DNA of 63,810 nucleotides, the filler included, from an uncultured Acidimicrobiia bacterium (GTDB lineage Bacteria > Actinomycetota > Acidimicrobiia > Spongiisociales > JAOTWH01): NCBI GenBank assembly GCA_964347285.1. It is 3 parts of 3 records of this genome, joined end to end, with 100 filler letters (N's around TTAATTAATTAA, not from the genome) between each part and the next. Parts side by side here need not be neighbours in the genome. Positions count along the whole stretch, not along the records: positions 22,065 to 43,333 come from CAYFYE010000041.1; 2 more parts are not named here. One strand, written 5' to 3'. The notes under the pieces were generated by a model that was not told where the DNA came from, ran no database searches, and was given only the letters and a program-made list of their open reading frames with translations. Every line of letters starts with the position of its first letter. Position 1 is the first letter of the stretch. The position numbers were made by a program, and so were the translations under genes. Positions 1 to 63,810 of the stretch are shown one piece after another.

Positions 1-3
1 TCC

Positions 4-708
4 GTGGCCGAGGCCATGTCCGAAGTGCCGGTCACCATCCATCCTGCGGCGCCGTTGGGCGACGTGCAGGGTCACCTCGACCGGAGCCGCCATCACGGCC
101 TGCCGGTGGTGGCGGACGGCAAGCTGGTGGGCATCATCACCGTCACCGACATCCTGCGGGCGGGAGGCCCCTCCGACCAGGTCCGGGCCGACGAGGCGAT
201 GACTCCCGCGCCGACCACGGTCACCCCCTCCACGCCGGTGTCCCGGGCCCTGGAACGGATGGCGGCGCTCGGAGTGGGCCGGCTGCCAGTGGTGGCCGAC
301 GTCGACGCCGACCGGCTGGTGGGCATGTTTCGCCGCGAGGACGCCGTCGGCGCCTACCACCGGGCGCTGACGACCGCGGCCGAGGTCGAGGAGCAGCGAG
401 AGCGGCTTCGGGTGCGGATCCGGCCCGGGACCCAGTTTTTCGAGTTCACCATTCCGGGCGGCTCGCTGGCCGACGGCCGGCCGCTGCGGGAGGTGGCCTG
501 GCCCGACGACTGCACGCTGGTGTCGATCCGGCGGGGCCGTCGCACCCTCGTTCCCGCCGGCGATACCGAGCTCGCGGCCGGAGACGTGATCACCGCCTTC
601 GGCACTCCCGGGTCCCGGGAGCGGGTCCAGATCAGGCTCACCCCCGACCACCTGCAATTCGAAGAAGAGGACATGGGGGCCTCAGCAGGGGAGTCGGCGG
701 ACGGGTAG
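4..708 (+). CDS. CBS-pair + TrkA-C (RCK-C) domain protein, probably the C-terminal part of a CLC chloride-channel-family gene starting before the window
   Basis: Two CBS motifs (LPVV..G.LVGIITxxD; LPVV...LVGMF) then TrkA-C (SLADGRPLREVAWPDDCTLVSIRRG...PAGDTELAAGD); frame is open to the window edge. Confidence 0.7.
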   Translation: MAEAMSEVPVTIHPAAPLGDVQGHLDRSRHHGLPVVADGKLVGIITVTDILRAGGPSDQVRADEAMTPAPTTVTPSTPVSRALERMAALGVGRLPVVADVDADRLVGMFRREDAVGAYHRALTTAAEVEEQRERLRVRIRPGTQFFEFTIPGGSLADGRPLREVAWPDDCTLVSIRRGRRTLVPAGDTELAAGDVITAFGTPGSRERVQIRLTPDHLQFEEEDMGASAGESADG

Positions 709-739
709 CCTCGCCGTCACGCGAGAGGGGAGGGCACCC

Positions 740-1069
740 GTGCAGTACGTGTATCGCTATTCGATCAAGCCCGGCAAGGTCACCGAGCACCTGGAGTGGA
801 TCAGGAAGAACCGCCAGGTGTTCCAGGACCATGCTCCCGAAGGTTGGACCTACTTGGGCACCTGGTTCACGGTCCAGGGCTTCGGGCCGCACGACGCCGA
901 GAGCCGCTGGGAGCTCGAGGATTACGGCTCGTTGGGCACCGGCTTCGGCGACGAGGAGAATCAGCGCCTCTTGGCCGAGTTCATCAGTGAGTATCAGGAC
1001 GACGTCAACCGGCCCCAGGTGTCGCTGATGAAGAGCATGGATGAGGTGAGCGCCCTGGCCGGCGTCTGA
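740..1069 (+). CDS. hypothetical protein, possibly a NIPSNAP-like/dimeric alpha-beta barrel
   Basis: GGAGG RBS before GTG; coding-like codon usage; YRYSIKPGK..E pattern. Confidence 0.6.
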   Translation: MQYVYRYSIKPGKVTEHLEWIRKNRQVFQDHAPEGWTYLGTWFTVQGFGPHDAESRWELEDYGSLGTGFGDEENQRLLAEFISEYQDDVNRPQVSLMKSMDEVSALAGV

Positions 1070-1148
1070 GGGAGCGCCCGGATCTGCCGTACGGCCCTGG
1101 CCCGGGCCCGCTCGGTCGGGAATGCTGTGGACTGAGGAGGAGGGCCCG

Positions 1149-3641
1149 ATGTCCGGGACCGGCGGAACTGCCCCGCCTCTGACCCACTCCGGGCATGGAG
1201 CTGTCCATCAGGCCTGGTCGAGGCGGCAGTGGGCTGCGCTGTGGGTCGGAATCGCCGCCTCGTCGGCGGCGGTCATCGCTTTCGAGATCGTCCTGACCCG
1301 GGTGTTTGCGGTCGCCCAGTTCTACCACTTCGCCTTCCTCACCGTGAGTCTGGCCTTGCTCGGGTTCGGGGCGAGTGGATCGGTGCTCACCGCCTTCCCC
1401 GGGCTAGGCCGGGGCGGGCCACGCCGCTGGGCCCTGCTGGCGCTGACCCAGTCGATCGGGACGGTCGGGGCCTACGCCGTCACCAATCGAATTCCCTTCG
1501 ACTCGTTCTCGATCGCCTGGGATACCACCCAGGTCCTGTACCTGGCCATCTACTACGTGGCATTGGCGGTGCCGTTCTTCTTTGGGGGGGCGGTGCTGGG
1601 GACGCTGCTGTCCGGGTGGGACCAACCTGAGTCGATTCCCTCGCATCGGGTGTACGGGGCCGGCCTGGCCGGTTCGGGAGCCGGGGCCCTGGTGGCCCTG
1701 GCCGGGGCCGAGTTCCTGGGCGGCGTCGGGGTGATCTTCGTCGCTGCCCTCCTGGCCTTGACGGCTGCGCTGGCCTTCAGCTGGGCGGGGGATCCGCGGT
1801 GGTCGGCAGCGGTGGTGGGCGGAGCCGTGCTGGCGGTGCTGCTGGGGGTGGCGGCCGTCATGCCTCCCGCGTTCATGGACGTGCGGCTGTCCCAGTACAA
1901 GGGACTGAGCGCAGTGCTGCGCTTCCCCGACGCCGAGATCGTCTCGACCGACTGGGACACCGCCGGTCGAATCGATCATGTGCGCAGCGAGGCAATCCGC
2001 TCCCTACCCGGCCTGAGCTTCACCTATCTCGGCGACCCCCCACCGCAAGAAGGGGTCACCTTCGATGGGGACGACCTCAATCCGATACCGCGCGTTACCC
2101 CCGCCGACGCCGATTTCGTTCCGTATCTGCTCACCTCGTTGCCGTTCTCGCTGCACCCAGAGGGTGAGGCGTTGATACTCGAGCCCCGGGGCGGGCTCGA
2201 CGTCTTGGTGGCATTGGCTTCCGGGTCGGGGTCGGTGGTGGCCGTCGAGCCCAACGAAGCGGCCCTCTCTGCGGCCCGCTCCGCCGCTCCCGATCCCTAC
2301 GGCGATCCCCGGGTCGAGGTGGTGGTCGCCGAGCCCCGCTCCTATGTGGAGCGCACCGATCGCCGCTTCGACGTGATCGATCTGGCCCTCACCGCTCCCT
2401 ACCGGCCGGTCACCTCGGGCGCCTACAGCCTGGGCGAGGACTACACCCTCACCACAGAGGCCTTCGCCGCCTATCTGCAGCGACTCCGCCCCGGCGGGAT
2501 GCTGGCCGCGATGCGCTGGTTGCAGACCCCTCCCTCCGAGGAATCCCGGTTGGTCGCACTGGCCGGAGAGGCGGCCCGCCATGCCGGAGCCGAGCCGACC
2601 AAAGCGGTGGTGGCGTTGCGGGGTTTCTCGGCGGCCCTGGTGATCGTCAAGCCGGACCACTTCACCGACGGCGAACTAGCCCAGATCCGCCGGTTCGCCG
2701 ACGAGCGCCGCTTCGACCTGATCGCCGCCCCGGATCTGAGCGGCGAGGAGGCCAACCGCTACAACCGGCTTCCCGAGGACGAGTACTACCCCCTGGCCGC
2801 CGACCTGCTGGCCGCCCCCGACCCCTCCGACGTCTACGCCGGCTCCGACTTCGCCATCGCTCCGCCCACCGACGACCACCCCTTCTTCGGACACTTCTTC
2901 ACCTGGGCCCAGGCCGCCGCCGTCCTCGACACTCTGGGACGGACCTGGCAGCCCTTCGGCGGGGCCGGCTACTTCGTGCTCCTGGCCTTCCTCGGGCTGG
3001 CGGTGGCCGCGGCGGCGGTGCTCATCGTTGCCCCGCTGGGCGTAGCCCGCCTCCGGCAGGGGCGCACCGGTGGGCCGGGTCGGGGCGGGCCCCGTCTGTG
3101 GACGCTGGCCTACTTCGGGCTCCTCGGAGTGGCGTTCCTGTTCGTGGAGATCCCGATCATCCAGCAGTACATCTTGCTGGTGGGGCGTCCCACCACGGCA
3201 CTGGCGGTAGTGCTGTTTGCCCTGCTGTTGTCCTCGGGGCTGGGTTCGCTGTGGTCGCGTCGCATCCGGTGGCGATGGGGAGCAGTCGGCCTGGTCGGCG
3301 CCATCGCCGCCTATCCCTTCGTGATCCGTTGGCTCACCGGAGGGGTGCTGTTCGCCCCCTTGGGGGTGCGCCTGCTCCTGGGCGGGGTAATGCTGTTTCC
3401 GCTCGGCTTCCTGATGGGGACGATGTTCCCCAAGGGCCTGGCCTACCTGGAGGACCGGGCCCCCCACCTCATCCCGTGGGCCTGGGGGGTGAACGGAACG
3501 ATGTCGGTGATCAGCGGAGCCGCCGCCGCTCTGCTGGCCCTCTCCTTTGGGTTCTCGGTGGTGGTCCTGGCCGGAGGGGCCTGCTACGCCCTGTGCATCC
3601 CGCTGGTCCGTCCCGGGGAGCTCACGACTCGGCCCGGGTGA
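1149..3641 (+). CDS. integral membrane spermidine-synthase-like / class I SAM-dependent methyltransferase
   Basis: N- and C-terminal multi-TM blocks flank a soluble MTase (LILEPRGGLDV, VAVEPN, RFDVIDL, TDDHPFF); C-terminal WAWGVNG motif; GAGGAGG RBS before ATG 1149. Confidence 0.8.
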   Translation: MSGTGGTAPPLTHSGHGAVHQAWSRRQWAALWVGIAASSAAVIAFEIVLTRVFAVAQFYHFAFLTVSLALLGFGASGSVLTAFPGLGRGGPRRWALLALTQSIGTVGAYAVTNRIPFDSFSIAWDTTQVLYLAIYYVALAVPFFFGGAVLGTLLSGWDQPESIPSHRVYGAGLAGSGAGALVALAGAEFLGGVGVIFVAALLALTAALAFSWAGDPRWSAAVVGGAVLAVLLGVAAVMPPAFMDVRLSQYKGLSAVLRFPDAEIVSTDWDTAGRIDHVRSEAIRSLPGLSFTYLGDPPPQEGVTFDGDDLNPIPRVTPADADFVPYLLTSLPFSLHPEGEALILEPRGGLDVLVALASGSGSVVAVEPNEAALSAARSAAPDPYGDPRVEVVVAEPRSYVERTDRRFDVIDLALTAPYRPVTSGAYSLGEDYTLTTEAFAAYLQRLRPGGMLAAMRWLQTPPSEESRLVALAGEAARHAGAEPTKAVVALRGFSAALVIVKPDHFTDGELAQIRRFADERRFDLIAAPDLSGEEANRYNRLPEDEYYPLAADLLAAPDPSDVYAGSDFAIAPPTDDHPFFGHFFTWAQAAAVLDTLGRTWQPFGGAGYFVLLAFLGLAVAAAAVLIVAPLGVARLRQGRTGGPGRGGPRLWTLAYFGLLGVAFLFVEIPIIQQYILLVGRPTTALAVVLFALLLSSGLGSLWSRRIRWRWGAVGLVGAIAAYPFVIRWLTGGVLFAPLGVRLLLGGVMLFPLGFLMGTMFPKGLAYLEDRAPHLIPWAWGVNGTMSVISGAAAALLALSFGFSVVVLAGGACYALCIPLVRPGELTTRPG

Positions 3642-4431
3642 ACGGCACGAACCGGACCGCACCCAGGTTCTGGGCGAGCAGATCGCCCTGGTCGTCGGCG
3701 GTGAACTTCCACAGCGTCTGCACCGCCCCGATCGGTCCGACCGGGATGACCATCCGACCTCCGGGGGCCAGCTGGCGCACCAGCGGCTGGGGAACGTGGT
3801 CGGGGGCGGCGGTCACGATGATGGCGTCGAAGGGGGCGTGCTCCTCCCAGCCGTGATAGCCGTCGGCGGCCAGGGTCTCGACGCCGGTGTATCCGAGGCG
3901 CTCCAGGCGCTCGGACGCCCCCTCGGCCAGCTCGGGAACGATCTCGATCGTGTACACCTCCAGGCCCATGTCGGCCAGCACCGCCGCCTGATAGCCCGAG
4001 CCGGTGCCGATCTCGAGCACCTTGGCGCCCGGTTTCACCTCGAGCGCCTCGCTCATCAGGGCCACGATGTAGGGCTGGGAGATCGTCTGCCCGTGGCCGA
4101 TGGGGAGGGGATGGTCGGCATAGGCCTCGCCCAGGAACTCGGCGGGAACGAACTCGTGGCGGGGCGTGATGCCCATCGCCTCCAGCACTACCGGGTCGGA
4201 GACACCGCGGGACTCGATCTGGTTCTCGACCATGGCGGTGCGGGCCTCGGCGTAGGGGTCGGTGTCGGCGGCGATCGTGGTCGGGGCGGTGGAAGTGGGA
4301 GCCAAGGATGTTGGAGCCGAGGAGGCGGGTGGTGGTGTCGGGGTGGTCGGGGCCGTCGTCGGGGCGGTGCCGTCGCCGGAGCAGCTCGCCGCCGCCAGCG
4401 CCAGCACCGCCAGTACCCCCCAGGATCTCAT
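3622..4431 (-). CDS. pcm: protein-L-isoaspartate(D-aspartate) O-methyltransferase with N-terminal lipoprotein signal and Pro/Thr linker
   Basis: PRHEFVP, AYADHPLPIGHGQTISQPYIVA, VLEIGTGSGYQAA, APFDAIIVTAAP, VRFVP; N-terminus MRSWGVLAVLALAAASC. Confidence 0.92.
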   Translation of the reverse strand: MRSWGVLAVLALAAASCSGDGTAPTTAPTTPTPPPASSAPTSLAPTSTAPTTIAADTDPYAEARTAMVENQIESRGVSDPVVLEAMGITPRHEFVPAEFLGEAYADHPLPIGHGQTISQPYIVALMSEALEVKPGAKVLEIGTGSGYQAAVLADMGLEVYTIEIVPELAEGASERLERLGYTGVETLAADGYHGWEEHAPFDAIIVTAAPDHVPQPLVRQLAPGGRMVIPVGPIGAVQTLWKFTADDQGDLLAQNLGAVRFVPFTRAES

Positions 4432-4520
4432 GTGGTCAGCGTACCGAGATGGCGGTCTCTGTTCCCCATGAAGAGAACCGGGCCCCGTGGGGCCCGGTTC
4501 GGATCGAAGAGGATTCCCGA

Positions 4521-4747
4521 CTAGGGACACAGGGGAATGGCACCGCCAGGCCCGTGGGCGGCCCAGAAGGCCGGGGCCCCTCCCTTGAAGTGACCCGGGA
4601 ACGGTGCCACATCGCTGACGAATGAGCCGAACGGCAGTCCGCGTTGATCTTCTTGCCCCAGGCCGTGTGACCCTTGGCCGAGACCACAGGGGCGATCATC
4701 AGCACTACCAGCGCGACCAGCAGCACCACGATCAAAATGCGCTTCAT
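4521..4747 (-). pseudogene. small secreted protein split by a frameshift near 4635
   Basis: Signal peptide MKRILIVVLLVALVVLMIAPVVSA after RBS in one frame; a protein-like tail GLPFGSFVSDVAPFPGHFKGG...IPLCP continues in another frame. Confidence 0.5.
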
Positions 4748-4886
4748 CCCTCTCTCCTTCCCGGCCGCCGAACCCGCGACAACCACCTAGCACGGTCGCG
4801 AGGCTGGCAGTCGGATGCTGGGAGTGATGTCGGGGCGTCGCGCCGGCCTCCTGATACGAGTAGGAGTCGGTCGGCCGACCCGGAGC

Positions 4887-5390
4887 TCAGCCGCCGTACA
4901 CCGGGTCTCCGGGATGGAAGGCCGACCAGGCGAACCAGAAGTCGTTTCCGTGGATCACCCGGTCGAGTCGGGAGCCGGCCAGGGGCCCGTCGATGGCGAT
5001 GCCGAGCAGGTTCCATGTGGATCCGGTCTCGGCGTCGGTGAACGTGTCGGCGCCGGCCGTCGAGAAAGTGAGCACCCGACCGTCGACGGTGCGGAAGTAG
5101 GCCACCCCGGTGCCGATGCTGCGACCCTGGGTGATGTCGGAGGTGTCGAGCTCATCGGCGGTATCGGGGGCGCCCCACAGGACGACGATCGGGCGCCCGG
5201 CCACGGTGTCGTTGACGGCCTGCTCCTCACCGATCACGGAGAACGGGTAGGCCTTGTCCCGACCGTCGACGGTGACACCTATTACTCGCTCCAGGGCCGG
5301 GAACCGGTCATCGGTCTCGCCGTCGAAGAGGAAGGGGCGGGTGCTCGACGAGTAGCCCTGGCCGTCGCGGAACACGACCCCGTGGGGATG
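4887..5390 (-). pseudogene. DUF3179-family protein, C-terminal part only
   Basis: PFLFDG..D.R, ERVIGV, KAYPF, FTDAETGSTWNLLG.AIDGPLAG.RL, FWFAWSAFHP; N-terminal half absent. Confidence 0.75.
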
Positions 5391-5629
5391 CTCATCACGC
5401 CCAGGCCCATGGGCGTCTTCGGGTTCTCGTCGAAGTTGAGCTTGGCAACGGTGATACGGTCGTCGTGCTCGGCGGCGATCTCGTCGAGGACCGGGGCGAT
5501 GGCCTTACAGGGCCCGCACCAATCGGCCCAGACGTCGACGAGGGTGGGCCGCTCCGAGGCGACGACGTCGTCGAAGTCGTCGTCGGCGACCGCGAACAGA
5601 ATTGTCGCGGTGGTAGTGGCTTCTGACAT
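5380..5629 (-). pseudogene. trxA: thioredoxin truncated right after the cis-Pro motif
   Basis: [17 protein letters not shown]...[10 protein letters not shown]...GVMSIPT, then similarity stops abruptly. Confidence 0.8.
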
Positions 5630-5787
5630 CGTTGTCTCCGTTTGTGTTGTCTCCTACGTTCACAAACGCCTCGCGATCTGCAGAGTCCCCACAATGTCGT
5701 CTGCCCGACAGAGAAGCTGAAGGCCGGCGCCGGGCAGTACGGCCTGCCGGGGCCGGGCGAGGGGAGCACAATGAGAGGGAGAGAGGC

Positions 5788-6870
<1,083 letters not shown>

Positions 6871-7036
6871 CCGCCTCACCCGGTCTCCTTTGCGTCCGGT
6901 CAGACCCCGCATCCCACGGACGTTGGGGTCGAGAGCAGCCGTCGTGGCCCTCGCGTCAGCTCTTTGCATTTCACGAGAGCGGTCCTATTCCTCTAGCGGC
7001 AGAGGTCCGGGTGTTGTCCCCGATGCGCCTCAGCCG

Positions 7037-7315
7037 ATGCCCGAGGGGCCGGTGTTTCACTACTACCTGACGAAGTCCAATCTGCTCGCCACCGAGGCCG
7101 GGATCACGGTCGACTCCACGGTGGGTGACCTCGAAGCGGCCTACCCGGGTGTTCGATTCGTGGAGGGCCGCTGCGACGACGAGGAGGAGTTCGTAGTGGA
7201 TCCCCCACCGGGATGGCTCGAGCTTCCGATTGTCGGTTTGCTCGACGGTGATGCCGAGGACGCGAGCACCAACATCGTCTACATCAGTGCCGGTTGGGAC
7301 CGGACTCCATGCTGA
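7037..7315 (+). CDS. hypothetical protein, possibly a C-terminal remnant
   Basis: Protein-like stretch TEAGITVDSTVGDLEAAYPG; start uncertain. Confidence 0.4.
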   Translation: MPEGPVFHYYLTKSNLLATEAGITVDSTVGDLEAAYPGVRFVEGRCDDEEEFVVDPPPGWLELPIVGLLDGDAEDASTNIVYISAGWDRTPC

Positions 7316-7320
7316 GCGCG

Positions 7321-7359
7321 GATACCCGTGTGACCCCGGCGATACCCGTGTGGCCCCGG
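7321..7359. repeat. two-copy 20-bp tandem repeat GATACCCGTGTG(A/G)CCCCGG
   Basis: Copies at 7321 and 7341. Confidence 0.7.
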
Positions 7360-7453
7360 TGAGACGAGAAGCTCTTGCCGAGGTTCATCGCCGCCGTTCC
7401 CTGCACGTCAATGGTTCTGGGTCCCCAAGACGGTGAGAAAGTGGCACGGCAGC

Positions 7454-9109
7454 TCAGCGCCGGGGGATCTGCCTCCCGAAGCAGTCCAGGCCCTCTCCGG
7501 GCCGGTAGGTAGCGAATACCGAGTCCTCCAGCTCGACTCCGTCGGGGTCGGTGCGGGTGCGGAAGGTCTCCACGCGGGTGCACCGGGCCGCGCCGGTGAC
7601 GGCCTGGCCGGTCTGCTCCACCTCGAAGTACGGGGTGGACCACAGCTGGACGGTGATCGAGGTGTCGGTGTACTCGGTCCACAGGAGCATGGCGTGGGGC
7701 GTCCTGTTGAACACGACCAGGTCGGGGGCGGGGTAGCCCAGGGTGGCCTCCCGGCCGTAGGGGTAACGGCTGATATATAGAGAATGGCTCTGGTACTCGA
7801 GGAAGTCGAGGCCGGCGAAGAAGGCGGCATTGAACATCGTGGTGGCGAACTGGGAAATGCCGCCGCCCACGTCGGTCTCGAACCGGCCCCGCTCGATGAC
7901 TCCTGCCTCCACGAACCCCTCTTCCCGGGTCCGCTCCCCGATCGTTTCGTTGATGGAGAAGCGTTGCCCGGGACCGATGATCGTGCCGCGCAGCAGATCG
8001 GCGATCCGGTGGATGTTCTCCACCCGGCTCTCGCAGCAGCGATGGTTGGTGGTGAACTCGCCGACCAGCTCACGGATTCCGTAGCTTTCGATGAGGTCGG
8101 CCTCGGCGCGCCGGTCGTTCCGGCGGACCGGCAACTCGACAGGATCCGGGGTGGGGTTGCGGGCCGCCGCGATCATCACCTCGGACACGCCCGGTGCACA
8201 GCACACCATTACCGGCGGACCCGGCTTCACCTCGACCCGGCCGTCGACGATCACAAAGGTGGGTTCAACGTCGATGCTGGTCATGTGACCGAAGGCGATC
8301 TCCAGGGCCTTACGGGTGCGTACCTCGTCGAAGGTGGGTTCCAGTCGGCCCCGGGAGGTCGTCGAGCGGATCCAGCTGCGAATGACGGAGGAGTCCACCG
8401 TGGCGGTGCGGCCGTTGATGAGGACCCGCATCGGCCGGGCGGCCAGCCGCTCCGCCTCTTCGAGAGCGGTGGCCAGGTCGGCCGTGTCGAACCGCGTCGG
8501 GATGGAAGCCCAGCCCACTTCCACGGCCCGGGGCACCGTTCCCACGGCCAGGTCGGCCTGGATGGCGGCGGCGACGTCGGCGGGATCGACGCGAAGGCCG
8601 TTCACCCCTTCCTGCGCTTCGAGGCGGCCGTCGGCCGCGTCGAAGGAGGGCTCCACCGGCCGGCGGTAGAGGGCCTCGGGCCGCGACTCGACGGCTGTCG
8701 CCGTCGTCCCGGAATCGACGGCGAAGACCGGGGGGGCGTCGTGGTCGGTGAAGAAGGCGTATCCCCAATTGGCCCAGGCGGCCAGGGGTTGGCGACCGCG
8801 TCCCGTCGCCAGCGCGGCAGCAACGGTGGCGTCCACATCGAGGACCAGGCCGAACTCGGCGGCGGTTCCGGCCAGCACGCCGTTCGGACTGTGCACTGCG
8901 AACGGGGTCGCTGCCTGGGAAGCAGCCACCTCTTCGACGACCTCCCGCAGTGCCGGCTCGTCCAGTCCCCCGATCGACCGGCCATCGAGGCGGACGTTGC
9001 GCAGGACCTGGTCTTGGTGCACGAAGAGGTCCAGCGCCCAGGCCCCGGCGCCTCCGAGGACGACGAGGACGGCGCCGATTCCCAGCGCCAGGAGAACTCT
9101 CCGGATCAT
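7454..9109 (-). CDS. VanW family protein with N-terminal anchor and PG-binding-4-like region
   Basis: RVENIHRIA..L.GTIIGPGQRFSINETIGERT...GF, GGGISQFATTMFNAAFFAGL, HSLYISRYPYGREAT. Confidence 0.88.
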   Translation of the reverse strand: MIRRVLLALGIGAVLVVLGGAGAWALDLFVHQDQVLRNVRLDGRSIGGLDEPALREVVEEVAASQAATPFAVHSPNGVLAGTAAEFGLVLDVDATVAAALATGRGRQPLAAWANWGYAFFTDHDAPPVFAVDSGTTATAVESRPEALYRRPVEPSFDAADGRLEAQEGVNGLRVDPADVAAAIQADLAVGTVPRAVEVGWASIPTRFDTADLATALEEAERLAARPMRVLINGRTATVDSSVIRSWIRSTTSRGRLEPTFDEVRTRKALEIAFGHMTSIDVEPTFVIVDGRVEVKPGPPVMVCCAPGVSEVMIAAARNPTPDPVELPVRRNDRRAEADLIESYGIRELVGEFTTNHRCCESRVENIHRIADLLRGTIIGPGQRFSINETIGERTREEGFVEAGVIERGRFETDVGGGISQFATTMFNAAFFAGLDFLEYQSHSLYISRYPYGREATLGYPAPDLVVFNRTPHAMLLWTEYTDTSITVQLWSTPYFEVEQTGQAVTGAARCTRVETFRTRTDPDGVELEDSVFATYRPGEGLDCFGRQIPRR

Positions 9110-9207
9110 GTCGGGCGAGATGGTATCGGTGAGAGGGGCCGCAGCCGGGCCTCATCGGGTCTAGGCCCTGGCGCTCTTGGACTCACGCCGGCTCATACAC
9201 TCGGACG

Positions 9208-10431
9208 GTGCCCGAGCCCGTTCCCATCGGCGAAGGGACGCTCCCCACAGGCTGGGCCTGGCAGAGCGCCTTCACCTTCCTCCTGCTGCTGGCGATGGCC
9301 GTCGCCACGTTCATGGGGGTCTCGTTCGGCCTGCTGGCTACGTTCCTCATCGACGATCTGGGCATCACCCGCACCCAGGTGGGGTTTCTCGTCTCGGGGG
9401 TGACGCTGCTGGCCGCGGCCGCCTCGCCCTTCGCAGGCCGGGTCACGGATGCCTTCGGCAGCAAGACGGCGTTTGCCGGGATATTCGCAATCGCCGCGGT
9501 CGCCTTCGTGGTCCTGGCCGCAGCGCCGGTGTATGGGGCGATGTTTGCCGCAGTGGGAGTGGCGGCCATAGCGCAGGCGGTGGCCAACCCCGCCACCAAC
9601 AAGCTCATCGCCCAGCACCTTCCGGTGGGAAGGCGAGGAGTGGTGACCGGCATCAAGCAGTCGGGCGTCCAGGCCGGCATCTTCCTGGGTGGATTGGCCG
9701 TTCCATCGGCCGCGATCGCCCTCGGCTGGCGGACCACGGTGGTGCTGGTGGCGCTGGTTCCCTTGGCGGCGCTGCCGGCCGTCGCTCTGCTCATTCCTTC
9801 CGACCGGCCCCAGGCCGGGATGCCTACCGGCACGATCGGTCCACTTCCACCCTCGATTCCCTGGCTGGCGGTGTACGCCTTCCTGGCGGGCTTCGGCGGC
9901 GCCGTCACTATCTTCCTTCCCCTGTATGTCGAGGAGGCCCTCGATCTCGGGCCGCGGCTGGGAGGGATCGCGATCGGATTGGTGGGCCTCACCGCAGTGG
10001 TAGGGCGGGTGGGGTGGGCTAGGGCTGCCGAACGTCGCCGCCAGTTCATCGCTCCGCTCGCCTGGATTGCAGCGGTTTCTGTGTTCGCCTCGGCCGCGCT
10101 CTGGGCGGCCGATCAGGTCGGGCCGGCCCTGCTCTGGATCGGGGTCGTCGCGGCTGGTCTCAGCTCGAGCTCTTGGAACTCGGTGGCGATGCTGGCGGTC
10201 GTCCACGATGCCGGCGCCCAGCGCACCGGCCGGGCCTCCGGGGTGGTCATGCTGGGCTTCTTCGCCGGCCTAGGGAGCGGGCCACCCCTTTTCGGCTATA
10301 CCGTCGACGCCACCGGCCGCTACGACGCGATGTGGATGATCTCGATCGCAGTGTTCGTGGTGACCCTGCTATGGACGCTGGCCTGGAAGCGATCCGAGGC
10401 CGGAGGGAATCGACCCCAGCCCGTGGCCTAG
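9208..10431 (+). CDS. MFS transporter
   Basis: About 12 TM segments; motif A-like GRVTDAFG; GIKQSGVQAG. Confidence 0.85.
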   Translation: MPEPVPIGEGTLPTGWAWQSAFTFLLLLAMAVATFMGVSFGLLATFLIDDLGITRTQVGFLVSGVTLLAAAASPFAGRVTDAFGSKTAFAGIFAIAAVAFVVLAAAPVYGAMFAAVGVAAIAQAVANPATNKLIAQHLPVGRRGVVTGIKQSGVQAGIFLGGLAVPSAAIALGWRTTVVLVALVPLAALPAVALLIPSDRPQAGMPTGTIGPLPPSIPWLAVYAFLAGFGGAVTIFLPLYVEEALDLGPRLGGIAIGLVGLTAVVGRVGWARAAERRRQFIAPLAWIAAVSVFASAALWAADQVGPALLWIGVVAAGLSSSSWNSVAMLAVVHDAGAQRTGRASGVVMLGFFAGLGSGPPLFGYTVDATGRYDAMWMISIAVFVVTLLWTLAWKRSEAGGNRPQPVA

Positions 10432-11195
10432 TTGGCGTACATCCGGGCCTGGGCCAACGCCCAGCGACCGGCTGCGGCCGCGTAGTGGTCCCCGGCCTCC
10501 TCGAAATCGCCCTCCTCGAGGGCGTCGAGGCTGGCGGCGATGTCGGCGGCGCTCTCGTCGAGGGCCAACTCTCCCGGCGAGAACATGTCAGCGACCGAGC
10601 CGTAGTCCAGCTCGACCATGCTGTCGGCCGGGAACTCGCCCAGCCATTCGGTCAGGTTGCGGACCGGCTCCACCACCGAGTCGTCGAACCCGGCCTCCGA
10701 CAGCACCCGAACCACGCGATCGAGGCGGCGCGACGCCGAGCGGCGGTCGGTCCGGTAGCGAATCGAAGTCCCAGAGGAGAGCTGGAGAAGTTCCCGCTGA
10801 TCGGGGGCGAAGGCGGCGAACCAGCGAAGCGGGACGTGCCAGGGCGACGTGAGGATGTGGGAGCGGGCAGCTGGATCGTCCTCGTAGAGGGTCTCCAATT
10901 CGGAGGCGGCCCGACGGACGATGGTCTCGGGCACCAGCATCGAGCCCACCATTCCCGGGTAGGAGTTGTGAAAGGCCAGCAGCCCCTCGAGCATGCGCAG
11001 CTTGGGATAGCGGGGACAGACGAACTCACCGTCACCCCACTCCGTGCGGAAGGCGTCTTCCCGGAGCGATTCCTGCCACACGCCGAAGTCGGATGTCCGT
11101 AGCACCCGCTCACCTGCCGCCGGCGTGACGTGCTCGGGGAGGTCCCGAATGACGTCGTCACGGGTGTACACCCGCAGGTAGGCGGCGCTGATCAT
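10428..11195 (-). CDS. conserved actinobacterial hypothetical protein
   Basis: AYLRVY, CP, HILTSPWHVPLRWF, VELDYG motifs typical of a family found beside Leu/Val dehydrogenase. Confidence 0.7.
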   Translation of the reverse strand: MISAAYLRVYTRDDVIRDLPEHVTPAAGERVLRTSDFGVWQESLREDAFRTEWGDGEFVCPRYPKLRMLEGLLAFHNSYPGMVGSMLVPETIVRRAASELETLYEDDPAARSHILTSPWHVPLRWFAAFAPDQRELLQLSSGTSIRYRTDRRSASRRLDRVVRVLSEAGFDDSVVEPVRNLTEWLGEFPADSMVELDYGSVADMFSPGELALDESAADIAASLDALEEGDFEEAGDHYAAAAGRWALAQARMYAN

Positions 11196-11276
11196 GGCGG
11201 CGATGCTAGTGGTGTGGGGTCCATCGGCCGACAAGGTGACTGATACAATCGCCTCCAGACAACGAAAGGATCTGAC

Positions 11277-12359
11277 TTGGACGTCTTCGAGGCCATAGGG
11301 GCCGAGGGCCACGAAGAAGTGGTATTCGGCTCCGATGCGGTATCAGGTCTCAAGACCATCATCGCCATCCATTCCACGACCCTGGGTCCCGCTCTCGGCG
11401 GGACTCGCTTTTATCCCTATGGCTCCGAAGATGAGGCACTGGCCGACGTGCTGCGTCTGTCCCGGGCGATGACGTTCAAGGCGGCGGCGGCCGGCCTGGA
11501 TCTGGGCGGGGGCAAGGCGGTGATCATCGGCGATCCGGGGACCGACAAGTCGGAGCGACTGTGGCGAGCCTACGGCCGTATCGTCGACTCGCTCCAGGGC
11601 CGGTACATCACCGCCGAGGACGTGGGCACCGACCACTTCGACATGGACGTCATCCGCCACGAGACGCGCTGGGTGGTCGGCCTTCCCAAAGCCGAAGCGG
11701 GGTCGGGCGACCCGTCGCCGGCCACCGCCCGGGGGTTGATGAGGGCACTGTCGGCGGTCGCCGAGCACGTGTGGGGCGATAGCGACCTGGGAGGAAAGGT
11801 CGTTGCGATCCAGGGGACCGGAAAGGTGGGGCGAGACCTGGTCCGCCGTCTGGTGAAGGCCGGGGCTCGCGTCGTCGCCACCGACGTGTTCGGGCCCAAC
11901 CTCCAGATGGTGATCGATGACTACGGTGTCGAGGTCGTCGAACCCGAAGAGATATACGACGTCGAGTGCGACATCTTCTCCCCCTGCGCTTTGGGGGGAA
12001 CCCTCAACAGCGGAACCATTCCCCGACTGAAGTGCCGGGCCGTAGTGGGACCCGCCAACAATCAGCTGGAGCAGGACAAGGACGCCGAGCGTCTACGTGA
12101 GGCGGGCATCGTCTACGCCCCCGATTTCGTCGTCAACTCGGGCGGCCTCATCAACGTCTGGGAGGAAAGGCGTGGCTACCAGGAGGAGCGCGCCGCACAC
12201 AACATCGACAAGATCTACGGATTGACCAAGCACATTCTCGAAGAGGCGAACGAGCGTGACTGCTCGCCTCTCGAATCGGCCATGCAGCTCGCCACCGAGC
12301 GGATCGAAAAGATCGGCCGGCTTCGCCTCTTCCGGAGAAGCGGCGACGATCGAGCCTGA
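11277..12359 (+). CDS. Leu/Val/Phe dehydrogenase
   Basis: IAIHSTTLGPALGGTR, LSRAMTFK, GGGKAVI, YITAEDVGT, GSGDPS, PCALG, ANNQL. Confidence 0.93.
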   Translation: MDVFEAIGAEGHEEVVFGSDAVSGLKTIIAIHSTTLGPALGGTRFYPYGSEDEALADVLRLSRAMTFKAAAAGLDLGGGKAVIIGDPGTDKSERLWRAYGRIVDSLQGRYITAEDVGTDHFDMDVIRHETRWVVGLPKAEAGSGDPSPATARGLMRALSAVAEHVWGDSDLGGKVVAIQGTGKVGRDLVRRLVKAGARVVATDVFGPNLQMVIDDYGVEVVEPEEIYDVECDIFSPCALGGTLNSGTIPRLKCRAVVGPANNQLEQDKDAERLREAGIVYAPDFVVNSGGLINVWEERRGYQEERAAHNIDKIYGLTKHILEEANERDCSPLESAMQLATERIEKIGRLRLFRRSGDDRA

Positions 12360-12373
12360 CGAGGACTGAGAAC

Positions 12374-14404
12374 GTGACCGTCGAGACTCAAGCGACCCGC
12401 GATCATCGCTCGCTGGGGATTCCCGACGCCGAGCTGATCGGGATGTACGAGACCATGGTCTTGGCCCGGCGGCTCGACGAGCGCATGTGGGCGCTGAACC
12501 GCCAGGGCCGAGCCCCGTTTGTCGTGTCGGCCGCCGGCCACGAGGCCATCCAGGTGGGGGCCGCCTTCGCTCTCGACCGCGAGCAGGACTGGGGGCTGCC
12601 GTACTACCGGGACGTCGCCGTCAATTTGGCTCTGGGGGTATCGGTCGAGGACATCCTTTTGGGGGTCTTCGGCCGAGGCGCCGATCCCGCCAGCGGGGGC
12701 CGGCAGATGCCCAACCACTGGTCCGACCCGTCGCGACGGATCTTCACCCACTCGTCGGTCGTGGCCACCCAGTTCCCCCACGCCTGCGGCATTGCCTACG
12801 CCCTCAAGATGGAGGAGCGGCCCGGTGTCGTCGCGGCCTTCGGGGGAGAAGGGTCGACGTCCGGGGGCGACTGGCACGAGGCGATGAACTTCGCCGCCAT
12901 CCACCAGCTTCCGGTGGTGTTCATCATCGAGAACAACCAGTACGCCATCTCTGTGCCGGAGGCCCAGGAAGTGGCCGGTGACATCGCCGCTCGGGCCATC
13001 GGCTACGGGATGCCGGGCGTCGCCGTCGACGGCAACGATGTGCTGGCGTCTTACGAGGCGGTCAAGGAGGCCGTCGATCGGGCCCGGAGCGGCGATGGGC
13101 CGACCCTGGTGGCGGCCCGCACCTACCGCTTCTACGCCCACACCTCCGACGACGACGATCGGCTCTACCGGAGCGCCGACGAGGTCGAGGAATGGCGCCG
13201 GCGCGATCCGATCACAATCCTGCACCAGTACCTGGTCGAGAGCCGGCTTCTCGACGAGGCGGCCGAGGCTGCCATCGACGAGGAGGCCACCACGACGGTG
13301 GCCCAGGCGGTGCAGGCGGCCGACGCCGCTCCGGTGGGGCGGGATCCACTGGCCAAGGTGTACGCCAACCCGATCACGACCACCGAGGCCGCCACCACTG
13401 CCGAGCCGATCCCCCAAGGGGAAGAAGTCAACTTGATCACCGCCATCAACTCCACGCTTCATGAGATCATGGCGGCGATTCCGGAGACGGTCGTATTCGG
13501 CGAGGACGTTGCCGACCCCAAAGGGGGCGTCTTCAAGGCAACCGAAGGCCTTACCGAGGCATTCGGGACGGCCCGCTCCTTCAACACCCCGCTGGCCGAG
13601 TCGCTGATCGTCGGCATTGCGGTGGGAATGGGGGCAGCCGGAGTCCGGCCCCTCGCCGAAATCCAGTTCGCCGACTTCATTCACCCTGCTTTCGACCAGC
13701 TGGTGTCGGAAGCGGCCCGGATCCACTACCGCTCAGACGGCGGTTGGGGCTGCCCCATCGTGGTGCGCACGCCGTACGGCGGAGGCATCCACGGCGCCCT
13801 TTATCACAGCCAGTCCATCGAGGCCTTCTACTCCCACGTTCCCGGCCTCAAAGTGGTGGTGCCGTCGACGCCTGCCGACGTCAAGGGCTTGCTGTGGTCT
13901 GCCGTGGAAGATCCGGATCCGGTCCTGTTCTTGGAGCCGAAAAAGCTCTATCGGCTGGCTACCGGCCCCTTCCCCAAGGGGGACTACCGGGTGCCGCTGG
14001 GCCGGGCGGCCCTGCGGCGCACCGGAGAAGACCTGGTGATCATCGCCTACGGGACCATGGTTCACTTCGCCGTCGAGGCCGCCGACCGTCTTGCCCAGGA
14101 GGGAATCGATGCCGGCGTGCTCGACTTGCGCAGCCTCAAGCCATTCGACTGGCCGTCGGTGCAGGCGGCGGTCGAGGCCACCGGGAAGATCCTCATCGTC
14201 TACGAGGACAACGAGTTCGGTGGCTACGGCGCCGAGGTTGCCGCCCAGATCGGTGAGAAGGCATTCGAGTGGCTGGACGCCCCGGTGCGCCGCTATGCCA
14301 GCCCCGACGTTCCCTCCTACCCCTACGCCCCGGAGCTGGAGGCCATGCTGATGCCCAACGCCGAGGGGATCGCAGAGCGGGCCCGGGAGCTCGCCGCCTA
14401 CTAG
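12374..14404 (+). CDS. 2-oxoacid (probably branched-chain) dehydrogenase E1, fused alpha+beta subunits
   Basis: PYYRD, GRQMPNHW, TPP motif GEGSTSGGDWHEAMNFA..NNQYAIS; beta part FGEDV, EIQFADF, HSQS, LEPK. Confidence 0.92.
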   Translation: MTVETQATRDHRSLGIPDAELIGMYETMVLARRLDERMWALNRQGRAPFVVSAAGHEAIQVGAAFALDREQDWGLPYYRDVAVNLALGVSVEDILLGVFGRGADPASGGRQMPNHWSDPSRRIFTHSSVVATQFPHACGIAYALKMEERPGVVAAFGGEGSTSGGDWHEAMNFAAIHQLPVVFIIENNQYAISVPEAQEVAGDIAARAIGYGMPGVAVDGNDVLASYEAVKEAVDRARSGDGPTLVAARTYRFYAHTSDDDDRLYRSADEVEEWRRRDPITILHQYLVESRLLDEAAEAAIDEEATTTVAQAVQAADAAPVGRDPLAKVYANPITTTEAATTAEPIPQGEEVNLITAINSTLHEIMAAIPETVVFGEDVADPKGGVFKATEGLTEAFGTARSFNTPLAESLIVGIAVGMGAAGVRPLAEIQFADFIHPAFDQLVSEAARIHYRSDGGWGCPIVVRTPYGGGIHGALYHSQSIEAFYSHVPGLKVVVPSTPADVKGLLWSAVEDPDPVLFLEPKKLYRLATGPFPKGDYRVPLGRAALRRTGEDLVIIAYGTMVHFAVEAADRLAQEGIDAGVLDLRSLKPFDWPSVQAAVEATGKILIVYEDNEFGGYGAEVAAQIGEKAFEWLDAPVRRYASPDVPSYPYAPELEAMLMPNAEGIAERARELAAY

Positions 14405-14406
14405 CC

Positions 14407-14577
14407 GTGCTGTCCACGGAGATTGTTGACACGGTGAGGTGAGCCTCCCGTGGTTGTGTGGGTGTCGCACAACGCCCGACAACCGCAAGGAGGCTCGTGG
14501 TGCACGCTAACGCTCGTTTGAGTCCGCAGGGTCGCTGGATTCTGTGTGAACGGATTGCGGCTGGCCGGCCGGTCTAG
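14407..14577 (+). mobile_element. IS481-family left end and 5' transposase stub
   Basis: End-like GTGCTGTCCACGGAGATTGTTGACAC; leader hairpin GAGCCTCC...GGAGGCTC; ORF 14497-14577 VVHANARLSPQGRWILCERIAAGRPV* resembles the IS481 transposase N-terminus (HANARL.P.GR). Confidence 0.8.
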
Positions 14578-16121
14578 CCGCTTCCCCAGCCTCCCCCTCC
14601 GGGAGTGAGCACCCGGAGCCGATCACCGGCCCGCACCTCGAACGTAGCCTTTCCCGGCAATCGCTCGGGGGCCGATCCGGGGCGAATGAGCCAGTCCTCG
14701 CCGCAGGCGCCGGCCTCGCCTCCGGCCAATCCCCAGGGCCGGTTGCGCCGTCGGTCGCCCATGAGCGAGACCGTTGCCGGAGTCGAGAACTCCAGCTCGC
14801 GCTCGATGCCTTCTCCACCCGGGAACCTTCCGTCGCCGCCGCTGCCGCGCCGGAGCCGATAGCTCAGCACCCGAAACGGGTAGTGGGTCTCCAGGGACTC
14901 GATGGGGGTGTTCTTGGTGTTGGTCATACCGGTGTGGATGCCCGACTGGCCCCTCCTCCCGGGGCGGCCTCCTTGGCCGCCGGCAACGGTCTCGTAGTAG
15001 GCGAATTCGTCGGAGCCGACCAGCACGTTGTTCATGGTCCCCTGCGAAGCGGCCGGGACCCGGTCGGGAGCCGCTTTGGCCAGGGCGCCCAACAACACAT
15101 CGGCGATCCGCTGGCATGTCTCCACATTCCCGGCGGCTACCGCGGCCGGGGGATTCGGATTAACCAGCGAGCCCTCGGGAGCGGTCAACGACAGCGGGCG
15201 GTAGCAGCCGCCGTTGGCGGGGATGGTGGGGTCGGTGGCCACCCGCACCGCGTAATAGAGACAAGAGCGGGTGACTGCCTCCACCGCGTTGATGTTCCCT
15301 TCAATTTGAGGAGCAGTGCCGGCGAAGTCGGCCGAGAGCCGGTTTCCTTCGATGCGGATCGCGACCTCGATCGGTACGTCCCGAGAGCCCCACTCCATGG
15401 CGTCGCTGAATCGATACTCGCCGTCGGGGAGAGCCGCCAGGGCGGCCTGCATGCGGCGCTCGCCGTAGTCGAGAAGCTCTTTGGCAAGGGCCGAGTAGCG
15501 CTCCACGCCGGCGGCGCCGACCAGTTCGGCGAGGCGACGGGCACCGGCCTCGTTGGCTCCGAGCTGGGCGGACAGGTCACCGAGGCGCTCGGCAGGGGTG
15601 CGGGTGGCTGCCAGGAACACATCGGCAAATTCGGGAATCCATTCCCCGTCCCGCACGGCCTCGATGGGAGGGATCACCACGCCTTCTTGATGGATCGAGG
15701 TGGCGTGGGCTGGCATGGACCCGGGAGCTTCACCGCCGACGTCGGCGTGATGGGCTCGGTTGGCCACCCATCCTATGAGGCTGCTTCCGTGGTGGAGCGG
15801 TCTCACCAGGGTGAGGTCGTTGAGGTGGGTACCCCCGTCGTAGGGATCGTTGACGGCGTACTGGACGCCGGGCCGGCCCTCGGTGCCGAAGTGTTCGAGG
15901 ATCGCGGCCACCGAGGCCGGCATCGAGCCCAGGTGGACGGGGATGTGTTCGGCTTGAGCGAGCATCTCACCCGAGGGCACGAAGAGCGCCGCCGAGCAGT
16001 CGGCCCGCTCTTTGATGTTGGGGGAGTAGGCGGTGCGCCGCAGCACCGCTCCCATCTGGTCGGCCACCGACGACAGCTGGTTGCGAGCCACCTCGAGAGC
16101 AATCGGGTCGACTGTCACCAC
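14574..16121 (-). CDS. hydantoinase B / 5-oxoprolinase family protein
   Basis: RTAYSPNIKERADCS, HIPVHLGSM, NDPYDGGTHLND, HHADVGG.PGS, TPGGGGWG. Confidence 0.92.
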   Translation of the reverse strand: MVTVDPIALEVARNQLSSVADQMGAVLRRTAYSPNIKERADCSAALFVPSGEMLAQAEHIPVHLGSMPASVAAILEHFGTEGRPGVQYAVNDPYDGGTHLNDLTLVRPLHHGSSLIGWVANRAHHADVGGEAPGSMPAHATSIHQEGVVIPPIEAVRDGEWIPEFADVFLAATRTPAERLGDLSAQLGANEAGARRLAELVGAAGVERYSALAKELLDYGERRMQAALAALPDGEYRFSDAMEWGSRDVPIEVAIRIEGNRLSADFAGTAPQIEGNINAVEAVTRSCLYYAVRVATDPTIPANGGCYRPLSLTAPEGSLVNPNPPAAVAAGNVETCQRIADVLLGALAKAAPDRVPAASQGTMNNVLVGSDEFAYYETVAGGQGGRPGRRGQSGIHTGMTNTKNTPIESLETHYPFRVLSYRLRRGSGGDGRFPGGEGIERELEFSTPATVSLMGDRRRNRPWGLAGGEAGACGEDWLIRPGSAPERLPGKATFEVRAGDRLRVLTPGGGGWGSG

Positions 16122-18082
16122 TCCACCACCAGCGTTCCCGAGGGGTCGACGGCGGCCCGCTCACCTGGGCCGATCAACGTGGTGGCGTTTGCCTCCTCGA
16201 TCACGGCCGGGCCGACCACCTCGTCACCGGGGACCAGGCCGGGTCGCCACCAAACCCCCGCATCCACCGGCCCCCGACTGGTGAGGACGCGGCGCGTTCC
16301 CCGAGCGGCCTCACCCTCGGGCCGGGGGGCGGGAAGGTCGGCAAAGTCGAGTTCGGGAGTTTGCAGTGCCTCGGCCCGGACGGTGACCGCCTCGACGGGA
16401 TCGCCGGGGCGAGAGAAGCCGTTCTGCTCGAGATGGAGTAGATGGAAGCGTTCCTCCAGTTCGCTCCAGCCCTCACCGGCTCGGTAGGGAACCACGGTCT
16501 CGTGACTCTGACCCACGTAGCGCATGTCGACGAATGTGTGCACCCGTTCCGGATCTCTGCCCGTGCCGGCTCGAAGCTTCCCGGCGGCCGAGGCGGACAC
16601 CGCCTGCAACGCGCCTTCGAGGGCGTCGGCCCGGTGGACGCCCAGCAGAACGGTCCGGGCGCTGTCGTCGCGCGGGGGGCTGAGCAACAGTCCCAGGGCC
16701 GAGAAAACCCCGGCGTACGCGGGCACCACCACCCCGGCCATGTCGAGGCTGCGGGCCAGGGCGGTGGCGTGCAGACCTCCGGCGCCGCCGAACGCCACCA
16801 GGGTGGCCGATCGGGGATCGGCGCCCTCTTCCAGGGAAACCGCCCGAATCGCCCGGACCATGTGAGCCTCAATCACTTCGATGGCCCCCAGGGCGGTGTG
16901 GTCCACGTCCAGTTCGAGGGTGGCTCCCAGGCGCGCCAGCGACTCCCGGGCTGCCTGAGCATCGATCGCCAGCGTCCCGGCCAGGAGGCCTTTCGGATCG
17001 ATCCGACCCAGCCACAGGTTGGCATCGGTGATGGTCGGCGCCTCACCGCCGCGCCGGTAGCAGGCCGGGCCGGGGTCGGCTCCGGCGCTGTGCGGGCCGG
17101 CCCGTAAGGCGCCACCCTCATCGGCCCAGGCAATGCTGCCGCCTCCCGCTCCAACGGTGTGGATGGCCACCGCCGGAAGCCGGCACGGGTACCCAGCGAC
17201 GGCGCGCTCGTAGGAGACTTCGGGACGGCCCCCCTCGATGCGGCACACGTCGGTGGACGTGCCGCCCATGTCGAACGAGATCACCCGGTCGTAGCCGAGC
17301 GCCCGGCCCAGGGCGGCGGCCGCCACCGCACCTCCGGCCGGCCCGGAGAGAAGTATTGCCGCCGGCAACTCGGCGGCCCGGTCGGTGACCATGATTCCAC
17401 CTGAAGAGCGCATGATCCGCACCGAAGCGGGAAGGCCACCCTCCCGGGCCGTTCGACCGAGTCGGCGCAGGTAGTCCCTCACCACCGGCACCAGGTAGGC
17501 GTTCAGCACCGTGGTTGAGGTCCGCTCGAACTCGCGAAACTCGGGGGCCACGTCGGAAGAGAGCGAGATGGGTACGCCGAGGGGTTCCAGGGAACGGGCC
17601 ACCGCCCGTTCATGGTCGGAACGGGCGAACGAATGGAGCAGGGCAACGGCGATCGAAGCAGGCTCGACGCCGGCCACCCGGTCGGCCAGCTCGTCGAGGC
17701 CGGTGGCAGGAGCTTCCACGATCCCGCCCGGCCCGAGGCGTTCAGCGACCTCGAAGCGATCTTCCGGGACCACCAGCGGGGTGGGGCGCTCGGCCATGGG
17801 GTCGTACAGAGAAGGGCGATCTTGGCGTCCGATCTCCAGCACATCGGCGTAGCCGGCCGTGGTCACCAGTGCGGTGCGGGCTCCCTTACGCTCCAGTAGC
17901 GCGTTGGTGGCCACGGTCGTTCCGTGGACGAAGCTCTCGACCGCTCCTTCTACCCGGGCGGCGCCGGCGAGCACGCCTTCACTGGGGTCGCTGGTGGTGG
18001 GCACCTTGGCACTGCCCAGGCCGACTCCGTTCCACCACACCAGGTCGGTGAAGGTGCCTCCGACGTCGACGCCGAGCAACAC
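16115..18082 (-). CDS. hydantoinase A / 5-oxoprolinase family protein
   Basis: GVDVGGTFTD, HGTTVATNALLE, LSGPAGG, DMGGTSTD, GAGGGSIA, SAGADPGPACY. Confidence 0.92.
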   Translation of the reverse strand: MLLGVDVGGTFTDLVWWNGVGLGSAKVPTTSDPSEGVLAGAARVEGAVESFVHGTTVATNALLERKGARTALVTTAGYADVLEIGRQDRPSLYDPMAERPTPLVVPEDRFEVAERLGPGGIVEAPATGLDELADRVAGVEPASIAVALLHSFARSDHERAVARSLEPLGVPISLSSDVAPEFREFERTSTTVLNAYLVPVVRDYLRRLGRTAREGGLPASVRIMRSSGGIMVTDRAAELPAAILLSGPAGGAVAAAALGRALGYDRVISFDMGGTSTDVCRIEGGRPEVSYERAVAGYPCRLPAVAIHTVGAGGGSIAWADEGGALRAGPHSAGADPGPACYRRGGEAPTITDANLWLGRIDPKGLLAGTLAIDAQAARESLARLGATLELDVDHTALGAIEVIEAHMVRAIRAVSLEEGADPRSATLVAFGGAGGLHATALARSLDMAGVVVPAYAGVFSALGLLLSPPRDDSARTVLLGVHRADALEGALQAVSASAAGKLRAGTGRDPERVHTFVDMRYVGQSHETVVPYRAGEGWSELEERFHLLHLEQNGFSRPGDPVEAVTVRAEALQTPELDFADLPAPRPEGEAARGTRRVLTSRGPVDAGVWWRPGLVPGDEVVGPAVIEEANATTLIGPGERAAVDPSGTLVVEW

Positions 18083-18121
18083 GATCGCTACGATGCCGCC
18101 GCGTCGAGTGCGGGGCGGTAC

Positions 18122-18379
18122 ATGCCGGTGATCATCAGCCCGACCCCCAACCCCAACGCCCTCAAGTTCGAGGTGGGCCGGGACGTCGGTGGCCCGAAGA
18201 CCTTCGCCGTGGGGCAGGAGGTCGATGATCCCCTTGCCCAAGCCCTGCTGGGGCTAGCGGGGGTCACCAGCGTGTTCATGTCGGCCGACTTTGTCACGCT
18301 CACCAAGGGCCCCGATGGAAACTGGGAGGAAATCGCCGGCGAGGCGCAGCGGTTGATCGAGGAGCACTTCGCCTCCTGA
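18122..18379 (+). CDS. Nfu/NifU N-terminal domain protein
   Basis: PTPNPNALKF...PLAQALLGLAGVTSVF...DFVTLTK...W. Confidence 0.88.
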   Translation: MPVIISPTPNPNALKFEVGRDVGGPKTFAVGQEVDDPLAQALLGLAGVTSVFMSADFVTLTKGPDGNWEEIAGEAQRLIEEHFAS

Positions 18380-18382
18380 CGC

Positions 18383-19111
18383 TCAGGAGCGGCCCCACGC
18401 CAGATGCCATGGTTCCCGGTCGACGAGGGGGCCCATTCCGATCCGGGGGAGGAGCTCTGCTGCTCGGGTAAGCAGCCGGTTGATGCCTTCTTCGTCGAGG
18501 AACTGCAGGCTGCGCCAGCCCCCGGCCCGGGCATACGTCAGGTAATCGTCCACCGAGGCGAAGTGGCCGCGAGCCTCATCGATCGATGCCATGACGACGC
18601 TGCGCAGGCCGGCCCGGCCCAGCTCCAGGGACAAGGCAGTGGGAAGCACGGTCCGCGTCCGGAAATCGGCGAGCAGTTCCGGTTGCAGGTCGAATTGGAG
18701 GCGGGACGGATAGCGGGCCGCCGGCGATCCGACCAGACGTTCAAGGTCGAGTTCGCCGGCCAGTACCCCGCCCGCCGGCCGACAGACTCGGGCCGCCTCG
18801 GCGAGGACCCCGCCCAGCTCGGGCCGGGACCTCCATGCGTGGCGCACAACGACCAGGTCGATGCTGTCGTTGGGGAACCCGGTCGCACGCGCCGTAGCAG
18901 CCTCGAAGTCGACCTCCGGCGGATCGCGGGTCAGCAGCACCAAATCGGCCCGCTCATATGCCGCCGGGGGCGCCCCGGCCCGTTGGAAGGACTCGCCGAC
19001 CTCCGCCGCCCGATCGCCGATGATCAGCGTCGACCGTCCGATCGGGGCGCCGAGGTCGACGGCGATCGAGGCCCATTGAGGTGTCTCGAGAAGGGTTACG
19101 GTCTGGACCAC
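18383..19111 (-). CDS. divergent class I SAM-methyltransferase-like protein
   Basis: TGFPNDSIDLVV...LAEAARVCRPAGGV; motif I is degenerate. Confidence 0.6.
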   Translation of the reverse strand: MVQTVTLLETPQWASIAVDLGAPIGRSTLIIGDRAAEVGESFQRAGAPPAAYERADLVLLTRDPPEVDFEAATARATGFPNDSIDLVVVRHAWRSRPELGGVLAEAARVCRPAGGVLAGELDLERLVGSPAARYPSRLQFDLQPELLADFRTRTVLPTALSLELGRAGLRSVVMASIDEARGHFASVDDYLTYARAGGWRSLQFLDEEGINRLLTRAAELLPRIGMGPLVDREPWHLAWGRS

Positions 19112-19162
19112 GGTGGGCAGCGTAGCGCCGGGATGAGCGAGCTCCAGGGCAGCAACGGGGAT

Positions 19163-19933
19163 TCAGGCCGCTGGACCCGTATTGAAATGGGGGCGCACCC
19201 GGGGGTCCTCGAGGAGGATTTGTTGCTCGAGGTCGACGATCTCGTGCGTGGGTTCGAGGCCCAACTCGCCGAGCATCGATCGAAGTTCCTGACAGGCCCG
19301 CAGGGCCTCGGCGCGCCGGCCCTGGCGCGCCAGTGCCTGCATGAGCATGAACCACAGCCGCTCGCTGTACGGATGGTCTCGCACCGCCGCCTGCAGCCCA
19401 CCGACGATCTCGGCGTGCCTGCCGAGCGCCAGGTCGGCTTCGAAGTGCAGCTCGATCGCCATCGCCCGCAGCTCCTCGAGCCGGTGAGCCTCGGGAAGGA
19501 CGAACTCTTCATCGGACAAGTCGCCGAACGGCGGGCCCCGCCACAGGTCGAGGGCGCGCCGACACAGCTCCCGGGCCCGATCCGGGTTGGCATCGATGAC
19601 CTCTGCGGCCTGGCGGGCCAGGCGCTCGAACCGGCAGGCATCGATGCGGTCCGGCTCCACGTGGAGGACATAGGAGCGGTCCTCGCGGGTGATGGCATCA
19701 CGACCCAGCACCCGACGCAGCCTCGAGATGTGGGAGTGAACGATATCCGGGGCTGATGGCGGAGGGTCGTCTCCCCACAGGGCGTCGATGAGATGATCGA
19801 GCGACACTGCGTGGTTGGCACTGATGGCGAGGATCGATAGCACCGCCCTCGCTCGAGGACCTCCGACCGAAACGATTCCTCGAGGGCCGGTCGCCCTAAC
19901 GGGCCCCAACACGAACACCTGAAGGCCAGACAC
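19163..19933 (-). CDS. SARP/AfsR-family transcriptional regulator (wHTH + BTAD)
   Basis: VLGPV, LIDALWGDDPP, HISRLRRVLG, IDACRFERL, ALDLWRGPPF, HPYSERLW.LMQAL..GRRAEAL, ELGLEP. Confidence 0.92.
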   Translation of the reverse strand: MSGLQVFVLGPVRATGPRGIVSVGGPRARAVLSILAISANHAVSLDHLIDALWGDDPPPSAPDIVHSHISRLRRVLGRDAITREDRSYVLHVEPDRIDACRFERLARQAAEVIDANPDRARELCRRALDLWRGPPFGDLSDEEFVLPEAHRLEELRAMAIELHFEADLALGRHAEIVGGLQAAVRDHPYSERLWFMLMQALARQGRRAEALRACQELRSMLGELGLEPTHEIVDLEQQILLEDPRVRPHFNTGPAA

Positions 19934-20183
19934 AGGCCACCTCGGGCCCGTACCCCAGTATGTCGGATCGGGGGATGCCCCGATAGGGTCTTTTGTCGGA
20001 GTCCCGTCAGGTTTTTGACACGCGTCGGCTGAGAAAGCACCACTCCTCGACTCCAAAGCCTTCAGGCCATTGCAAGCCGGGAGACACAAGCTCACTGGCC
20101 TACCGAAACAAAGTCGTCACCCGCCGGCAACTCGCCTGAAGGGGCCTCCATGTACAAAGTCTGGTGAGAAAGGGGGAGGTGAA

Positions 20184-20785
20184 ATGCCCAAACTAGACAA
20201 GCGGTCGCAGGCGGATGAGCGCCGAGTGGCCGACGAGGGGGTCCGGGTTCGACCGGAGCGGGTCGCGCCGCCGATTGCGCGACGTCCTCGCAGGCTGGTT
20301 CGCTGGCTGGAGTGGATGATCGTGGTCCTCGTCATCGCGCTGGGAGCGGCCGGAATCGCCATCCTGCTCGGTGGAGAGGAAGAGGCCGCAGCGACTCCCT
20401 ACAACCTGGCCACCAACATGAGGGAGACCGGGGTGGTGGTGCCCGAGCCGGTAGCAGCTCCCTCCAACCTGGCCACCAACCTGAGGGAGGCCGGGGTGGT
20501 GGTGCCCGAGCCGGTNNNNNNNNNNNNNNNNNNNNNNNNNNNNNNNNNNNNNNNNNNNNNNNNNNNNNNNNNNNNNNNNNNNNNNNNNNNNNNNNNNNNN
20601 NNNNNNNNNNNNNNNCCTCCAACCTGGCCACCAACCTGAGGGAGGCCGGGGTGGTGGTGCCCGAGCCGGTAGCAGCTCCCTCCAACCTGGCCACCAACCT
20701 GAGGGAGGCCGGGGTGGTGGTGCCCGAGCCGGTCACCGCGCCGTACAACTTGGCGACCCAGATCCGTGAGGCGAACGTCGAATAG
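20184..20785 (+). CDS. membrane-anchored protein with 21-aa tandem repeats (spans a scaffold gap)
   Basis: GGAGG RBS; single TM WMIVVLVIALGAAGIAILLGG; repeats (Y/S)NLATNLREAGVVVPEPVAAP on both sides of the gap. Confidence 0.75.
20400..20780 (+). repeat. 63-bp coding tandem repeat, at least 5 copies
   Basis: Unit starts at 20400, 20463, (gap), 20618, 20681 and 20744 (last one degenerate). Confidence 0.92.
20516..20615. other. 100-N scaffold gap inside the tandem repeat
   Basis: N run flanked by repeat units. Confidence 0.98.
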
Positions 20786-21091
20786 CGGATGAGGCCGATC
20801 GACACCGGTTCGATGGGTGTTCGATAACCGGGTGTTCCGATACTGCTGGGCCGGCGGCCGCGCGCAAGCGATCAGCCGGTTCGCCTCCAGGTGAGCGGCC
20901 CCTCCCTACTGGTCGGCCGATCCGACCGGGGCGGTGGCGCTGGGGAAGCGAGTCGTTTGGCCTCGACGCCGCCGGGCTCGCTGCCCCGGAGCGGATGTCC
21001 ACCGGCCCGGCCGGCCTCATGGCTCGATGGCCGCCGCCCCTCTCCTCTGTTGGAGGCCCGTCGCCGGCGGATCGGTTGAGCGGTTCCGGCC

Positions 21092-21964
21092 TCATCCTTG
21101 GGCGTCGAGGAACGCAGCCACCTCCTCGGCCGGGTAGACCGTCTCGCAGGGCACCCCGTTGCGATCGGCGTCCATGCGGTCGGGCCGCCCCTCCGCCTCC
21201 CAGTAGGCGTAGGCGTCCGCGTACCCGTACCCCTCCTCCGCCAGATCGCGGCAGAAGAGGCCGGCCGGCAACCCGACGGGCCCGCCCCCGGCGTCCGGCG
21301 CCACCGCGGTGAGGGCGTCGGCGCCGACCAGGAACGCCGCCTGCCAAACCGGCCGGGCGGGAACATCACCGCTGTCGAGCAGCTGGCGCCACTCCTCGTC
21401 GGTGAGCCGTCCTTGAGCGGCGGGCCGCCAGAACTCGTAGTACGAGTAGACGCCGCCTCGCGCCACTTGGGGGATACCCTCGTCGTTGGGGACCAGGACG
21501 TAGATGAAGTCGATGCGGCCGGTGCCCAGCTCCAGGACGTCGAACGTGCTGCGGAAGATGTCCGCTACTAGCGCCGCCTCGGCGTCGGCCGGCGCCGGGA
21601 GCGGGGTGTCGGGATCGAGGTCGGCCGACTGGAGCCACAGCAGTTCCAGCCACGGGCCGGTCGCCTGGAGCCAGAGGTTGTCCTCCTCGGAGATCGGCCG
21701 CCCGGCCAGCTCATCGGCGGCGAGTCGCTCCAGCTCGGTGATGAAGCTGTAGACGTTGTCGATCAGCTCGTCGAGGTCTTCGGGCAGCAGCCCGCGGGTC
21801 GCCAGGCCGTCTCGGGCCAGCGCCACCACCGCTGCCAGCCGGCCGAAGGCCACCGGGTCGGGCTCCACCCAGTGGCGGGGCTCGAACTCGGGAGGCTCGA
21901 TGCCGGCTTCGGCGGCGAAGCCCTGCTTGGCGTAGAGGATGGTGTCGTGTTTCAGCTCGGTGTA
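21092..21964 (-). CDS. DUF3160-family protein (3' part) with C-terminal excalibur-like Ca-binding module
   Basis: YTELKHDTILYAKQ, WVEP.P, ALVADIF, ARGGVYSYYEF, RLTDEEWR; tail GLFCRDL...DADRNGVPCE; cut by the contig end. Confidence 0.8.
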   Translation of the reverse strand, partial: YTELKHDTILYAKQGFAAEAGIEPPEFEPRHWVEPDPVAFGRLAAVVALARDGLATRGLLPEDLDELIDNVYSFITELERLAADELAGRPISEEDNLWLQATGPWLELLWLQSADLDPDTPLPAPADAEAALVADIFRSTFDVLELGTGRIDFIYVLVPNDEGIPQVARGGVYSYYEFWRPAAQGRLTDEEWRQLLDSGDVPARPVWQAAFLVGADALTAVAPDAGGGPVGLPAGLFCRDLAEEGYGYADAYAYWEAEGRPDRMDADRNGVPCETVYPAEEVAAFLDAQG

Positions 21965-22064
21965 NNNNNNNNNNNNNNNNNNNNNNNNNNNNNNNNNNNN
22001 NNNNNNNNTTAATTAATTAANNNNNNNNNNNNNNNNNNNNNNNNNNNNNNNNNNNNNNNNNNNN
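21965..22064. other. artificial contig linker (N + TTAATTAATTAA + N)
   Basis: Six-frame-stop 12-mer between N runs; genes on both sides are truncated. Confidence 0.97.
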
Positions 22065-22776
22065 GCAGGCCGATCGCCATGTTCAGGCCGGACCCCTTGT
22101 ACCCGCCGATCGGGAGCAGAAAGCCTTCATCGGCACGCTTGGGATCGGTGATCGGGTTGCCGTCGAGGTCGATGACCCATCCCTCGGGCATGGCCTCCCC
22201 AGACTGGGCAAGCACCTTGATCGTCCCGTGTGACGTCACGGTGGTCGCGATATCGAGCTGGAATGGGGACTCCTCACCCGCCGGGATGGCGATCGAGATC
22301 GGGTTGGTCCCCAGCAGGCGATCGCGACCGCCCCACGGCGGCATCACGTTGGCGCTCGCCACCGCCATGTAGATGGCGATGAGATCCTGTTCCAGGGCGA
22401 GCGCGGTGTAGACGCCTGCGGCGCCCGCGTGGTTGGAGCGGACGGTGCCAACCCAGGCCATGCCGGCGCCCGTCGCCTTTTCGATGGCCGTCTCCGCGGC
22501 AAGGGTCATGACGACCTGCCCGAAGCCGTTGTCGCCGTCGACCAGTGCACTCACCGGCGTATCCCGCAGCCGTCTTATCTCGGGCCGGAGGTTGATGCCA
22601 CCCGCCTCGATGCGGGCTACGTACTGGGGAACCCGGATCAGGCCATGGCCGGTGCGCCCTCGGAGATCGGCCTCGAGGAGTCGGCGAGCGGTGATGCGGG
22701 CGTGCTCCTCGATAACGCCGAGACGCGTGAGTAGATCGACGACGAAGCCGTCGATGCGCTCCAGCGAGAGCCTCAA
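22065..22776 (-). CDS. Ldh_2 family (malate/L-lactate/sulfolactate/ureidoglycolate type) oxidoreductase, 3' truncated
   Basis: ADLRG..GHGL.R, VDGDNGFGQV, SNHAGA, GTNPISIAIP, LDIATT, GGYKGSGL. Confidence 0.9.
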
Positions 22777-23156
22777 TGCTCGAACTGCTCGACGGTCTTC
22801 CCGGTGTCGGCGTACGTTCGCGTGACGTGGGTGCTCCCGTACACCCACAGGATCCGCATCGTGGACTCGCCGTTGTTGATGAAGCGATGAAGCTCACCCG
22901 GGAAGATCTGCGTCGTGTCGTAAGGTCTTGCCGGGACCTGCTTACCGTTCAGCTCTGCCAGCCCCTCTCCTTCGATGACCGTTACCTGCTCGACGGTGTT
23001 GTGGCTATGGAGTCGGATGCTCGTCCCGGGCGGGAAGCTGGTGACGCCCATGGTGAAGTCCTGACCCTCGACGGGAGTGGGAGTCAGCGGGACGCTCTCG
23101 ATCCCTTCCCCGCGCGCAACGGGCTTCACCTCGTCGAATCTGATCAGTCCTGCCAT
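22773..23156 (-). CDS. cupin domain protein
   Basis: PPG..I.LHSHNTVEQV.VIEG, PGELHRFIN. Confidence 0.85.
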   Translation of the reverse strand: MAGLIRFDEVKPVARGEGIESVPLTPTPVEGQDFTMGVTSFPPGTSIRLHSHNTVEQVTVIEGEGLAELNGKQVPARPYDTTQIFPGELHRFINNGESTMRILWVYGSTHVTRTYADTGKTVEQFEH

Positions 23157-23175
23157 ACCGCGTCCTCCGTTGGTC

Positions 23176-23922
23176 TCATGCCATGAACCGGCCGCCGTTC
23201 ACCGACACGGTCTGTCCGGTCATGAATCCTGCTTCCGACGATGCCAGAAACAGCACCCACTCGGCAACCTCTTCCGGGCCCTGGTACCGGCCCAGGGGAA
23301 TGGTTGCCGCGGTTGCCCGCCTCTCGGCCTCGTCCCGCAATTGGCTGATTCTCTCGGTCATGACAGCAGACGGGGCCAGGGCGTTGACCGTTATCCCGGC
23401 TCCAGCCAGTTCCCATGCCATCACCCGCGTCAGAGCGTGGACCCCGGCCTTGGCGGCGGCATAAGCCGGTGCCGTTCGGTGGCTGGCAGTCTGGCCGGCC
23501 AGAGAGCCCAGGTTCACGATCCGCCCCGCCTCGGACTTGCGGAGTAGCGGCAAGGCGGCGCGGGTGGTCAAGAACACCGACGTGAGGTTGAGATCGACGA
23601 TCTGATGCCACTCGTCGAGTGTCGTGTCGTCCATGCCCCGCTGCTCCGGAAATCCGCCGGCGTTGTTGACCAGAACGTCAATGCGGCCGGATTCCTCTCT
23701 GATCTGGGACATGGCGTCCCTCACCTGCTGCTCCGAGGTGACGTCACAACGAATGAATGTCGAGTGCTCAATCTGTTGGGCCAGAGCAGCTCCTCCGTCG
23801 GAGTCAATGTCGAGGAGGTAGACGAAATCCATGGCACGACCGAAAGCGGCAGCGGTAGCCCGTCCGATGCCGAGCGCGGCGCCGGTCACGACGACGACCC
23901 GTCCGCCAGGCTCTCCACTCAC
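23176..23922 (-). CDS. SDR family oxidoreductase
   Basis: TGAALGIG, NNAG, YAAAK, TGQTVSVNGG. Confidence 0.92.
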   Translation of the reverse strand: MSGEPGGRVVVVTGAALGIGRATAAAFGRAMDFVYLLDIDSDGGAALAQQIEHSTFIRCDVTSEQQVRDAMSQIREESGRIDVLVNNAGGFPEQRGMDDTTLDEWHQIVDLNLTSVFLTTRAALPLLRKSEAGRIVNLGSLAGQTASHRTAPAYAAAKAGVHALTRVMAWELAGAGITVNALAPSAVMTERISQLRDEAERRATAATIPLGRYQGPEEVAEWVLFLASSEAGFMTGQTVSVNGGRFMA

Positions 23923-24839
23923 GTCTTCGCCAATTCGAACAGGTCTTCGGAAAGCCCCCGGTGTGCGAGCGCGATCGCGGGAGCAGATGCTTCGAGAAAC
24001 TCATTGCGCTCGTCGTCCGTCAGGTCGACGAACTCGATCCCGGCCTCCTCCATGGAAGCTCGCAGCGATGCTTCGAGGTCGGCCGCCACCGCGCGCTGCG
24101 CGTCGATCGCGGTGCGAACTGCCCGCTCGACGACCCGGCGAAGATCGCCCGAAAGGGATTCGAAGGTCGGGCGATGGGCGAAGAGACCCCGGGCGCCGTA
24201 GAGATGGCCGGTCATGGTGACATAGGGGTGAACCTGATCCACGCTGTAGGCGACCGTATTGGCTAGCGGATTCTCCTGGGCATCCACCTCGAGCCGCTCG
24301 ATGAGCCTGATGGCCGCGCTGAGCTCGACCGCAACCGGGATGCCGCCCCAGGACCGGATCAACTCCTCGTGGATCTCGTTCGGCTGCATTCGCACCGTCA
24401 TCCCTCGGCAATCGACGGGTGTCCGCACCGGGCGCAGCCGATTGGTCAGATGCCGGAAGCCGTTGTCCCAGAACCCGAGAGCTTCGAAGCCGGTCGAGGA
24501 GCGAACCGCTTGTTGCAGGGCCTTCCCCAGCGCTCCGTCGAGCGCACGGTGCGCCTCCTCGAGGGATGCGAAGAGGAACGGCGTCTCCAGTACGTTGAGC
24601 TCGGGAACACGCTCACCGAGGTAGCTCGATGAGAAGTAGCAGAGGAACATGTCGCCGGCCTCCACCAGCTCGAACAGATCGGTGTTGGGCCGTCCCTCGT
24701 CCATGATGTTCCAGGTGATGTCCACCGCAAGCTCGCCGTCGGTCTCGGACTCGACGATGCGGCGGAACGCGGCAAGGCCGTGGCCGTGGGCGCTCTTCTC
24801 AGGGCCATACCCCCCAATCCAGAGGGTTTCCCGGCTCAT
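23919..24839 (-). CDS. TRAP substrate-binding protein (DctP-like) without a signal peptide
   Basis: LETPFLF, FWDNGFRHLTN..RPVRTP.D..G..VR, VDAQENPL. Confidence 0.85.
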   Translation of the reverse strand: MSRETLWIGGYGPEKSAHGHGLAAFRRIVESETDGELAVDITWNIMDEGRPNTDLFELVEAGDMFLCYFSSSYLGERVPELNVLETPFLFASLEEAHRALDGALGKALQQAVRSSTGFEALGFWDNGFRHLTNRLRPVRTPVDCRGMTVRMQPNEIHEELIRSWGGIPVAVELSAAIRLIERLEVDAQENPLANTVAYSVDQVHPYVTMTGHLYGARGLFAHRPTFESLSGDLRRVVERAVRTAIDAQRAVAADLEASLRASMEEAGIEFVDLTDDERNEFLEASAPAIALAHRGLSEDLFELAKT

Positions 24840-25102
24840 GCGACGGCGCTCTGGGAGCGGTCGGGACGCCTGTTGTCGAGAGGTTCGATGAGCGATCGTA
24901 GGCAGGATCATTCCGTCGGGCCACCTCGTAAGGCGAGGCCGCGGGCATCGGTGCTCTCCGGGTAGGCCGCCCAGCGTTTTGGTGCCGGTAAATGCCCCGC
25001 CGATCGTCATGACACCGTCCCGACCCTGGCGAGCGTCTCGCAGGGGTCGAGGTGGCCCGGGCTCACGATCTCGCCCACGACCGCCGGGATCGTGGAACAG
25101 GG

Positions 25103-25225
25103 GGAGTGCAGTTCGTGGGCCGCTACGGCGACGAGGCGACGCTGTTCCGGCTGGCCTCCCAGCTGGAGCAGGCCCGCGCCTGGGGGGAGCGGCGCCCGGC
25201 GATGGCCGATCACTCGGGGGAGTGA
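25103..25225 (+). pseudogene. amidase C-terminal fragment
   Basis: [30 protein letters not shown]. Confidence 0.75.
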
Positions 25226-25234
25226 GCGCCGGGG

Positions 25235-25390
25235 TTCTTGCAACGCCGGAATGGCGTGGCTGCAGACATCCGAGGGGAGCGACACCGTCGCATGCCCGAG
25301 CCGCTCTGACACCACCTTGGGGTGCACACCGGCCTGGAGGGCCAGAGTGGCGTGTGTGTGGCGCAGACCGTGGAGCGACAGCTTCGGCAG
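25235..25390 (-). pseudogene. tyrosine integrase C-terminal fragment
   Basis: LHGLRHTHATLALQAGVHPKVVSERLGH...DVCSH; catalytic Tyr position reads Cys. Confidence 0.85.
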
Positions 25391-25412
25391 GCCGAGCGAC
25401 ACCGATCCACGA

Positions 25413-25812
25413 TCAGCCATCAGAGCCGGGCGGCAGCTCGTAGCCGGCCGCCGCCAGCGAGCCCGCTCCACCCCAGCCCCACACGAGCACGACATCCTCA
25501 TCGCCGGTGTTGTTGAAGCCATGCCAATGGCCCCGGGACGTATAGACGACGTCGCCTTTTGCGGCGGGCCGATCCTCGTCATCCGTGTGATCATTCCGTG
25601 TCCCTGGAGGACGATGAAGAACTCGTCGGCGTTGGGATGGCGGTGGCGGTCGTGGCGAGCACCCGGCGGCAGGACGGTCCAGCCCACCAAGAGATCGTCG
25701 GATCCGGAGGCGTGATCGATCAGGAATTGGACCTGCATATCGACCCAGCCGTCGTCGGCCCGCAGGCCGCGCTCGACCGCTACGTCGCGGAGGTTGGTGC
25801 GATACGGGTCAC
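25413..25812 (-). pseudogene. cupin domain gene with frameshift near 25590
   Basis: LPPGARHDRHRHPNADEFF then GDVVYTSRGHWHGFNNTG in a shifted frame. Confidence 0.75.
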
Positions 25813-26175
25813 TTACGACATCCCCGCAAGCATGTGATGGACGTCGAATACGGTCACGAAGTCCCGGTGATCGATGCCCCGCCCGCGGCAGGCGTTGAGC
25901 ATCTCGTTGGCGGCGGCCGCCAGCGGGACCGGCACGCCCGACCGCCGAGCGACCTCGAGTGCCAGGATCATGTCCTTTTGCTGGAGGGTCACGTCGGCCA
26001 GCGGCACGTCGGGCATGTCCAGGATGAAGGGCCCTCGATAACCCATGACGGGGGAGGCGACCACGCTCTTGAGCATGGCGTCGACGGCGATATCTCGGGG
26101 CACGCCCTCTTTCTCGGCGAGCGCCACAGCCTCACAGAAGGCGACCATCTCGACGATGAGCGCCAGGTTGCCGGT
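25813..26175 (-). pseudogene. 3-hydroxyisobutyrate-dehydrogenase-family C-terminal fragment
   Basis: NLAL...AFCEAVALAEKEGV, KDMILALE..R..GVPVPLAAAA; cut off at the tRNA fragment. Confidence 0.8.
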
Positions 26176-26179
26176 CGTT

Positions 26180-26229
26180 TTGCCTTCACACGGCAGAGGT
26201 CACTTGTTCGATCCCAGTAACGCCCACCA
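26180..26229 (+). mobile_element. 3' half of tRNA-Val(CAC), att-site remnant
   Basis: Anticodon arm TTGCC-TTCACAC-GGCAG, T arm GTTCGATCCCAGT, acceptor 3' strand + CCA; no D arm or 5' acceptor strand upstream. Confidence 0.85.
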
Positions 26230-26259
26230 CAGAATCCCCAGCGAGTATTGGAGACTCTG

Positions 26260-26790
26260 AGGGCCTCGGGGGAGCGCGGAGGTTGCGGATCCGGTCGCAC
26301 GGGTACCGAGACTTGACAAGTTGTGCCACGCAGCGTTCAGTCTTTCGGTCGCCGCCTCATCGAGGCCATCGAACAGACGACCGTAGGTGTCGAGTGTCGT
26401 CCTGATTGAAGCGTGGCCGAGACGCTGCTGAATGACCTTGGGCTGCTCGCCGTGCGCGATCAGAAGAGCGGCATGGCTGTGCCTGAGGTCGTGGAACCTG
26501 CACGGCTCGCTTACCGAAGCTCGGACCGCGGGCCGCCAAACTCGGCGGCGGACGTTGGAGGCCCGAAGTGGCCCTCCATGGGAGGATGGGAACACAAGAC
26601 CCTCGGTCGACCTGTAGCTTGCGAGGTGTTCAGCCAGCACCTCCACCAAGAAAGCTGGGAGTCGCGACCGACGAGAGCGAAGAACGCCTCGCAGAAGTCG
26701 TCGAGGACACCGAAGCGCGTTGCCCGGTTTCAACCTGCTCCAGGACGTCGACGTCAGTCTGGTAGTGCGCTGGGTGCGGCAGCTGAACAC
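26260..26790 (-). pseudogene. tyrosine integrase, C-terminal catalytic part
   Basis: GLVFPS..GGPLR.SN.RRR.WRPA, FHDLRHSHA.LLI..G..PKVIQQRLGHASIRTTLDTYG; N-terminus missing. Confidence 0.88.
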
Positions 26791-26818
26791 GTCGTAGCGG
26801 CCTCCGGTTCCGAATCAG

Positions 26819-27328
26819 CTACGACGGCAGGCCGCGCAGGGCTTCGATCACGTCGTCGAGGTCGGGGAGCACGAGCGGGTCGTCGGACTGCCACCGATAA
26901 CGAATCGAGCCATCGGTGTCGAGCAGGAACACCGACCGTTTGGCGAGGCCGACGTGGCCCTTCCAGACGTCGTACTGGGCTCCGTACGACGCCGACACCG
27001 TTCCCTCCCAGTCCGACAACATTGGGAAGTCGACCCCGAGGGACTGGCCAAAGGCGACCTGGGAGAAGGTCGCCGTAACGGCCACCGCCACCGGCTCTGC
27101 GCCCAACGTACGGATCTCTTCTGTCCGTTGTCCCAACTGGGACAGCGCTTGCCCTCAGTACTCCCCGTAGTCGAACACGTAGAACACGAGGACCACCGGG
27201 CCCCGCGCCAAGAAGTCGGAGAGGACCACTGACTCCTCGAACGTCCGTCGAAGCGTGAACTCGGGCGCACCGTCGCCCACGTCGAGGACGTCGGACTTCC
27301 CGGCCTGGCTGAAATCGCGCCCGCTCAC
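26819..27328 (-). CDS. peroxiredoxin-like (AhpC/TSA) selenoprotein, Sec58 encoded by in-frame TGA
   Basis: AGGAGG RBS + GTG; VGDGAPEFTL...LSDFLARGPVVLVFYVFDYGEY-TGA-GQALSQL...FPMLSD...KRSVFLLD.DG.IRY in one frame; final stop is TAG. Confidence 0.8.
27129..27144 (-). promoter_or_regulatory. candidate bacterial SECIS hairpin
   Basis: UGUCCC-AGUU-GGGACA beginning 10 nt 3' of the UGA (27155-27157); G-containing apical loop. Confidence 0.65.
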
Positions 27329-27408
27329 GTACACCCTCCTGGACGAGTACGCGAGCGTAGTGCCGCAGTCCCGCCGGCTGCCGTCAGGCTTTCTAGCATC
27401 GGCCGGCG

Positions 27409-28779
27409 ATGAGCGCCGACCTCGCCGTCACCGGAGGCACTGTCGTGGGCTCGCGCGGAAGGCGCAGCGCTCACGTCTACGTCGACGACGGGAAGGTCGT
27501 TGACATCAGCCCCGAGGTTCGCCCGGCCCGCCGGACGTTCGACGTCACCGGGCTGTTCGTGCTCCCCGGGATGGTGGACAGCCACGTCCATCTCATGGAT
27601 CCGGGCCCGACCGATCGTGAGGACTTCCCGACCGGTACGAGGGCAGCGGCCGCCCGGGGCGTGACCACCATCGTGGAGCACACCCACGCCAACCCCGTTC
27701 GGAGCGTGGCCGACCTGACCGCCAAAGTCGAGCACCTCGCCCGCCGGTCGAACGTCGATTTCGGGCTGGCAGCTCACACCTGGCCCGACCGGATCGGCGA
27801 CCTCGCCTCACTCTGGGAGGCCGGGGTGACCTTCTTCAAGATCTTCACTTGCACGACGCATGGGGTACCCGGCCTGGATCGGGATGCGCTCCACGAAGCC
27901 CTATCCGCGATCGCTGGCTTCGGTGGAACGTGCCTGATCCATTGCGAGGACGAGGCGATGACTGCTGCGGCCGAGCGCCGCTTGCGGGACGCCGGGCGGA
28001 CCGACGGTTTCGTCATCCCGGAGTGGCGGAGCCGGGAAGCAGAGGAGACCGCGGTCGTCGTTGTGGCGGATCTAGTGGCAACGACCGGAGTTCGGGCAAC
28101 GATCGCCCACGTGAGCAGCCCCGCCGTCGCCGACATCATCGAGCGGGCCCGCGCCCGAGGCGCAGATCTCGCCGCCGAGGCCTGTCCGCAGTATTTCGCG
28201 CTGCGCGAGGACGAGGTGATCGAGTGGGAGGCGCTGCGGAAGTTCACCCCGCCGGCGCGTGCCCGCTCCGACGCCGATGAGCAGGCAATGTGGGATCTGG
28301 TCCGCCGCGGCGTCCTGACCCACTTCTCCACCGATCACGCCCCCTCCACCCGTGAGCAGAAGCTGGCTGGCGACATCTGGGAAGCACCGTTCGGCCTTCC
28401 CGGACTCGATACAACGACGCCGTTTCTCCTCAACGCCGCGTCTCACTCCCTTCTCACGCTCGAAGACGTCGTCGTGATGTACTCCGAGGCGCCCGCGCGC
28501 CGCTACGGCCTCTACCCGCGAAAGGGTCGCCTCGGGCCCGGGTCCGACGCGGACATGATCATCGTCGACGAGACCCGCCGTTGGACCGTGGCGGATGACG
28601 ACATCATCTCCAAGGCCGCCTGGTCGCCCTACGCCGGCCGGGAGTTCGCGGGCGGGGTGACCGCGACGCTGCTACGGGGCGAGGTCATCGCCGTCGACGG
28701 AATCCCCAGAGACGAGCGGTCGGGCCGCTTCCTCCCCGGTCCAGGACGTCGCCGACAACGAGAGAAAGAGGAACCATGA
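27409..28779 (+). CDS. cyclic amidohydrolase (allantoinase/dihydroorotase/dihydropyrimidinase family)
   Basis: LPGMVDSHVH, GT.AAAARGVTT, FKIF, HCED, HVSS, KFTPP.R, TDHAP, GSDAD. Confidence 0.88.
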   Translation: MSADLAVTGGTVVGSRGRRSAHVYVDDGKVVDISPEVRPARRTFDVTGLFVLPGMVDSHVHLMDPGPTDREDFPTGTRAAAARGVTTIVEHTHANPVRSVADLTAKVEHLARRSNVDFGLAAHTWPDRIGDLASLWEAGVTFFKIFTCTTHGVPGLDRDALHEALSAIAGFGGTCLIHCEDEAMTAAAERRLRDAGRTDGFVIPEWRSREAEETAVVVVADLVATTGVRATIAHVSSPAVADIIERARARGADLAAEACPQYFALREDEVIEWEALRKFTPPARARSDADEQAMWDLVRRGVLTHFSTDHAPSTREQKLAGDIWEAPFGLPGLDTTTPFLLNAASHSLLTLEDVVVMYSEAPARRYGLYPRKGRLGPGSDADMIIVDETRRWTVADDDIISKAAWSPYAGREFAGGVTATLLRGEVIAVDGIPRDERSGRFLPGPGRRRQREKEEP

Positions 28780-29174
28780 AGGTCCACAACCCATCAACCG
28801 TGGCGCCGCCCTTCGCCACCTACGTTCATGCCATCGAGATCGACGAGCCGGTCCGCCTGCTCTTTGGCGCCGGACAGGTCGGCGTGGATGAGGACGGCAA
28901 CGTCGGCGAGGGAATCGAGGAGCAGGCTCGGCTCGTGTGGCGCAACATCAGGGAGGTGCTGGCTTCGGCCGGGATGGAGATCAGCGACATCGTTCAGCTG
29001 AACATGCTTCTGATCGATCGGGACGATGCACCGGCGGCCCGAGCCGTCCGCTCGGAGGCGCTCGGCGACCACCGGCCGGCTTCCACGCTCATGTACATCT
29101 CCGGGCTCTCCCGCCCGGAGTGGCGCATCGAGATCGACTACATTGCCGCCAGGGCAACCGGCGAATCTTCGTAA
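28776..29174 (+). CDS. RidA/YjgF family protein
   Basis: AGQVG, EQARLVWRNI..VL..AG, RPASTL..ISGL..PEWRIEID. Confidence 0.88.
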   Translation: MKVHNPSTVAPPFATYVHAIEIDEPVRLLFGAGQVGVDEDGNVGEGIEEQARLVWRNIREVLASAGMEISDIVQLNMLLIDRDDAPAARAVRSEALGDHRPASTLMYISGLSRPEWRIEIDYIAARATGESS

Positions 29175-29206
29175 GGTACGGCTCCGACGCACACAGGTGG
29201 AGACGA

Positions 29207-30199
29207 ATGACCGACGCGACAAGGCTGGCTTCGGTCGGGTTGGGATGGTGGGGCAACGTGCTTGCAGACGCCGCGGTGGCGGCGGGCGCCGAGCTCGTGG
29301 CCTGCTTCGCCCGCACCCCCGAGGCCCGAGCGGAGTTCGCCGACAAGCACGGGTGCGCGGCAGCGCCGAGCTACGAGGCGATTCTCGAGGATCCTTCGAT
29401 CGACGGGGTGGTGCTCGCCACGCCGCACACTACCCACGCCGACGCCATCGTCGATGCGGCCCGCGCCGGAAAGCACGTGTTCGTGGAGAAGCCGCTCGCC
29501 CTCACGGTTGGCGACGCCCAGCGAGCGATCGTTGCCATCGAAGAGGCGGGCACGGTGCTCGTCGTCGGTCACAACCGCCGCCGCCAGCCCGCGATGCGCC
29601 GGCTCAAGGAGATGATCACCGGCGGCGACCTCGGGCTGGTCGTGGCCGTCGAGACCAACCAGTCGACGCCCAATGCCCTCGGGTTTGCACCGGGGTACTG
29701 GCGAGCAGACCGGGCAGAAAACCCGCTGGGGAGCATGGCCAACCTGGGCGTGCACATGATCGACACGATGAGCTACCTGCTGGGTCCGATCGACCGGGTC
29801 TTCGCATTCAGCAGCGTGCTCATCGAGTGGCCGCCGATCGATGACACCACGACCGTGGTCATGGAGTTCGAGTCGGGCCCGCTGGGTTATCTCGGCACCT
29901 CCTTCGTGGTTCCCCGCACGACGACCGTTATCGTGCGCGGCACGGATGGCTCGGCGACGTCGACCGAGGACGGCGCCCGCTTCTTCGTTCAGGCCAGGGC
30001 CGATGCGGCAGAAACGGAGGTGCCGATCGAGCAGCTCGACACCGTCGCCGATGAGCTCGCTGAGTTCACCCGATGCATCACGGATGGTGCGACGCCGGAG
30101 ACCGGCGGCCCCGAGGGGCTCGAGGTGGTCGCCGTCATGGAGGCGATGACCGCTGCCGCCGAATCGGGAACGGTCCAGCGCGTGGCCGACTTCCGCTGA
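29207..30199 (+). CDS. Gfo/Idh/MocA family oxidoreductase
   Basis: VGLGWWG, ATPHTTH, AGKHVFVEKP, VGHNRR, GVHMID. Confidence 0.9.
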   Translation: MTDATRLASVGLGWWGNVLADAAVAAGAELVACFARTPEARAEFADKHGCAAAPSYEAILEDPSIDGVVLATPHTTHADAIVDAARAGKHVFVEKPLALTVGDAQRAIVAIEEAGTVLVVGHNRRRQPAMRRLKEMITGGDLGLVVAVETNQSTPNALGFAPGYWRADRAENPLGSMANLGVHMIDTMSYLLGPIDRVFAFSSVLIEWPPIDDTTTVVMEFESGPLGYLGTSFVVPRTTTVIVRGTDGSATSTEDGARFFVQARADAAETEVPIEQLDTVADELAEFTRCITDGATPETGGPEGLEVVAVMEAMTAAAESGTVQRVADFR

Positions 30200-30657
30200 T
30201 GGCTCGGAAGCTCACCCTCGGTGAGGCGGACCGAATCATCGACGCCGCCCTGGCCAAGGGCAGGGAGCTCGAGCTGGGCAGGCTGGCGGTCGTCGTGCTC
30301 GATGACGGCGGGCATCCGATCGCAATGAAGCGAGAGGACGGCAGCGAGTACCTCCGGCCCCGCATCGCCACCGCCAAGGCCTGGGGCGCGCTGGGCATGG
30401 GGCTTCCCAGTAGGCGTTTGTTCGAACGCTCCCAGAAGATGCCCGTGTTCATCTCCGCCCTCTCCGACCTGGCGGACGGTGGCCTGGTCGCCCTGCCCGG
30501 CGGCGTCATCATCAGGGACGAGGACGGGTCCATTCTGGGTGCTGTGGGCGTGTCGGGAGACGTCTCGGAGCCCGACGAGGTGTGCGCCACAGCCGGTGTC
30601 GAGGCCGTCGGTCTGATGGCGGATGTCGGGGACAACCCGGAGTGGAACCGCCCCTGA
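30199..30657 (+). CDS. GlcG/HbpS family heme-binding protein
   Basis: VVVLDDGG, IATAKAW, PGGVII....G.ILGAVGVSG..SEPDE.CA. Confidence 0.9.
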   Translation: MARKLTLGEADRIIDAALAKGRELELGRLAVVVLDDGGHPIAMKREDGSEYLRPRIATAKAWGALGMGLPSRRLFERSQKMPVFISALSDLADGGLVALPGGVIIRDEDGSILGAVGVSGDVSEPDEVCATAGVEAVGLMADVGDNPEWNRP

Positions 30658-30660
30658 GGC

Positions 30661-31422
30661 CTACCCCGTCGACTCTGCTCGCTGAGACTCCATCGCCTCG
30701 AAACGCCCGAGGATCTCTGCCTGCTGGCTGGCGAACTCCGGGTCCGACGCCCTGCGGGGGAAGGGAAGATCGATGGCCGTGTCGTCGAACACGGTTCCGC
30801 CGTGGGCAAGTGTGATGATCCGGGTCGACAACTGAACCGCCTCGATCACATCGTGCGTCACGAAGAGCACCGTCTTCTTGGTCGCTTCCCATAGCGTCTG
30901 CAGCTCCTCTCGGAGCGACCGGGCCGTGATCGCGTCGAGATGGCTGAACGGCTCGTCCATCAACAAGAGATCAGGATGCACCGAGAACGCCCTGGCGATG
31001 CCGACCCGCTGCTGCATGCCGCCCGACAGCTGCCCGGGGAACATCTCCTCGGAGCCGTCGAGCCCCACCATCTCGAGGTACCGTTTGGCGTTGTCCCTGG
31101 CCTCCTCGTCGGGGAGATCGCTCACGTAGAGCATGTTCTGCAACACGGTTCGCCACGGGAGCAGTCGCGGATCTTGAAACACGTAGCCAAGCACGGCCTT
31201 TTCACCGTTCTGGGTGACGGTGACGGTGCCGCTGGTCGGGGTCTCGACGCCGGAGACGATGTTGAGCAGGGTGCTCTTGCCGCAACCGGACGGGCCGACG
31301 ACGGACACGAACACCTGCCCCGACATCTCGAAGCTGATGCCCTGAATGGCCCTGGTCGGCCCACGACGCTTGGAGTGGGATGGAAACGTCTTGGTCAGGT
31401 TCTGAATCTCCAGTGTCGCCAT
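30661..31422 (-). CDS. ABC transporter ATP-binding protein (NitT/TauT type)
   Basis: GPSGCGKST, VFQDPRLLPW, LSGGMQQR, LLMDEPFS, FVTHD. Confidence 0.95.
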   Translation of the reverse strand: MATLEIQNLTKTFPSHSKRRGPTRAIQGISFEMSGQVFVSVVGPSGCGKSTLLNIVSGVETPTSGTVTVTQNGEKAVLGYVFQDPRLLPWRTVLQNMLYVSDLPDEEARDNAKRYLEMVGLDGSEEMFPGQLSGGMQQRVGIARAFSVHPDLLLMDEPFSHLDAITARSLREELQTLWEATKKTVLFVTHDVIEAVQLSTRIITLAHGGTVFDDTAIDLPFPRRASDPEFASQQAEILGRFEAMESQRAESTG

Positions 31423-31439
31423 GCTCGCTCCTGCCAGGC

Positions 31440-32333
31440 CTACCGATGCGCCCCGGCCAGGTCATCGCCGAAGCCGGCGTGGTCGAGCTCGATCTCGATG
31501 GCGGGGGCGTCGGATCTCCGCCAGCGGAAGGCACGTTTCTGCAGCGGCGTGAGGATCAGCCCGTCGACGAGGAAAATGATCGTGACAAAGATGATCACCC
31601 ATCCGATGAAGCCGTGGTAGCGCGCTCCGTCGTACCATAGACGCGACCGCCACCCCACCCCGTTGCCGGCACCGAACCACTCGGCCAGGAGCACCGCATT
31701 CCAGCCGATGATGAAGGCGAACCGGAGCCCGGTGAAGAGGTAGCCGGCGATGGCGGGCATGAGCAGGCTGCGGAAGCGCCGGTTCTGCGGCACGTGGAAT
31801 GCGTCTGACATGTCGTGCAGTTCCGGGGAAACGGCCCGCACCCCCTGAGCGATGTTGACCGCGACGAACGGCGCCGCCGACAGCGCCACCGTGTACACCG
31901 GGGCTTCCCACCCGAGGCCGAACCACATGACGGTGAGGAAAGCCCAGATGATCGCCGGCAACGCCAGGAACACGAGCAGCACATCACTCAGGAACGCCCG
32001 CATGAAGCCGCTCGAGCCGACGGCTACTCCGACGATGACCCCGGCGACCACGCCGATCAACAGCCCGATGCTGAAGCGTATGAACGTCACCGACAGATGC
32101 TCGACCCACTCTCCGGTCACGACACCGCCGTGGTTCCCCCAGGTCAGCTCGGTCCAGATGAACTGGAGGGTCGCCACCGGACTCGGGACGCGCGCAACAA
32201 AGGTGGCGAGCAGCTGCCAGAGGATGATGAACGCGACGTATGACGTGATACGGGCTCCCCATGACGACGTCAATGCCCTGCCGACAGGATGGCGCTTGAG
32301 GCTCGGCCGATCTAGAAGGGTGGCGAAGCTCAT
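31440..32333 (-). CDS. ABC transporter permease (NitT/TauT type)
   Basis: Hydrophobic; EAA-like loop; AEWFGAGNGVG. Confidence 0.88.
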   Translation of the reverse strand: MSFATLLDRPSLKRHPVGRALTSSWGARITSYVAFIILWQLLATFVARVPSPVATLQFIWTELTWGNHGGVVTGEWVEHLSVTFIRFSIGLLIGVVAGVIVGVAVGSSGFMRAFLSDVLLVFLALPAIIWAFLTVMWFGLGWEAPVYTVALSAAPFVAVNIAQGVRAVSPELHDMSDAFHVPQNRRFRSLLMPAIAGYLFTGLRFAFIIGWNAVLLAEWFGAGNGVGWRSRLWYDGARYHGFIGWVIIFVTIIFLVDGLILTPLQKRAFRWRRSDAPAIEIELDHAGFGDDLAGAHR

Positions 32334-33139
32334 GCCAGCTGCTCCCAGGTCCGCCATCGGAACAGGCGGCGCTCGAGGGCGGCGAGCAGCCGCTCGATGC
32401 CCAGCAGCAGCACGATGAACATCAGTGTCCAGGCTATGACACCCGTGATCGAGAAGGCCTGAAAAGCGAACCGGATCTGGAACCCGACGCCGTTCGACGA
32501 TCCGAAGACCTCGGTCAGGGCCTCGACCTTCCAGGCTATGGCGAAGGCGAGGCGCACTCCGGCGAAGATGAAGGGAAGGATCGAGGGGACCATGATGTCG
32601 CGAAACGTCTGACGTTCGGACCGCCGGTAGGCCTTGCTCATCCGGAGTAAATCGCTGTCCACGCCCTGGATCCCTTCGGCCACGCCGAGGGCGATGAACG
32701 GCATCGAGATCAACCCCACCGCCAGGACCGGACCCAGGAACCCGATGCCGAAGATCACCAGGGCCATCAGGGCGTAGACGATGCCGGGGATGCTCCCGGC
32801 GCCGACCACGCCGTCGTGGAAGAAGGCCTCCCAGTACTTGCTCCTGCCCATCAGGTACCCGATTGGGACACCGATGAGCACGGCGATGGCGAACCCCATG
32901 AAGGTCTTGGTGATGCTCGCCTGGAAGTCGTCGATGAAGGCGCCGGTGCTGGCGATCTCCCAGATCTCCCGGCCCACCTTCAAGGGTCCCGGCAGCGTGA
33001 ACTCATCGAAGAGCACCCTGGAGGTGAGGGCCCAGATGGCGACGAAGACCACCCAGCCCAGCACGACACCGGAGGCCCGCCGGAGCCTTGCTCCGGCGAA
33101 CCTCCGATCCGTGCCTTCGAGTGCTACCGCTTCAGCCAA
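32330..33139 (-). CDS. ABC transporter permease (NitT/TauT type)
   Basis: LPGP, GVPIG..MG, PSILPFIFAGVR, EVFGSSNGVG. Confidence 0.88.
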   Translation of the reverse strand: MAEAVALEGTDRRFAGARLRRASGVVLGWVVFVAIWALTSRVLFDEFTLPGPLKVGREIWEIASTGAFIDDFQASITKTFMGFAIAVLIGVPIGYLMGRSKYWEAFFHDGVVGAGSIPGIVYALMALVIFGIGFLGPVLAVGLISMPFIALGVAEGIQGVDSDLLRMSKAYRRSERQTFRDIMVPSILPFIFAGVRLAFAIAWKVEALTEVFGSSNGVGFQIRFAFQAFSITGVIAWTLMFIVLLLGIERLLAALERRLFRWRTWEQLA

Positions 33140-34204
33140 TTACGAAGGCGGCACGATGTCGTATTCCGGTAGCTGGACGCCTTCGGTCAAGCCGGCTTGA
33201 TCGAGCATCGTGAACAATTCGGACTCGGAATCGATCCACTCCTGAGTGAGATAGATGTCCTTGACGAACCAGTCGTGGGCCGCCAGGTAGTCCTGCATCC
33301 AGGCGATCTCCGCATCGGTCTGCACCGCGAAGTGCTGCGGATAGCTGGCGATGATCTCGTCACGGTTGGCGGCCCATTCCTTGAGACCGCGATCCCACAA
33401 CGCCAGGAAGAACTCGACCTCCTCCGGGTGGTCGGCGTACCAGTCGTCGCGGGCCATGAAGATGTTGATCATCGGGCCCTCGTGATCGGGCGAGTCGACC
33501 AGCTCTGCATAGAGATTGGCCGAGCTCTTGCCGTCGTAGAGGACATTGACCTCTTCGTTCATCAGAATCGGGACGGCGAAGTCGGGCAGCACGATGGCAC
33601 AGTCGGTGTCACCGTTGGCTGCCTGGTTGGCCGTGTTCGTGTGGTCCACGAGCACGAGCTCGAAGTCGCCGCCATCGACCCGGAAGTCGAGGCCGTGCAT
33701 CTCGTTGGCCAGGACGCCCCAGATCGTCGTCGAGGACAACGTGTCCCATACCGCCACGGTGCCGCCTTCACAGTCGGCAAGGGATGTGTACTCCGGGTGA
33801 TCCGGAGAGGAGACTGCGATGCTCCGGTCGATGTTGTACTTGCCGAAGACGGTGCTCGGGATCCCGAACTCTTCCTCGATGATCGGCACCTCGAAGTCAC
33901 CGACCGACATGATGTCGGCGTTGCGGCCGGCATACACGCCGACCTCGTTCCAGGTCGCCGAATCGAGAATGGCGATGTTCGCCTCCGTCTCCATCTCCTC
34001 GCGGATGCCGGAGTCGATCAGATAGTCCCACACCGGGTCCGGTGCGAAGGCGAACCGGATCACCTTCGGGACGTTGGGATCAGCCGCCGCCTCACCACCG
34101 GCCGCGGCGGCGGTGGTGGTCGCCCCCTCCGAGTCTCCACACGAGGCCGCCACCATGCCGATCGCCAATAAGAGGGCGATCAGCGATACAGCCCTTTTCG
34201 TCAT
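33140..34204 (-). CDS. ABC substrate-binding lipoprotein
   Basis: Lipobox VAASC; acidic soluble domain; first gene of the ABC unit. Confidence 0.8.
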   Translation of the reverse strand: MTKRAVSLIALLLAIGMVAASCGDSEGATTTAAAAGGEAAADPNVPKVIRFAFAPDPVWDYLIDSGIREEMETEANIAILDSATWNEVGVYAGRNADIMSVGDFEVPIIEEEFGIPSTVFGKYNIDRSIAVSSPDHPEYTSLADCEGGTVAVWDTLSSTTIWGVLANEMHGLDFRVDGGDFELVLVDHTNTANQAANGDTDCAIVLPDFAVPILMNEEVNVLYDGKSSANLYAELVDSPDHEGPMINIFMARDDWYADHPEEVEFFLALWDRGLKEWAANRDEIIASYPQHFAVQTDAEIAWMQDYLAAHDWFVKDIYLTQEWIDSESELFTMLDQAGLTEGVQLPEYDIVPPS

Positions 34205-34301
34205 ATGCCCTTCCTCCTCGTCGATGCCAGCCGATGAGCTGGTTTTGCAGACTATACGAGGGATTGCCAATCGCCGCCCGAGGACCGAGGAAGATCCTGG
34301 G

Positions 34302-35198
34302 TCAGGCCGGCTCCTCGCGGACGACGCCCGCCTGCTGCTCGAGCAGCGCGCACAGCGCCGCCGCATCCTGCTCGCCGAGCCCGGCCGCGACGGCTGCCTC
34401 GTACAGCGGTCTCGAAGCGTCGAGCAAGGGCGTGGGCACACCGAGACTGCGGGCGTAGTCGCCGATGACGCCCACGTCCTTGATGAACATCTTGAGGCGC
34501 GCCGCCGCCGGTTCGTAACGATCCTCGACCATCATCGGCCCCCGGATCTCGAGGATTCGCGAGCTGCCCACACCGGCGGAGAGCACATCGAGGATCTGCT
34601 TGGGATCGAGTCCCGCCTTCATGCCCAGCACGAACGCCTCCGCGGTGGCGAGGTTGTGAACCGAGACCAGGAGGTTGGCGAGGAACTTCATGATCGAGCC
34701 CTTCCCGAAGGCGCCCAGATCGAAAGTCTGCTTCCCGATGGCCTCGAAGACCGGATCAGCCTCTGCGATCGCCGCGGCATCGCCGCTGGCGTAGATCACC
34801 ACGGCCCCGGCGGCCGCCTCCAGGCCGGTCCCGCTGACCGGCGCGTCGATGACCGCAGCGCCTTTCGGTTCGAGAACGGCCCTGGCGTGCTCCTTGGCAT
34901 CGAGGGGAAACGTGCTCATCTCGATGACGATCAGCCCGTCGTGAGCGCCGGATTCGAGTGCGTCGTCCCCGGCAAGCACCTTTTCGAGGGCTGCCACCGA
35001 CGGCAGGGCGGTGATCACCACCCCGCTGCTGGCAGCCACCTCTGCGGGAGAGTGGGCACGCACCCCCCCGGCCGCCTCGAGCTCGTCCATGCGATCTTCC
35101 TCGATGTCGTACCCGGTGACCTCGAATCCGGCCTCGAGCAGATTGGACGAGAACGCCGCCCCCATGATCCCGAGTCCCACAACGCCTATTCGCTGCAT
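34302..35198 (-). CDS. NAD(P)-dependent oxidoreductase, 3-hydroxyisobutyrate dehydrogenase family
   Basis: VGLGIMG, EMST, DAPVSG, MKFLANLL, FIKD. Confidence 0.92.
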   Translation of the reverse strand: MQRIGVVGLGIMGAAFSSNLLEAGFEVTGYDIEEDRMDELEAAGGVRAHSPAEVAASSGVVITALPSVAALEKVLAGDDALESGAHDGLIVIEMSTFPLDAKEHARAVLEPKGAAVIDAPVSGTGLEAAAGAVVIYASGDAAAIAEADPVFEAIGKQTFDLGAFGKGSIMKFLANLLVSVHNLATAEAFVLGMKAGLDPKQILDVLSAGVGSSRILEIRGPMMVEDRYEPAAARLKMFIKDVGVIGDYARSLGVPTPLLDASRPLYEAAVAAGLGEQDAAALCALLEQQAGVVREEPA

Positions 35199-35974
35199 CT
35201 GCCTTCTCCCAGGAACGATTCGACGGCTGCGATGAGCGCCTCCGGTTGCTGCAGCTGTGGACAGTGGCCGCAGTCGTCGAGCACGAGCCGCTCGGCGCCG
35301 CGGATCCTGCCGGCCAGCTCGGAGGCCATCTCCGGCGGGGTCGTTTGATCCTCGGCGCCGGCCACCACCAGCGTCGGGTTCTCGATCGAGCCCAGGTGGG
35401 GCCGAAGGTCCATGACGGCCAGGGCCCGACAGGCGGCGGCGAAAGCACCGGGATCGACGCGCAGGAGCACGTTTCGCCGTTCCTCGAAGACCTCGGGATG
35501 CCGCTCCAGGTAGCCGGGCGGGAAGACCCGGCGCACGGCGACGTCGACGACGGCATCCATGCCGCCCTCCTCGACCAGCCCGCTCATCGTGCCGAACGCC
35601 TGCGCCCGGTCCGATGAGAAGGTGGCGCCGCAGTTGGTGGCGATGAGCCGGTTGAAGCGATCGCCGTAGCGAATCGCCAGAGCCACCGAGATGGACCCAC
35701 CGAGCCCGTTGCCTAGGACGGATGCGTCGGATCCCAGCCCCAGCTCGACCATGACCTCCGCCACCAGGTCCGCAAAGTCGAAGATGTCGGGATCGTGCAG
35801 CGGCGCCGACCCGTCGAAGCCGGGCAGCGATACCCGATACACGCTGCGCTCGCCGGCAAGCTCCGGCACGATCCGGTCGAAGGCTGCAGCGTCGGTGAGA
35901 AGCGAATGGAGGAGCACCAAGGGACGGCCATCACCGGCCGCGTCGACGTTGACGCGCCCGGCGCTCAGCTCCAC
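35186..35974 (-). CDS. alpha/beta hydrolase fold protein (enol-lactonase-like); nucleophile elbow reads GNGLGG
   Basis: LVLLHSL, LPGFDGS, PTLVVAGAEDQTTP, CGHCP. Confidence 0.85.
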   Translation of the reverse strand: MELSAGRVNVDAAGDGRPLVLLHSLLTDAAAFDRIVPELAGERSVYRVSLPGFDGSAPLHDPDIFDFADLVAEVMVELGLGSDASVLGNGLGGSISVALAIRYGDRFNRLIATNCGATFSSDRAQAFGTMSGLVEEGGMDAVVDVAVRRVFPPGYLERHPEVFEERRNVLLRVDPGAFAAACRALAVMDLRPHLGSIENPTLVVAGAEDQTTPPEMASELAGRIRGAERLVLDDCGHCPQLQQPEALIAAVESFLGEGRCSE

Positions 35975-35979
35975 GGTTC

Positions 35980-37479
35980 TCAGTTGAGCCGCCCGATCTG
36001 TCCCCCGTACCAGTCCACCGGCTCGCCGTCGGTGCGGATGGTCACGGCGCGGACATGGGTGAAGTCGTGGAACGACTCCCAGCCGCCCTCACGGCCGATT
36101 CCGCTATCGCGGACTCCACCCCACGGCGAGGCGGGATCCAGGCGATGGTGGTCGTTGACCCACACGATGCCGTGCGTCAGGCGGTCGGCGACCCGATGAG
36201 CCCGGGCCACGTCCTTTGTCCAGATCGAGGAACCCAGCCCGAAGGGCGAGTCGTTGGCCTTGGCCACCGCGTCGTCTTCGTCGCTGAACGGGATGACCAC
36301 GGCGACCGGGCCGAAGATCTCTTCGCGCGCACAGCGCATGGAGTTGCTGACGCCGCGCAGCACGGTGGGCTCGACGTAGAAGCCGTCTGCAAGGCCCGGG
36401 TCCTCGGGGATGCCGCCGCCGCACACGAGCTCGGCGCCCTCATCGAGGCCGAGGGAGACGTAGTCGAGAATCCGCTGCCTGGCCTTCTCGCTGATCACCG
36501 GGCCCAGCTGCGTATCGGCCTGGGCCGGATCGCCGATTCTGATCTTGGAGGCATGGGCAGCGAGCGCCTCGACGAAATCGTCGTAGATCGACTCCTGCAC
36601 GAGGATCCGGCTCCCGCAGATGCAGGTTTGCCCTGCCGCGATGAAGGCACCGAAGGCCGCACCGCGTGCTGAAACGTCGACGCTCTGATCGTCGAATACG
36701 ATCACCGGCGTCTTGCCCCCGAGCTCGAGCGTCGCCTTGGCGAATCGTGCGGCGGCCGCGGTGGCGATCTGACGTCCCGGCTCGGTGCCGCCGGTGAAGA
36801 CCAGCTTGGCGACATCGGGATGCGCGGCGAGCCGCCCGCCGGCCACCGGCCCCAGGCCCGGCACCACGTTGAGCACGCCGTCGGGGAACCCGGCCTCTGC
36901 GGCCAGGTCACCGAGCATCAGGCACGTGTACGGGGTGAGCTCTGAGGGCTTCAGCACGACGCTGTTTCCCGTTGCCAGGGCCGGTGCGAGGCTCTTCGAG
37001 GTGATCATCAGCGGATGGTTGAACGGGCTGAGGATGCCCACGACGCCGAGCGGGAACCGCGTGGTGTACGAGTGGTACGGGCCGGGCATCGGGATGACGC
37101 TGGTGCGATCGGCCACCAGCAAGGCGGCGTTGTAGCGGTACCAGCCGGAGAGCCGGCTGACCTGCGCCCGCGTCTCGGCGATGGGACGCCCGTTGTTCTG
37201 CGTCTCGAGGGTAAAGAGGTCCTCGAGGTGGGCGTCGATGAGATCGGCAAACCTGTGGAGCACAGCGGCGCGATCGGCGATGGTCCGGTCCGACCACTCG
37301 CCGGATTCGAAGGCGGCGAGCGCAACGGCGACGGCGCGATCGATGTCGGCTTCGTTGGCCATCGCGACCCGCCCGATCGGAGAGCCCGTGGCCGGGTTGA
37401 TGATGTCAAGGGTGGCGCCGTCGGATGCGGCCGTCTCCTCGCCGCCGATCAGCAGGCCGCGCTCGATGGTGGTCGTGAT
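35980..37479 (-). CDS. aldehyde dehydrogenase
   Basis: INPATG, PFNHP, LKPSE, FTGGT, LELGGKTP, GQTCICG, EEIFGPV; homology extends 39 codons upstream of the tracked ATG at 37362. Confidence 0.92.
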   Translation of the reverse strand: MTTTIERGLLIGGEETAASDGATLDIINPATGSPIGRVAMANEADIDRAVAVALAAFESGEWSDRTIADRAAVLHRFADLIDAHLEDLFTLETQNNGRPIAETRAQVSRLSGWYRYNAALLVADRTSVIPMPGPYHSYTTRFPLGVVGILSPFNHPLMITSKSLAPALATGNSVVLKPSELTPYTCLMLGDLAAEAGFPDGVLNVVPGLGPVAGGRLAAHPDVAKLVFTGGTEPGRQIATAAAARFAKATLELGGKTPVIVFDDQSVDVSARGAAFGAFIAAGQTCICGSRILVQESIYDDFVEALAAHASKIRIGDPAQADTQLGPVISEKARQRILDYVSLGLDEGAELVCGGGIPEDPGLADGFYVEPTVLRGVSNSMRCAREEIFGPVAVVIPFSDEDDAVAKANDSPFGLGSSIWTKDVARAHRVADRLTHGIVWVNDHHRLDPASPWGGVRDSGIGREGGWESFHDFTHVRAVTIRTDGEPVDWYGGQIGRLN

Positions 37480-37526
37480 GGCACCTCCTGTGCGCGAAGG
37501 CCGAGGATATATGATCGGCAGCCAAA

Positions 37527-38717
37527 ATGGCCCTAGAGAGTTGGCCCAGGGTCGTCATCGCCGGTGGGTCGATCGGAGGTCTCACCGCCGGCCTGCTTCT
37601 CCGTGACCTCGGCTGCGAGGTCGACGTCTACGAACGCTCAGGATCGCCGCTCGAGGATCGCGGGGTCGGCATCGTGGTCCTCCCCGTCACCGAGCGCTAC
37701 TTCACCGACCAGGCGGCGGCGCCGCGACGCGTCAGCTTGGAGTTGAACCACTGGACGTACGTGGACCGCGAGGGAGCCATCATCGATGCCGCCCCCGTCC
37801 GGTCGCGTTTCGCAGGCTGGGGGACGATCTACGGCGCGCTGCTGGAAGCCTTCGGCGACGACCGGTACCACCTCGGGCACGAAGTCGTCGGCTTCGATGA
37901 CCACGGCGATACCGTGACGGCGCACTTCGCCAACGGAACGTCGGTCGACGGTGATCTCCTCATCTTCGCCGACGGCGTCTCCTCGACTGGCAGATCGCTG
38001 CTGCTTCCCGAGGTTCCACCCGCCTACGCCGGCTACGTGGCGTGGCGGGGAACGACCCCCGAGGCGGCCCTGTCGTCGGGAGCTCGTGGCGACCTCGCCG
38101 ACGCCATGCTCTATCAGGTGCTGGATGGCGGTCACATCCTCGTGTACGCGATCCCGGATCGAGAAGGCAGAACGCACTCCCCCCACCGAGCGATGAACTT
38201 CGTGTGGTACCGCAACTACCCGACCGGCGGACCCTTCGAAGACCTGATGCTCGGCCGCGACCGCAGGCGGCGCACCACCACGATGCCGCCAGGAGCGGTG
38301 CGCCAGGAGCACCGCGACGAGATGCGGGCGGCTGCCACCGCGGCCATCGCCCCGACCCTGCTCGAGGTCGTCCTCCGGTGCGCCGAGCCGCTGATCCAGG
38401 CCGTCTTCGACTTCAAGAGCCCCCGCATGGCATTCGGCAGGGCCTGCCTCATCGGTGATGCAGCCGCAACCCTCCGGCCCCATGTCGCCGCCGGCCAGGC
38501 CAAGGCTTGCGCCGACGCCTGGGCTCTTCGTGATGCGCTCCTCGCGAGCGAAGGAGACGTCGCGAGCGCGCTCTCCGCGTGGGAGCCGACCCAACTCGCC
38601 CTTGCCAACAAGGCCTTCACCCGCAGCCGTGAGATGGGCATCGCCAGCCAGTTCGGGGGAACCATGATTCCCGGCGATCCGTCGTGGCGGTTCGGGCTGT
38701 GGGAACCGGGGAACTGA
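37527..38717 (+). CDS. FAD-dependent monooxygenase, 2,6-dihydroxypyridine 3-hydroxylase-like
   Basis: GGSIGGLTAGLLLRDLG.EVDVYERS, G.GIVV.P, YAGYVAWRG, NFVWY.N, GDAA..LRPHVAAG.AKA. Confidence 0.8.
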   Translation: MALESWPRVVIAGGSIGGLTAGLLLRDLGCEVDVYERSGSPLEDRGVGIVVLPVTERYFTDQAAAPRRVSLELNHWTYVDREGAIIDAAPVRSRFAGWGTIYGALLEAFGDDRYHLGHEVVGFDDHGDTVTAHFANGTSVDGDLLIFADGVSSTGRSLLLPEVPPAYAGYVAWRGTTPEAALSSGARGDLADAMLYQVLDGGHILVYAIPDREGRTHSPHRAMNFVWYRNYPTGGPFEDLMLGRDRRRRTTTMPPGAVRQEHRDEMRAAATAAIAPTLLEVVLRCAEPLIQAVFDFKSPRMAFGRACLIGDAAATLRPHVAAGQAKACADAWALRDALLASEGDVASALSAWEPTQLALANKAFTRSREMGIASQFGGTMIPGDPSWRFGLWEPGN

Positions 38718-39407
38718 TCAGTCGTCGAGGATGGCGACCGCCCGGGTGGGGCCGCCGTGGGCACCGACCACCTTCAGGGGGAAGCCGACGAAGGTAAAGC
38801 GTTTGCTGACGACCTCGGTGAGCACCAGGTTCTCGTAATGGGTCTTGTGGACCCGCCGGCACATCATGTGCACGGGGTAGATCGTCGACGTGGGGTTGTC
38901 CGGAGTCGGAGAGTCGACACCGAACGTGGTGATCTCCTTATCGAGGATCCAGTCACACGCCGACTCGCCGAGCCCCGAGTGGTTCGTCAGGTACTCGTCC
39001 GCGCCGGCGTACTTGTCGTAGGTGCCGGTGTAGAAGAAGCAGTGATCGCCGGGGTCGATGGTGAGGCCCGATGCAGCCAGCGCCTCGTCGAGGTGCTCCG
39101 CCGTCACGTCGGTCTTCTCCGGCACGTGAGAGACGTCGAGGCACAGAGCGGGCCCGTAGAACAGGTGCAGATCCATCTCGTCGATCGTCGCCGCCCCCGG
39201 TGTCGGGTCCAGGTGGCTGAACGAGTCGACGTGGGTCGGTCCGTTGTCGTTCATCTGGATCCCCCAGGTCTGGATGGAGAACCCGCTCGTCCAGCGGGGC
39301 GCCGTCTCCTCGTGGGTGGCGTGCTGGAACGTGACCGTCTTGTTGTGGCCGGGATAGACCTTCATGCCCTCGTAAATCGGCTGGGACAGATCCACCAAGC
39401 GTGCCAT
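38718..39407 (-). CDS. cyclase family (kynurenine formamidase-like) metallohydrolase
   Basis: LVDLSQPI..GM.VYPG, THVDS.SH, GVDSPTPD, HYENL, FPLK..GAHGGPTRAVA. Confidence 0.88.
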   Translation of the reverse strand: MARLVDLSQPIYEGMKVYPGHNKTVTFQHATHEETAPRWTSGFSIQTWGIQMNDNGPTHVDSFSHLDPTPGAATIDEMDLHLFYGPALCLDVSHVPEKTDVTAEHLDEALAASGLTIDPGDHCFFYTGTYDKYAGADEYLTNHSGLGESACDWILDKEITTFGVDSPTPDNPTSTIYPVHMMCRRVHKTHYENLVLTEVVSKRFTFVGFPLKVVGAHGGPTRAVAILDD

Positions 39408-39443
39408 TGCAGTGCTCCCTTCCTCCTGTATTTCGTTGAGCCT

Positions 39444-40214
39444 TCAGTACATGACGATGCCCGAGTTCACGTTCAGGTCGGCGCCGGTGATCGCCCGGGC
39501 CGCATCCGAAGCGAGGAACACGGCCACATCCGCCACGTCGCGGGCCTCGGTGAGCCGGTTGAGCGCGGCCTGGGTTGCGAACTCGTTCCTGACGATCTCC
39601 ACGTCGATGCCCCGTTCCTTGGCCTGCGCCTCGCTGAGCCAATCGAACCGCGGGCCGGCGACGAAGCCCGGCGAGATGAGGTTGATGCGAACGCCGTGAG
39701 GCCCGGCCTCGAGCGCCAGCGTCCTGGTCAGGCCGAGAAGCGCCATCTTGGTCGAGGTGTAGGGGGATCGGCCGACCAGCGGGCGTTTGCCGCTGACCGA
39801 CCCGATGTTGATCACCGACCCGGAGCCGCGCGCGATCATCGACGGCAGCACGGCACGGGTCACCAGGAACACCCCGGTGATGTTGACATCGAACGTCTCC
39901 TGCCAGTCGGCGAGATCGATCTCCCACAACGGTCCCGACGGGCCGCCGATGGCGCTGTTGTTGACCAGTACGTCGACGTGGCCGAGTCGGTCGAGGACGG
40001 TCTCCGCCATGGCCTCGACGCTCGCCGCCTCCGTTACATCGGTCGGAATCACGAAGGGCTCCCCACCGGCGGCAGCCACCATCGCTGCGGTCTCCTCCAG
40101 GTTGGGTTGGTTACGGGCCGCCAGTACGACGACGTCCCCCTGTTCACCGAAGGCGGTGGCGATCTCACGGCCGATGCCCTGGCTGGCCCCGGTGACGATG
40201 ACGACGTCAGTCAT
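39444..40214 (-). CDS. SDR family oxidoreductase
   Basis: TGASQGIG, LVNNS, GRSPYTSTK, ITGADLNV. Confidence 0.92.
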   Translation of the reverse strand: MTDVVIVTGASQGIGREIATAFGEQGDVVVLAARNQPNLEETAAMVAAAGGEPFVIPTDVTEAASVEAMAETVLDRLGHVDVLVNNSAIGGPSGPLWEIDLADWQETFDVNITGVFLVTRAVLPSMIARGSGSVINIGSVSGKRPLVGRSPYTSTKMALLGLTRTLALEAGPHGVRINLISPGFVAGPRFDWLSEAQAKERGIDVEIVRNEFATQAALNRLTEARDVADVAVFLASDAARAITGADLNVNSGIVMY

Positions 40215-41502
40215 CGAGATACTCCAGGATGTCGGCGAAGTACTCGGGGTTGAGGCGCAGGCGTGAGCTGATGGCGTGTCCCTCCATGAGCTCAGCGTCG
40301 GCCACCACCGCAGCAGGCTCTGCGACCGCCATCGAGCCCTCCGCGGTGCAGCGCTGCGTGGTCACCGTCTTGAGGAACTTGCCCACCCAAAGGCCGCCGG
40401 TGTAGCGAGCAGCCGTCTTCGTGGGCAGCGTGTGGTTGGTGCCGATCGCCTTGTCCGAGTAGGCCACCGTGGCGTGGGTCCCGATGAACAGGCTCCCGTA
40501 GTTGGTGAGCCGGTCGACGAACCAGTCGGGGTTGCGGGTCTGTACCTCGAGGTGCTCGGGAGCGATGTCGTCGGCGACCCGGCGCATCTCCTCGTCGTCG
40601 TCGCAAACGATCACCGTGCCGAAGTCCCGCCAGGCGGCGCCGGCGATGTGTGCGGTCGGCCAGCTCTCGAGCCATCGGTCCACCTCGACGATGGTCTCTT
40701 CGGCGACCGGCCGGGAGGTAGTCGCGAGAATCGCGGGAGACGTCGGACCGTGCTCGGCCTGGCCCAGCAGGTCGCAGGCCAGTACGGCCGGATCGGCGGA
40801 GTCGTCGGCGATGATCATGATCTCGGTCGGTCCGGCCAGCAGGTCGATCCCGACCCGGCCGAACAGCTGGCGCTTGGCCTCGGCCACATACGCGTTGCCC
40901 GGGCCGACGATCATGTCTACCGGCTCGGCATCCTCCAACCCGAACGCCATCCCGGCCAGGGCCTGGACCCCTCCGACACAGAAGATCTCGTCTGCGCCGG
41001 ATTCCGCCATCGCCCAGAGCTGCGGGCCGTGCATCCCCCGCTCATCGCGTGGTGGCGCCGCGGCCACGACGCGCGAGACACCGGCAACCTTCGCAGTCGC
41101 AACCGTCATAACCGCCGACGCGATCAACGGGTAATAACCCCCCGGCGAGTATGCACCCGTCGAGGCAACCGGGATGTGCCGCTGGCCGAGGATCACGCCT
41201 GGAAGCGTCTCCTGCTCGAAGTCGATCAGCGTCTCTCGCTGCAGGGAGGCGAAGCCGGTGACCTGGTCGATGAGGAACCGACCGCTCTCAGCGACCCGCT
41301 CGTCCATCTCGGCGTAGGCTCGGTCGACCGCGGCGCGGTCGACCCGGAAGCTGGGCGGGGACCACCCGTCGAACTGCTGCGAATAGCGCCGCACGGCTTC
41401 GAGGCCGTCGCGCTCGACGTCGGCGATGATGGTGCTGACGGTCTCCCGGATCTGGCGCGTGATCTCCTCGGGCTGTTCCTTCGGGCGCTTGACGTACTCC
41501 AC
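40207..41502 (-). CDS. histidinol dehydrogenase family paralog (HpsN-like clade)
   Basis: PGG, GGVQA, GPGNAYVAEAKR, ID..AGPTE, QAEHGP.S, APEHL, YGSLFIG, GTNHTLPT..ARYTGGL. Confidence 0.85.
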   Translation of the reverse strand: MEYVKRPKEQPEEITRQIRETVSTIIADVERDGLEAVRRYSQQFDGWSPPSFRVDRAAVDRAYAEMDERVAESGRFLIDQVTGFASLQRETLIDFEQETLPGVILGQRHIPVASTGAYSPGGYYPLIASAVMTVATAKVAGVSRVVAAAPPRDERGMHGPQLWAMAESGADEIFCVGGVQALAGMAFGLEDAEPVDMIVGPGNAYVAEAKRQLFGRVGIDLLAGPTEIMIIADDSADPAVLACDLLGQAEHGPTSPAILATTSRPVAEETIVEVDRWLESWPTAHIAGAAWRDFGTVIVCDDDEEMRRVADDIAPEHLEVQTRNPDWFVDRLTNYGSLFIGTHATVAYSDKAIGTNHTLPTKTAARYTGGLWVGKFLKTVTTQRCTAEGSMAVAEPAAVVADAELMEGHAISSRLRLNPEYFADILEYLDD

Positions 41503-41624
41503 CCGCGTCCTCCCGTGTGGGCGCCGCGGCATGCTACTTAGGGCCGGGGTGCCGGGTCGGGGGTCAGGGTTCCTCTCGGCGGACCAGACCTCCCAGGGAT
41601 CTCGCCGATGTATCGCACCGAGGG

Positions 41625-41680
41625 ATCGCGTCCGCTCCATGTTGTTCACGCCCGGGGACCGGCTCGAGATCGGCCGGTGA
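41625..41680 (+). pseudogene. possible CitE/CoA-ester-lyase N-terminal scrap
   Basis: Short match RVRSMLFTPGDRLE. Confidence 0.3.
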
Positions 41681-41809
41681 TGGTGGAGCCGCGGCTGGCG
41701 CGGACGACGGTGGAGGCCTAGATCGCCGCCGACCTCTCCGCGGAGAGCGGGCAGGTGATCAACCTTCCCCTTGACCGCGGGCTGGTGGAGAGCGGGTTGT
41801 CCGCCGCGA

Positions 41810-42187
41810 TCAGCTGAGCAGCTCGACGGTGACGAACCGTAGCGTGGTGGCTCCCACGTTCTCCAGGTCGTGGATCATCGGCGCCTCTGGTGTGTTCTCC
41901 AGGAAGCGCGTCTGGCCCAGCTCGTAGTTACGGATCGCATAGCTGCCATCCCCTGAGCGTTGCAAACCCTTCCCAGGTTCCACGACCGTCCAGAAGTAGT
42001 CGCGGGTGTGGGCGTGGAAGGGTCCGCGCTCGCCGGGCTCGAGCCGAACTTCCCAGACGCGGATCCGGTCGTTCTCGAACCACAACGACGTACCGACGTC
42101 GAGGTTGGCACCTGCCCGATTGAGCTCGTCCCGGAACTTGGCGGGGTCGAAGGTCCCTTCCTCCAGTGTCTCGGTGACGTCCTCCAC
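41810..42187 (-). CDS. cupin-like protein
   Basis: LWFENDRIRVWEVRLEPGER.PFH.H, IHDLENVG..TLRF.TVEL. Confidence 0.85.
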   Translation of the reverse strand: MEDVTETLEEGTFDPAKFRDELNRAGANLDVGTSLWFENDRIRVWEVRLEPGERGPFHAHTRDYFWTVVEPGKGLQRSGDGSYAIRNYELGQTRFLENTPEAPMIHDLENVGATTLRFVTVELLS

Positions 42188-42188
42188 G

Positions 42189-43130
42189 TCAGTTCACCTG
42201 GTAGTCGGGGGGCTCACCGGTGAGGACCTTGATCACCTGAGTGGCGGCCTTGCGCTGGGACTCCTCGAGCGCCTCCTCCGAGTAGTACGCCATGTGCGGA
42301 GTGGCGATGAGGTTGGGCACACCTTCCAGTAGGTCGGTGTCGACCGGCTCGGTCTCGAATACGTCCAGGGCGGCCGCCGAGAGCCGGCCGCTTCGCAGGG
42401 CGTCGGCGAGTGCCGCGAACTCGACCAACGGGCCGCGCGACGTGTTGACCAGGATTGCGCCCGGCTTCATCTTCCCAATCGTCGACTCGTTGATCACCCC
42501 GCGCGTCTCGTCGGTGAGCGGGGCATGTAGGGAGACGATGTCGGAGCAGGCGAGCAGGCCGTCGAGGTCGAGGAGCGGTGGAAGCGCGGGATCATCCGAC
42601 AGATACGGGTCGTGGATCACGACCTGGGCCCCAAGCGCGTCGAGCGCCGCGGCGAGCCGGCGGGCGATCCGCCCATAGCCGACCAAGCCGACGGTCAGCG
42701 TCGAAAGCCGGCGGATCGGCCTGAAGTTGTCCACGCCCCAGGCGCCGGTCCGGATCGCCTCGTCGGCCGTCACCACCTTCCTGAGCGCGGCGAGGATGAG
42801 GGCGAGGGCGTGCGCTGCCACCTCCTCCACTGAGTAGTCGGGAACGTTGGTGACGACGATCCCCGCCTTCCTGGCCGCCTCGAGGTCCACGTTGTCGATC
42901 CCGATCCCGTAACGGGCGATCACCTTGCAGTTGTCGAGGCGTGCAATGGCGTCTGCGTCCCACGGAAGGTACGTGTTGAGGATGCCGTCGGCGTCGGCCG
43001 CGACCGCCAGGACCTCCTGCTGGTCCCCCGAAGCGACGATCAGCTCGGCGTCGATGTCGGCGAGCAACTTACGCTCCAGGTCGACCGTCGGGAACACCTG
43101 GTCACTCACTACGACCTTGTATGTCGACAT
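42189..43130 (-). CDS. D-isomer-specific 2-hydroxyacid dehydrogenase (CtBP-like)
   Basis: RYGIG.DNVD, NVPDY.VEEVA, GYGRI, SLHAP, NTSRG, DVFETEP, TPHMAYYS. Confidence 0.92.
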   Translation of the reverse strand: MSTYKVVVSDQVFPTVDLERKLLADIDAELIVASGDQQEVLAVAADADGILNTYLPWDADAIARLDNCKVIARYGIGIDNVDLEAARKAGIVVTNVPDYSVEEVAAHALALILAALRKVVTADEAIRTGAWGVDNFRPIRRLSTLTVGLVGYGRIARRLAAALDALGAQVVIHDPYLSDDPALPPLLDLDGLLACSDIVSLHAPLTDETRGVINESTIGKMKPGAILVNTSRGPLVEFAALADALRSGRLSAAALDVFETEPVDTDLLEGVPNLIATPHMAYYSEEALEESQRKAATQVIKVLTGEPPDYQVN

Positions 43131-43333
43131 GGCGGCCTTTGCCGAGTGGGAGCTCTGGCCTGATCCTATCTCACGCCGAGTCTGCCCGATCCTTCCTGGT
43201 CGAGTGCGGAATCTCGTCGATCTCGGTGAGCCCGACACATTGAGCCCGGTTCGGCTGGCGGTCGCCGAGGCCGAGCGCCGGCCGGCGAGGGGCCCGTCGA
43301 TGGTCGCCACTGGTTGACTGCCGACGCCACCTA

Positions 43334-43433
43334 NNNNNNNNNNNNNNNNNNNNNNNNNNNNNNNNNNNNNNNNNNNNTTAATTAATTAANNNNNNNNNNN
43401 NNNNNNNNNNNNNNNNNNNNNNNNNNNNNNNNN
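43334..43433. other. artificial contig linker (N + TTAATTAATTAA + N)
   Basis: Same linker as at 21965. Confidence 0.97.
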
Positions 43434-43519
43434 TCGCCATGGAAGAGGGCCTGCGCTTCGCCATTCGCGAGGGGGGGCGCACCGTCGGAGCCGGCCGGGT
43501 CACGAAGATACTGAAGTAG
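43434..43519 (+). CDS. tuf: elongation factor Tu, 3' end
   Basis: AMEEGLRFAIREGGRTVGAGRVTKILK*. Confidence 0.97.
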
Positions 43520-43549
43520 GCGATGGGGACTCGCCGCTAGCGACCGGTT

Positions 43550-43711
43550 ATGGCCAGCGACAAGCGCCCGCCCATCAACCTCGCCTGCGAGGAGTGCAAG
43601 CGGCGCAACTACGTCACCACCAAGAACCGCTCCAACACCCAGGAGCGGCTCGAGCTCAGCAAGTACTGCCCGTGGTGCCGGCGTCACACCACCCATCGCG
43701 AGCACCGCTGA
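43550..43711 (+). CDS. rpmG: 50S ribosomal protein L33 (Zn-ribbon type)
   Basis: [53 protein letters not shown]; below the ORF-track length cutoff. Confidence 0.96.
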
Positions 43712-43727
43712 TCGGCCTATTGGGGCG

Positions 43728-44585
43728 GTGACCCTTTCGGCCCTGGCGGGCAAGCGACTGGGCCCGGTCCGCTACGCCGCCGCCCCCGAGCGGGTGGGCG
43801 CCTTCGTCGAGGCGACCAGTGACGATCCCCATCGCTGGTCCGAAGCCGTCCCGCCCGGATTCGGCGCTGCGGTGCTCTTCGCCCTGGCCCCGACGCTGCT
43901 GGCAGAGGAGTCGTTGGCGGCGTTCCCGACCTTGATCCATGCCCAGCAGCGCTTCTCGTGGTGCCGGGCTCTCGTTCCCGGCGAGCTCCTCGAGGTGAGC
44001 GGAGAGGTCAGCGGGATCCGTAGCCGGGGTCCGCTGCACTTCGTCGGTTTCGCGCTGCAGGCCGACGGCGATGGGCCATGGCTGAAATCAAAGTCGTCGT
44101 TTCTCCTGTCGGCCGGGCCGGCCTCGGCGGTTCCGGCCGAAGAGGAGGAGGAGCCGGGCCCATTCGAGCGGGCCCCGGTGGAGGTGCCGGCCCCGGCGCA
44201 CCTTCCCGGAAGCGGCGAGTCTCTTCCTCTGCTGGCCAAGTCGGCCAGTCGGGCCGACCTGATGCGCTACGCCGCCGCTACCGGGGACTGGAATCCGGTG
44301 CACTGGGACCACGCCACCGCTCGGCGAGCCGGGCTGGCCGGAGTGGTCGCCCACGGCTTGCTGGTTGCCTCCTGGGTGGCCCAGGAGGCCGCTCGCTTCA
44401 CCACCGCCGCGGCACCCCTCCGCGAGCTGGATGTCCGCTTCCACCTGCCCCTACGCCCCGGCGTCGCCGCCGAAGTCGGAGGCTCGGTGGGGGAAATCGA
44501 AGAGTCGTCGGCAACGTTGTCTCTGGTGGTGTCCGCCGCCGGATCGAAGCTGGCGGCCGCCACCGCCGTGATCCGTCGGGAGTAA
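43728..44585 (+). CDS. double-hotdog MaoC dehydratase (fused HadA/HadB-like)
   Basis: LIHAQQRF; YAAATGDWNPVHWD...AGL.GVVAHG; sits after rpmG like mycobacterial hadABC. Confidence 0.8.
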   Translation: MTLSALAGKRLGPVRYAAAPERVGAFVEATSDDPHRWSEAVPPGFGAAVLFALAPTLLAEESLAAFPTLIHAQQRFSWCRALVPGELLEVSGEVSGIRSRGPLHFVGFALQADGDGPWLKSKSSFLLSAGPASAVPAEEEEEPGPFERAPVEVPAPAHLPGSGESLPLLAKSASRADLMRYAAATGDWNPVHWDHATARRAGLAGVVAHGLLVASWVAQEAARFTTAAAPLRELDVRFHLPLRPGVAAEVGGSVGEIEESSATLSLVVSAAGSKLAAATAVIRRE

Positions 44586-44589
44586 CGGA

Positions 44590-45150
44590 GTGACCACGCG
44601 TCGGGTCCAAGACCCTGGAGATGCCGATCTGGTGCACCGGGCCCGCCTCGGCGACGAATCGGCGTTCTCGGAACTGGTCAGGACGCACAAGGACGAGGTA
44701 TTCACGTTGGCCCTGCGCATGGTGAGCAACAGGGAGCTGGCCGCCGATGTAGCTCAGGAGGCCTTCATCCGGGCTTGGAAGGCGTTGCCCGGTTTTCGGG
44801 GAGAAGCCGCCTTTTCGACTTGGTTGCATCGGATCACCGTCAACACCGCCTGGACCCAGCGCCGCAGGTGGCGCCGGCATCTGACTGCCCCGCTGCCCGA
44901 TGATGCGCCGGTGGCCGCCGAGGGATTGACGCCGGAGGGAGCCGGCGAGCAGGTGGCTCTCCGCGGTTCATTGAGTCGCGAGCTGGCGCTGCTGCCCGAA
45001 TCGCAGCGCATGGTCGTCGTGCTCAAGGACGTCTACGGATGGTCGCATCGGGAGGTGGCCGAGTCGCTGGGGATCACGGTGGCTGCTGCCAAGGTTCGGC
45101 TGCACCGGGCCCGGCGGACCCTGCGCCAGCAGCTGTGGGGCGAGCGATGA
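44590..45150 (+). CDS. ECF sigma-70 factor
   Basis: GDESAFSELV, ADVAQEAFIRAWKAL..FRG.AAFSTWLHRI, HREVAESLGI.V.A.KVRLHRAR. Confidence 0.93.
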   Translation: MTTRRVQDPGDADLVHRARLGDESAFSELVRTHKDEVFTLALRMVSNRELAADVAQEAFIRAWKALPGFRGEAAFSTWLHRITVNTAWTQRRRWRRHLTAPLPDDAPVAAEGLTPEGAGEQVALRGSLSRELALLPESQRMVVVLKDVYGWSHREVAESLGITVAAAKVRLHRARRTLRQQLWGER

Positions 45151-45470
45151 TCCACGAACTCACGATGCGACGACTGTGCCGGCTCGTCGACGGAGAGCCG
45201 TCCGGCCTATTCGGTGATCACCTGGCCAACTGCCTGCGCTGCCAGGCGGAAGCGGTCCGCTACCGGTTCATGCTTCGAGCCCTGTCGGCCCGGCAACATG
45301 TCGTGACCCCGGCCCCGGAGGGATTCGAGGCGGTGGTGCAGGGCCATCTGGGTGAATCGCGCTCCGCTCTGAGAGATCTGAGGGACCTGGAAAAGGTCGC
45401 AGCAGGCGCGGCGGTGGCATTGGCCGGGGCGATGGTCCTGGTCCAATGGTGGCGGCACCGGGTCGCCTGA
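45147..45470 (+). CDS. zinc-binding anti-sigma factor (ZAS)
   Basis: HxxxCxxC (HLANCLRC), C-terminal TM, ATGA overlap with the sigma gene. Confidence 0.8.
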   Translation: MIHELTMRRLCRLVDGEPSGLFGDHLANCLRCQAEAVRYRFMLRALSARQHVVTPAPEGFEAVVQGHLGESRSALRDLRDLEKVAAGAAVALAGAMVLVQWWRHRVA

Positions 45471-45491
45471 GCACCACTGCGCGCCGCACCG

Positions 45492-45520
45492 TTTATCATG
45501 CAGACGGCGGCCCGTATACT
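45492..45520 (+). promoter_or_regulatory. candidate housekeeping promoter for tRNA-Trp/secE
   Basis: TTTATC-17 nt-TATACT. Confidence 0.45.
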
Positions 45521-45534
45521 CGCCCGCGACCTCT

Positions 45535-45612
45535 AGGGGTGTAGCTCAATTTGGCTAGAGCACTGGTCTCCAAAACCAGAGGTTGTGGGTTCGAGTCCCG
45601 CCACCCCTGCCA
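45535..45612 (+). tRNA. tRNA-Trp(CCA)
   Basis: Full cloverleaf AGGGGTG...CACCCCT-GCCA; anticodon arm CTGGT-CTCCAAA-ACCAG. Confidence 0.97.
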
Positions 45613-45628
45613 CCGCTAGGAGGAATGG

Positions 45629-45907
45629 GTGAACCGGCAACTCCGCAGAATCACCGAGAGAGAAGAGCGCCGCACACGCGAGCGGGGCCGCCCGCAGGCG
45701 CGCCAAAAGGAACGCACCAGCGTCCGTCAGTTCCTGCGCGAGGTACGCCAAGAGCTGAAGCGGGTCTCCTGGCCGACCCGACAGGAATTGTGGACGTTCA
45801 CCGCCGTCACCCTCATCACTACCACCGCCCTGACCGTCATCATTTTCGCCATGGACTTCGCCTTCAAAGCGGGGGTGCTGTCCCTCATCCGGGAACTGCA
45901 GCAGTGA
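45629..45907 (+). CDS. secE: preprotein translocase SecE
   Basis: FLREVRQELKRVSWPTRQE + TM. Confidence 0.95.
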   Translation: MNRQLRRITEREERRTRERGRPQARQKERTSVRQFLREVRQELKRVSWPTRQELWTFTAVTLITTTALTVIIFAMDFAFKAGVLSLIRELQQ

Positions 45908-46809
45908 GCGAACTGCAGGACCTGCTGTCCGAAGCGGTGAAGGAGGCGCTCACGGGCGCCACCGGCGAGGAAGAGGCGGAAGAGCCCTCAGAGGAGGGCG
46001 AGCCTCGCGAAGCGGAGGCCGACTCCCAGCTCACCGCCGCGGCCCAGGCACTGGGCGCTCCTTCCGTCGCCGAGCCTTCCGTCGATGCGCCGGCCGGTGC
46101 TGCGACGGCGGACGCAGAGGCCGCGGCCGGCGAGATCACCCCGGCCGAGCCGGGCGGGGAAGGCGAGGCCGCGGTGGCCGTCGCCGAGACCGAGGTCGAA
46201 ATCGAGGCAGCTGAGGCCCTCGAGGAAGAGGAAGAAGAAGAGGAGCAGGCTCCTTCCCCGGCCAGCCCGTACGACCTGCCCGGTGGGTGGTACGTCGTCC
46301 ACTCGTACTCGGGGTACGAGAACAAGGTGAAGGCCAACCTGGAGTCGCGCATCAAGTCCATGCACATGGAGGACCGTATCTTCGACGTCGTCATTCCCAT
46401 GGAAGACGTCGTCGAATTCAAGGGGGGGCGCAAAGTCACGGTGAAGAAGAAGGTCTTCCCGGGCTACATCCTGGTGCGCCTCTACATGGACGACGACGCC
46501 TGGTTCGTGGTCCGCAACACCCCGGGGGTCACCGGCTTCGTGGGCTCGGGGACCAAGCCGACCTCGCTGTCGCGAAAAGAGGTGGAGCGGATCCTCGGTG
46601 TCAGCAAGGCCGAGCGGAAGAAGGTGCCCCGCTTCAAGCCGGAGTGGGAGGTCGGTGAGACGGTACGGGTCGTCGAGGGGCCGTTCGCCGATTTCAACGG
46701 GGTCATCGAGGACATCAACATCGACCAGTCGAAGGTGCGAGTGCTGGTGGACATCTTCGGCCGGGAGACTCCGGTCGAGCTCAACTTCGAGCAGATCCAG
46801 AAGTACTAG
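45904..46809 (+). CDS. nusG: NusG with long acidic N-terminal extension
   Basis: [51 protein letters not shown]. Confidence 0.96.
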
Positions 46810-46817
46810 GAGTCGCG

Positions 46818-47246
46818 GTGGCCACCAAGAAGATCGCGGCAATGCTCAAGCTACAGATTCCGGCCGGTCAGGCGAGCCCGGCCCCACCGGTGGGTCCCGC
46901 CCTGGGTCAGCACGGCGTCAACATCATGGACTTCGTCAACGCCTACAACCAGACCACCCAGTCACAGGCGGGGACCATCGTTCCCGTCGAGATCACGATC
47001 TACGAGGATCGCACCTACACGTTCGTTACCAAGACTCCTCCGGCCGCAGTACTGCTCCGCCAGGCGGCCCGGGTCCCCAAGGGGTCGCCGGAGTCGAATC
47101 GGGAGAAGGTGGGATCGGTCACCAGGGAACAGGTGAAAAAGATCGCCGAGACGAAGATGCCCGACCTGAACGCCAACGACATCGAGGCGGCGATGAAGAT
47201 CATCGAGGGCACCGCCCGTTCCATGGGCCTCATCGTCGAGGGCTGA
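46818..47246 (+). CDS. rplK: 50S ribosomal protein L11
   Basis: [23 protein letters not shown]. Confidence 0.98.
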
Positions 47247-47275
47247 GCATCGGGCGAGTCCACCCACCAGTCACA

Positions 47276-47307
47276 CGTGGGAGGCCCACTGGGCCGCCGG
47301 AACCACG
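47276..47307 (+). promoter_or_regulatory. putative L1-binding autoregulatory hairpin
   Basis: CGTGG-GA-GGCCCA..TGGGCC...CCACG directly before the rplA RBS. Confidence 0.6.
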
Positions 47308-47320
47308 AGGAGGCAACACA

Positions 47321-48028
47321 ATGGGAAAGAAGCATGCGGCTGCCGTAGCAAGGCTCGACGCCGAGACCCACTATTCGCCCCGAGAGGCCTTGGGAATGGT
47401 CAAGGAGCTCGCCTTCGCCGGCTTTGACGAGTCGGTCGAGGTGGCCGTCCTGCTCGGAATCGATCCCAAACAAGCCGACCAGGCGGTACGGGGGACGGTT
47501 TCGCTACCCCACGGCACCGGCAAGGAGGTCCGGGTAGCGGTGTTTGCCGACGGTGAGGCGGCCGGCGCGGCCGAAGCGGCCGGTGCCGATGTGGTGGGCG
47601 GCAAGGAGCTCGCCGACGAGATCGCCGGAGGTCGACCCCTCGACTTCGACGTGGCGGTCGCGGCGCCCGACATGATGTCCGAGGTCGGCAAGTTGGGGCG
47701 CATACTGGGACCGCGCGGCTTGATGCCCAATCCCAAGGCCGGCACCGTGACTCCGGACGTGGCCCAGGCGGTCGCCGAGCTGAAGGCCGGCCGGGTCGAG
47801 TACCGAAACGATCGACACGGAAATGTGCATGCGGTCATCGGGAAGGTCTCTTTCGAGCAACGGCAGCTCGAGGAGAACCTGGCGACGATCGTTGCCGAGT
47901 TGCTTCGAGCCCGGCCGGCCCCGGTGAAAGGCCGGTTTGTCCGCAAGGTGACGCTGTCGTCCAGCATGGGTCCTGGCATCAAGGTGGACGTGGGTGCCCT
48001 GGACGAACTGGCGGCCCAGGCTCGCTGA
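47321..48028 (+). CDS. rplA: 50S ribosomal protein L1
   Basis: [41 protein letters not shown]. Confidence 0.98.
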
Positions 48029-48332
48029 CGCCACAAATCTCTGGACAATCGTACGGCCAGGCGCGAGACTGAGGGCGGAGGGGCCCGCGGCCTGTGTCAT
48101 CTGGAATTCACGTGCCAGGTGCGCGGAGCCAGCCGCTCGAGCCACCCTCAGGCCAGTCCCTACCCTGGCCGGCTGAGAGCGGAAGGGACGGACGGCACCC
48201 TGGCCCGTCGTCCGCCCAACTTGCTGAGGTCCGCAGTGCGGGTTGCGGGCCCCTTTCCGGGGCCGCTCGAGGCACCTCTTTTGGTGGTCCTTCCTCATCT
48301 GCCTGCTACCCTGCCCGCCGCTACAAAACCCG

Positions 48333-48440
48333 CCCGAGACCGCCGGTGCCCGAGGTGGCACAAGTCAGGCAGACGCCGGCGCAGGCCCTCCACCAGGCTC
48401 CCGTGTGTCTCGTGCCGGGAGCTTTGTTCGTGCCGTGAGC
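48333..48440 (+). promoter_or_regulatory. L10 leader-like RNA
   Basis: CCGAGACCGCCGGT...CCGGCGCAGG upstream of rplJ, followed by a hairpin and U-rich tract. Confidence 0.6.
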
Positions 48441-48477
48441 AACCGCTCGCTGAGCACGGCTGACCGAGGAGGCCCAT

Positions 48478-49197
48478 ATGGCGAGGCCGGAGAAAGTACA
48501 GGCGGTCGCTGAAATCAAACAGCGATTCGAGGACGCGGCAGCGGTGTTTGTCACCGAATACGCCGGTCTCAGCGTTCCCGAGCAGCAAGAGCTGCGCCGC
48601 GGCCTGCGTCAGGATGATGCCGAGTACAAGGTGCTCAAGATGACGTTGACCCGCAGAGCCGTCGCCGATCTGGCGTACGGCGAGGGCCTGGGACAATTGC
48701 TCACCGGACCCACTGCGCTGGCGTTTGCCACCGGGGATCCCGTGAAGGCCGCAAAGACCCTGGCCGGATTCGCCAAAGAGCACGACCAGCTTCGAGTCAA
48801 GGGCATGGTGTTCTCCGGAGAGCTGCTTCCTCCCGAGAAGGTGGGCCAACTCGCTGCACTCGACCCACGGGAAGTCCTGTTGGCCAAATTGGCGGGGGCG
48901 ATCCAAGCTCCGCTGTCGAACCTGGCCGGATTGCTGGCTTCTTTCGGTCGCAATGCCGCTTCGTTGTTCCTGCAGCTCAAGCAGCTCAAGGAGCAGGGAG
49001 AGGCGGTTGCCGAACCGACCCCCGAAGCAGTGGAGGAGGCAGCCGAGGCCGAGGAGCCGGATGCTCGTGAGGCTGCCGGCGCCCGAGCCGATGAAGCTCA
49101 AGAACAAGAAGAGGAGCCGATCGGGGATTCCGCCCCGGAGGCTGATGGAGAGGAAGAACCCGAAGCCGCCGAGGCGGCCGAAGCAGAGGAGGCATGA
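48478..49197 (+). CDS. rplJ: 50S ribosomal protein L10 with acidic C-terminal tail
   Basis: [30 protein letters not shown]. Confidence 0.96.
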
Positions 49198-49199
49198 CG

Positions 49200-49589
49200 A
49201 TGGCGAAACCCACCACCGAGGACCTACTGACCTACTTCGAGGAGATGACCGTCCTCGAGCTTTCCGAGTTCCTGAAGGCGTTCGAAGAGAAGTTCGAGGT
49301 CACCGCGGCGGCGCCGGTAGCGGTGGCGGCCGTGGCAGGTGAAGCTGCCGGGGGCGAGGCGGCGGCGACCGAGGAGAAGACCGCCTTCGACGTCGTGCTC
49401 GGCGCGACCGGGGACAAGAAGATCCAGGTCATCAAGGAGGTGTGCGCCCTCACCGGACTCGGGCTCAAGGAGGCCAAGGACCTGGTGGAGAGCGCCCCCA
49501 AGGCCGTGCTCGAGGGGGCCGACAAAGAGACCGCTGAGGCTGCCAAGGCCAAGCTGGAAGAGGCGGGAGCCACCGTCGAGCTCGCCTAG
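49200..49589 (+). CDS. rplL: 50S ribosomal protein L7/L12
   Basis: [37 protein letters not shown]. Confidence 0.98.
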
Positions 49590-49635
49590 TTCGGTTGCCC
49601 ACTCGGGTGGCCCCGCCGCCCTCCGCTACCCGAAC

Positions 49636-49749
49636 GACGATGAGCGGTGAGCGAAGAGCATAAGGGACGATGAGCGGTGAGCGAAGAGCATAAGGGACGA
49701 TGAGCGGTGCCCGAACAGCATAAGGGACGATGAGCGGTGAGCGAAGAGC
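49636..49749. repeat. 30-bp tandem repeat GACGATGAGCGGTGAGCGAAGAGCATAAGG, about 3.8 copies
   Basis: Units at 49636, 49666, 49696 (variant) and 49726 (partial); no spacers. Confidence 0.95.
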
Positions 49750-49801
49750 CACAGACGAGGTTCGGTTGGCGGGACGCCTGGGAATACCTGGAACAGAACC
49801 C

Positions 49802-49830
49802 TTGACCTCGGGCAGCCAGGGGAGTAGGTT
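49802..49830 (+). promoter_or_regulatory. candidate rpoB promoter
   Basis: TTGACC-17 nt-TAGGTT. Confidence 0.5.
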
Positions 49831-49957
49831 GTGTGCAACTGAATAGGCGCGCGCCACTCTGTTGCAGAGGCGTTGTTGCGCGCGCTATCATTCTTTCCTT
49901 GCTTAGAGGTGGGTGGCACGCGTCCCCGGTAGCGCGTGAATGAAGGAGGAGTCTGCT

Positions 49958-52900
49958 TTGGCTCGAGGGCACAATGACCGTGTTTCATTCGCCAAGATTC
50001 CCGAAGTACTACCCCTACCCGATCTCCTCTCCGTCCAGCATGAGTCGTTCTCCTGGTTCCTGGAGCGGGGTCTCCAAGAGATCTTCGCCGAGATCTCGCC
50101 GATCGAGGATTTCACCGGTTCTCTGGCCCTCGAGCTGACCGATCATCGCTTCGGCGATCCGACGATGACGATCGAGGAGGCCAAGGAGCGAGACACCAAC
50201 TACGCCCGGCCTCTGTTCGTCACGGCGCGTTTCGTGAACAAGGCGACCGGCGAGATCAAAGAGCAGCAGGTCTTTCTCGGCGACTTCCCGATCATGACCG
50301 CCAACGGCACGTTCATCATCAACGGCACCGAACGCGTCGTCGTGAGCCAACTCGTCCGCTCGCCGGGTGTCTACTTCGATCAGAGCATCGACAAGACCTC
50401 GGACAAGGACATCTACACCGCCAAGATCATCCCCGGTCGGGGGGCATGGCTCGAATTCGACATCGACAAGAAGGACACGCTCGGGGTCCGGGTCGACCGG
50501 AAGCGCCGTCAGTACGTGACGACGTTCCTGCGAGCCCTGGGACTGGCCGAGACGAACGAAGAGGTCCTCGAGATGTTCGACGGAATCGAGGTGATCCAGA
50601 ACACTCTCGAGAAAGACCCCGCCCACGATCGCGACGAGGCCCTCCTCGACCTGTACCGCAAGTTGCGGCCCGGGGAGCTGACGACCGTCGAGTCGGCCCG
50701 GGGCCTCATCAACACCCTGTTCTACAACCCCAAGCGCTACGACCTGACCCGAGTGGGACGCTACAAACTCGACCAGAAGTTCGGTCGGGGCACCGATCCC
50801 AAGTCTCTCGACAAGTACAAGCCCGAAACGCTGGGACTGCTGTCCGAGGACGACATCCTGGACACGATCAAGTATCTGGTCCACCTGTACGACGGCACCG
50901 ATGGCTATCGGACCGACGACATCGATCATTTCGGCAACCGGCGCATCCGCACCGTCGGCGAGCTGATCCAAAACCAGATACGGGTCGGCCTGACCCGCCT
51001 GGAGCGAGTAGTGCGCGAGCGGATGACCACGCAGGATCCGGAGGCCATCACGCCCCAGACCCTGATCAACATCCGTCCCGTGGTGGCGTCGATCAAGGAG
51101 TTCTTCGGGACCAGCCAGCTCAGTCAGTTCATGGACCAGCCGAACCCATTGGCCGGGCTCACCCACCGCCGTCGCCTTTCGGCCTTGGGGCCGGGTGGGC
51201 TGTCGAGGGAGCGGGCCGGGTTCGAGGTGCGCGACGTACATCCGTCCCACTACGGGCGTATGTGCCCCATCGAGACTCCCGAGGGCCCCAACATCGGGCT
51301 GATCGGTTCGCTGGCCACGTACGCCAAGGTCAACCGATTCGGTTTCATCGAGACGCCCTACCGGCGTGTCGAGAACGGCAAAGTCACCGACAAGGTCGAT
51401 TACCTCACGGCCTCGCAGGAAGAGACCCACGTCATCGCCCAGGCCAATGCGGTGATCAAAGACGACGGGAGCTTTGCGCACCAGCGGGTGCTCGTTCGCA
51501 CGACCGGCGGTGAGGTCGAATATGTCAAACCGAGCGAAGTCGACTACATGGACGTATCGCCCAAGCAGGTCGTATCTGTGGCAACGTCGCTCATCCCGTT
51601 CCTCGAGCACGATGATGCCAACCGGGCCCTCATGGGATCCAACATGCAGCGCCAGGCAGTGCCGCTGCTGAGAGCGGAGGCCCCTCTGGTGGGTACCGGC
51701 GTCGAGGGCCGGGCCGCCCAGGATTCCGGCGACGTGTTGATCGCCGAGTTCGACGGCCAGGTCACCGAGGTCACCGGCGACGGCATCACCGTTCGGGCCG
51801 GAACCAAGACCCACACGTACCCGCTGCGGAAATTCGACCGCTCGAACCAGGGAACCTCGATCAACCAGAAGCCGGTGGTGAGCGAGGGCGACGCGATCAA
51901 GGCCGGCCAAGTCATCGCCGACGGTCCCTCTACCGAGCAGGGCGAGTTGGCGCTCGGAAAGAACCTGCTGGTGGCCTTCATGCCCTGGGAAGGGCACAAC
52001 TATGAGGACGCCATCATCATTTCAGAACGTCTGGTGCGCGACGACGTGTTCACTTCGGTGCACATCGAGGAGTACGAGATCGAGGCTCGGGACACCAAGC
52101 TGGGCGCGGAAGAGATCACTCGTGACATCCCGCAGGTGGCCGAAGAGGTGCTCGCCGACCTAGACGAGCGGGGCATCATCCGCATCGGCGCCGAGGTGGG
52201 GCCCGGCGACTACCTGGTGGGCAAGGTCACCCCCAAGGGCGAGACCGAGCTGACTCCAGAGGAGCGCTTGCTTCGAGCCATCTTTGGAGAGAAGGCCCGT
52301 GAAGTCCGCGACATGTCACTCAAGGTGCCACACGGCGAACGTGGCAAAGCCATAGACGTCAAGGTGTTCCGACGGGAGGACGGCGCCGACCTTCCCCCGG
52401 GAATGAACGAACTGGTCCGTGTGTACGTGGCCCAGCAGCGCAAGATCGCCGAGGGAGACAAGCTGGCCGGCCGTCACGGCAACAAAGGCGTCATCGCCAA
52501 GATCCTTCCCGAGGAAGACATGCCGTTCCTGGAAGACGGGACCCCGGTCGACATCATCCTTTCGCCACTGGGTGTGCCCTCCCGGATGAATCTGGGCCAG
52601 GTCCTCGAAACGCACTTGGGCTGGGCGGCCGCCCAGGGCTGGCGCCCCTTCACCGGGCTCGACAGCCCTGCCGCCAAGGGCGCCGGGCCGTGGACCAAAG
52701 TGGCCACGCCGGTGTTCGACGGCGCCCGGGAGAACGAGATCGTCAGCCTGCTGGCGAACGCCCAGCCGAACCGCGATGGAGACACCCTGGTCGACGCCTT
52801 CGGAAAGGCAACCCTCTACCACGGAACGACCGGGTTGCCCTTCGACCAGCCGGTAACGGTCGGGTACATCTACATCCTGAAGTTGCTTCACCTGGTGGAC

Positions 52901-53305
52901 GACAAGATCCACGCCCGTTCCACGGGCCCCTACTCGATGATCACCCAGCAACCGCTAGGGGGAAAGGCGCAGTTCGGAGGACAGAGGTTCGGGGAGATGG
53001 AAGTCTGGGCGCTGGAGGCCTACGGAGCCGCCTACGCCCTCCAGGAACTGCTCACGATCAAGTCCGATGACGTGCGGGGCCGGGTCAAGGTGTATGAGGC
53101 CATCGTCAAGGGCGAGAACATTCCCGAGCCGGGGATCCCCGAATCGTTCAAGGTGCTGGTCAAGGAGATGCAGAGCCTGTGCTTGAACGTCGAAATGCTC
53201 TCAGCCGGAGAGGAGGTTGAGCTCCGGGAGCTCGACGAGGACGCCTTCCGCACGGCCGAATCTCTCGGAATCGACATTTCGAGACCGGAACGAACCGAAG
53301 CGTGA
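49958..53305 (+). CDS. rpoB: RNA polymerase beta subunit
   Basis: [55 protein letters not shown] before TTG. Confidence 0.99.
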
Positions 53306-53361
53306 ACCAGGAGAGGATTCGACAGCTGGTAGCCGAAAGCTGCTGAGACACGGGAGCCCAC

Positions 53362-56300
53362 TTGCAAGAGCAACTCTTCGACGAACTCAAAATAGGCCTG
53401 GCCACAGCCGATCAGGTGCGTGCCTGGTCGCACGGCGAGGTGAAGAAGCCGGAGACCATCAACTATCGGACACTCAAGCCGGAGAAAGACGGGCTGTTCG
53501 ACGAACGGATCTTCGGTCCAACCCGCGATTGGGAGTGCTACTGCGGTAAGTACAAGCGCGTCCGTTTTCGTGGTGTGATCTGCGAGCGCTGCGGCGTGGA
53601 GGTGACCCGATCCAAGGTGCGTCGCGAGCGCATGGCCCACATCGAGCTGGCTGCCCCGGTGACGCATATCTGGTACTTCAAGGGTGTTCCGTCCCGGTTG
53701 GGTTATCTCTTGGACATGTCTCCCAAGGAGCTGGAGAAGGTCATTTACTTCGCCGCCTATCTCATCACCCACGTGGATGACGACAAGCGACAAAAGGACT
53801 TGTCCAAGCTCGAGGAGTCGATGCGTACCGAACTCGAAATCATTCAGCAGGAGTTCGACGAGTGGCGTGAAAATCGGCTCGAGCAATTGGAGCAGGAGCT
53901 CGGTCGGATGGAGGAGGGCGGCGCCAAGAGCGCCGAGATCAACCAGCGCCGGCGGGAAGTGGATCGCGAGATCAAGGATCGCGAGGAACGGGCCCATTTC
54001 GAAAAGGAGCTCGTCCAGGAGGCGTTCGACACTCTCAAGACGATGAAGCCCAAGGAGCTCATCGAGTCCGAGCAGCTGTGGCGCGAGATCTACGATCGCT
54101 ATGGGGAGTACTACGAGGGCGGGATGGGAGCCGAGGCCATCCAGGATCTGCTGGGCCGCCTCGACCTCGAGGATGAAGTCAAAAACCTGAAAGAGGATCT
54201 CGGCGCGAGCTCCGGGCAACGGCGCCAGCGGGCCACCAAGCGGCTCCGGGTGGTCCTTCCTTTCAACGAAGGTCGCAACGACCCGATGGCCATGATCCTG
54301 CAGGCGGTTCCCGTGATTCCCCCAGACCTGCGTCCCATGGTCCAGCTCGACGGTGGACGGTTCGCCACGAGCGACCTCAATGATCTCTATCGACGGGTGA
54401 TCAACCGAAACAACAGGTTGAAGCGGCTCCTCGACTTGGGGGCACCGGAGATCATCGTCAACAACGAGAAGCGCATGCTCCAGGAGGCAGTCGACGCCTT
54501 GTTCGACAACGGGCGACGGGGCCGGGCTGTAACCGGCCCCGGCAACCGGCCGCTCAAGTCGCTCTCCGACATGCTCAAGGGCAAGCAGGGCCGTTTCCGC
54601 CAGAACTTGCTGGGCAAGCGCGTCGACTACTCGGGCCGCTCGGTGATCGTGGTCGGGCCCCGGCTGCGGCTCCACCAGTGCGGCTTGCCCAAGGCCATGG
54701 CTTTGGAGCTCTTCAAACCCTTCGTGATGAAGCGGCTGGTCGACCTCGACCTGGCGCAGAACATCAAGGCAGCCAAGCGAATGGTCGAGCGGCACCGACC
54801 GCAAGTGTGGGACGTACTGGCCGAGGTGATCCGGGAGCACCCGGTGCTCCTGAACCGGGCCCCGACCCTACATCGCCTCGGCATCCAGGCCTTTGAGCCC
54901 GTGCTGGTCGAGGGGAAGGCCATCCAGATCCACCCTCTGGTCTGCGAGGCCTTCAACGCCGACTTCGACGGTGATCAGATGGCGGTGCATCTCCCGCTTT
55001 CCGCCGAAGCGCAAGCCGAAGCGCGGGTACTCATGCTGTCGATCAACAACGTGCTGTCGCCCGCCAGCGGACGGCCCATCATCACGCCCAGCCAGGACAT
55101 GATCATCGGCATCTTCTACCTGTCCGAGCAGGTCGACGACGAGAAGGGGGCCGGGCGGGCGTTCACGAATGTCGACGAGGCTCTCATGGCGTATGAGCTG
55201 GGACAGCTCGGACTCCATGCCCCCGTTCGGGTGAGGCTTGGAAGCCTGGTGGGGGACCCGGAGCTGCACGCTGGATTGAAGGAGGCCTTGGGAGACCTCA
55301 TCAGCGACGAGCCCCTCGACGGCCAAGCAGCCACCGAGACGACTGTGGGCAGGATTCTCATCAACCAGGCCTTCCCTGAGGATTTCCCTTACATCAACGA
55401 TCGGGTCCTCAAGTCCGACGTGCGCCGGCTGATCGAAGAGGTCATCGAGCGCTACGACAAGGCCGTTGTCGGAGGAGTGCTGGACGGCATCAAAGATCTG
55501 GGATTCAGCTATGCCACCAGAGCCGGCTTGACCATTGCTCTCGACGACGTCAAGACACCGCCCGACAAAGAGAAGATCCTCGAGGAGTACGAGACCAACG
55601 CCGCCCGGGTCGAAGGCCTCTACCAAAAAGGGGTCATCACCGACGACGAAAGGCGCCAGGAGCTCATCGAGATCTGGACCGAGGCGACCGACAAGGTCAA
55701 GGACGCCATGGAGGCAAGCCTCAGGGAGGACCTGTTCAACCCGATCGACATGATGGTGCGTTCGGGCGCTCGAGGAAACGTCATGCAGGTACGCCAGATT
55801 GCCGGCATGCGTGGGCTGGTGGCCAATCCGCGCGGTGACATCATCCCCAGGCCGATCAAGTCCAATTTCCGCGAGGGCCTGTCCGTGCTGGAGTACTTCA
55901 TCTCGACGCACGGGGCCCGCAAGGGGCTGGCCGACACCGCTCTTCGCACTGCCGACTCGGGCTACCTCACTCGGCGGCTCGTCGATGTGAGCCAGGAGGT
56001 CATCGTGGCCGGCGAGGATTGTGAGACCGATCGGGGCATCACGGTTGCCGTCCGCGATGAGCGCGGCCTGCCCATCCGCAACCTCCAGACCCGGATCTTC
56101 GGGCGGAGGCTGGCCGACGACGTGAAGGTGGAGCGCAAGCTGGTAGCCACCAAGGCGGGAGAGAAGCTGCGTCGGGGCACGATGCTGGGTCGGGCAGAGC
56201 TGGCGGCGATCGAGCAGGCCGAGGAGATCGATGAGATCCGGGTCCGCTCCGTCCTCACCTGTGAGGAGCGCCACGGCGTGTGCGCAGCCTGCTACGGGCT

Positions 56301-57282
56301 CAGCCTGGCCACGGGACGCCCGGTGGAGGCCGGCGAGGCGGTCGGCATCATTGCCGCCCAGTCGATCGGTGAGCCCGGTACTCAGTTGACCATGCGGACG
56401 TTCCACACCGGCGGCGTGGCCGGTGAAGACATCACCCACGGTCTGCCTCGGGTGACCGAGCTCTTCGAGGCACGCACCCCCAAGGGCAAGGCCGTGCTGG
56501 CCGAGCATGGTGGCAAGGTCAAGCTCGTGGACGACCAGGATGGGCGCCGCATTGTCGTCAAGGCCAAAGACGAAGAGTACGAGTACCCCCTGCCGCGCCG
56601 GGCCCGACTCCGTATCCACGACGGCGACGAGATCGAGCCCGGCACCCAGCTGACGGAAGGGCCTCTCGACCCCAAGGAAGTGCTTGAGGTTCAAGGTGTG
56701 AGGGCCGCCCAGAGGTATCTCGTGGATCAGGTGCAGGAGGTCTATCGGAGTCAGGGCGTCGACATCCACGACAAGCACATCGAGATGGTGGTCCGCCAGA
56801 TGCTTCGCAAGGTCCGGGTGGTGGCGCCCGGTGACTCCAACTATCTGCCTGCCGAGTTGGTCGACGACCGCGAGTTCCGGGAGGCCAACCAGGAGCTGGT
56901 GGGCAAAGGCAAGGCTCCGGCCGAGGGGCGTCCCGAATTGATGGGGATCACCAAGGCCTCCCTGGCTACCGACTCGTGGTTGTCGGCGGCCTCGTTCCAA
57001 GAAACGACCCGCGTTCTCACCGAAGCCGCACTACAGGCCAAGTCGGACTACCTGCGAGGGCTCAAAGAGAACGTCATCATCGGCAAGCTGATTCCGGCCG
57101 GCACCGGTTCCGACGTCTACCAGGAGGTCGAGCCGATTCTGCCGGATGCCACGGTCGTCGGTGCCTTCGGGCTCGTCGGGGAGGGCGAACTTGCCGAGGA
57201 AGAGGTCCTCCCCGCGGATCCGGCCGAGTGGCTGGCGTCGCTGGGCGCTCCCGGCGCCGAAGGCACGCCGGAGGGGGAGTAA
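53362..57282 (+). CDS. rpoC: RNA polymerase beta' subunit
   Basis: [31 protein letters not shown], actinobacterial coiled-coil insert. Confidence 0.99.
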
Positions 57283-57359
57283 GCCGGCGGAAGACCGGCC
57301 CGGGTGCCGCACGAGTCATTCGGTCCATCTCGATCCACTCGATCGGTAGATTCGGTGGT

Positions 57360-58289
57360 GTGAGAGGGACCGGCAAGCCTGTTGCGCCGAGCGACTCCAT
57401 GGGAGTGGCCGCGGCCAAGGTGCTGCGAGTCCAGTTCGAGCGGATGCTGTCCCACGAGCCCGGAGCTCGCAAGGGGGAGGATCCCGAAGAGGTCCACCAG
57501 ATGCGGGTGGCGACTCGAAGGATGAGAGCCGCCCTGCTGCTCTTCAAGGATCACGTGGCCTCAGAAAGGGTTGGCCCGATCGGCAAACGGGTCCGGGAAC
57601 TGGCCACGACGTTGGGCCTCGTTCGCGACCTCGACGTCTACCTCGAGGGCGTCGAAAGGTACCGGGCGGACCTCGGGGTGGAGCAGGCCGCCGGGCTCGA
57701 GCCACTGTGCGCCGCAGTGGCCCGGGAACGAACCGCCTCACAGGAGCGGCTCGTGGCCTACCTCGACAGGCGCCGCTACCTGCGATTGCAGAAGGCCTTG
57801 CGTCGTCTGATCGATGAGTGGGCTGCCGCAGAAGGCGGAGCGACCGTTGCCGAGGTGGCTCCCGGCGCAGTGTGGGATCGCTACCGGATGCTCCTCGACA
57901 AGGGGGCCGGGGTGGTGGACGGCTCCGATCTGGCCGCCCTCCATGCAGTACGCATCGGGGCCAAGAAGCTTCGCTACTCGCTGGAGTTCTTTCGGGACGC
58001 CTTCGGAGAGCCGGCCGTGGCTCCCATCGAGGAGCTGAAAGCCGCCCAGGATCACCTCGGTGAGCTCAACGACTGTCTCGTGGCCACGGTCTACACCTCT
58101 TCTTATCTCTCCACCGGATCGCTACGCGGCCCGGGACGCCGGGGCCGAGCCGTCGTCCTGCCCGGGGCGGCCGACTATCTGGCTTACGGCCAGCGGCGGG
58201 CCGCAGAGCTGGCGTCCTCGTTCCCGGCCTGGTGGCAGCGACTCGCCGGGTCCGAGTTCCACGACTCCTTGCAGGAGGCAATCCGGTGA
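57360..58289 (+). CDS. CHAD domain (polyphosphate-binding) protein
   Basis: DPEEVHQMRVATRRMRAAL, LG.VRDLDV, LHAVRIGAKKLRYSLE, QDHLGELND. Confidence 0.9.
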   Translation: MRGTGKPVAPSDSMGVAAAKVLRVQFERMLSHEPGARKGEDPEEVHQMRVATRRMRAALLLFKDHVASERVGPIGKRVRELATTLGLVRDLDVYLEGVERYRADLGVEQAAGLEPLCAAVARERTASQERLVAYLDRRRYLRLQKALRRLIDEWAAAEGGATVAEVAPGAVWDRYRMLLDKGAGVVDGSDLAALHAVRIGAKKLRYSLEFFRDAFGEPAVAPIEELKAAQDHLGELNDCLVATVYTSSYLSTGSLRGPGRRGRAVVLPGAADYLAYGQRRAAELASSFPAWWQRLAGSEFHDSLQEAIR

Positions 58290-58331
58290 AGAGCTAGGGC
58301 CGCTCCGATTGGGGCAGCTACGCTGTGGCGA

Positions 58332-59027
58332 GTGGCGGCCACAGTTCCCAGGCTGCGTCGAGTCCTCAAGGACAAGGCGCCGACGACCTCGATCGAACGC
58401 CGGCTGTGGGACCAAGGCAGAGACGTCATCGTCGGCATGGACGAGGTCGGTCGGGGGGCGTGGGCGGGCCCGATAAGCGTCGGGGCGGCGGTGATCCCCC
58501 GGGACCGCAGGATCTACAAGGTCCGTGACTCGAAGATGCTCACCGAAGCCGAGCGGGAGGCCCTCTTCGAGCGGGTGGCGGATTGGTGTGTGGCCTGGTC
58601 GGTGGGCCACGCCTCCAGTTTCGAATGCGACGAGTTGGGCATGTCCGACGCGCAGAAGCTGGCGGCCCGCAGGGCCCTCGACGGGCTGGGCTCGACCCCC
58701 GATGCAGTGGTCATCGACGGGCGGTGGGATTTCGTCGGCGGGGCCACCGAGCGGCTGGTGGGCGGCGACGCCGACTGCCTGTCGATCTCGGCGGCCTCGA
58801 TCCTCGCCAAGGTCACCAGAGATCGCATCATGCGCGCCGAGGCGGAGAGTTTCCCCTGGTATTGCTTCGAGATGAACAAGGGCTATCCGGGACCTCGGCA
58901 CAAGTCGGCCCTCCAGGCGTTGGGCCCGTCCTCCATACACCGTCGTAGCTGGGCATTCATGGACTACATCCCGTGGACCGGACTGCCGCGGCTGCGTCGC
59001 CCCGACTCACAGGGCCTGCTGTTCTGA
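58332..59027 (+). CDS. rnhB: ribonuclease HII
   Basis: GMDEVGRGAWAGP, DSKML, IDG, ISAASILAKVTRD, NKGYP, IHRRS. Confidence 0.95.
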   Translation: MAATVPRLRRVLKDKAPTTSIERRLWDQGRDVIVGMDEVGRGAWAGPISVGAAVIPRDRRIYKVRDSKMLTEAEREALFERVADWCVAWSVGHASSFECDELGMSDAQKLAARRALDGLGSTPDAVVIDGRWDFVGGATERLVGGDADCLSISAASILAKVTRDRIMRAEAESFPWYCFEMNKGYPGPRHKSALQALGPSSIHRRSWAFMDYIPWTGLPRLRRPDSQGLLF

Positions 59028-59261
59028 GATCGGCTCCGAACCAGCCTGCTCATGGCCTGGGTGGCCGAGCATCTGCCGGCGCAAAGCGCACGACGAACCG
59101 CTCCCGCTCCGCCCGACCTCGAGGTGCGAATATATCGGTGTAGGCCTCCTCTCCGAGTCGGCCGGCGAAGAGCGCTCCACTTCCCGTGTCGGGCCCGTGC
59201 ACCGCTCCGCTTGGCGGCGGGCCAACCCGGCCGTTGCCGTGTTCTGTGCGAGGATTGCGGC

Positions 59262-60011
59262 GTGGACGCCGGCGCCTATCTGAAGCGGATCGGTATCACC
59301 GGTGAGGTGACGCCCGATCTCGATTCGCTGGAGCGCTTGCAGCGGACACATCTCACCGCGGTTCCCTTTGAGAACCTTGACGTGTTCCATCGTCGCGGGG
59401 TGGCCACAGGCATCGAGTGGTCGGTGCCGAAGATCGTCGAGCGGGGCCGTGGTGGCTGGTGCTACGAGCTGAACGGGGCCTTCGCCGCTCTGCTCGAGGC
59501 CGTCGGGTTCTCGGTGACCCGCCTCGGCGCCACCGTGTTGCTCGACGCCGAGGTGTCGCCCGTCCCCGATCATCTCACGCTGCAAGTGAACCTCGAGCAC
59601 CCCTACCTGGTCGACGTTGGATTCGGCGATAGCTTCATCCGCCCTCTTCTTCTGGACGCGGAAGGACCCCAAGACGGGGGAAGCGGGCGGTTCGGGTTTC
59701 GGTTCGAGGGGGAGTTCACCACGTTGCTGGAGTGGAGCACCGACGGGAGTCCCAAACCGCAGTACCGCTTCGATCAGAAACCGCGGGTGACCGCGGATTT
59801 CGACCAGCCGTCACACCGGTTGCAGACCGAACCGGCACTGGGCTGGACCCGGTCTCCGTTTGCCACCCGTCTGCTCGACGGTGGTCCTGATCGGGTGACC
59901 CTCCTCGAAAACCGCATCAAAGTCCGGCGGGATGGAGTGTGGAGCGAACACCCTGTTCCATCCGAGGAGTGGGCGCAGACCCTGCATCGCTGGTTCGGTC
60001 TCACCCCTTGA
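59262..60011 (+). CDS. arylamine N-acetyltransferase family protein
   Basis: YLKRIG, HLTAVPFENLD, RGGWCYELN, DHL.L.V, YLVDVGFG. Confidence 0.93.
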   Translation: MDAGAYLKRIGITGEVTPDLDSLERLQRTHLTAVPFENLDVFHRRGVATGIEWSVPKIVERGRGGWCYELNGAFAALLEAVGFSVTRLGATVLLDAEVSPVPDHLTLQVNLEHPYLVDVGFGDSFIRPLLLDAEGPQDGGSGRFGFRFEGEFTTLLEWSTDGSPKPQYRFDQKPRVTADFDQPSHRLQTEPALGWTRSPFATRLLDGGPDRVTLLENRIKVRRDGVWSEHPVPSEEWAQTLHRWFGLTP

Positions 60012-60404
60012 CCGGGCCGCAGGATGGCCGCCTTCTTCGATCAGATCCATAGGCACGCAGCGGCGTATACGTTCCTGGAACTGACGCAGGCGTCGGCTGG
60101 TGGTGACGACGGCGGCCGCCGTTCACGAGGTTGTGACCACTGACGGGTCCCAGCGCCGGAAGGCAATCGGTCGGACGACGTGCCGGCCTCGAGTGGTTGG
60201 CTCGGAGTGGCCGCGACCTCATCGCCGAGCACGACCAACCACCAGCGTGAGCTGCGCGTTGCCGCGTCAGGTAGAGGTCACTGGTTTGATGGTCGCGACC
60301 ATGAGACGTGCCGCGACGAGGCCCGGGAACCGACGCAACCCCGAACCCCTTCAGGTGCCCGTGTCCGCCGACCAGGTCGGTCAAACGCTGGCTCGTTACG
60401 TTCC

Positions 60405-60855
60405 TCACTGCTTGGCCTCGACGTCGGTCTCCGAGTCGACTGGCTCGAGGAGAACGACGGGGAGGATCCGTGTCGTCTTGGCCTCGTAGGTGGCGAGCGC
60501 CGGGAGCTGGTCGGGCCCACAACCCAGCTCGTTCGTCGGTGTCGGCCACTCCGGCCACGGCGGGATACGTGGGGGGCTGCCGATCGTGACGTCTACGTGA
60601 GGGCCGTCTTGGAGGTTGCGGAGCCATACCGGGCGATGGCCGGATCCAGGTCGGCCCCGCAGACGGCGGTGCGGTCGTAGAGCGCGGTCGAGGTCGGGAT
60701 GGCGCCGAGGGAGTGGTGTGTGCTCTTCCGATCTTCGGCCGGTGGTGGTGAGCAGGAGGATGGGGGCGTTCCCCGATGCGGCCGCCCCCTCTTCGCCCGC
60801 CGATCCGGTGCACCCGAACGTGGGTGCTGGTGGCTGCTTCCAGGTTGATTCTCAG
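60405..60855 (-). pseudogene. deazaflavin (F420)-dependent nitroreductase family gene, frameshifted
   Basis: Pieces across frames: GRIGNAPILLLTTTGRRS, GSGHRPVWLRNL, TYEAKTTRILPVVLLEP. Confidence 0.75.
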
Positions 60856-62132
60856 TGGCGACGCACTCCAGAGTTCGGTGCCGTCGTTTCGTGATGCCGT
60901 GAATCGGTGGGCGCGCGCTGTTCCGGTGCGCGGTCCCGCGAGTCGGTGGTGGCGATGATTCGGTTGGCGGCGTGGAGGCCGGTGAGGTAGGCGTCTTCGA
61001 GGCCGACGATGTTGTGGTCGCCGATCAGGTAGAGGTTGGGGCCTTGTTCGACTTCGAGGAGGTCGTCCCCGAGGAGATGGAATGCCGGGTTCCAGTGCTT
61101 GTGCTCGAGGACTTCCCAGTTGGAGAAGTAGCGGTCGAGGTCGGGATGGCGCCGTCGTGAGCTCAAGAGAACGGTGCCGCTCTCCTGGCGGGCGATGGCC
61201 AGGGTGGGGTCGGATTCGGGGAAGAGGTGGATGTCGGCTCGGCGGAAGGGGTCGCGCAGCGCTCCAAAGACGTGAAACATGTGGGCAGACACGGGTCGCT
61301 TGGCTGCGGGCAGGTCGAGGAGTTTCTTGGCCACGTCGGTCGGAGTGGCGATCACCAGGCGCTCGGTGGTCAGCGTCCCGTTGGCCTTGGTCTCGATGTC
61401 ATATCCGGCTCCGTGGGCACTGAGTCCCGTCACCGTGTCGGCGGCGATGGCGTCGACGAAGCCGTTGACGAGTCGATCGAACCGCGGCGTGAACTCGTAG
61501 GCCCGGACGAGGACGGGGAGTGCGCCGAGGAGGAGCGTGAACGCCGTGATCTCGTGCAGCGATGCGAACGCAGTGCCGTGGAGGCCCGGTGCCAGATACC
61601 AGCGGGCCAGGTCGTTGATCCGGTGCTGAGCGATGAAGTCTGGCGCCGGCTGGTGGTAGAGCTCCAGCAGCATTGGGTCCTCGCGTATGGCTGCCGCCTG
61701 CCCGATGCTGATGCTGCGCCGTTTGAAGACGTTGTGGCGGGCACGGAACTCGGCGAGGAGGCGGAGGAATCGGGTCGCTTGTGGCAGGTGGAGCAGGAGC
61801 CTTGGGTCCCAATACGTGTAGGTATCGCGGCCGTAGTGTCGTTGGGTCACCAGCCGGTCGATGCGCCGTCCGAGGCGGACGTATCTGTTGACGTGGGTGC
61901 AGTCGGCGCGCACGTAGTAGGCGCCCAGATTGACCGCCCCGTCACGAGATTGCCGGATCCGGCCGCCGACGTCCTCCGAGATCAGCAGAAAGCGTCTCCC
62001 CGCCTCCTGGAGGCGCCGGGCGCATGCCAGGCCTGCGATCCCAGCGCCAACGATGATCGTCTCCGTAGAACCGCCGAGGCGCGGCGCAGAACGTTGCGTC
62101 TCGGGTGGCTGTGATGTCACCGGATGCGCCAT
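60852..62132 (-). CDS. FAD-dependent oxidoreductase (amine oxidase/protoporphyrinogen oxidase-like)
   Basis: IVGAGIAGLACA, VGGRI, LGAYY, LYLIGDH...LEDAYLTG.HAA. Confidence 0.85.
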   Translation of the reverse strand: MAHPVTSQPPETQRSAPRLGGSTETIIVGAGIAGLACARRLQEAGRRFLLISEDVGGRIRQSRDGAVNLGAYYVRADCTHVNRYVRLGRRIDRLVTQRHYGRDTYTYWDPRLLLHLPQATRFLRLLAEFRARHNVFKRRSISIGQAAAIREDPMLLELYHQPAPDFIAQHRINDLARWYLAPGLHGTAFASLHEITAFTLLLGALPVLVRAYEFTPRFDRLVNGFVDAIAADTVTGLSAHGAGYDIETKANGTLTTERLVIATPTDVAKKLLDLPAAKRPVSAHMFHVFGALRDPFRRADIHLFPESDPTLAIARQESGTVLLSSRRRHPDLDRYFSNWEVLEHKHWNPAFHLLGDDLLEVEQGPNLYLIGDHNIVGLEDAYLTGLHAANRIIATTDSRDRAPEQRAPTDSRHHETTAPNSGVRRH

Positions 62133-62572
62133 CGCTTGCTCCTGTCTCGCCGGCGAACGCGGGGCGTTCCCCCGGCTTCAGGGGGTTTCACGCGGCTTTG
62201 GCGCCTGTCTGCGGCGGTGCTCGCTCGAGCGCCTCGACGATGCGTTTGGTGTTGTCGCGGAAGGCGGTGATGTTGCACGTACATCCACTTTGGCCGAGAA
62301 GTCCCCGGGAGCCTCTTCGAACATACGGTTCGATGTTTCGCCGAGCTTGGGTACGACAGACGCACGACTAGCGCGGCGACTCCAACGACGGCGCCCGTCT
62401 CAAGCAGCTTGGGTGCGAGTTCTCTCCTGGCTATTTCCCCTCTCGTAGACTGCTTGTCGATCAATGGGTGTTTTGGGTCGGTTTGCGTCCGTCGAGGCAC
62501 CTACGAATATCCCCCGCAGTCTCCTTTCTGCAGTCCTCCACGCTTGCGCATCTGATTGTGCCGGCGCGGTGT

Positions 62573-62737
62573 TCAATGCATACGGTGGTCGCACCGGAAC
62601 ACCCAGTGGCAGATGGGAATGACGTCGTGGAGTAGGCAGGCGGCCAGGAAGAACAGAATCACCCCGCCGAAGATCCCGGCGATGAGCCTGGGACGGGCGT
62701 CGATCGTGTTCGTGACTCTTGCTGCGAACGCAGTCAT
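62573..62737 (-). CDS. 54-aa single-TM small protein with Cys/His-rich C-terminus
   Basis: AGGAGG RBS; MTAFAARVTNTIDARPRLIAGIFGGVILFFLAACLLHDVIPICHWVFRCDHRMH*. Confidence 0.65.
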   Translation of the reverse strand: MTAFAARVTNTIDARPRLIAGIFGGVILFFLAACLLHDVIPICHWVFRCDHRMH

Positions 62738-63419
62738 GAAGACACCTCCTCACTCGTCTCGTCGTGATGTGGTCGTGGGTGGGCAATAGCGAGTGCTTGC
62801 CGCTCTCCGGGTCCTCTCGCCCTTCTTCGCCGGCCCATCCGGGCTGGCTCACGAACCGGGGCATCTCGTCCCAGCATCGATCGATCCACGTCGCGTTGGC
62901 ACGCGCAGGACCGAAGCCGATCTTCTTCTCTCGTGTCCCGTCGGTCGTTCAAGGAGGTGTCCCTGCCTTCAGGTTTGGTGGCCCAAACGCAGACGCTCCA
63001 GACTCGCCTGACGAACGCATCAACGGCCCGTGACGCGTCGCCCCGAAGGCCCCTGCGCCGGCCGCGGCGCTTCAGCCATTGCGTCCTGAGCCACCTGTAG
63101 CCCGCGATCAGTGTGTGATGAAGACGAGGCTCCAACGCCCGCGCCAAATCGGTGAACGAGTTCACTTCTACTCGCACCATCGGGCACCCCCGCAGCCTTC
63201 CTTACCAAGCCGCCCCGCATCCATGAGCGGGACAGCGATCTCCTTCCCCTCATAGCGTGATATCGGCTCGAGGCCGGGTACAGGGGCTAACGGCCTCCGA
63301 TGTGTGGCCACCCTCCTCGTTTGGGCCCTCAGAGGGCCCAAACGGCTCCGGAAGCGCCGGCGGTCAAGCGGGACGCTCTCGACCTAGCCAGCTGGAGCTT
63401 CGGGCACGGGACGCGCCAG

Positions 63420-63600
63420 CTCAGGATCCCCCTGAAACGCCTCCTCCAGGTCTTGGCGATTCGCAGCAGGATTGGGTCAGGCCGTCGCCGCCCTACGATC
63501 TGAAATCCGATTGGGAGGCCCTCCTCGGCGCGGCCGCAGGGCACGCACACCACGGGGTTGCCGGTGGTGGAGAACGCATTGGTGAGCCCGGCCAGGCGAC
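63420..63600 (-). pseudogene. amidase C-terminal fragment
   Basis: VCVPCGRAEEGLPIGFQIVGRR..D..LLRIA. Confidence 0.7.
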
Positions 63601-63810
63601 ATAGTTTGGCCGCTTCACACCGTTATGGATTCCAGCAGAGGTCCTCTTTGTGGAAAGGTCGACACGGTGGCTGCAGGACAGCCGCACAAACCAACGCATG
63701 AAGCACGGGTCACCATTTCTAGGCCACAACGACAGCGCATGGACCCGTAGGCGATCCGGCAGGGTGATGATGTGGGGGCCTGGTCGGAGATCCACCGCTG
63801 CCGGGTGGTG

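Follow-up and report, generated by a model that had tools for sequence, protein, structure and literature searches.

Sec-peroxiredoxins are already known, among them PrxU (PF00578, TxxU motif; NF040737), in which selenocysteine (Sec) takes the peroxidatic position of the peroxiredoxin fold. The selenolate of Sec is more acidic and more nucleophilic than Cys. The 1-Cys peroxiredoxin AhpE of Mycobacterium tuberculosis is recycled by mycothiol. The motif Pxxx(T/S)xxC of the Cys enzymes has been described as indispensable for activating the peroxide (PMC4749874). An AhpC selenoprotein of Blastococcus saxobsidens DD2 has an AhpC/TSA fold, a bSECIS element and a TAG codon that is served by a tRNA-Sec with the anticodon CUA, and UAG-directed Sec has thus been published for the Geodermatophilaceae (PMC5330540). 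A table of 119 families contains peroxiredoxin- and redoxin-type entries with the motifs TxxU, UxxC, UxxU, UxxS, UGC and CxxU (PMC13188914). In Paenarthrobacter, dhph, kdhL and the gene for a PF04199 cyclase of nicotine degradation are located in one operon; superoxide is released when the product is oxidized to nicotine blue (PMC6214936).

The window analyzed here, a stretch of 63,810 nucleotides from an uncultured Acidimicrobiia bacterium, joins three contigs, one of which, C41 (window 22065-43333), contains a gene for a peroxiredoxin-fold protein with an in-frame TGA (Table 1). The original prediction of a frame of 169 codons, led by a ribosome-binding site and with a single in-frame TGA, a final TAG and no Cys, agrees with the translation of 27328..26819, and the plus-strand reading of the same segment matches no family. 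AhpC/TSA features had been noted on either side of the TGA, and the PF00578 domain does span it (residues 17-144, 80.2 bits, cut-off 26). The statement that only the half after the TGA appears as an open reading frame is right for most gene callers, which miss the upstream half because its 59 amino acids are too short, but this half is also an open reading frame (27155..27334). Public annotation retains the C-terminal half only, so that a conserved selenoprotein subfamily has become invisible in the protein databases; all 120 listed of the 287 matches to the family are C-terminal fragments of 93-121 amino acids. The TGA is also present in an assembled contig of the public run X1, with two synonymous differences nearby and none at the TGA, but X1 is possibly the source sample and its contig is therefore not independent evidence. 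ATG stands in place of the GTG start codon in three of the five closest relatives displayed. A consensus scan for promoters and terminators gave no match, and thus no full sigma-70 promoter. In three family loci (L016, L022 and L030), a TACCT-type hexamer is located a few bases 5' of the likely start codon, which suggests leaderless transcripts. Elsewhere in the window, contig C40 contains a tandem peptide-coding repeat of about 20 codons with an assembly gap of 100 N in a gene for a small membrane protein (20300-20733).

Table 1. Features of the selenoprotein gene and the surrounding catabolic island on contig C41, in window coordinates.
Feature	Position	Strand	Details
Peroxiredoxin-fold (BCP/PrxQ-AhpE-like) selenoprotein gene	26819..27328	-	169 aa, GTG start, TAG end
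Possible -10 hexamer TACGCT (inferred)	27354..27359	-	Kept upstream in 5/5 closest relatives
Ribosome-binding site AGGAGG	27335..27340	-	6 nt before GTG
Altered active-site loop, Val51 for Pro and Gly55 for Thr/Ser	27164..27178	-	V in 107/107, G in 106/107 loci
In-frame TGA aligned to the peroxidatic Cys, predicted Sec58	27155..27157	-	Codon 58
SECIS-like hairpin, 6-bp stem, AGUU loop	27129..27144	-	Starts 10 nt after TGA
Family-specific W-K-x-H segment, then conserved peroxiredoxin Arg131	26936..26965	-	W 104/104, K 102/104, H 104/104, R 104/104
Downstream island: truncated HIBADH-like gene, cupin fragment, TRAP DctP, SDR, cupin, Ldh_2	22065..26148	-	
Divergent operon: cyclic amidohydrolase, RidA, Gfo/Idh/MocA oxidoreductase, GlcG/HbpS-like protein	27409..30657	+	
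Island: NitT/THI5-type ABC transporter, HIBADH-like dehydrogenase, alpha/beta hydrolase, aldehyde dehydrogenase	30661..37362	-	
FAD monooxygenase	37527..38717	+	Closest solved structure 2,6-dihydroxypyridine hydroxylase, 2vou, E=1.9e-71
Island: PF04199 cyclase, SDR, HpsN-like HisD paralog, small no-Pfam protein, 2-hydroxyacid dehydrogenase	38718..43130	-	

The family loci were collected from GTDB (12 of 13 loci were close homologs), from the genomes of relatives (13 of 60), from the family of Blastococcus (2 of 121 genomes), from a scan across the phylum (3 of 400 genomes) and from metagenomes, where 80 of 103 relatives were recovered and 79 of these cover the Sec column (23 were not returned and one ended short of the column). 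After three near-duplicates had been dropped, the set comprised 104 loci, all of which have a stop codon in this column (84 TGA, 20 TAG and no Cys), so that the homologs contain TGA or TAG here and never Trp, Arg or Gly. The three hits from the phylum scan also have TGA. No Cys ortholog was present among the 79 scorable metagenomic loci, although the Cys form was the first pattern of the scan, and a profile search of 1.84 billion proteins gave no Cys version of the family, its matches being fragments or distant full-length peroxiredoxins. Distant peroxiredoxins were also all that was found on plasmids, with no copies of the family. Two sets of distant paralogs contain Cys at the Sec column in 14/14 and 14/14 scored loci, respectively. 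In a quick tree based on an unfinished search and 146 columns, the TAG copies form one group with a support of 97; the family and Cys proteins with the motif DFGxxC appear as sisters with a support of 61, a grouping that we do not claim.

An alignment to PrxQ (2cx3) places the TGA in the column of the peroxidatic Cys, as had been proposed; Val51 replaces the Pro, Gly55 replaces the Thr/Ser and the conserved Arg is matched by Arg131. The loss of Pro and Thr and the retention of the downstream Arg, described beforehand for this protein, hold for the whole family, in which FYVFD(F/Y)GxxU stands in place of PxxxTxxC; its chemistry may differ, as had also been suggested. The family thus lacks the Pxxx(T/S)xxC/U motif of the six classical peroxiredoxin classes, and has both the peroxiredoxin fold and the active-site Arg, the latter in all 104 loci. 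The predicted model has a pLDDT of 93.6 and TM-scores of 0.92 to Bcp4 (3hjp) and 0.89 to AhpE. None of the 104 loci has a resolving Cys at +5, and the residue at +3 after Sec is Glu in 99 of them, which sets the family apart from the UxxC, UxxU, UxxS, UGC and 2-Cys subfamilies. Within the span examined, there is just one further Cys, at +54, which is present in 38/104 loci and absent here. In an alignment of the nearest representatives (150 rows), the first altered site is Pro in 100 and Val in 17, and the second is Thr/Ser in 105 and Gly in 16, with Gly also found in Cys relatives. The two changes each occur elsewhere, and it is their joint fixation with Sec that is particular to the GxxU clade. 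A TATFS segment is likewise invariant in the family and, together with the W-K-x-H segment, suggests a specialized pocket. The scores were below the NCBIfam cut-offs for PrxU (50 against 270 bits), Prx-SUH (17 against 298), SelL-related (31 against 120) and deiodinase-related proteins (18 against 250); a deiodinase-like identity was discarded, as the match was weak (E 0.0017).

A single catabolic island takes up most of contig C41. Related islands further contain a Mo-hydroxylase, an amidohydrolase_2, M24 hydrolases and a GntR regulator, and the source genome has orthologs of the enzymes of these islands on contigs C34, C64 and C137. The combination of Mo-hydroxylase, 2,6-dihydroxypyridine hydroxylase (DHPH)-like monooxygenase and PF04199 cyclase recalls the trihydroxypyridine route of nicotine degradation, and by its gene content the island therefore likely degrades a pyridine-type N-heterocycle. 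A sulfonate (DHPS) pathway, to which the HpsN-like and Ldh_2 genes could point, is less likely, since the HisD-like gene is present in only 3/13 carriers and ring-opening hydrolases dominate. A cyclase on an Arthrobacter plasmid was considered as the nicotine PKC and rejected, as the match was located in an unrelated cluster. The HpsN-like gene (window 40207-41520) was the sole member of the HisD family detected in the genome and is closer to the sulfopropanediol dehydrogenase HpsN than to HisD; a canonical hisD may be unassembled or absent. The small protein without a Pfam hit (window 41810-42187) is 62-69% identical across several loci. Downstream of the selenoprotein gene (window 25360-26790), two fragments of integrases are accompanied by a 28-nt match to a contig end, possibly a tRNA-type att site. 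Together they interrupt a run of peroxiredoxin, HIBADH-like and cupin genes that is intact in locus L021, and the nearby HIBADH-like gene has lost its N-terminal part.

The divergent arrangement with the amidohydrolase/RidA operon had been taken as a hint of a link to catabolism. The link is real, but the amidohydrolase alone is too narrow a partner, and the tie is to a wider, shuffled island. In the 58 loci that span 3 kb or more, the amidohydrolase is a neighbor in 16 and the cyclase in 19, and the divergent layout recurs in only six other loci. Orthologs of island genes (at least 40% identity) are present in the fetched flanks of 72/103 family loci, as compared to 0/28 paralog loci. In the 60 relatives, one of whose non-carriers (G022) represents unpublished data, the island is represented in 11/13 carriers as compared to 4/47 non-carriers, the cyclase ortholog is present in 9/13 and 1/47, and the DHPH-like monooxygenase in 10/13 and 4/47, both mostly on the same contig as the gene; P-values for these co-occurrences are overstated because the genomes are kin. 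SelA, which is present in 13/13 carriers and 41/47 others, does not account for the pattern, and all six further carriers of island markers that were checked also have SelA. Taken together, we consider it probable that the function of the protein is tied to the island. In one locus (L038:1504-2200), the frame continues into a RidA-like sequence, with 243 amino acids after the TGA, which represents either a fusion or a frameshift.

The reading that we favor, with a probability of about one half, is that of a one-Sec peroxide reductase produced by SelB-dependent read-through and accessory to a likely pyridine-type pathway. SelB would read through the UGA at the adjacent hairpin to give a peroxiredoxin-fold protein with one Sec. 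The selenolate of Sec58 would attack H2O2 or an organic hydroperoxide with the assistance of Arg131, and would depend less on the Thr and Pro that assist the Cys enzymes, both of which could thereby be dispensable. As no Cys is conserved, the selenenic acid is proposed to be resolved by an outside thiol. Mycothiol is unsupported as the reductant, since neither the MshC nor the MshD model matched above its cut-off in the source genome, and no thioredoxin-type gene was seen among the neighbors scanned. Peroxide might arise from uncoupled turnover of the flavin monooxygenase and the Mo-hydroxylase, and further from auto-oxidizing polyhydroxypyridine intermediates. Peroxidase chemistry as such is somewhat better than an even bet; it is weakened by the loss of both the Pro and the Thr of the motif and by the specialized pocket that the W-K-x-H and TATFS segments suggest. 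The presence in the source genome of a Cys AhpC/TSA gene (contig C112) and of two other TGA-containing AhpC/TSA genes (C8:33388-33762, with a UxxC motif, and C18:3370-3702) also counts against it.

The same loss of Pro and Thr would be accounted for if the protein were not a peroxidase but a Sec-dependent enzyme of the pathway itself, with the selenolate as a nucleophile or reductant acting on a pathway intermediate, for example in the reduction of a quinone-like oxidized hydroxypyridine, in a cis-trans isomerization or in a reductive cleavage, and with a substrate pocket built from the invariant His and Trp. The invariance of these residues and of TATFS fits such a role, as does the lack of a Cys version in both the 104 loci and the protein search, the frequent co-directional placement of the gene inside the operon and its strong co-occurrence with the island genes. 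However, the peroxiredoxin Arg and fold are intact, and some related cyclase clusters lack the gene: G351 (98% complete) contains a cluster of cyclase, DHPH-like and Mo-hydroxylase genes, and G479 the cyclase and Mo-hydroxylase, with no family member in either genome (98-99% complete). Conversely, the carrier G056 has neither the cyclase nor the DHPH-like gene, and five loci adjoin UbiA outside the island (L039, L041, L042, L161 and L162). We therefore regard a pathway enzyme as rather unlikely, and give equally limited credence to its wider form, in which a Sec-only clade of the peroxiredoxin fold gave up peroxide chemistry and became the dedicated selenoenzyme of an undescribed pathway for pyridine-type N-heterocycles in the Actinomycetota. 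The G351 cluster and the five copies beside UbiA point instead to an accessory rather than an obligatory role.

These five copies could also belong to a selenoperoxiredoxin of general purpose that is no more than a passenger of the island, and 31/103 loci have no island gene in the fetched flank, many of the flanks being short. Such a passenger is improbable, as the linkage has outlasted extensive shuffling of the gene order across distant lineages of the Actinomycetota, the presence of the gene tracks that of the island within genera g16 and g20, and paralogs of a housekeeping type exist separately.

Both the peroxide reductase and these alternatives presuppose that the TGA is read as Sec. 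The prediction required Sec machinery in the source genome (90% complete), and selA, selB, selD and tRNA-Sec were all found there. The anticodon of this tRNA-Sec is UCA, and the SelD protein is itself encoded with an in-frame TGA. The codon matches the anticodon in 10/10 genomes where the tRNA was found: UCA in 8/8 genomes with TGA, and CUA in 2/2 TAG-bearing genomes tested, where the tRNAs are called 'Pyl' by ARAGORN and yet score above the cut-off of the tRNA-Sec model. In a metagenomic contig (L152:1845-6629), selB, selA and a selD-like gene with an AIRS domain directly follow the selenoprotein gene and island genes, and in G479 selA and the cyclase share a contig, at a distance of about 25 kb. 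The hairpin was recovered as described, with a stem of 6 bp and an AGUU loop 10 nt downstream of the TGA. Its loop (AGTT) is invariant in 75/75 distinct family sequences, and the stem positions pair in 431/450 cells, as compared to 36-56% for slid partners, with changes on both sides indicating co-variation. Codons +5 to +7 after Sec are fixed across the family even at synonymous sites, and the 5' arm includes codon +5, the site of the resolving Cys in PrxQ-type relatives, which is Ser here. By chance, a comparable stem with a G-loop at +8 to +12 follows 91 of 56,295 genomic TGA trinucleotides (0.16%). Although the databases show the C-terminal half only, and no tRNA-Sec was detected in the carrier G009 (E<=1e-9) and no SelA in G574 (E<=1e-40), a true stop in a pseudogene or split gene, or a stop read as another residue, is hardly credible, as the frame is conserved on either side of the stop, the stop never falls outside the catalytic column, TAG is accompanied by a CUA tRNA-Sec, the hairpin co-varies and G574 does have tRNA-Sec and SelD. 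Read-through with Sec is thus nearly certain.

The family offers a natural experiment on whether peroxiredoxins that use selenium can do without the 'essential' Pro and Thr, and a clean case in which TGA was exchanged for TAG as the codon of a selenoprotein and the tRNA changed along with it. The gene also marks an uncharacterized catabolic island with cultured carriers in Blastococcus and, by database names, Geodermatophilus. If the protein were a pathway enzyme, it would give bacterial selenium a catabolic role beyond the known anaerobic reductases, and if it were a dedicated selenoenzyme, the degradation of the compound would depend on selenium.

A GxxU peroxiredoxin is absent from the portion of the 119-family table covered (PMC13188914), with which PMC9312934 agrees, and the Sec-only, island-linked subfamily is thus not in the covered parts of the 2026 inventory. 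The literature search returned no paper on a link between a Sec-peroxiredoxin and the island, and none mentioning the Acidimicrobiia. PrxU resembles the family in the placement of Sec, but has PxxxTxxU rather than GxxU and a conserved second Cys that the family lacks, and its model cut-off is not reached. The archaeal BCP/PrxQ proteins (Sulfolobus Bcp4, 3hjp; Aeropyrum PrxQ, 2cx3) are closest both in sequence (E 4.6e-20) and in predicted fold (30% identity), while the family differs in having Sec for Cys and in lacking the Pro, the Thr/Ser and the resolving Cys at +5. AhpE also has one catalytic residue and is actinobacterial, but its sequence match is only E 2e-12 and its motif differs. The TAG-encoded AhpC of B. 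saxobsidens DD2, compared by description rather than by sequence, may or may not belong to the GxxU family; the genus sample of Blastococcus contains a second TAG-containing AhpC/TSA family with the motif RGDW-U-PYC (L175 and L176), 22% identical to the GxxU family, and three further TAG hits (L172-L174). Finally, the island has a DHPH-like monooxygenase and a PF04199 cyclase in common with the trihydroxypyridine pathway of nicotine and 2-hydroxypyridine degradation (kdhL-dhph-pkc; hpoH), and its relatives also share the Mo-hydroxylase. It resembles that pathway with the cyclase being likened to pkc through its membership in PF04199 and not by comparison with PKC itself, and differs from it in adding an HpsN-like dehydrogenase, a cyclic amidohydrolase, M24 hydrolases and an amidohydrolase_2.
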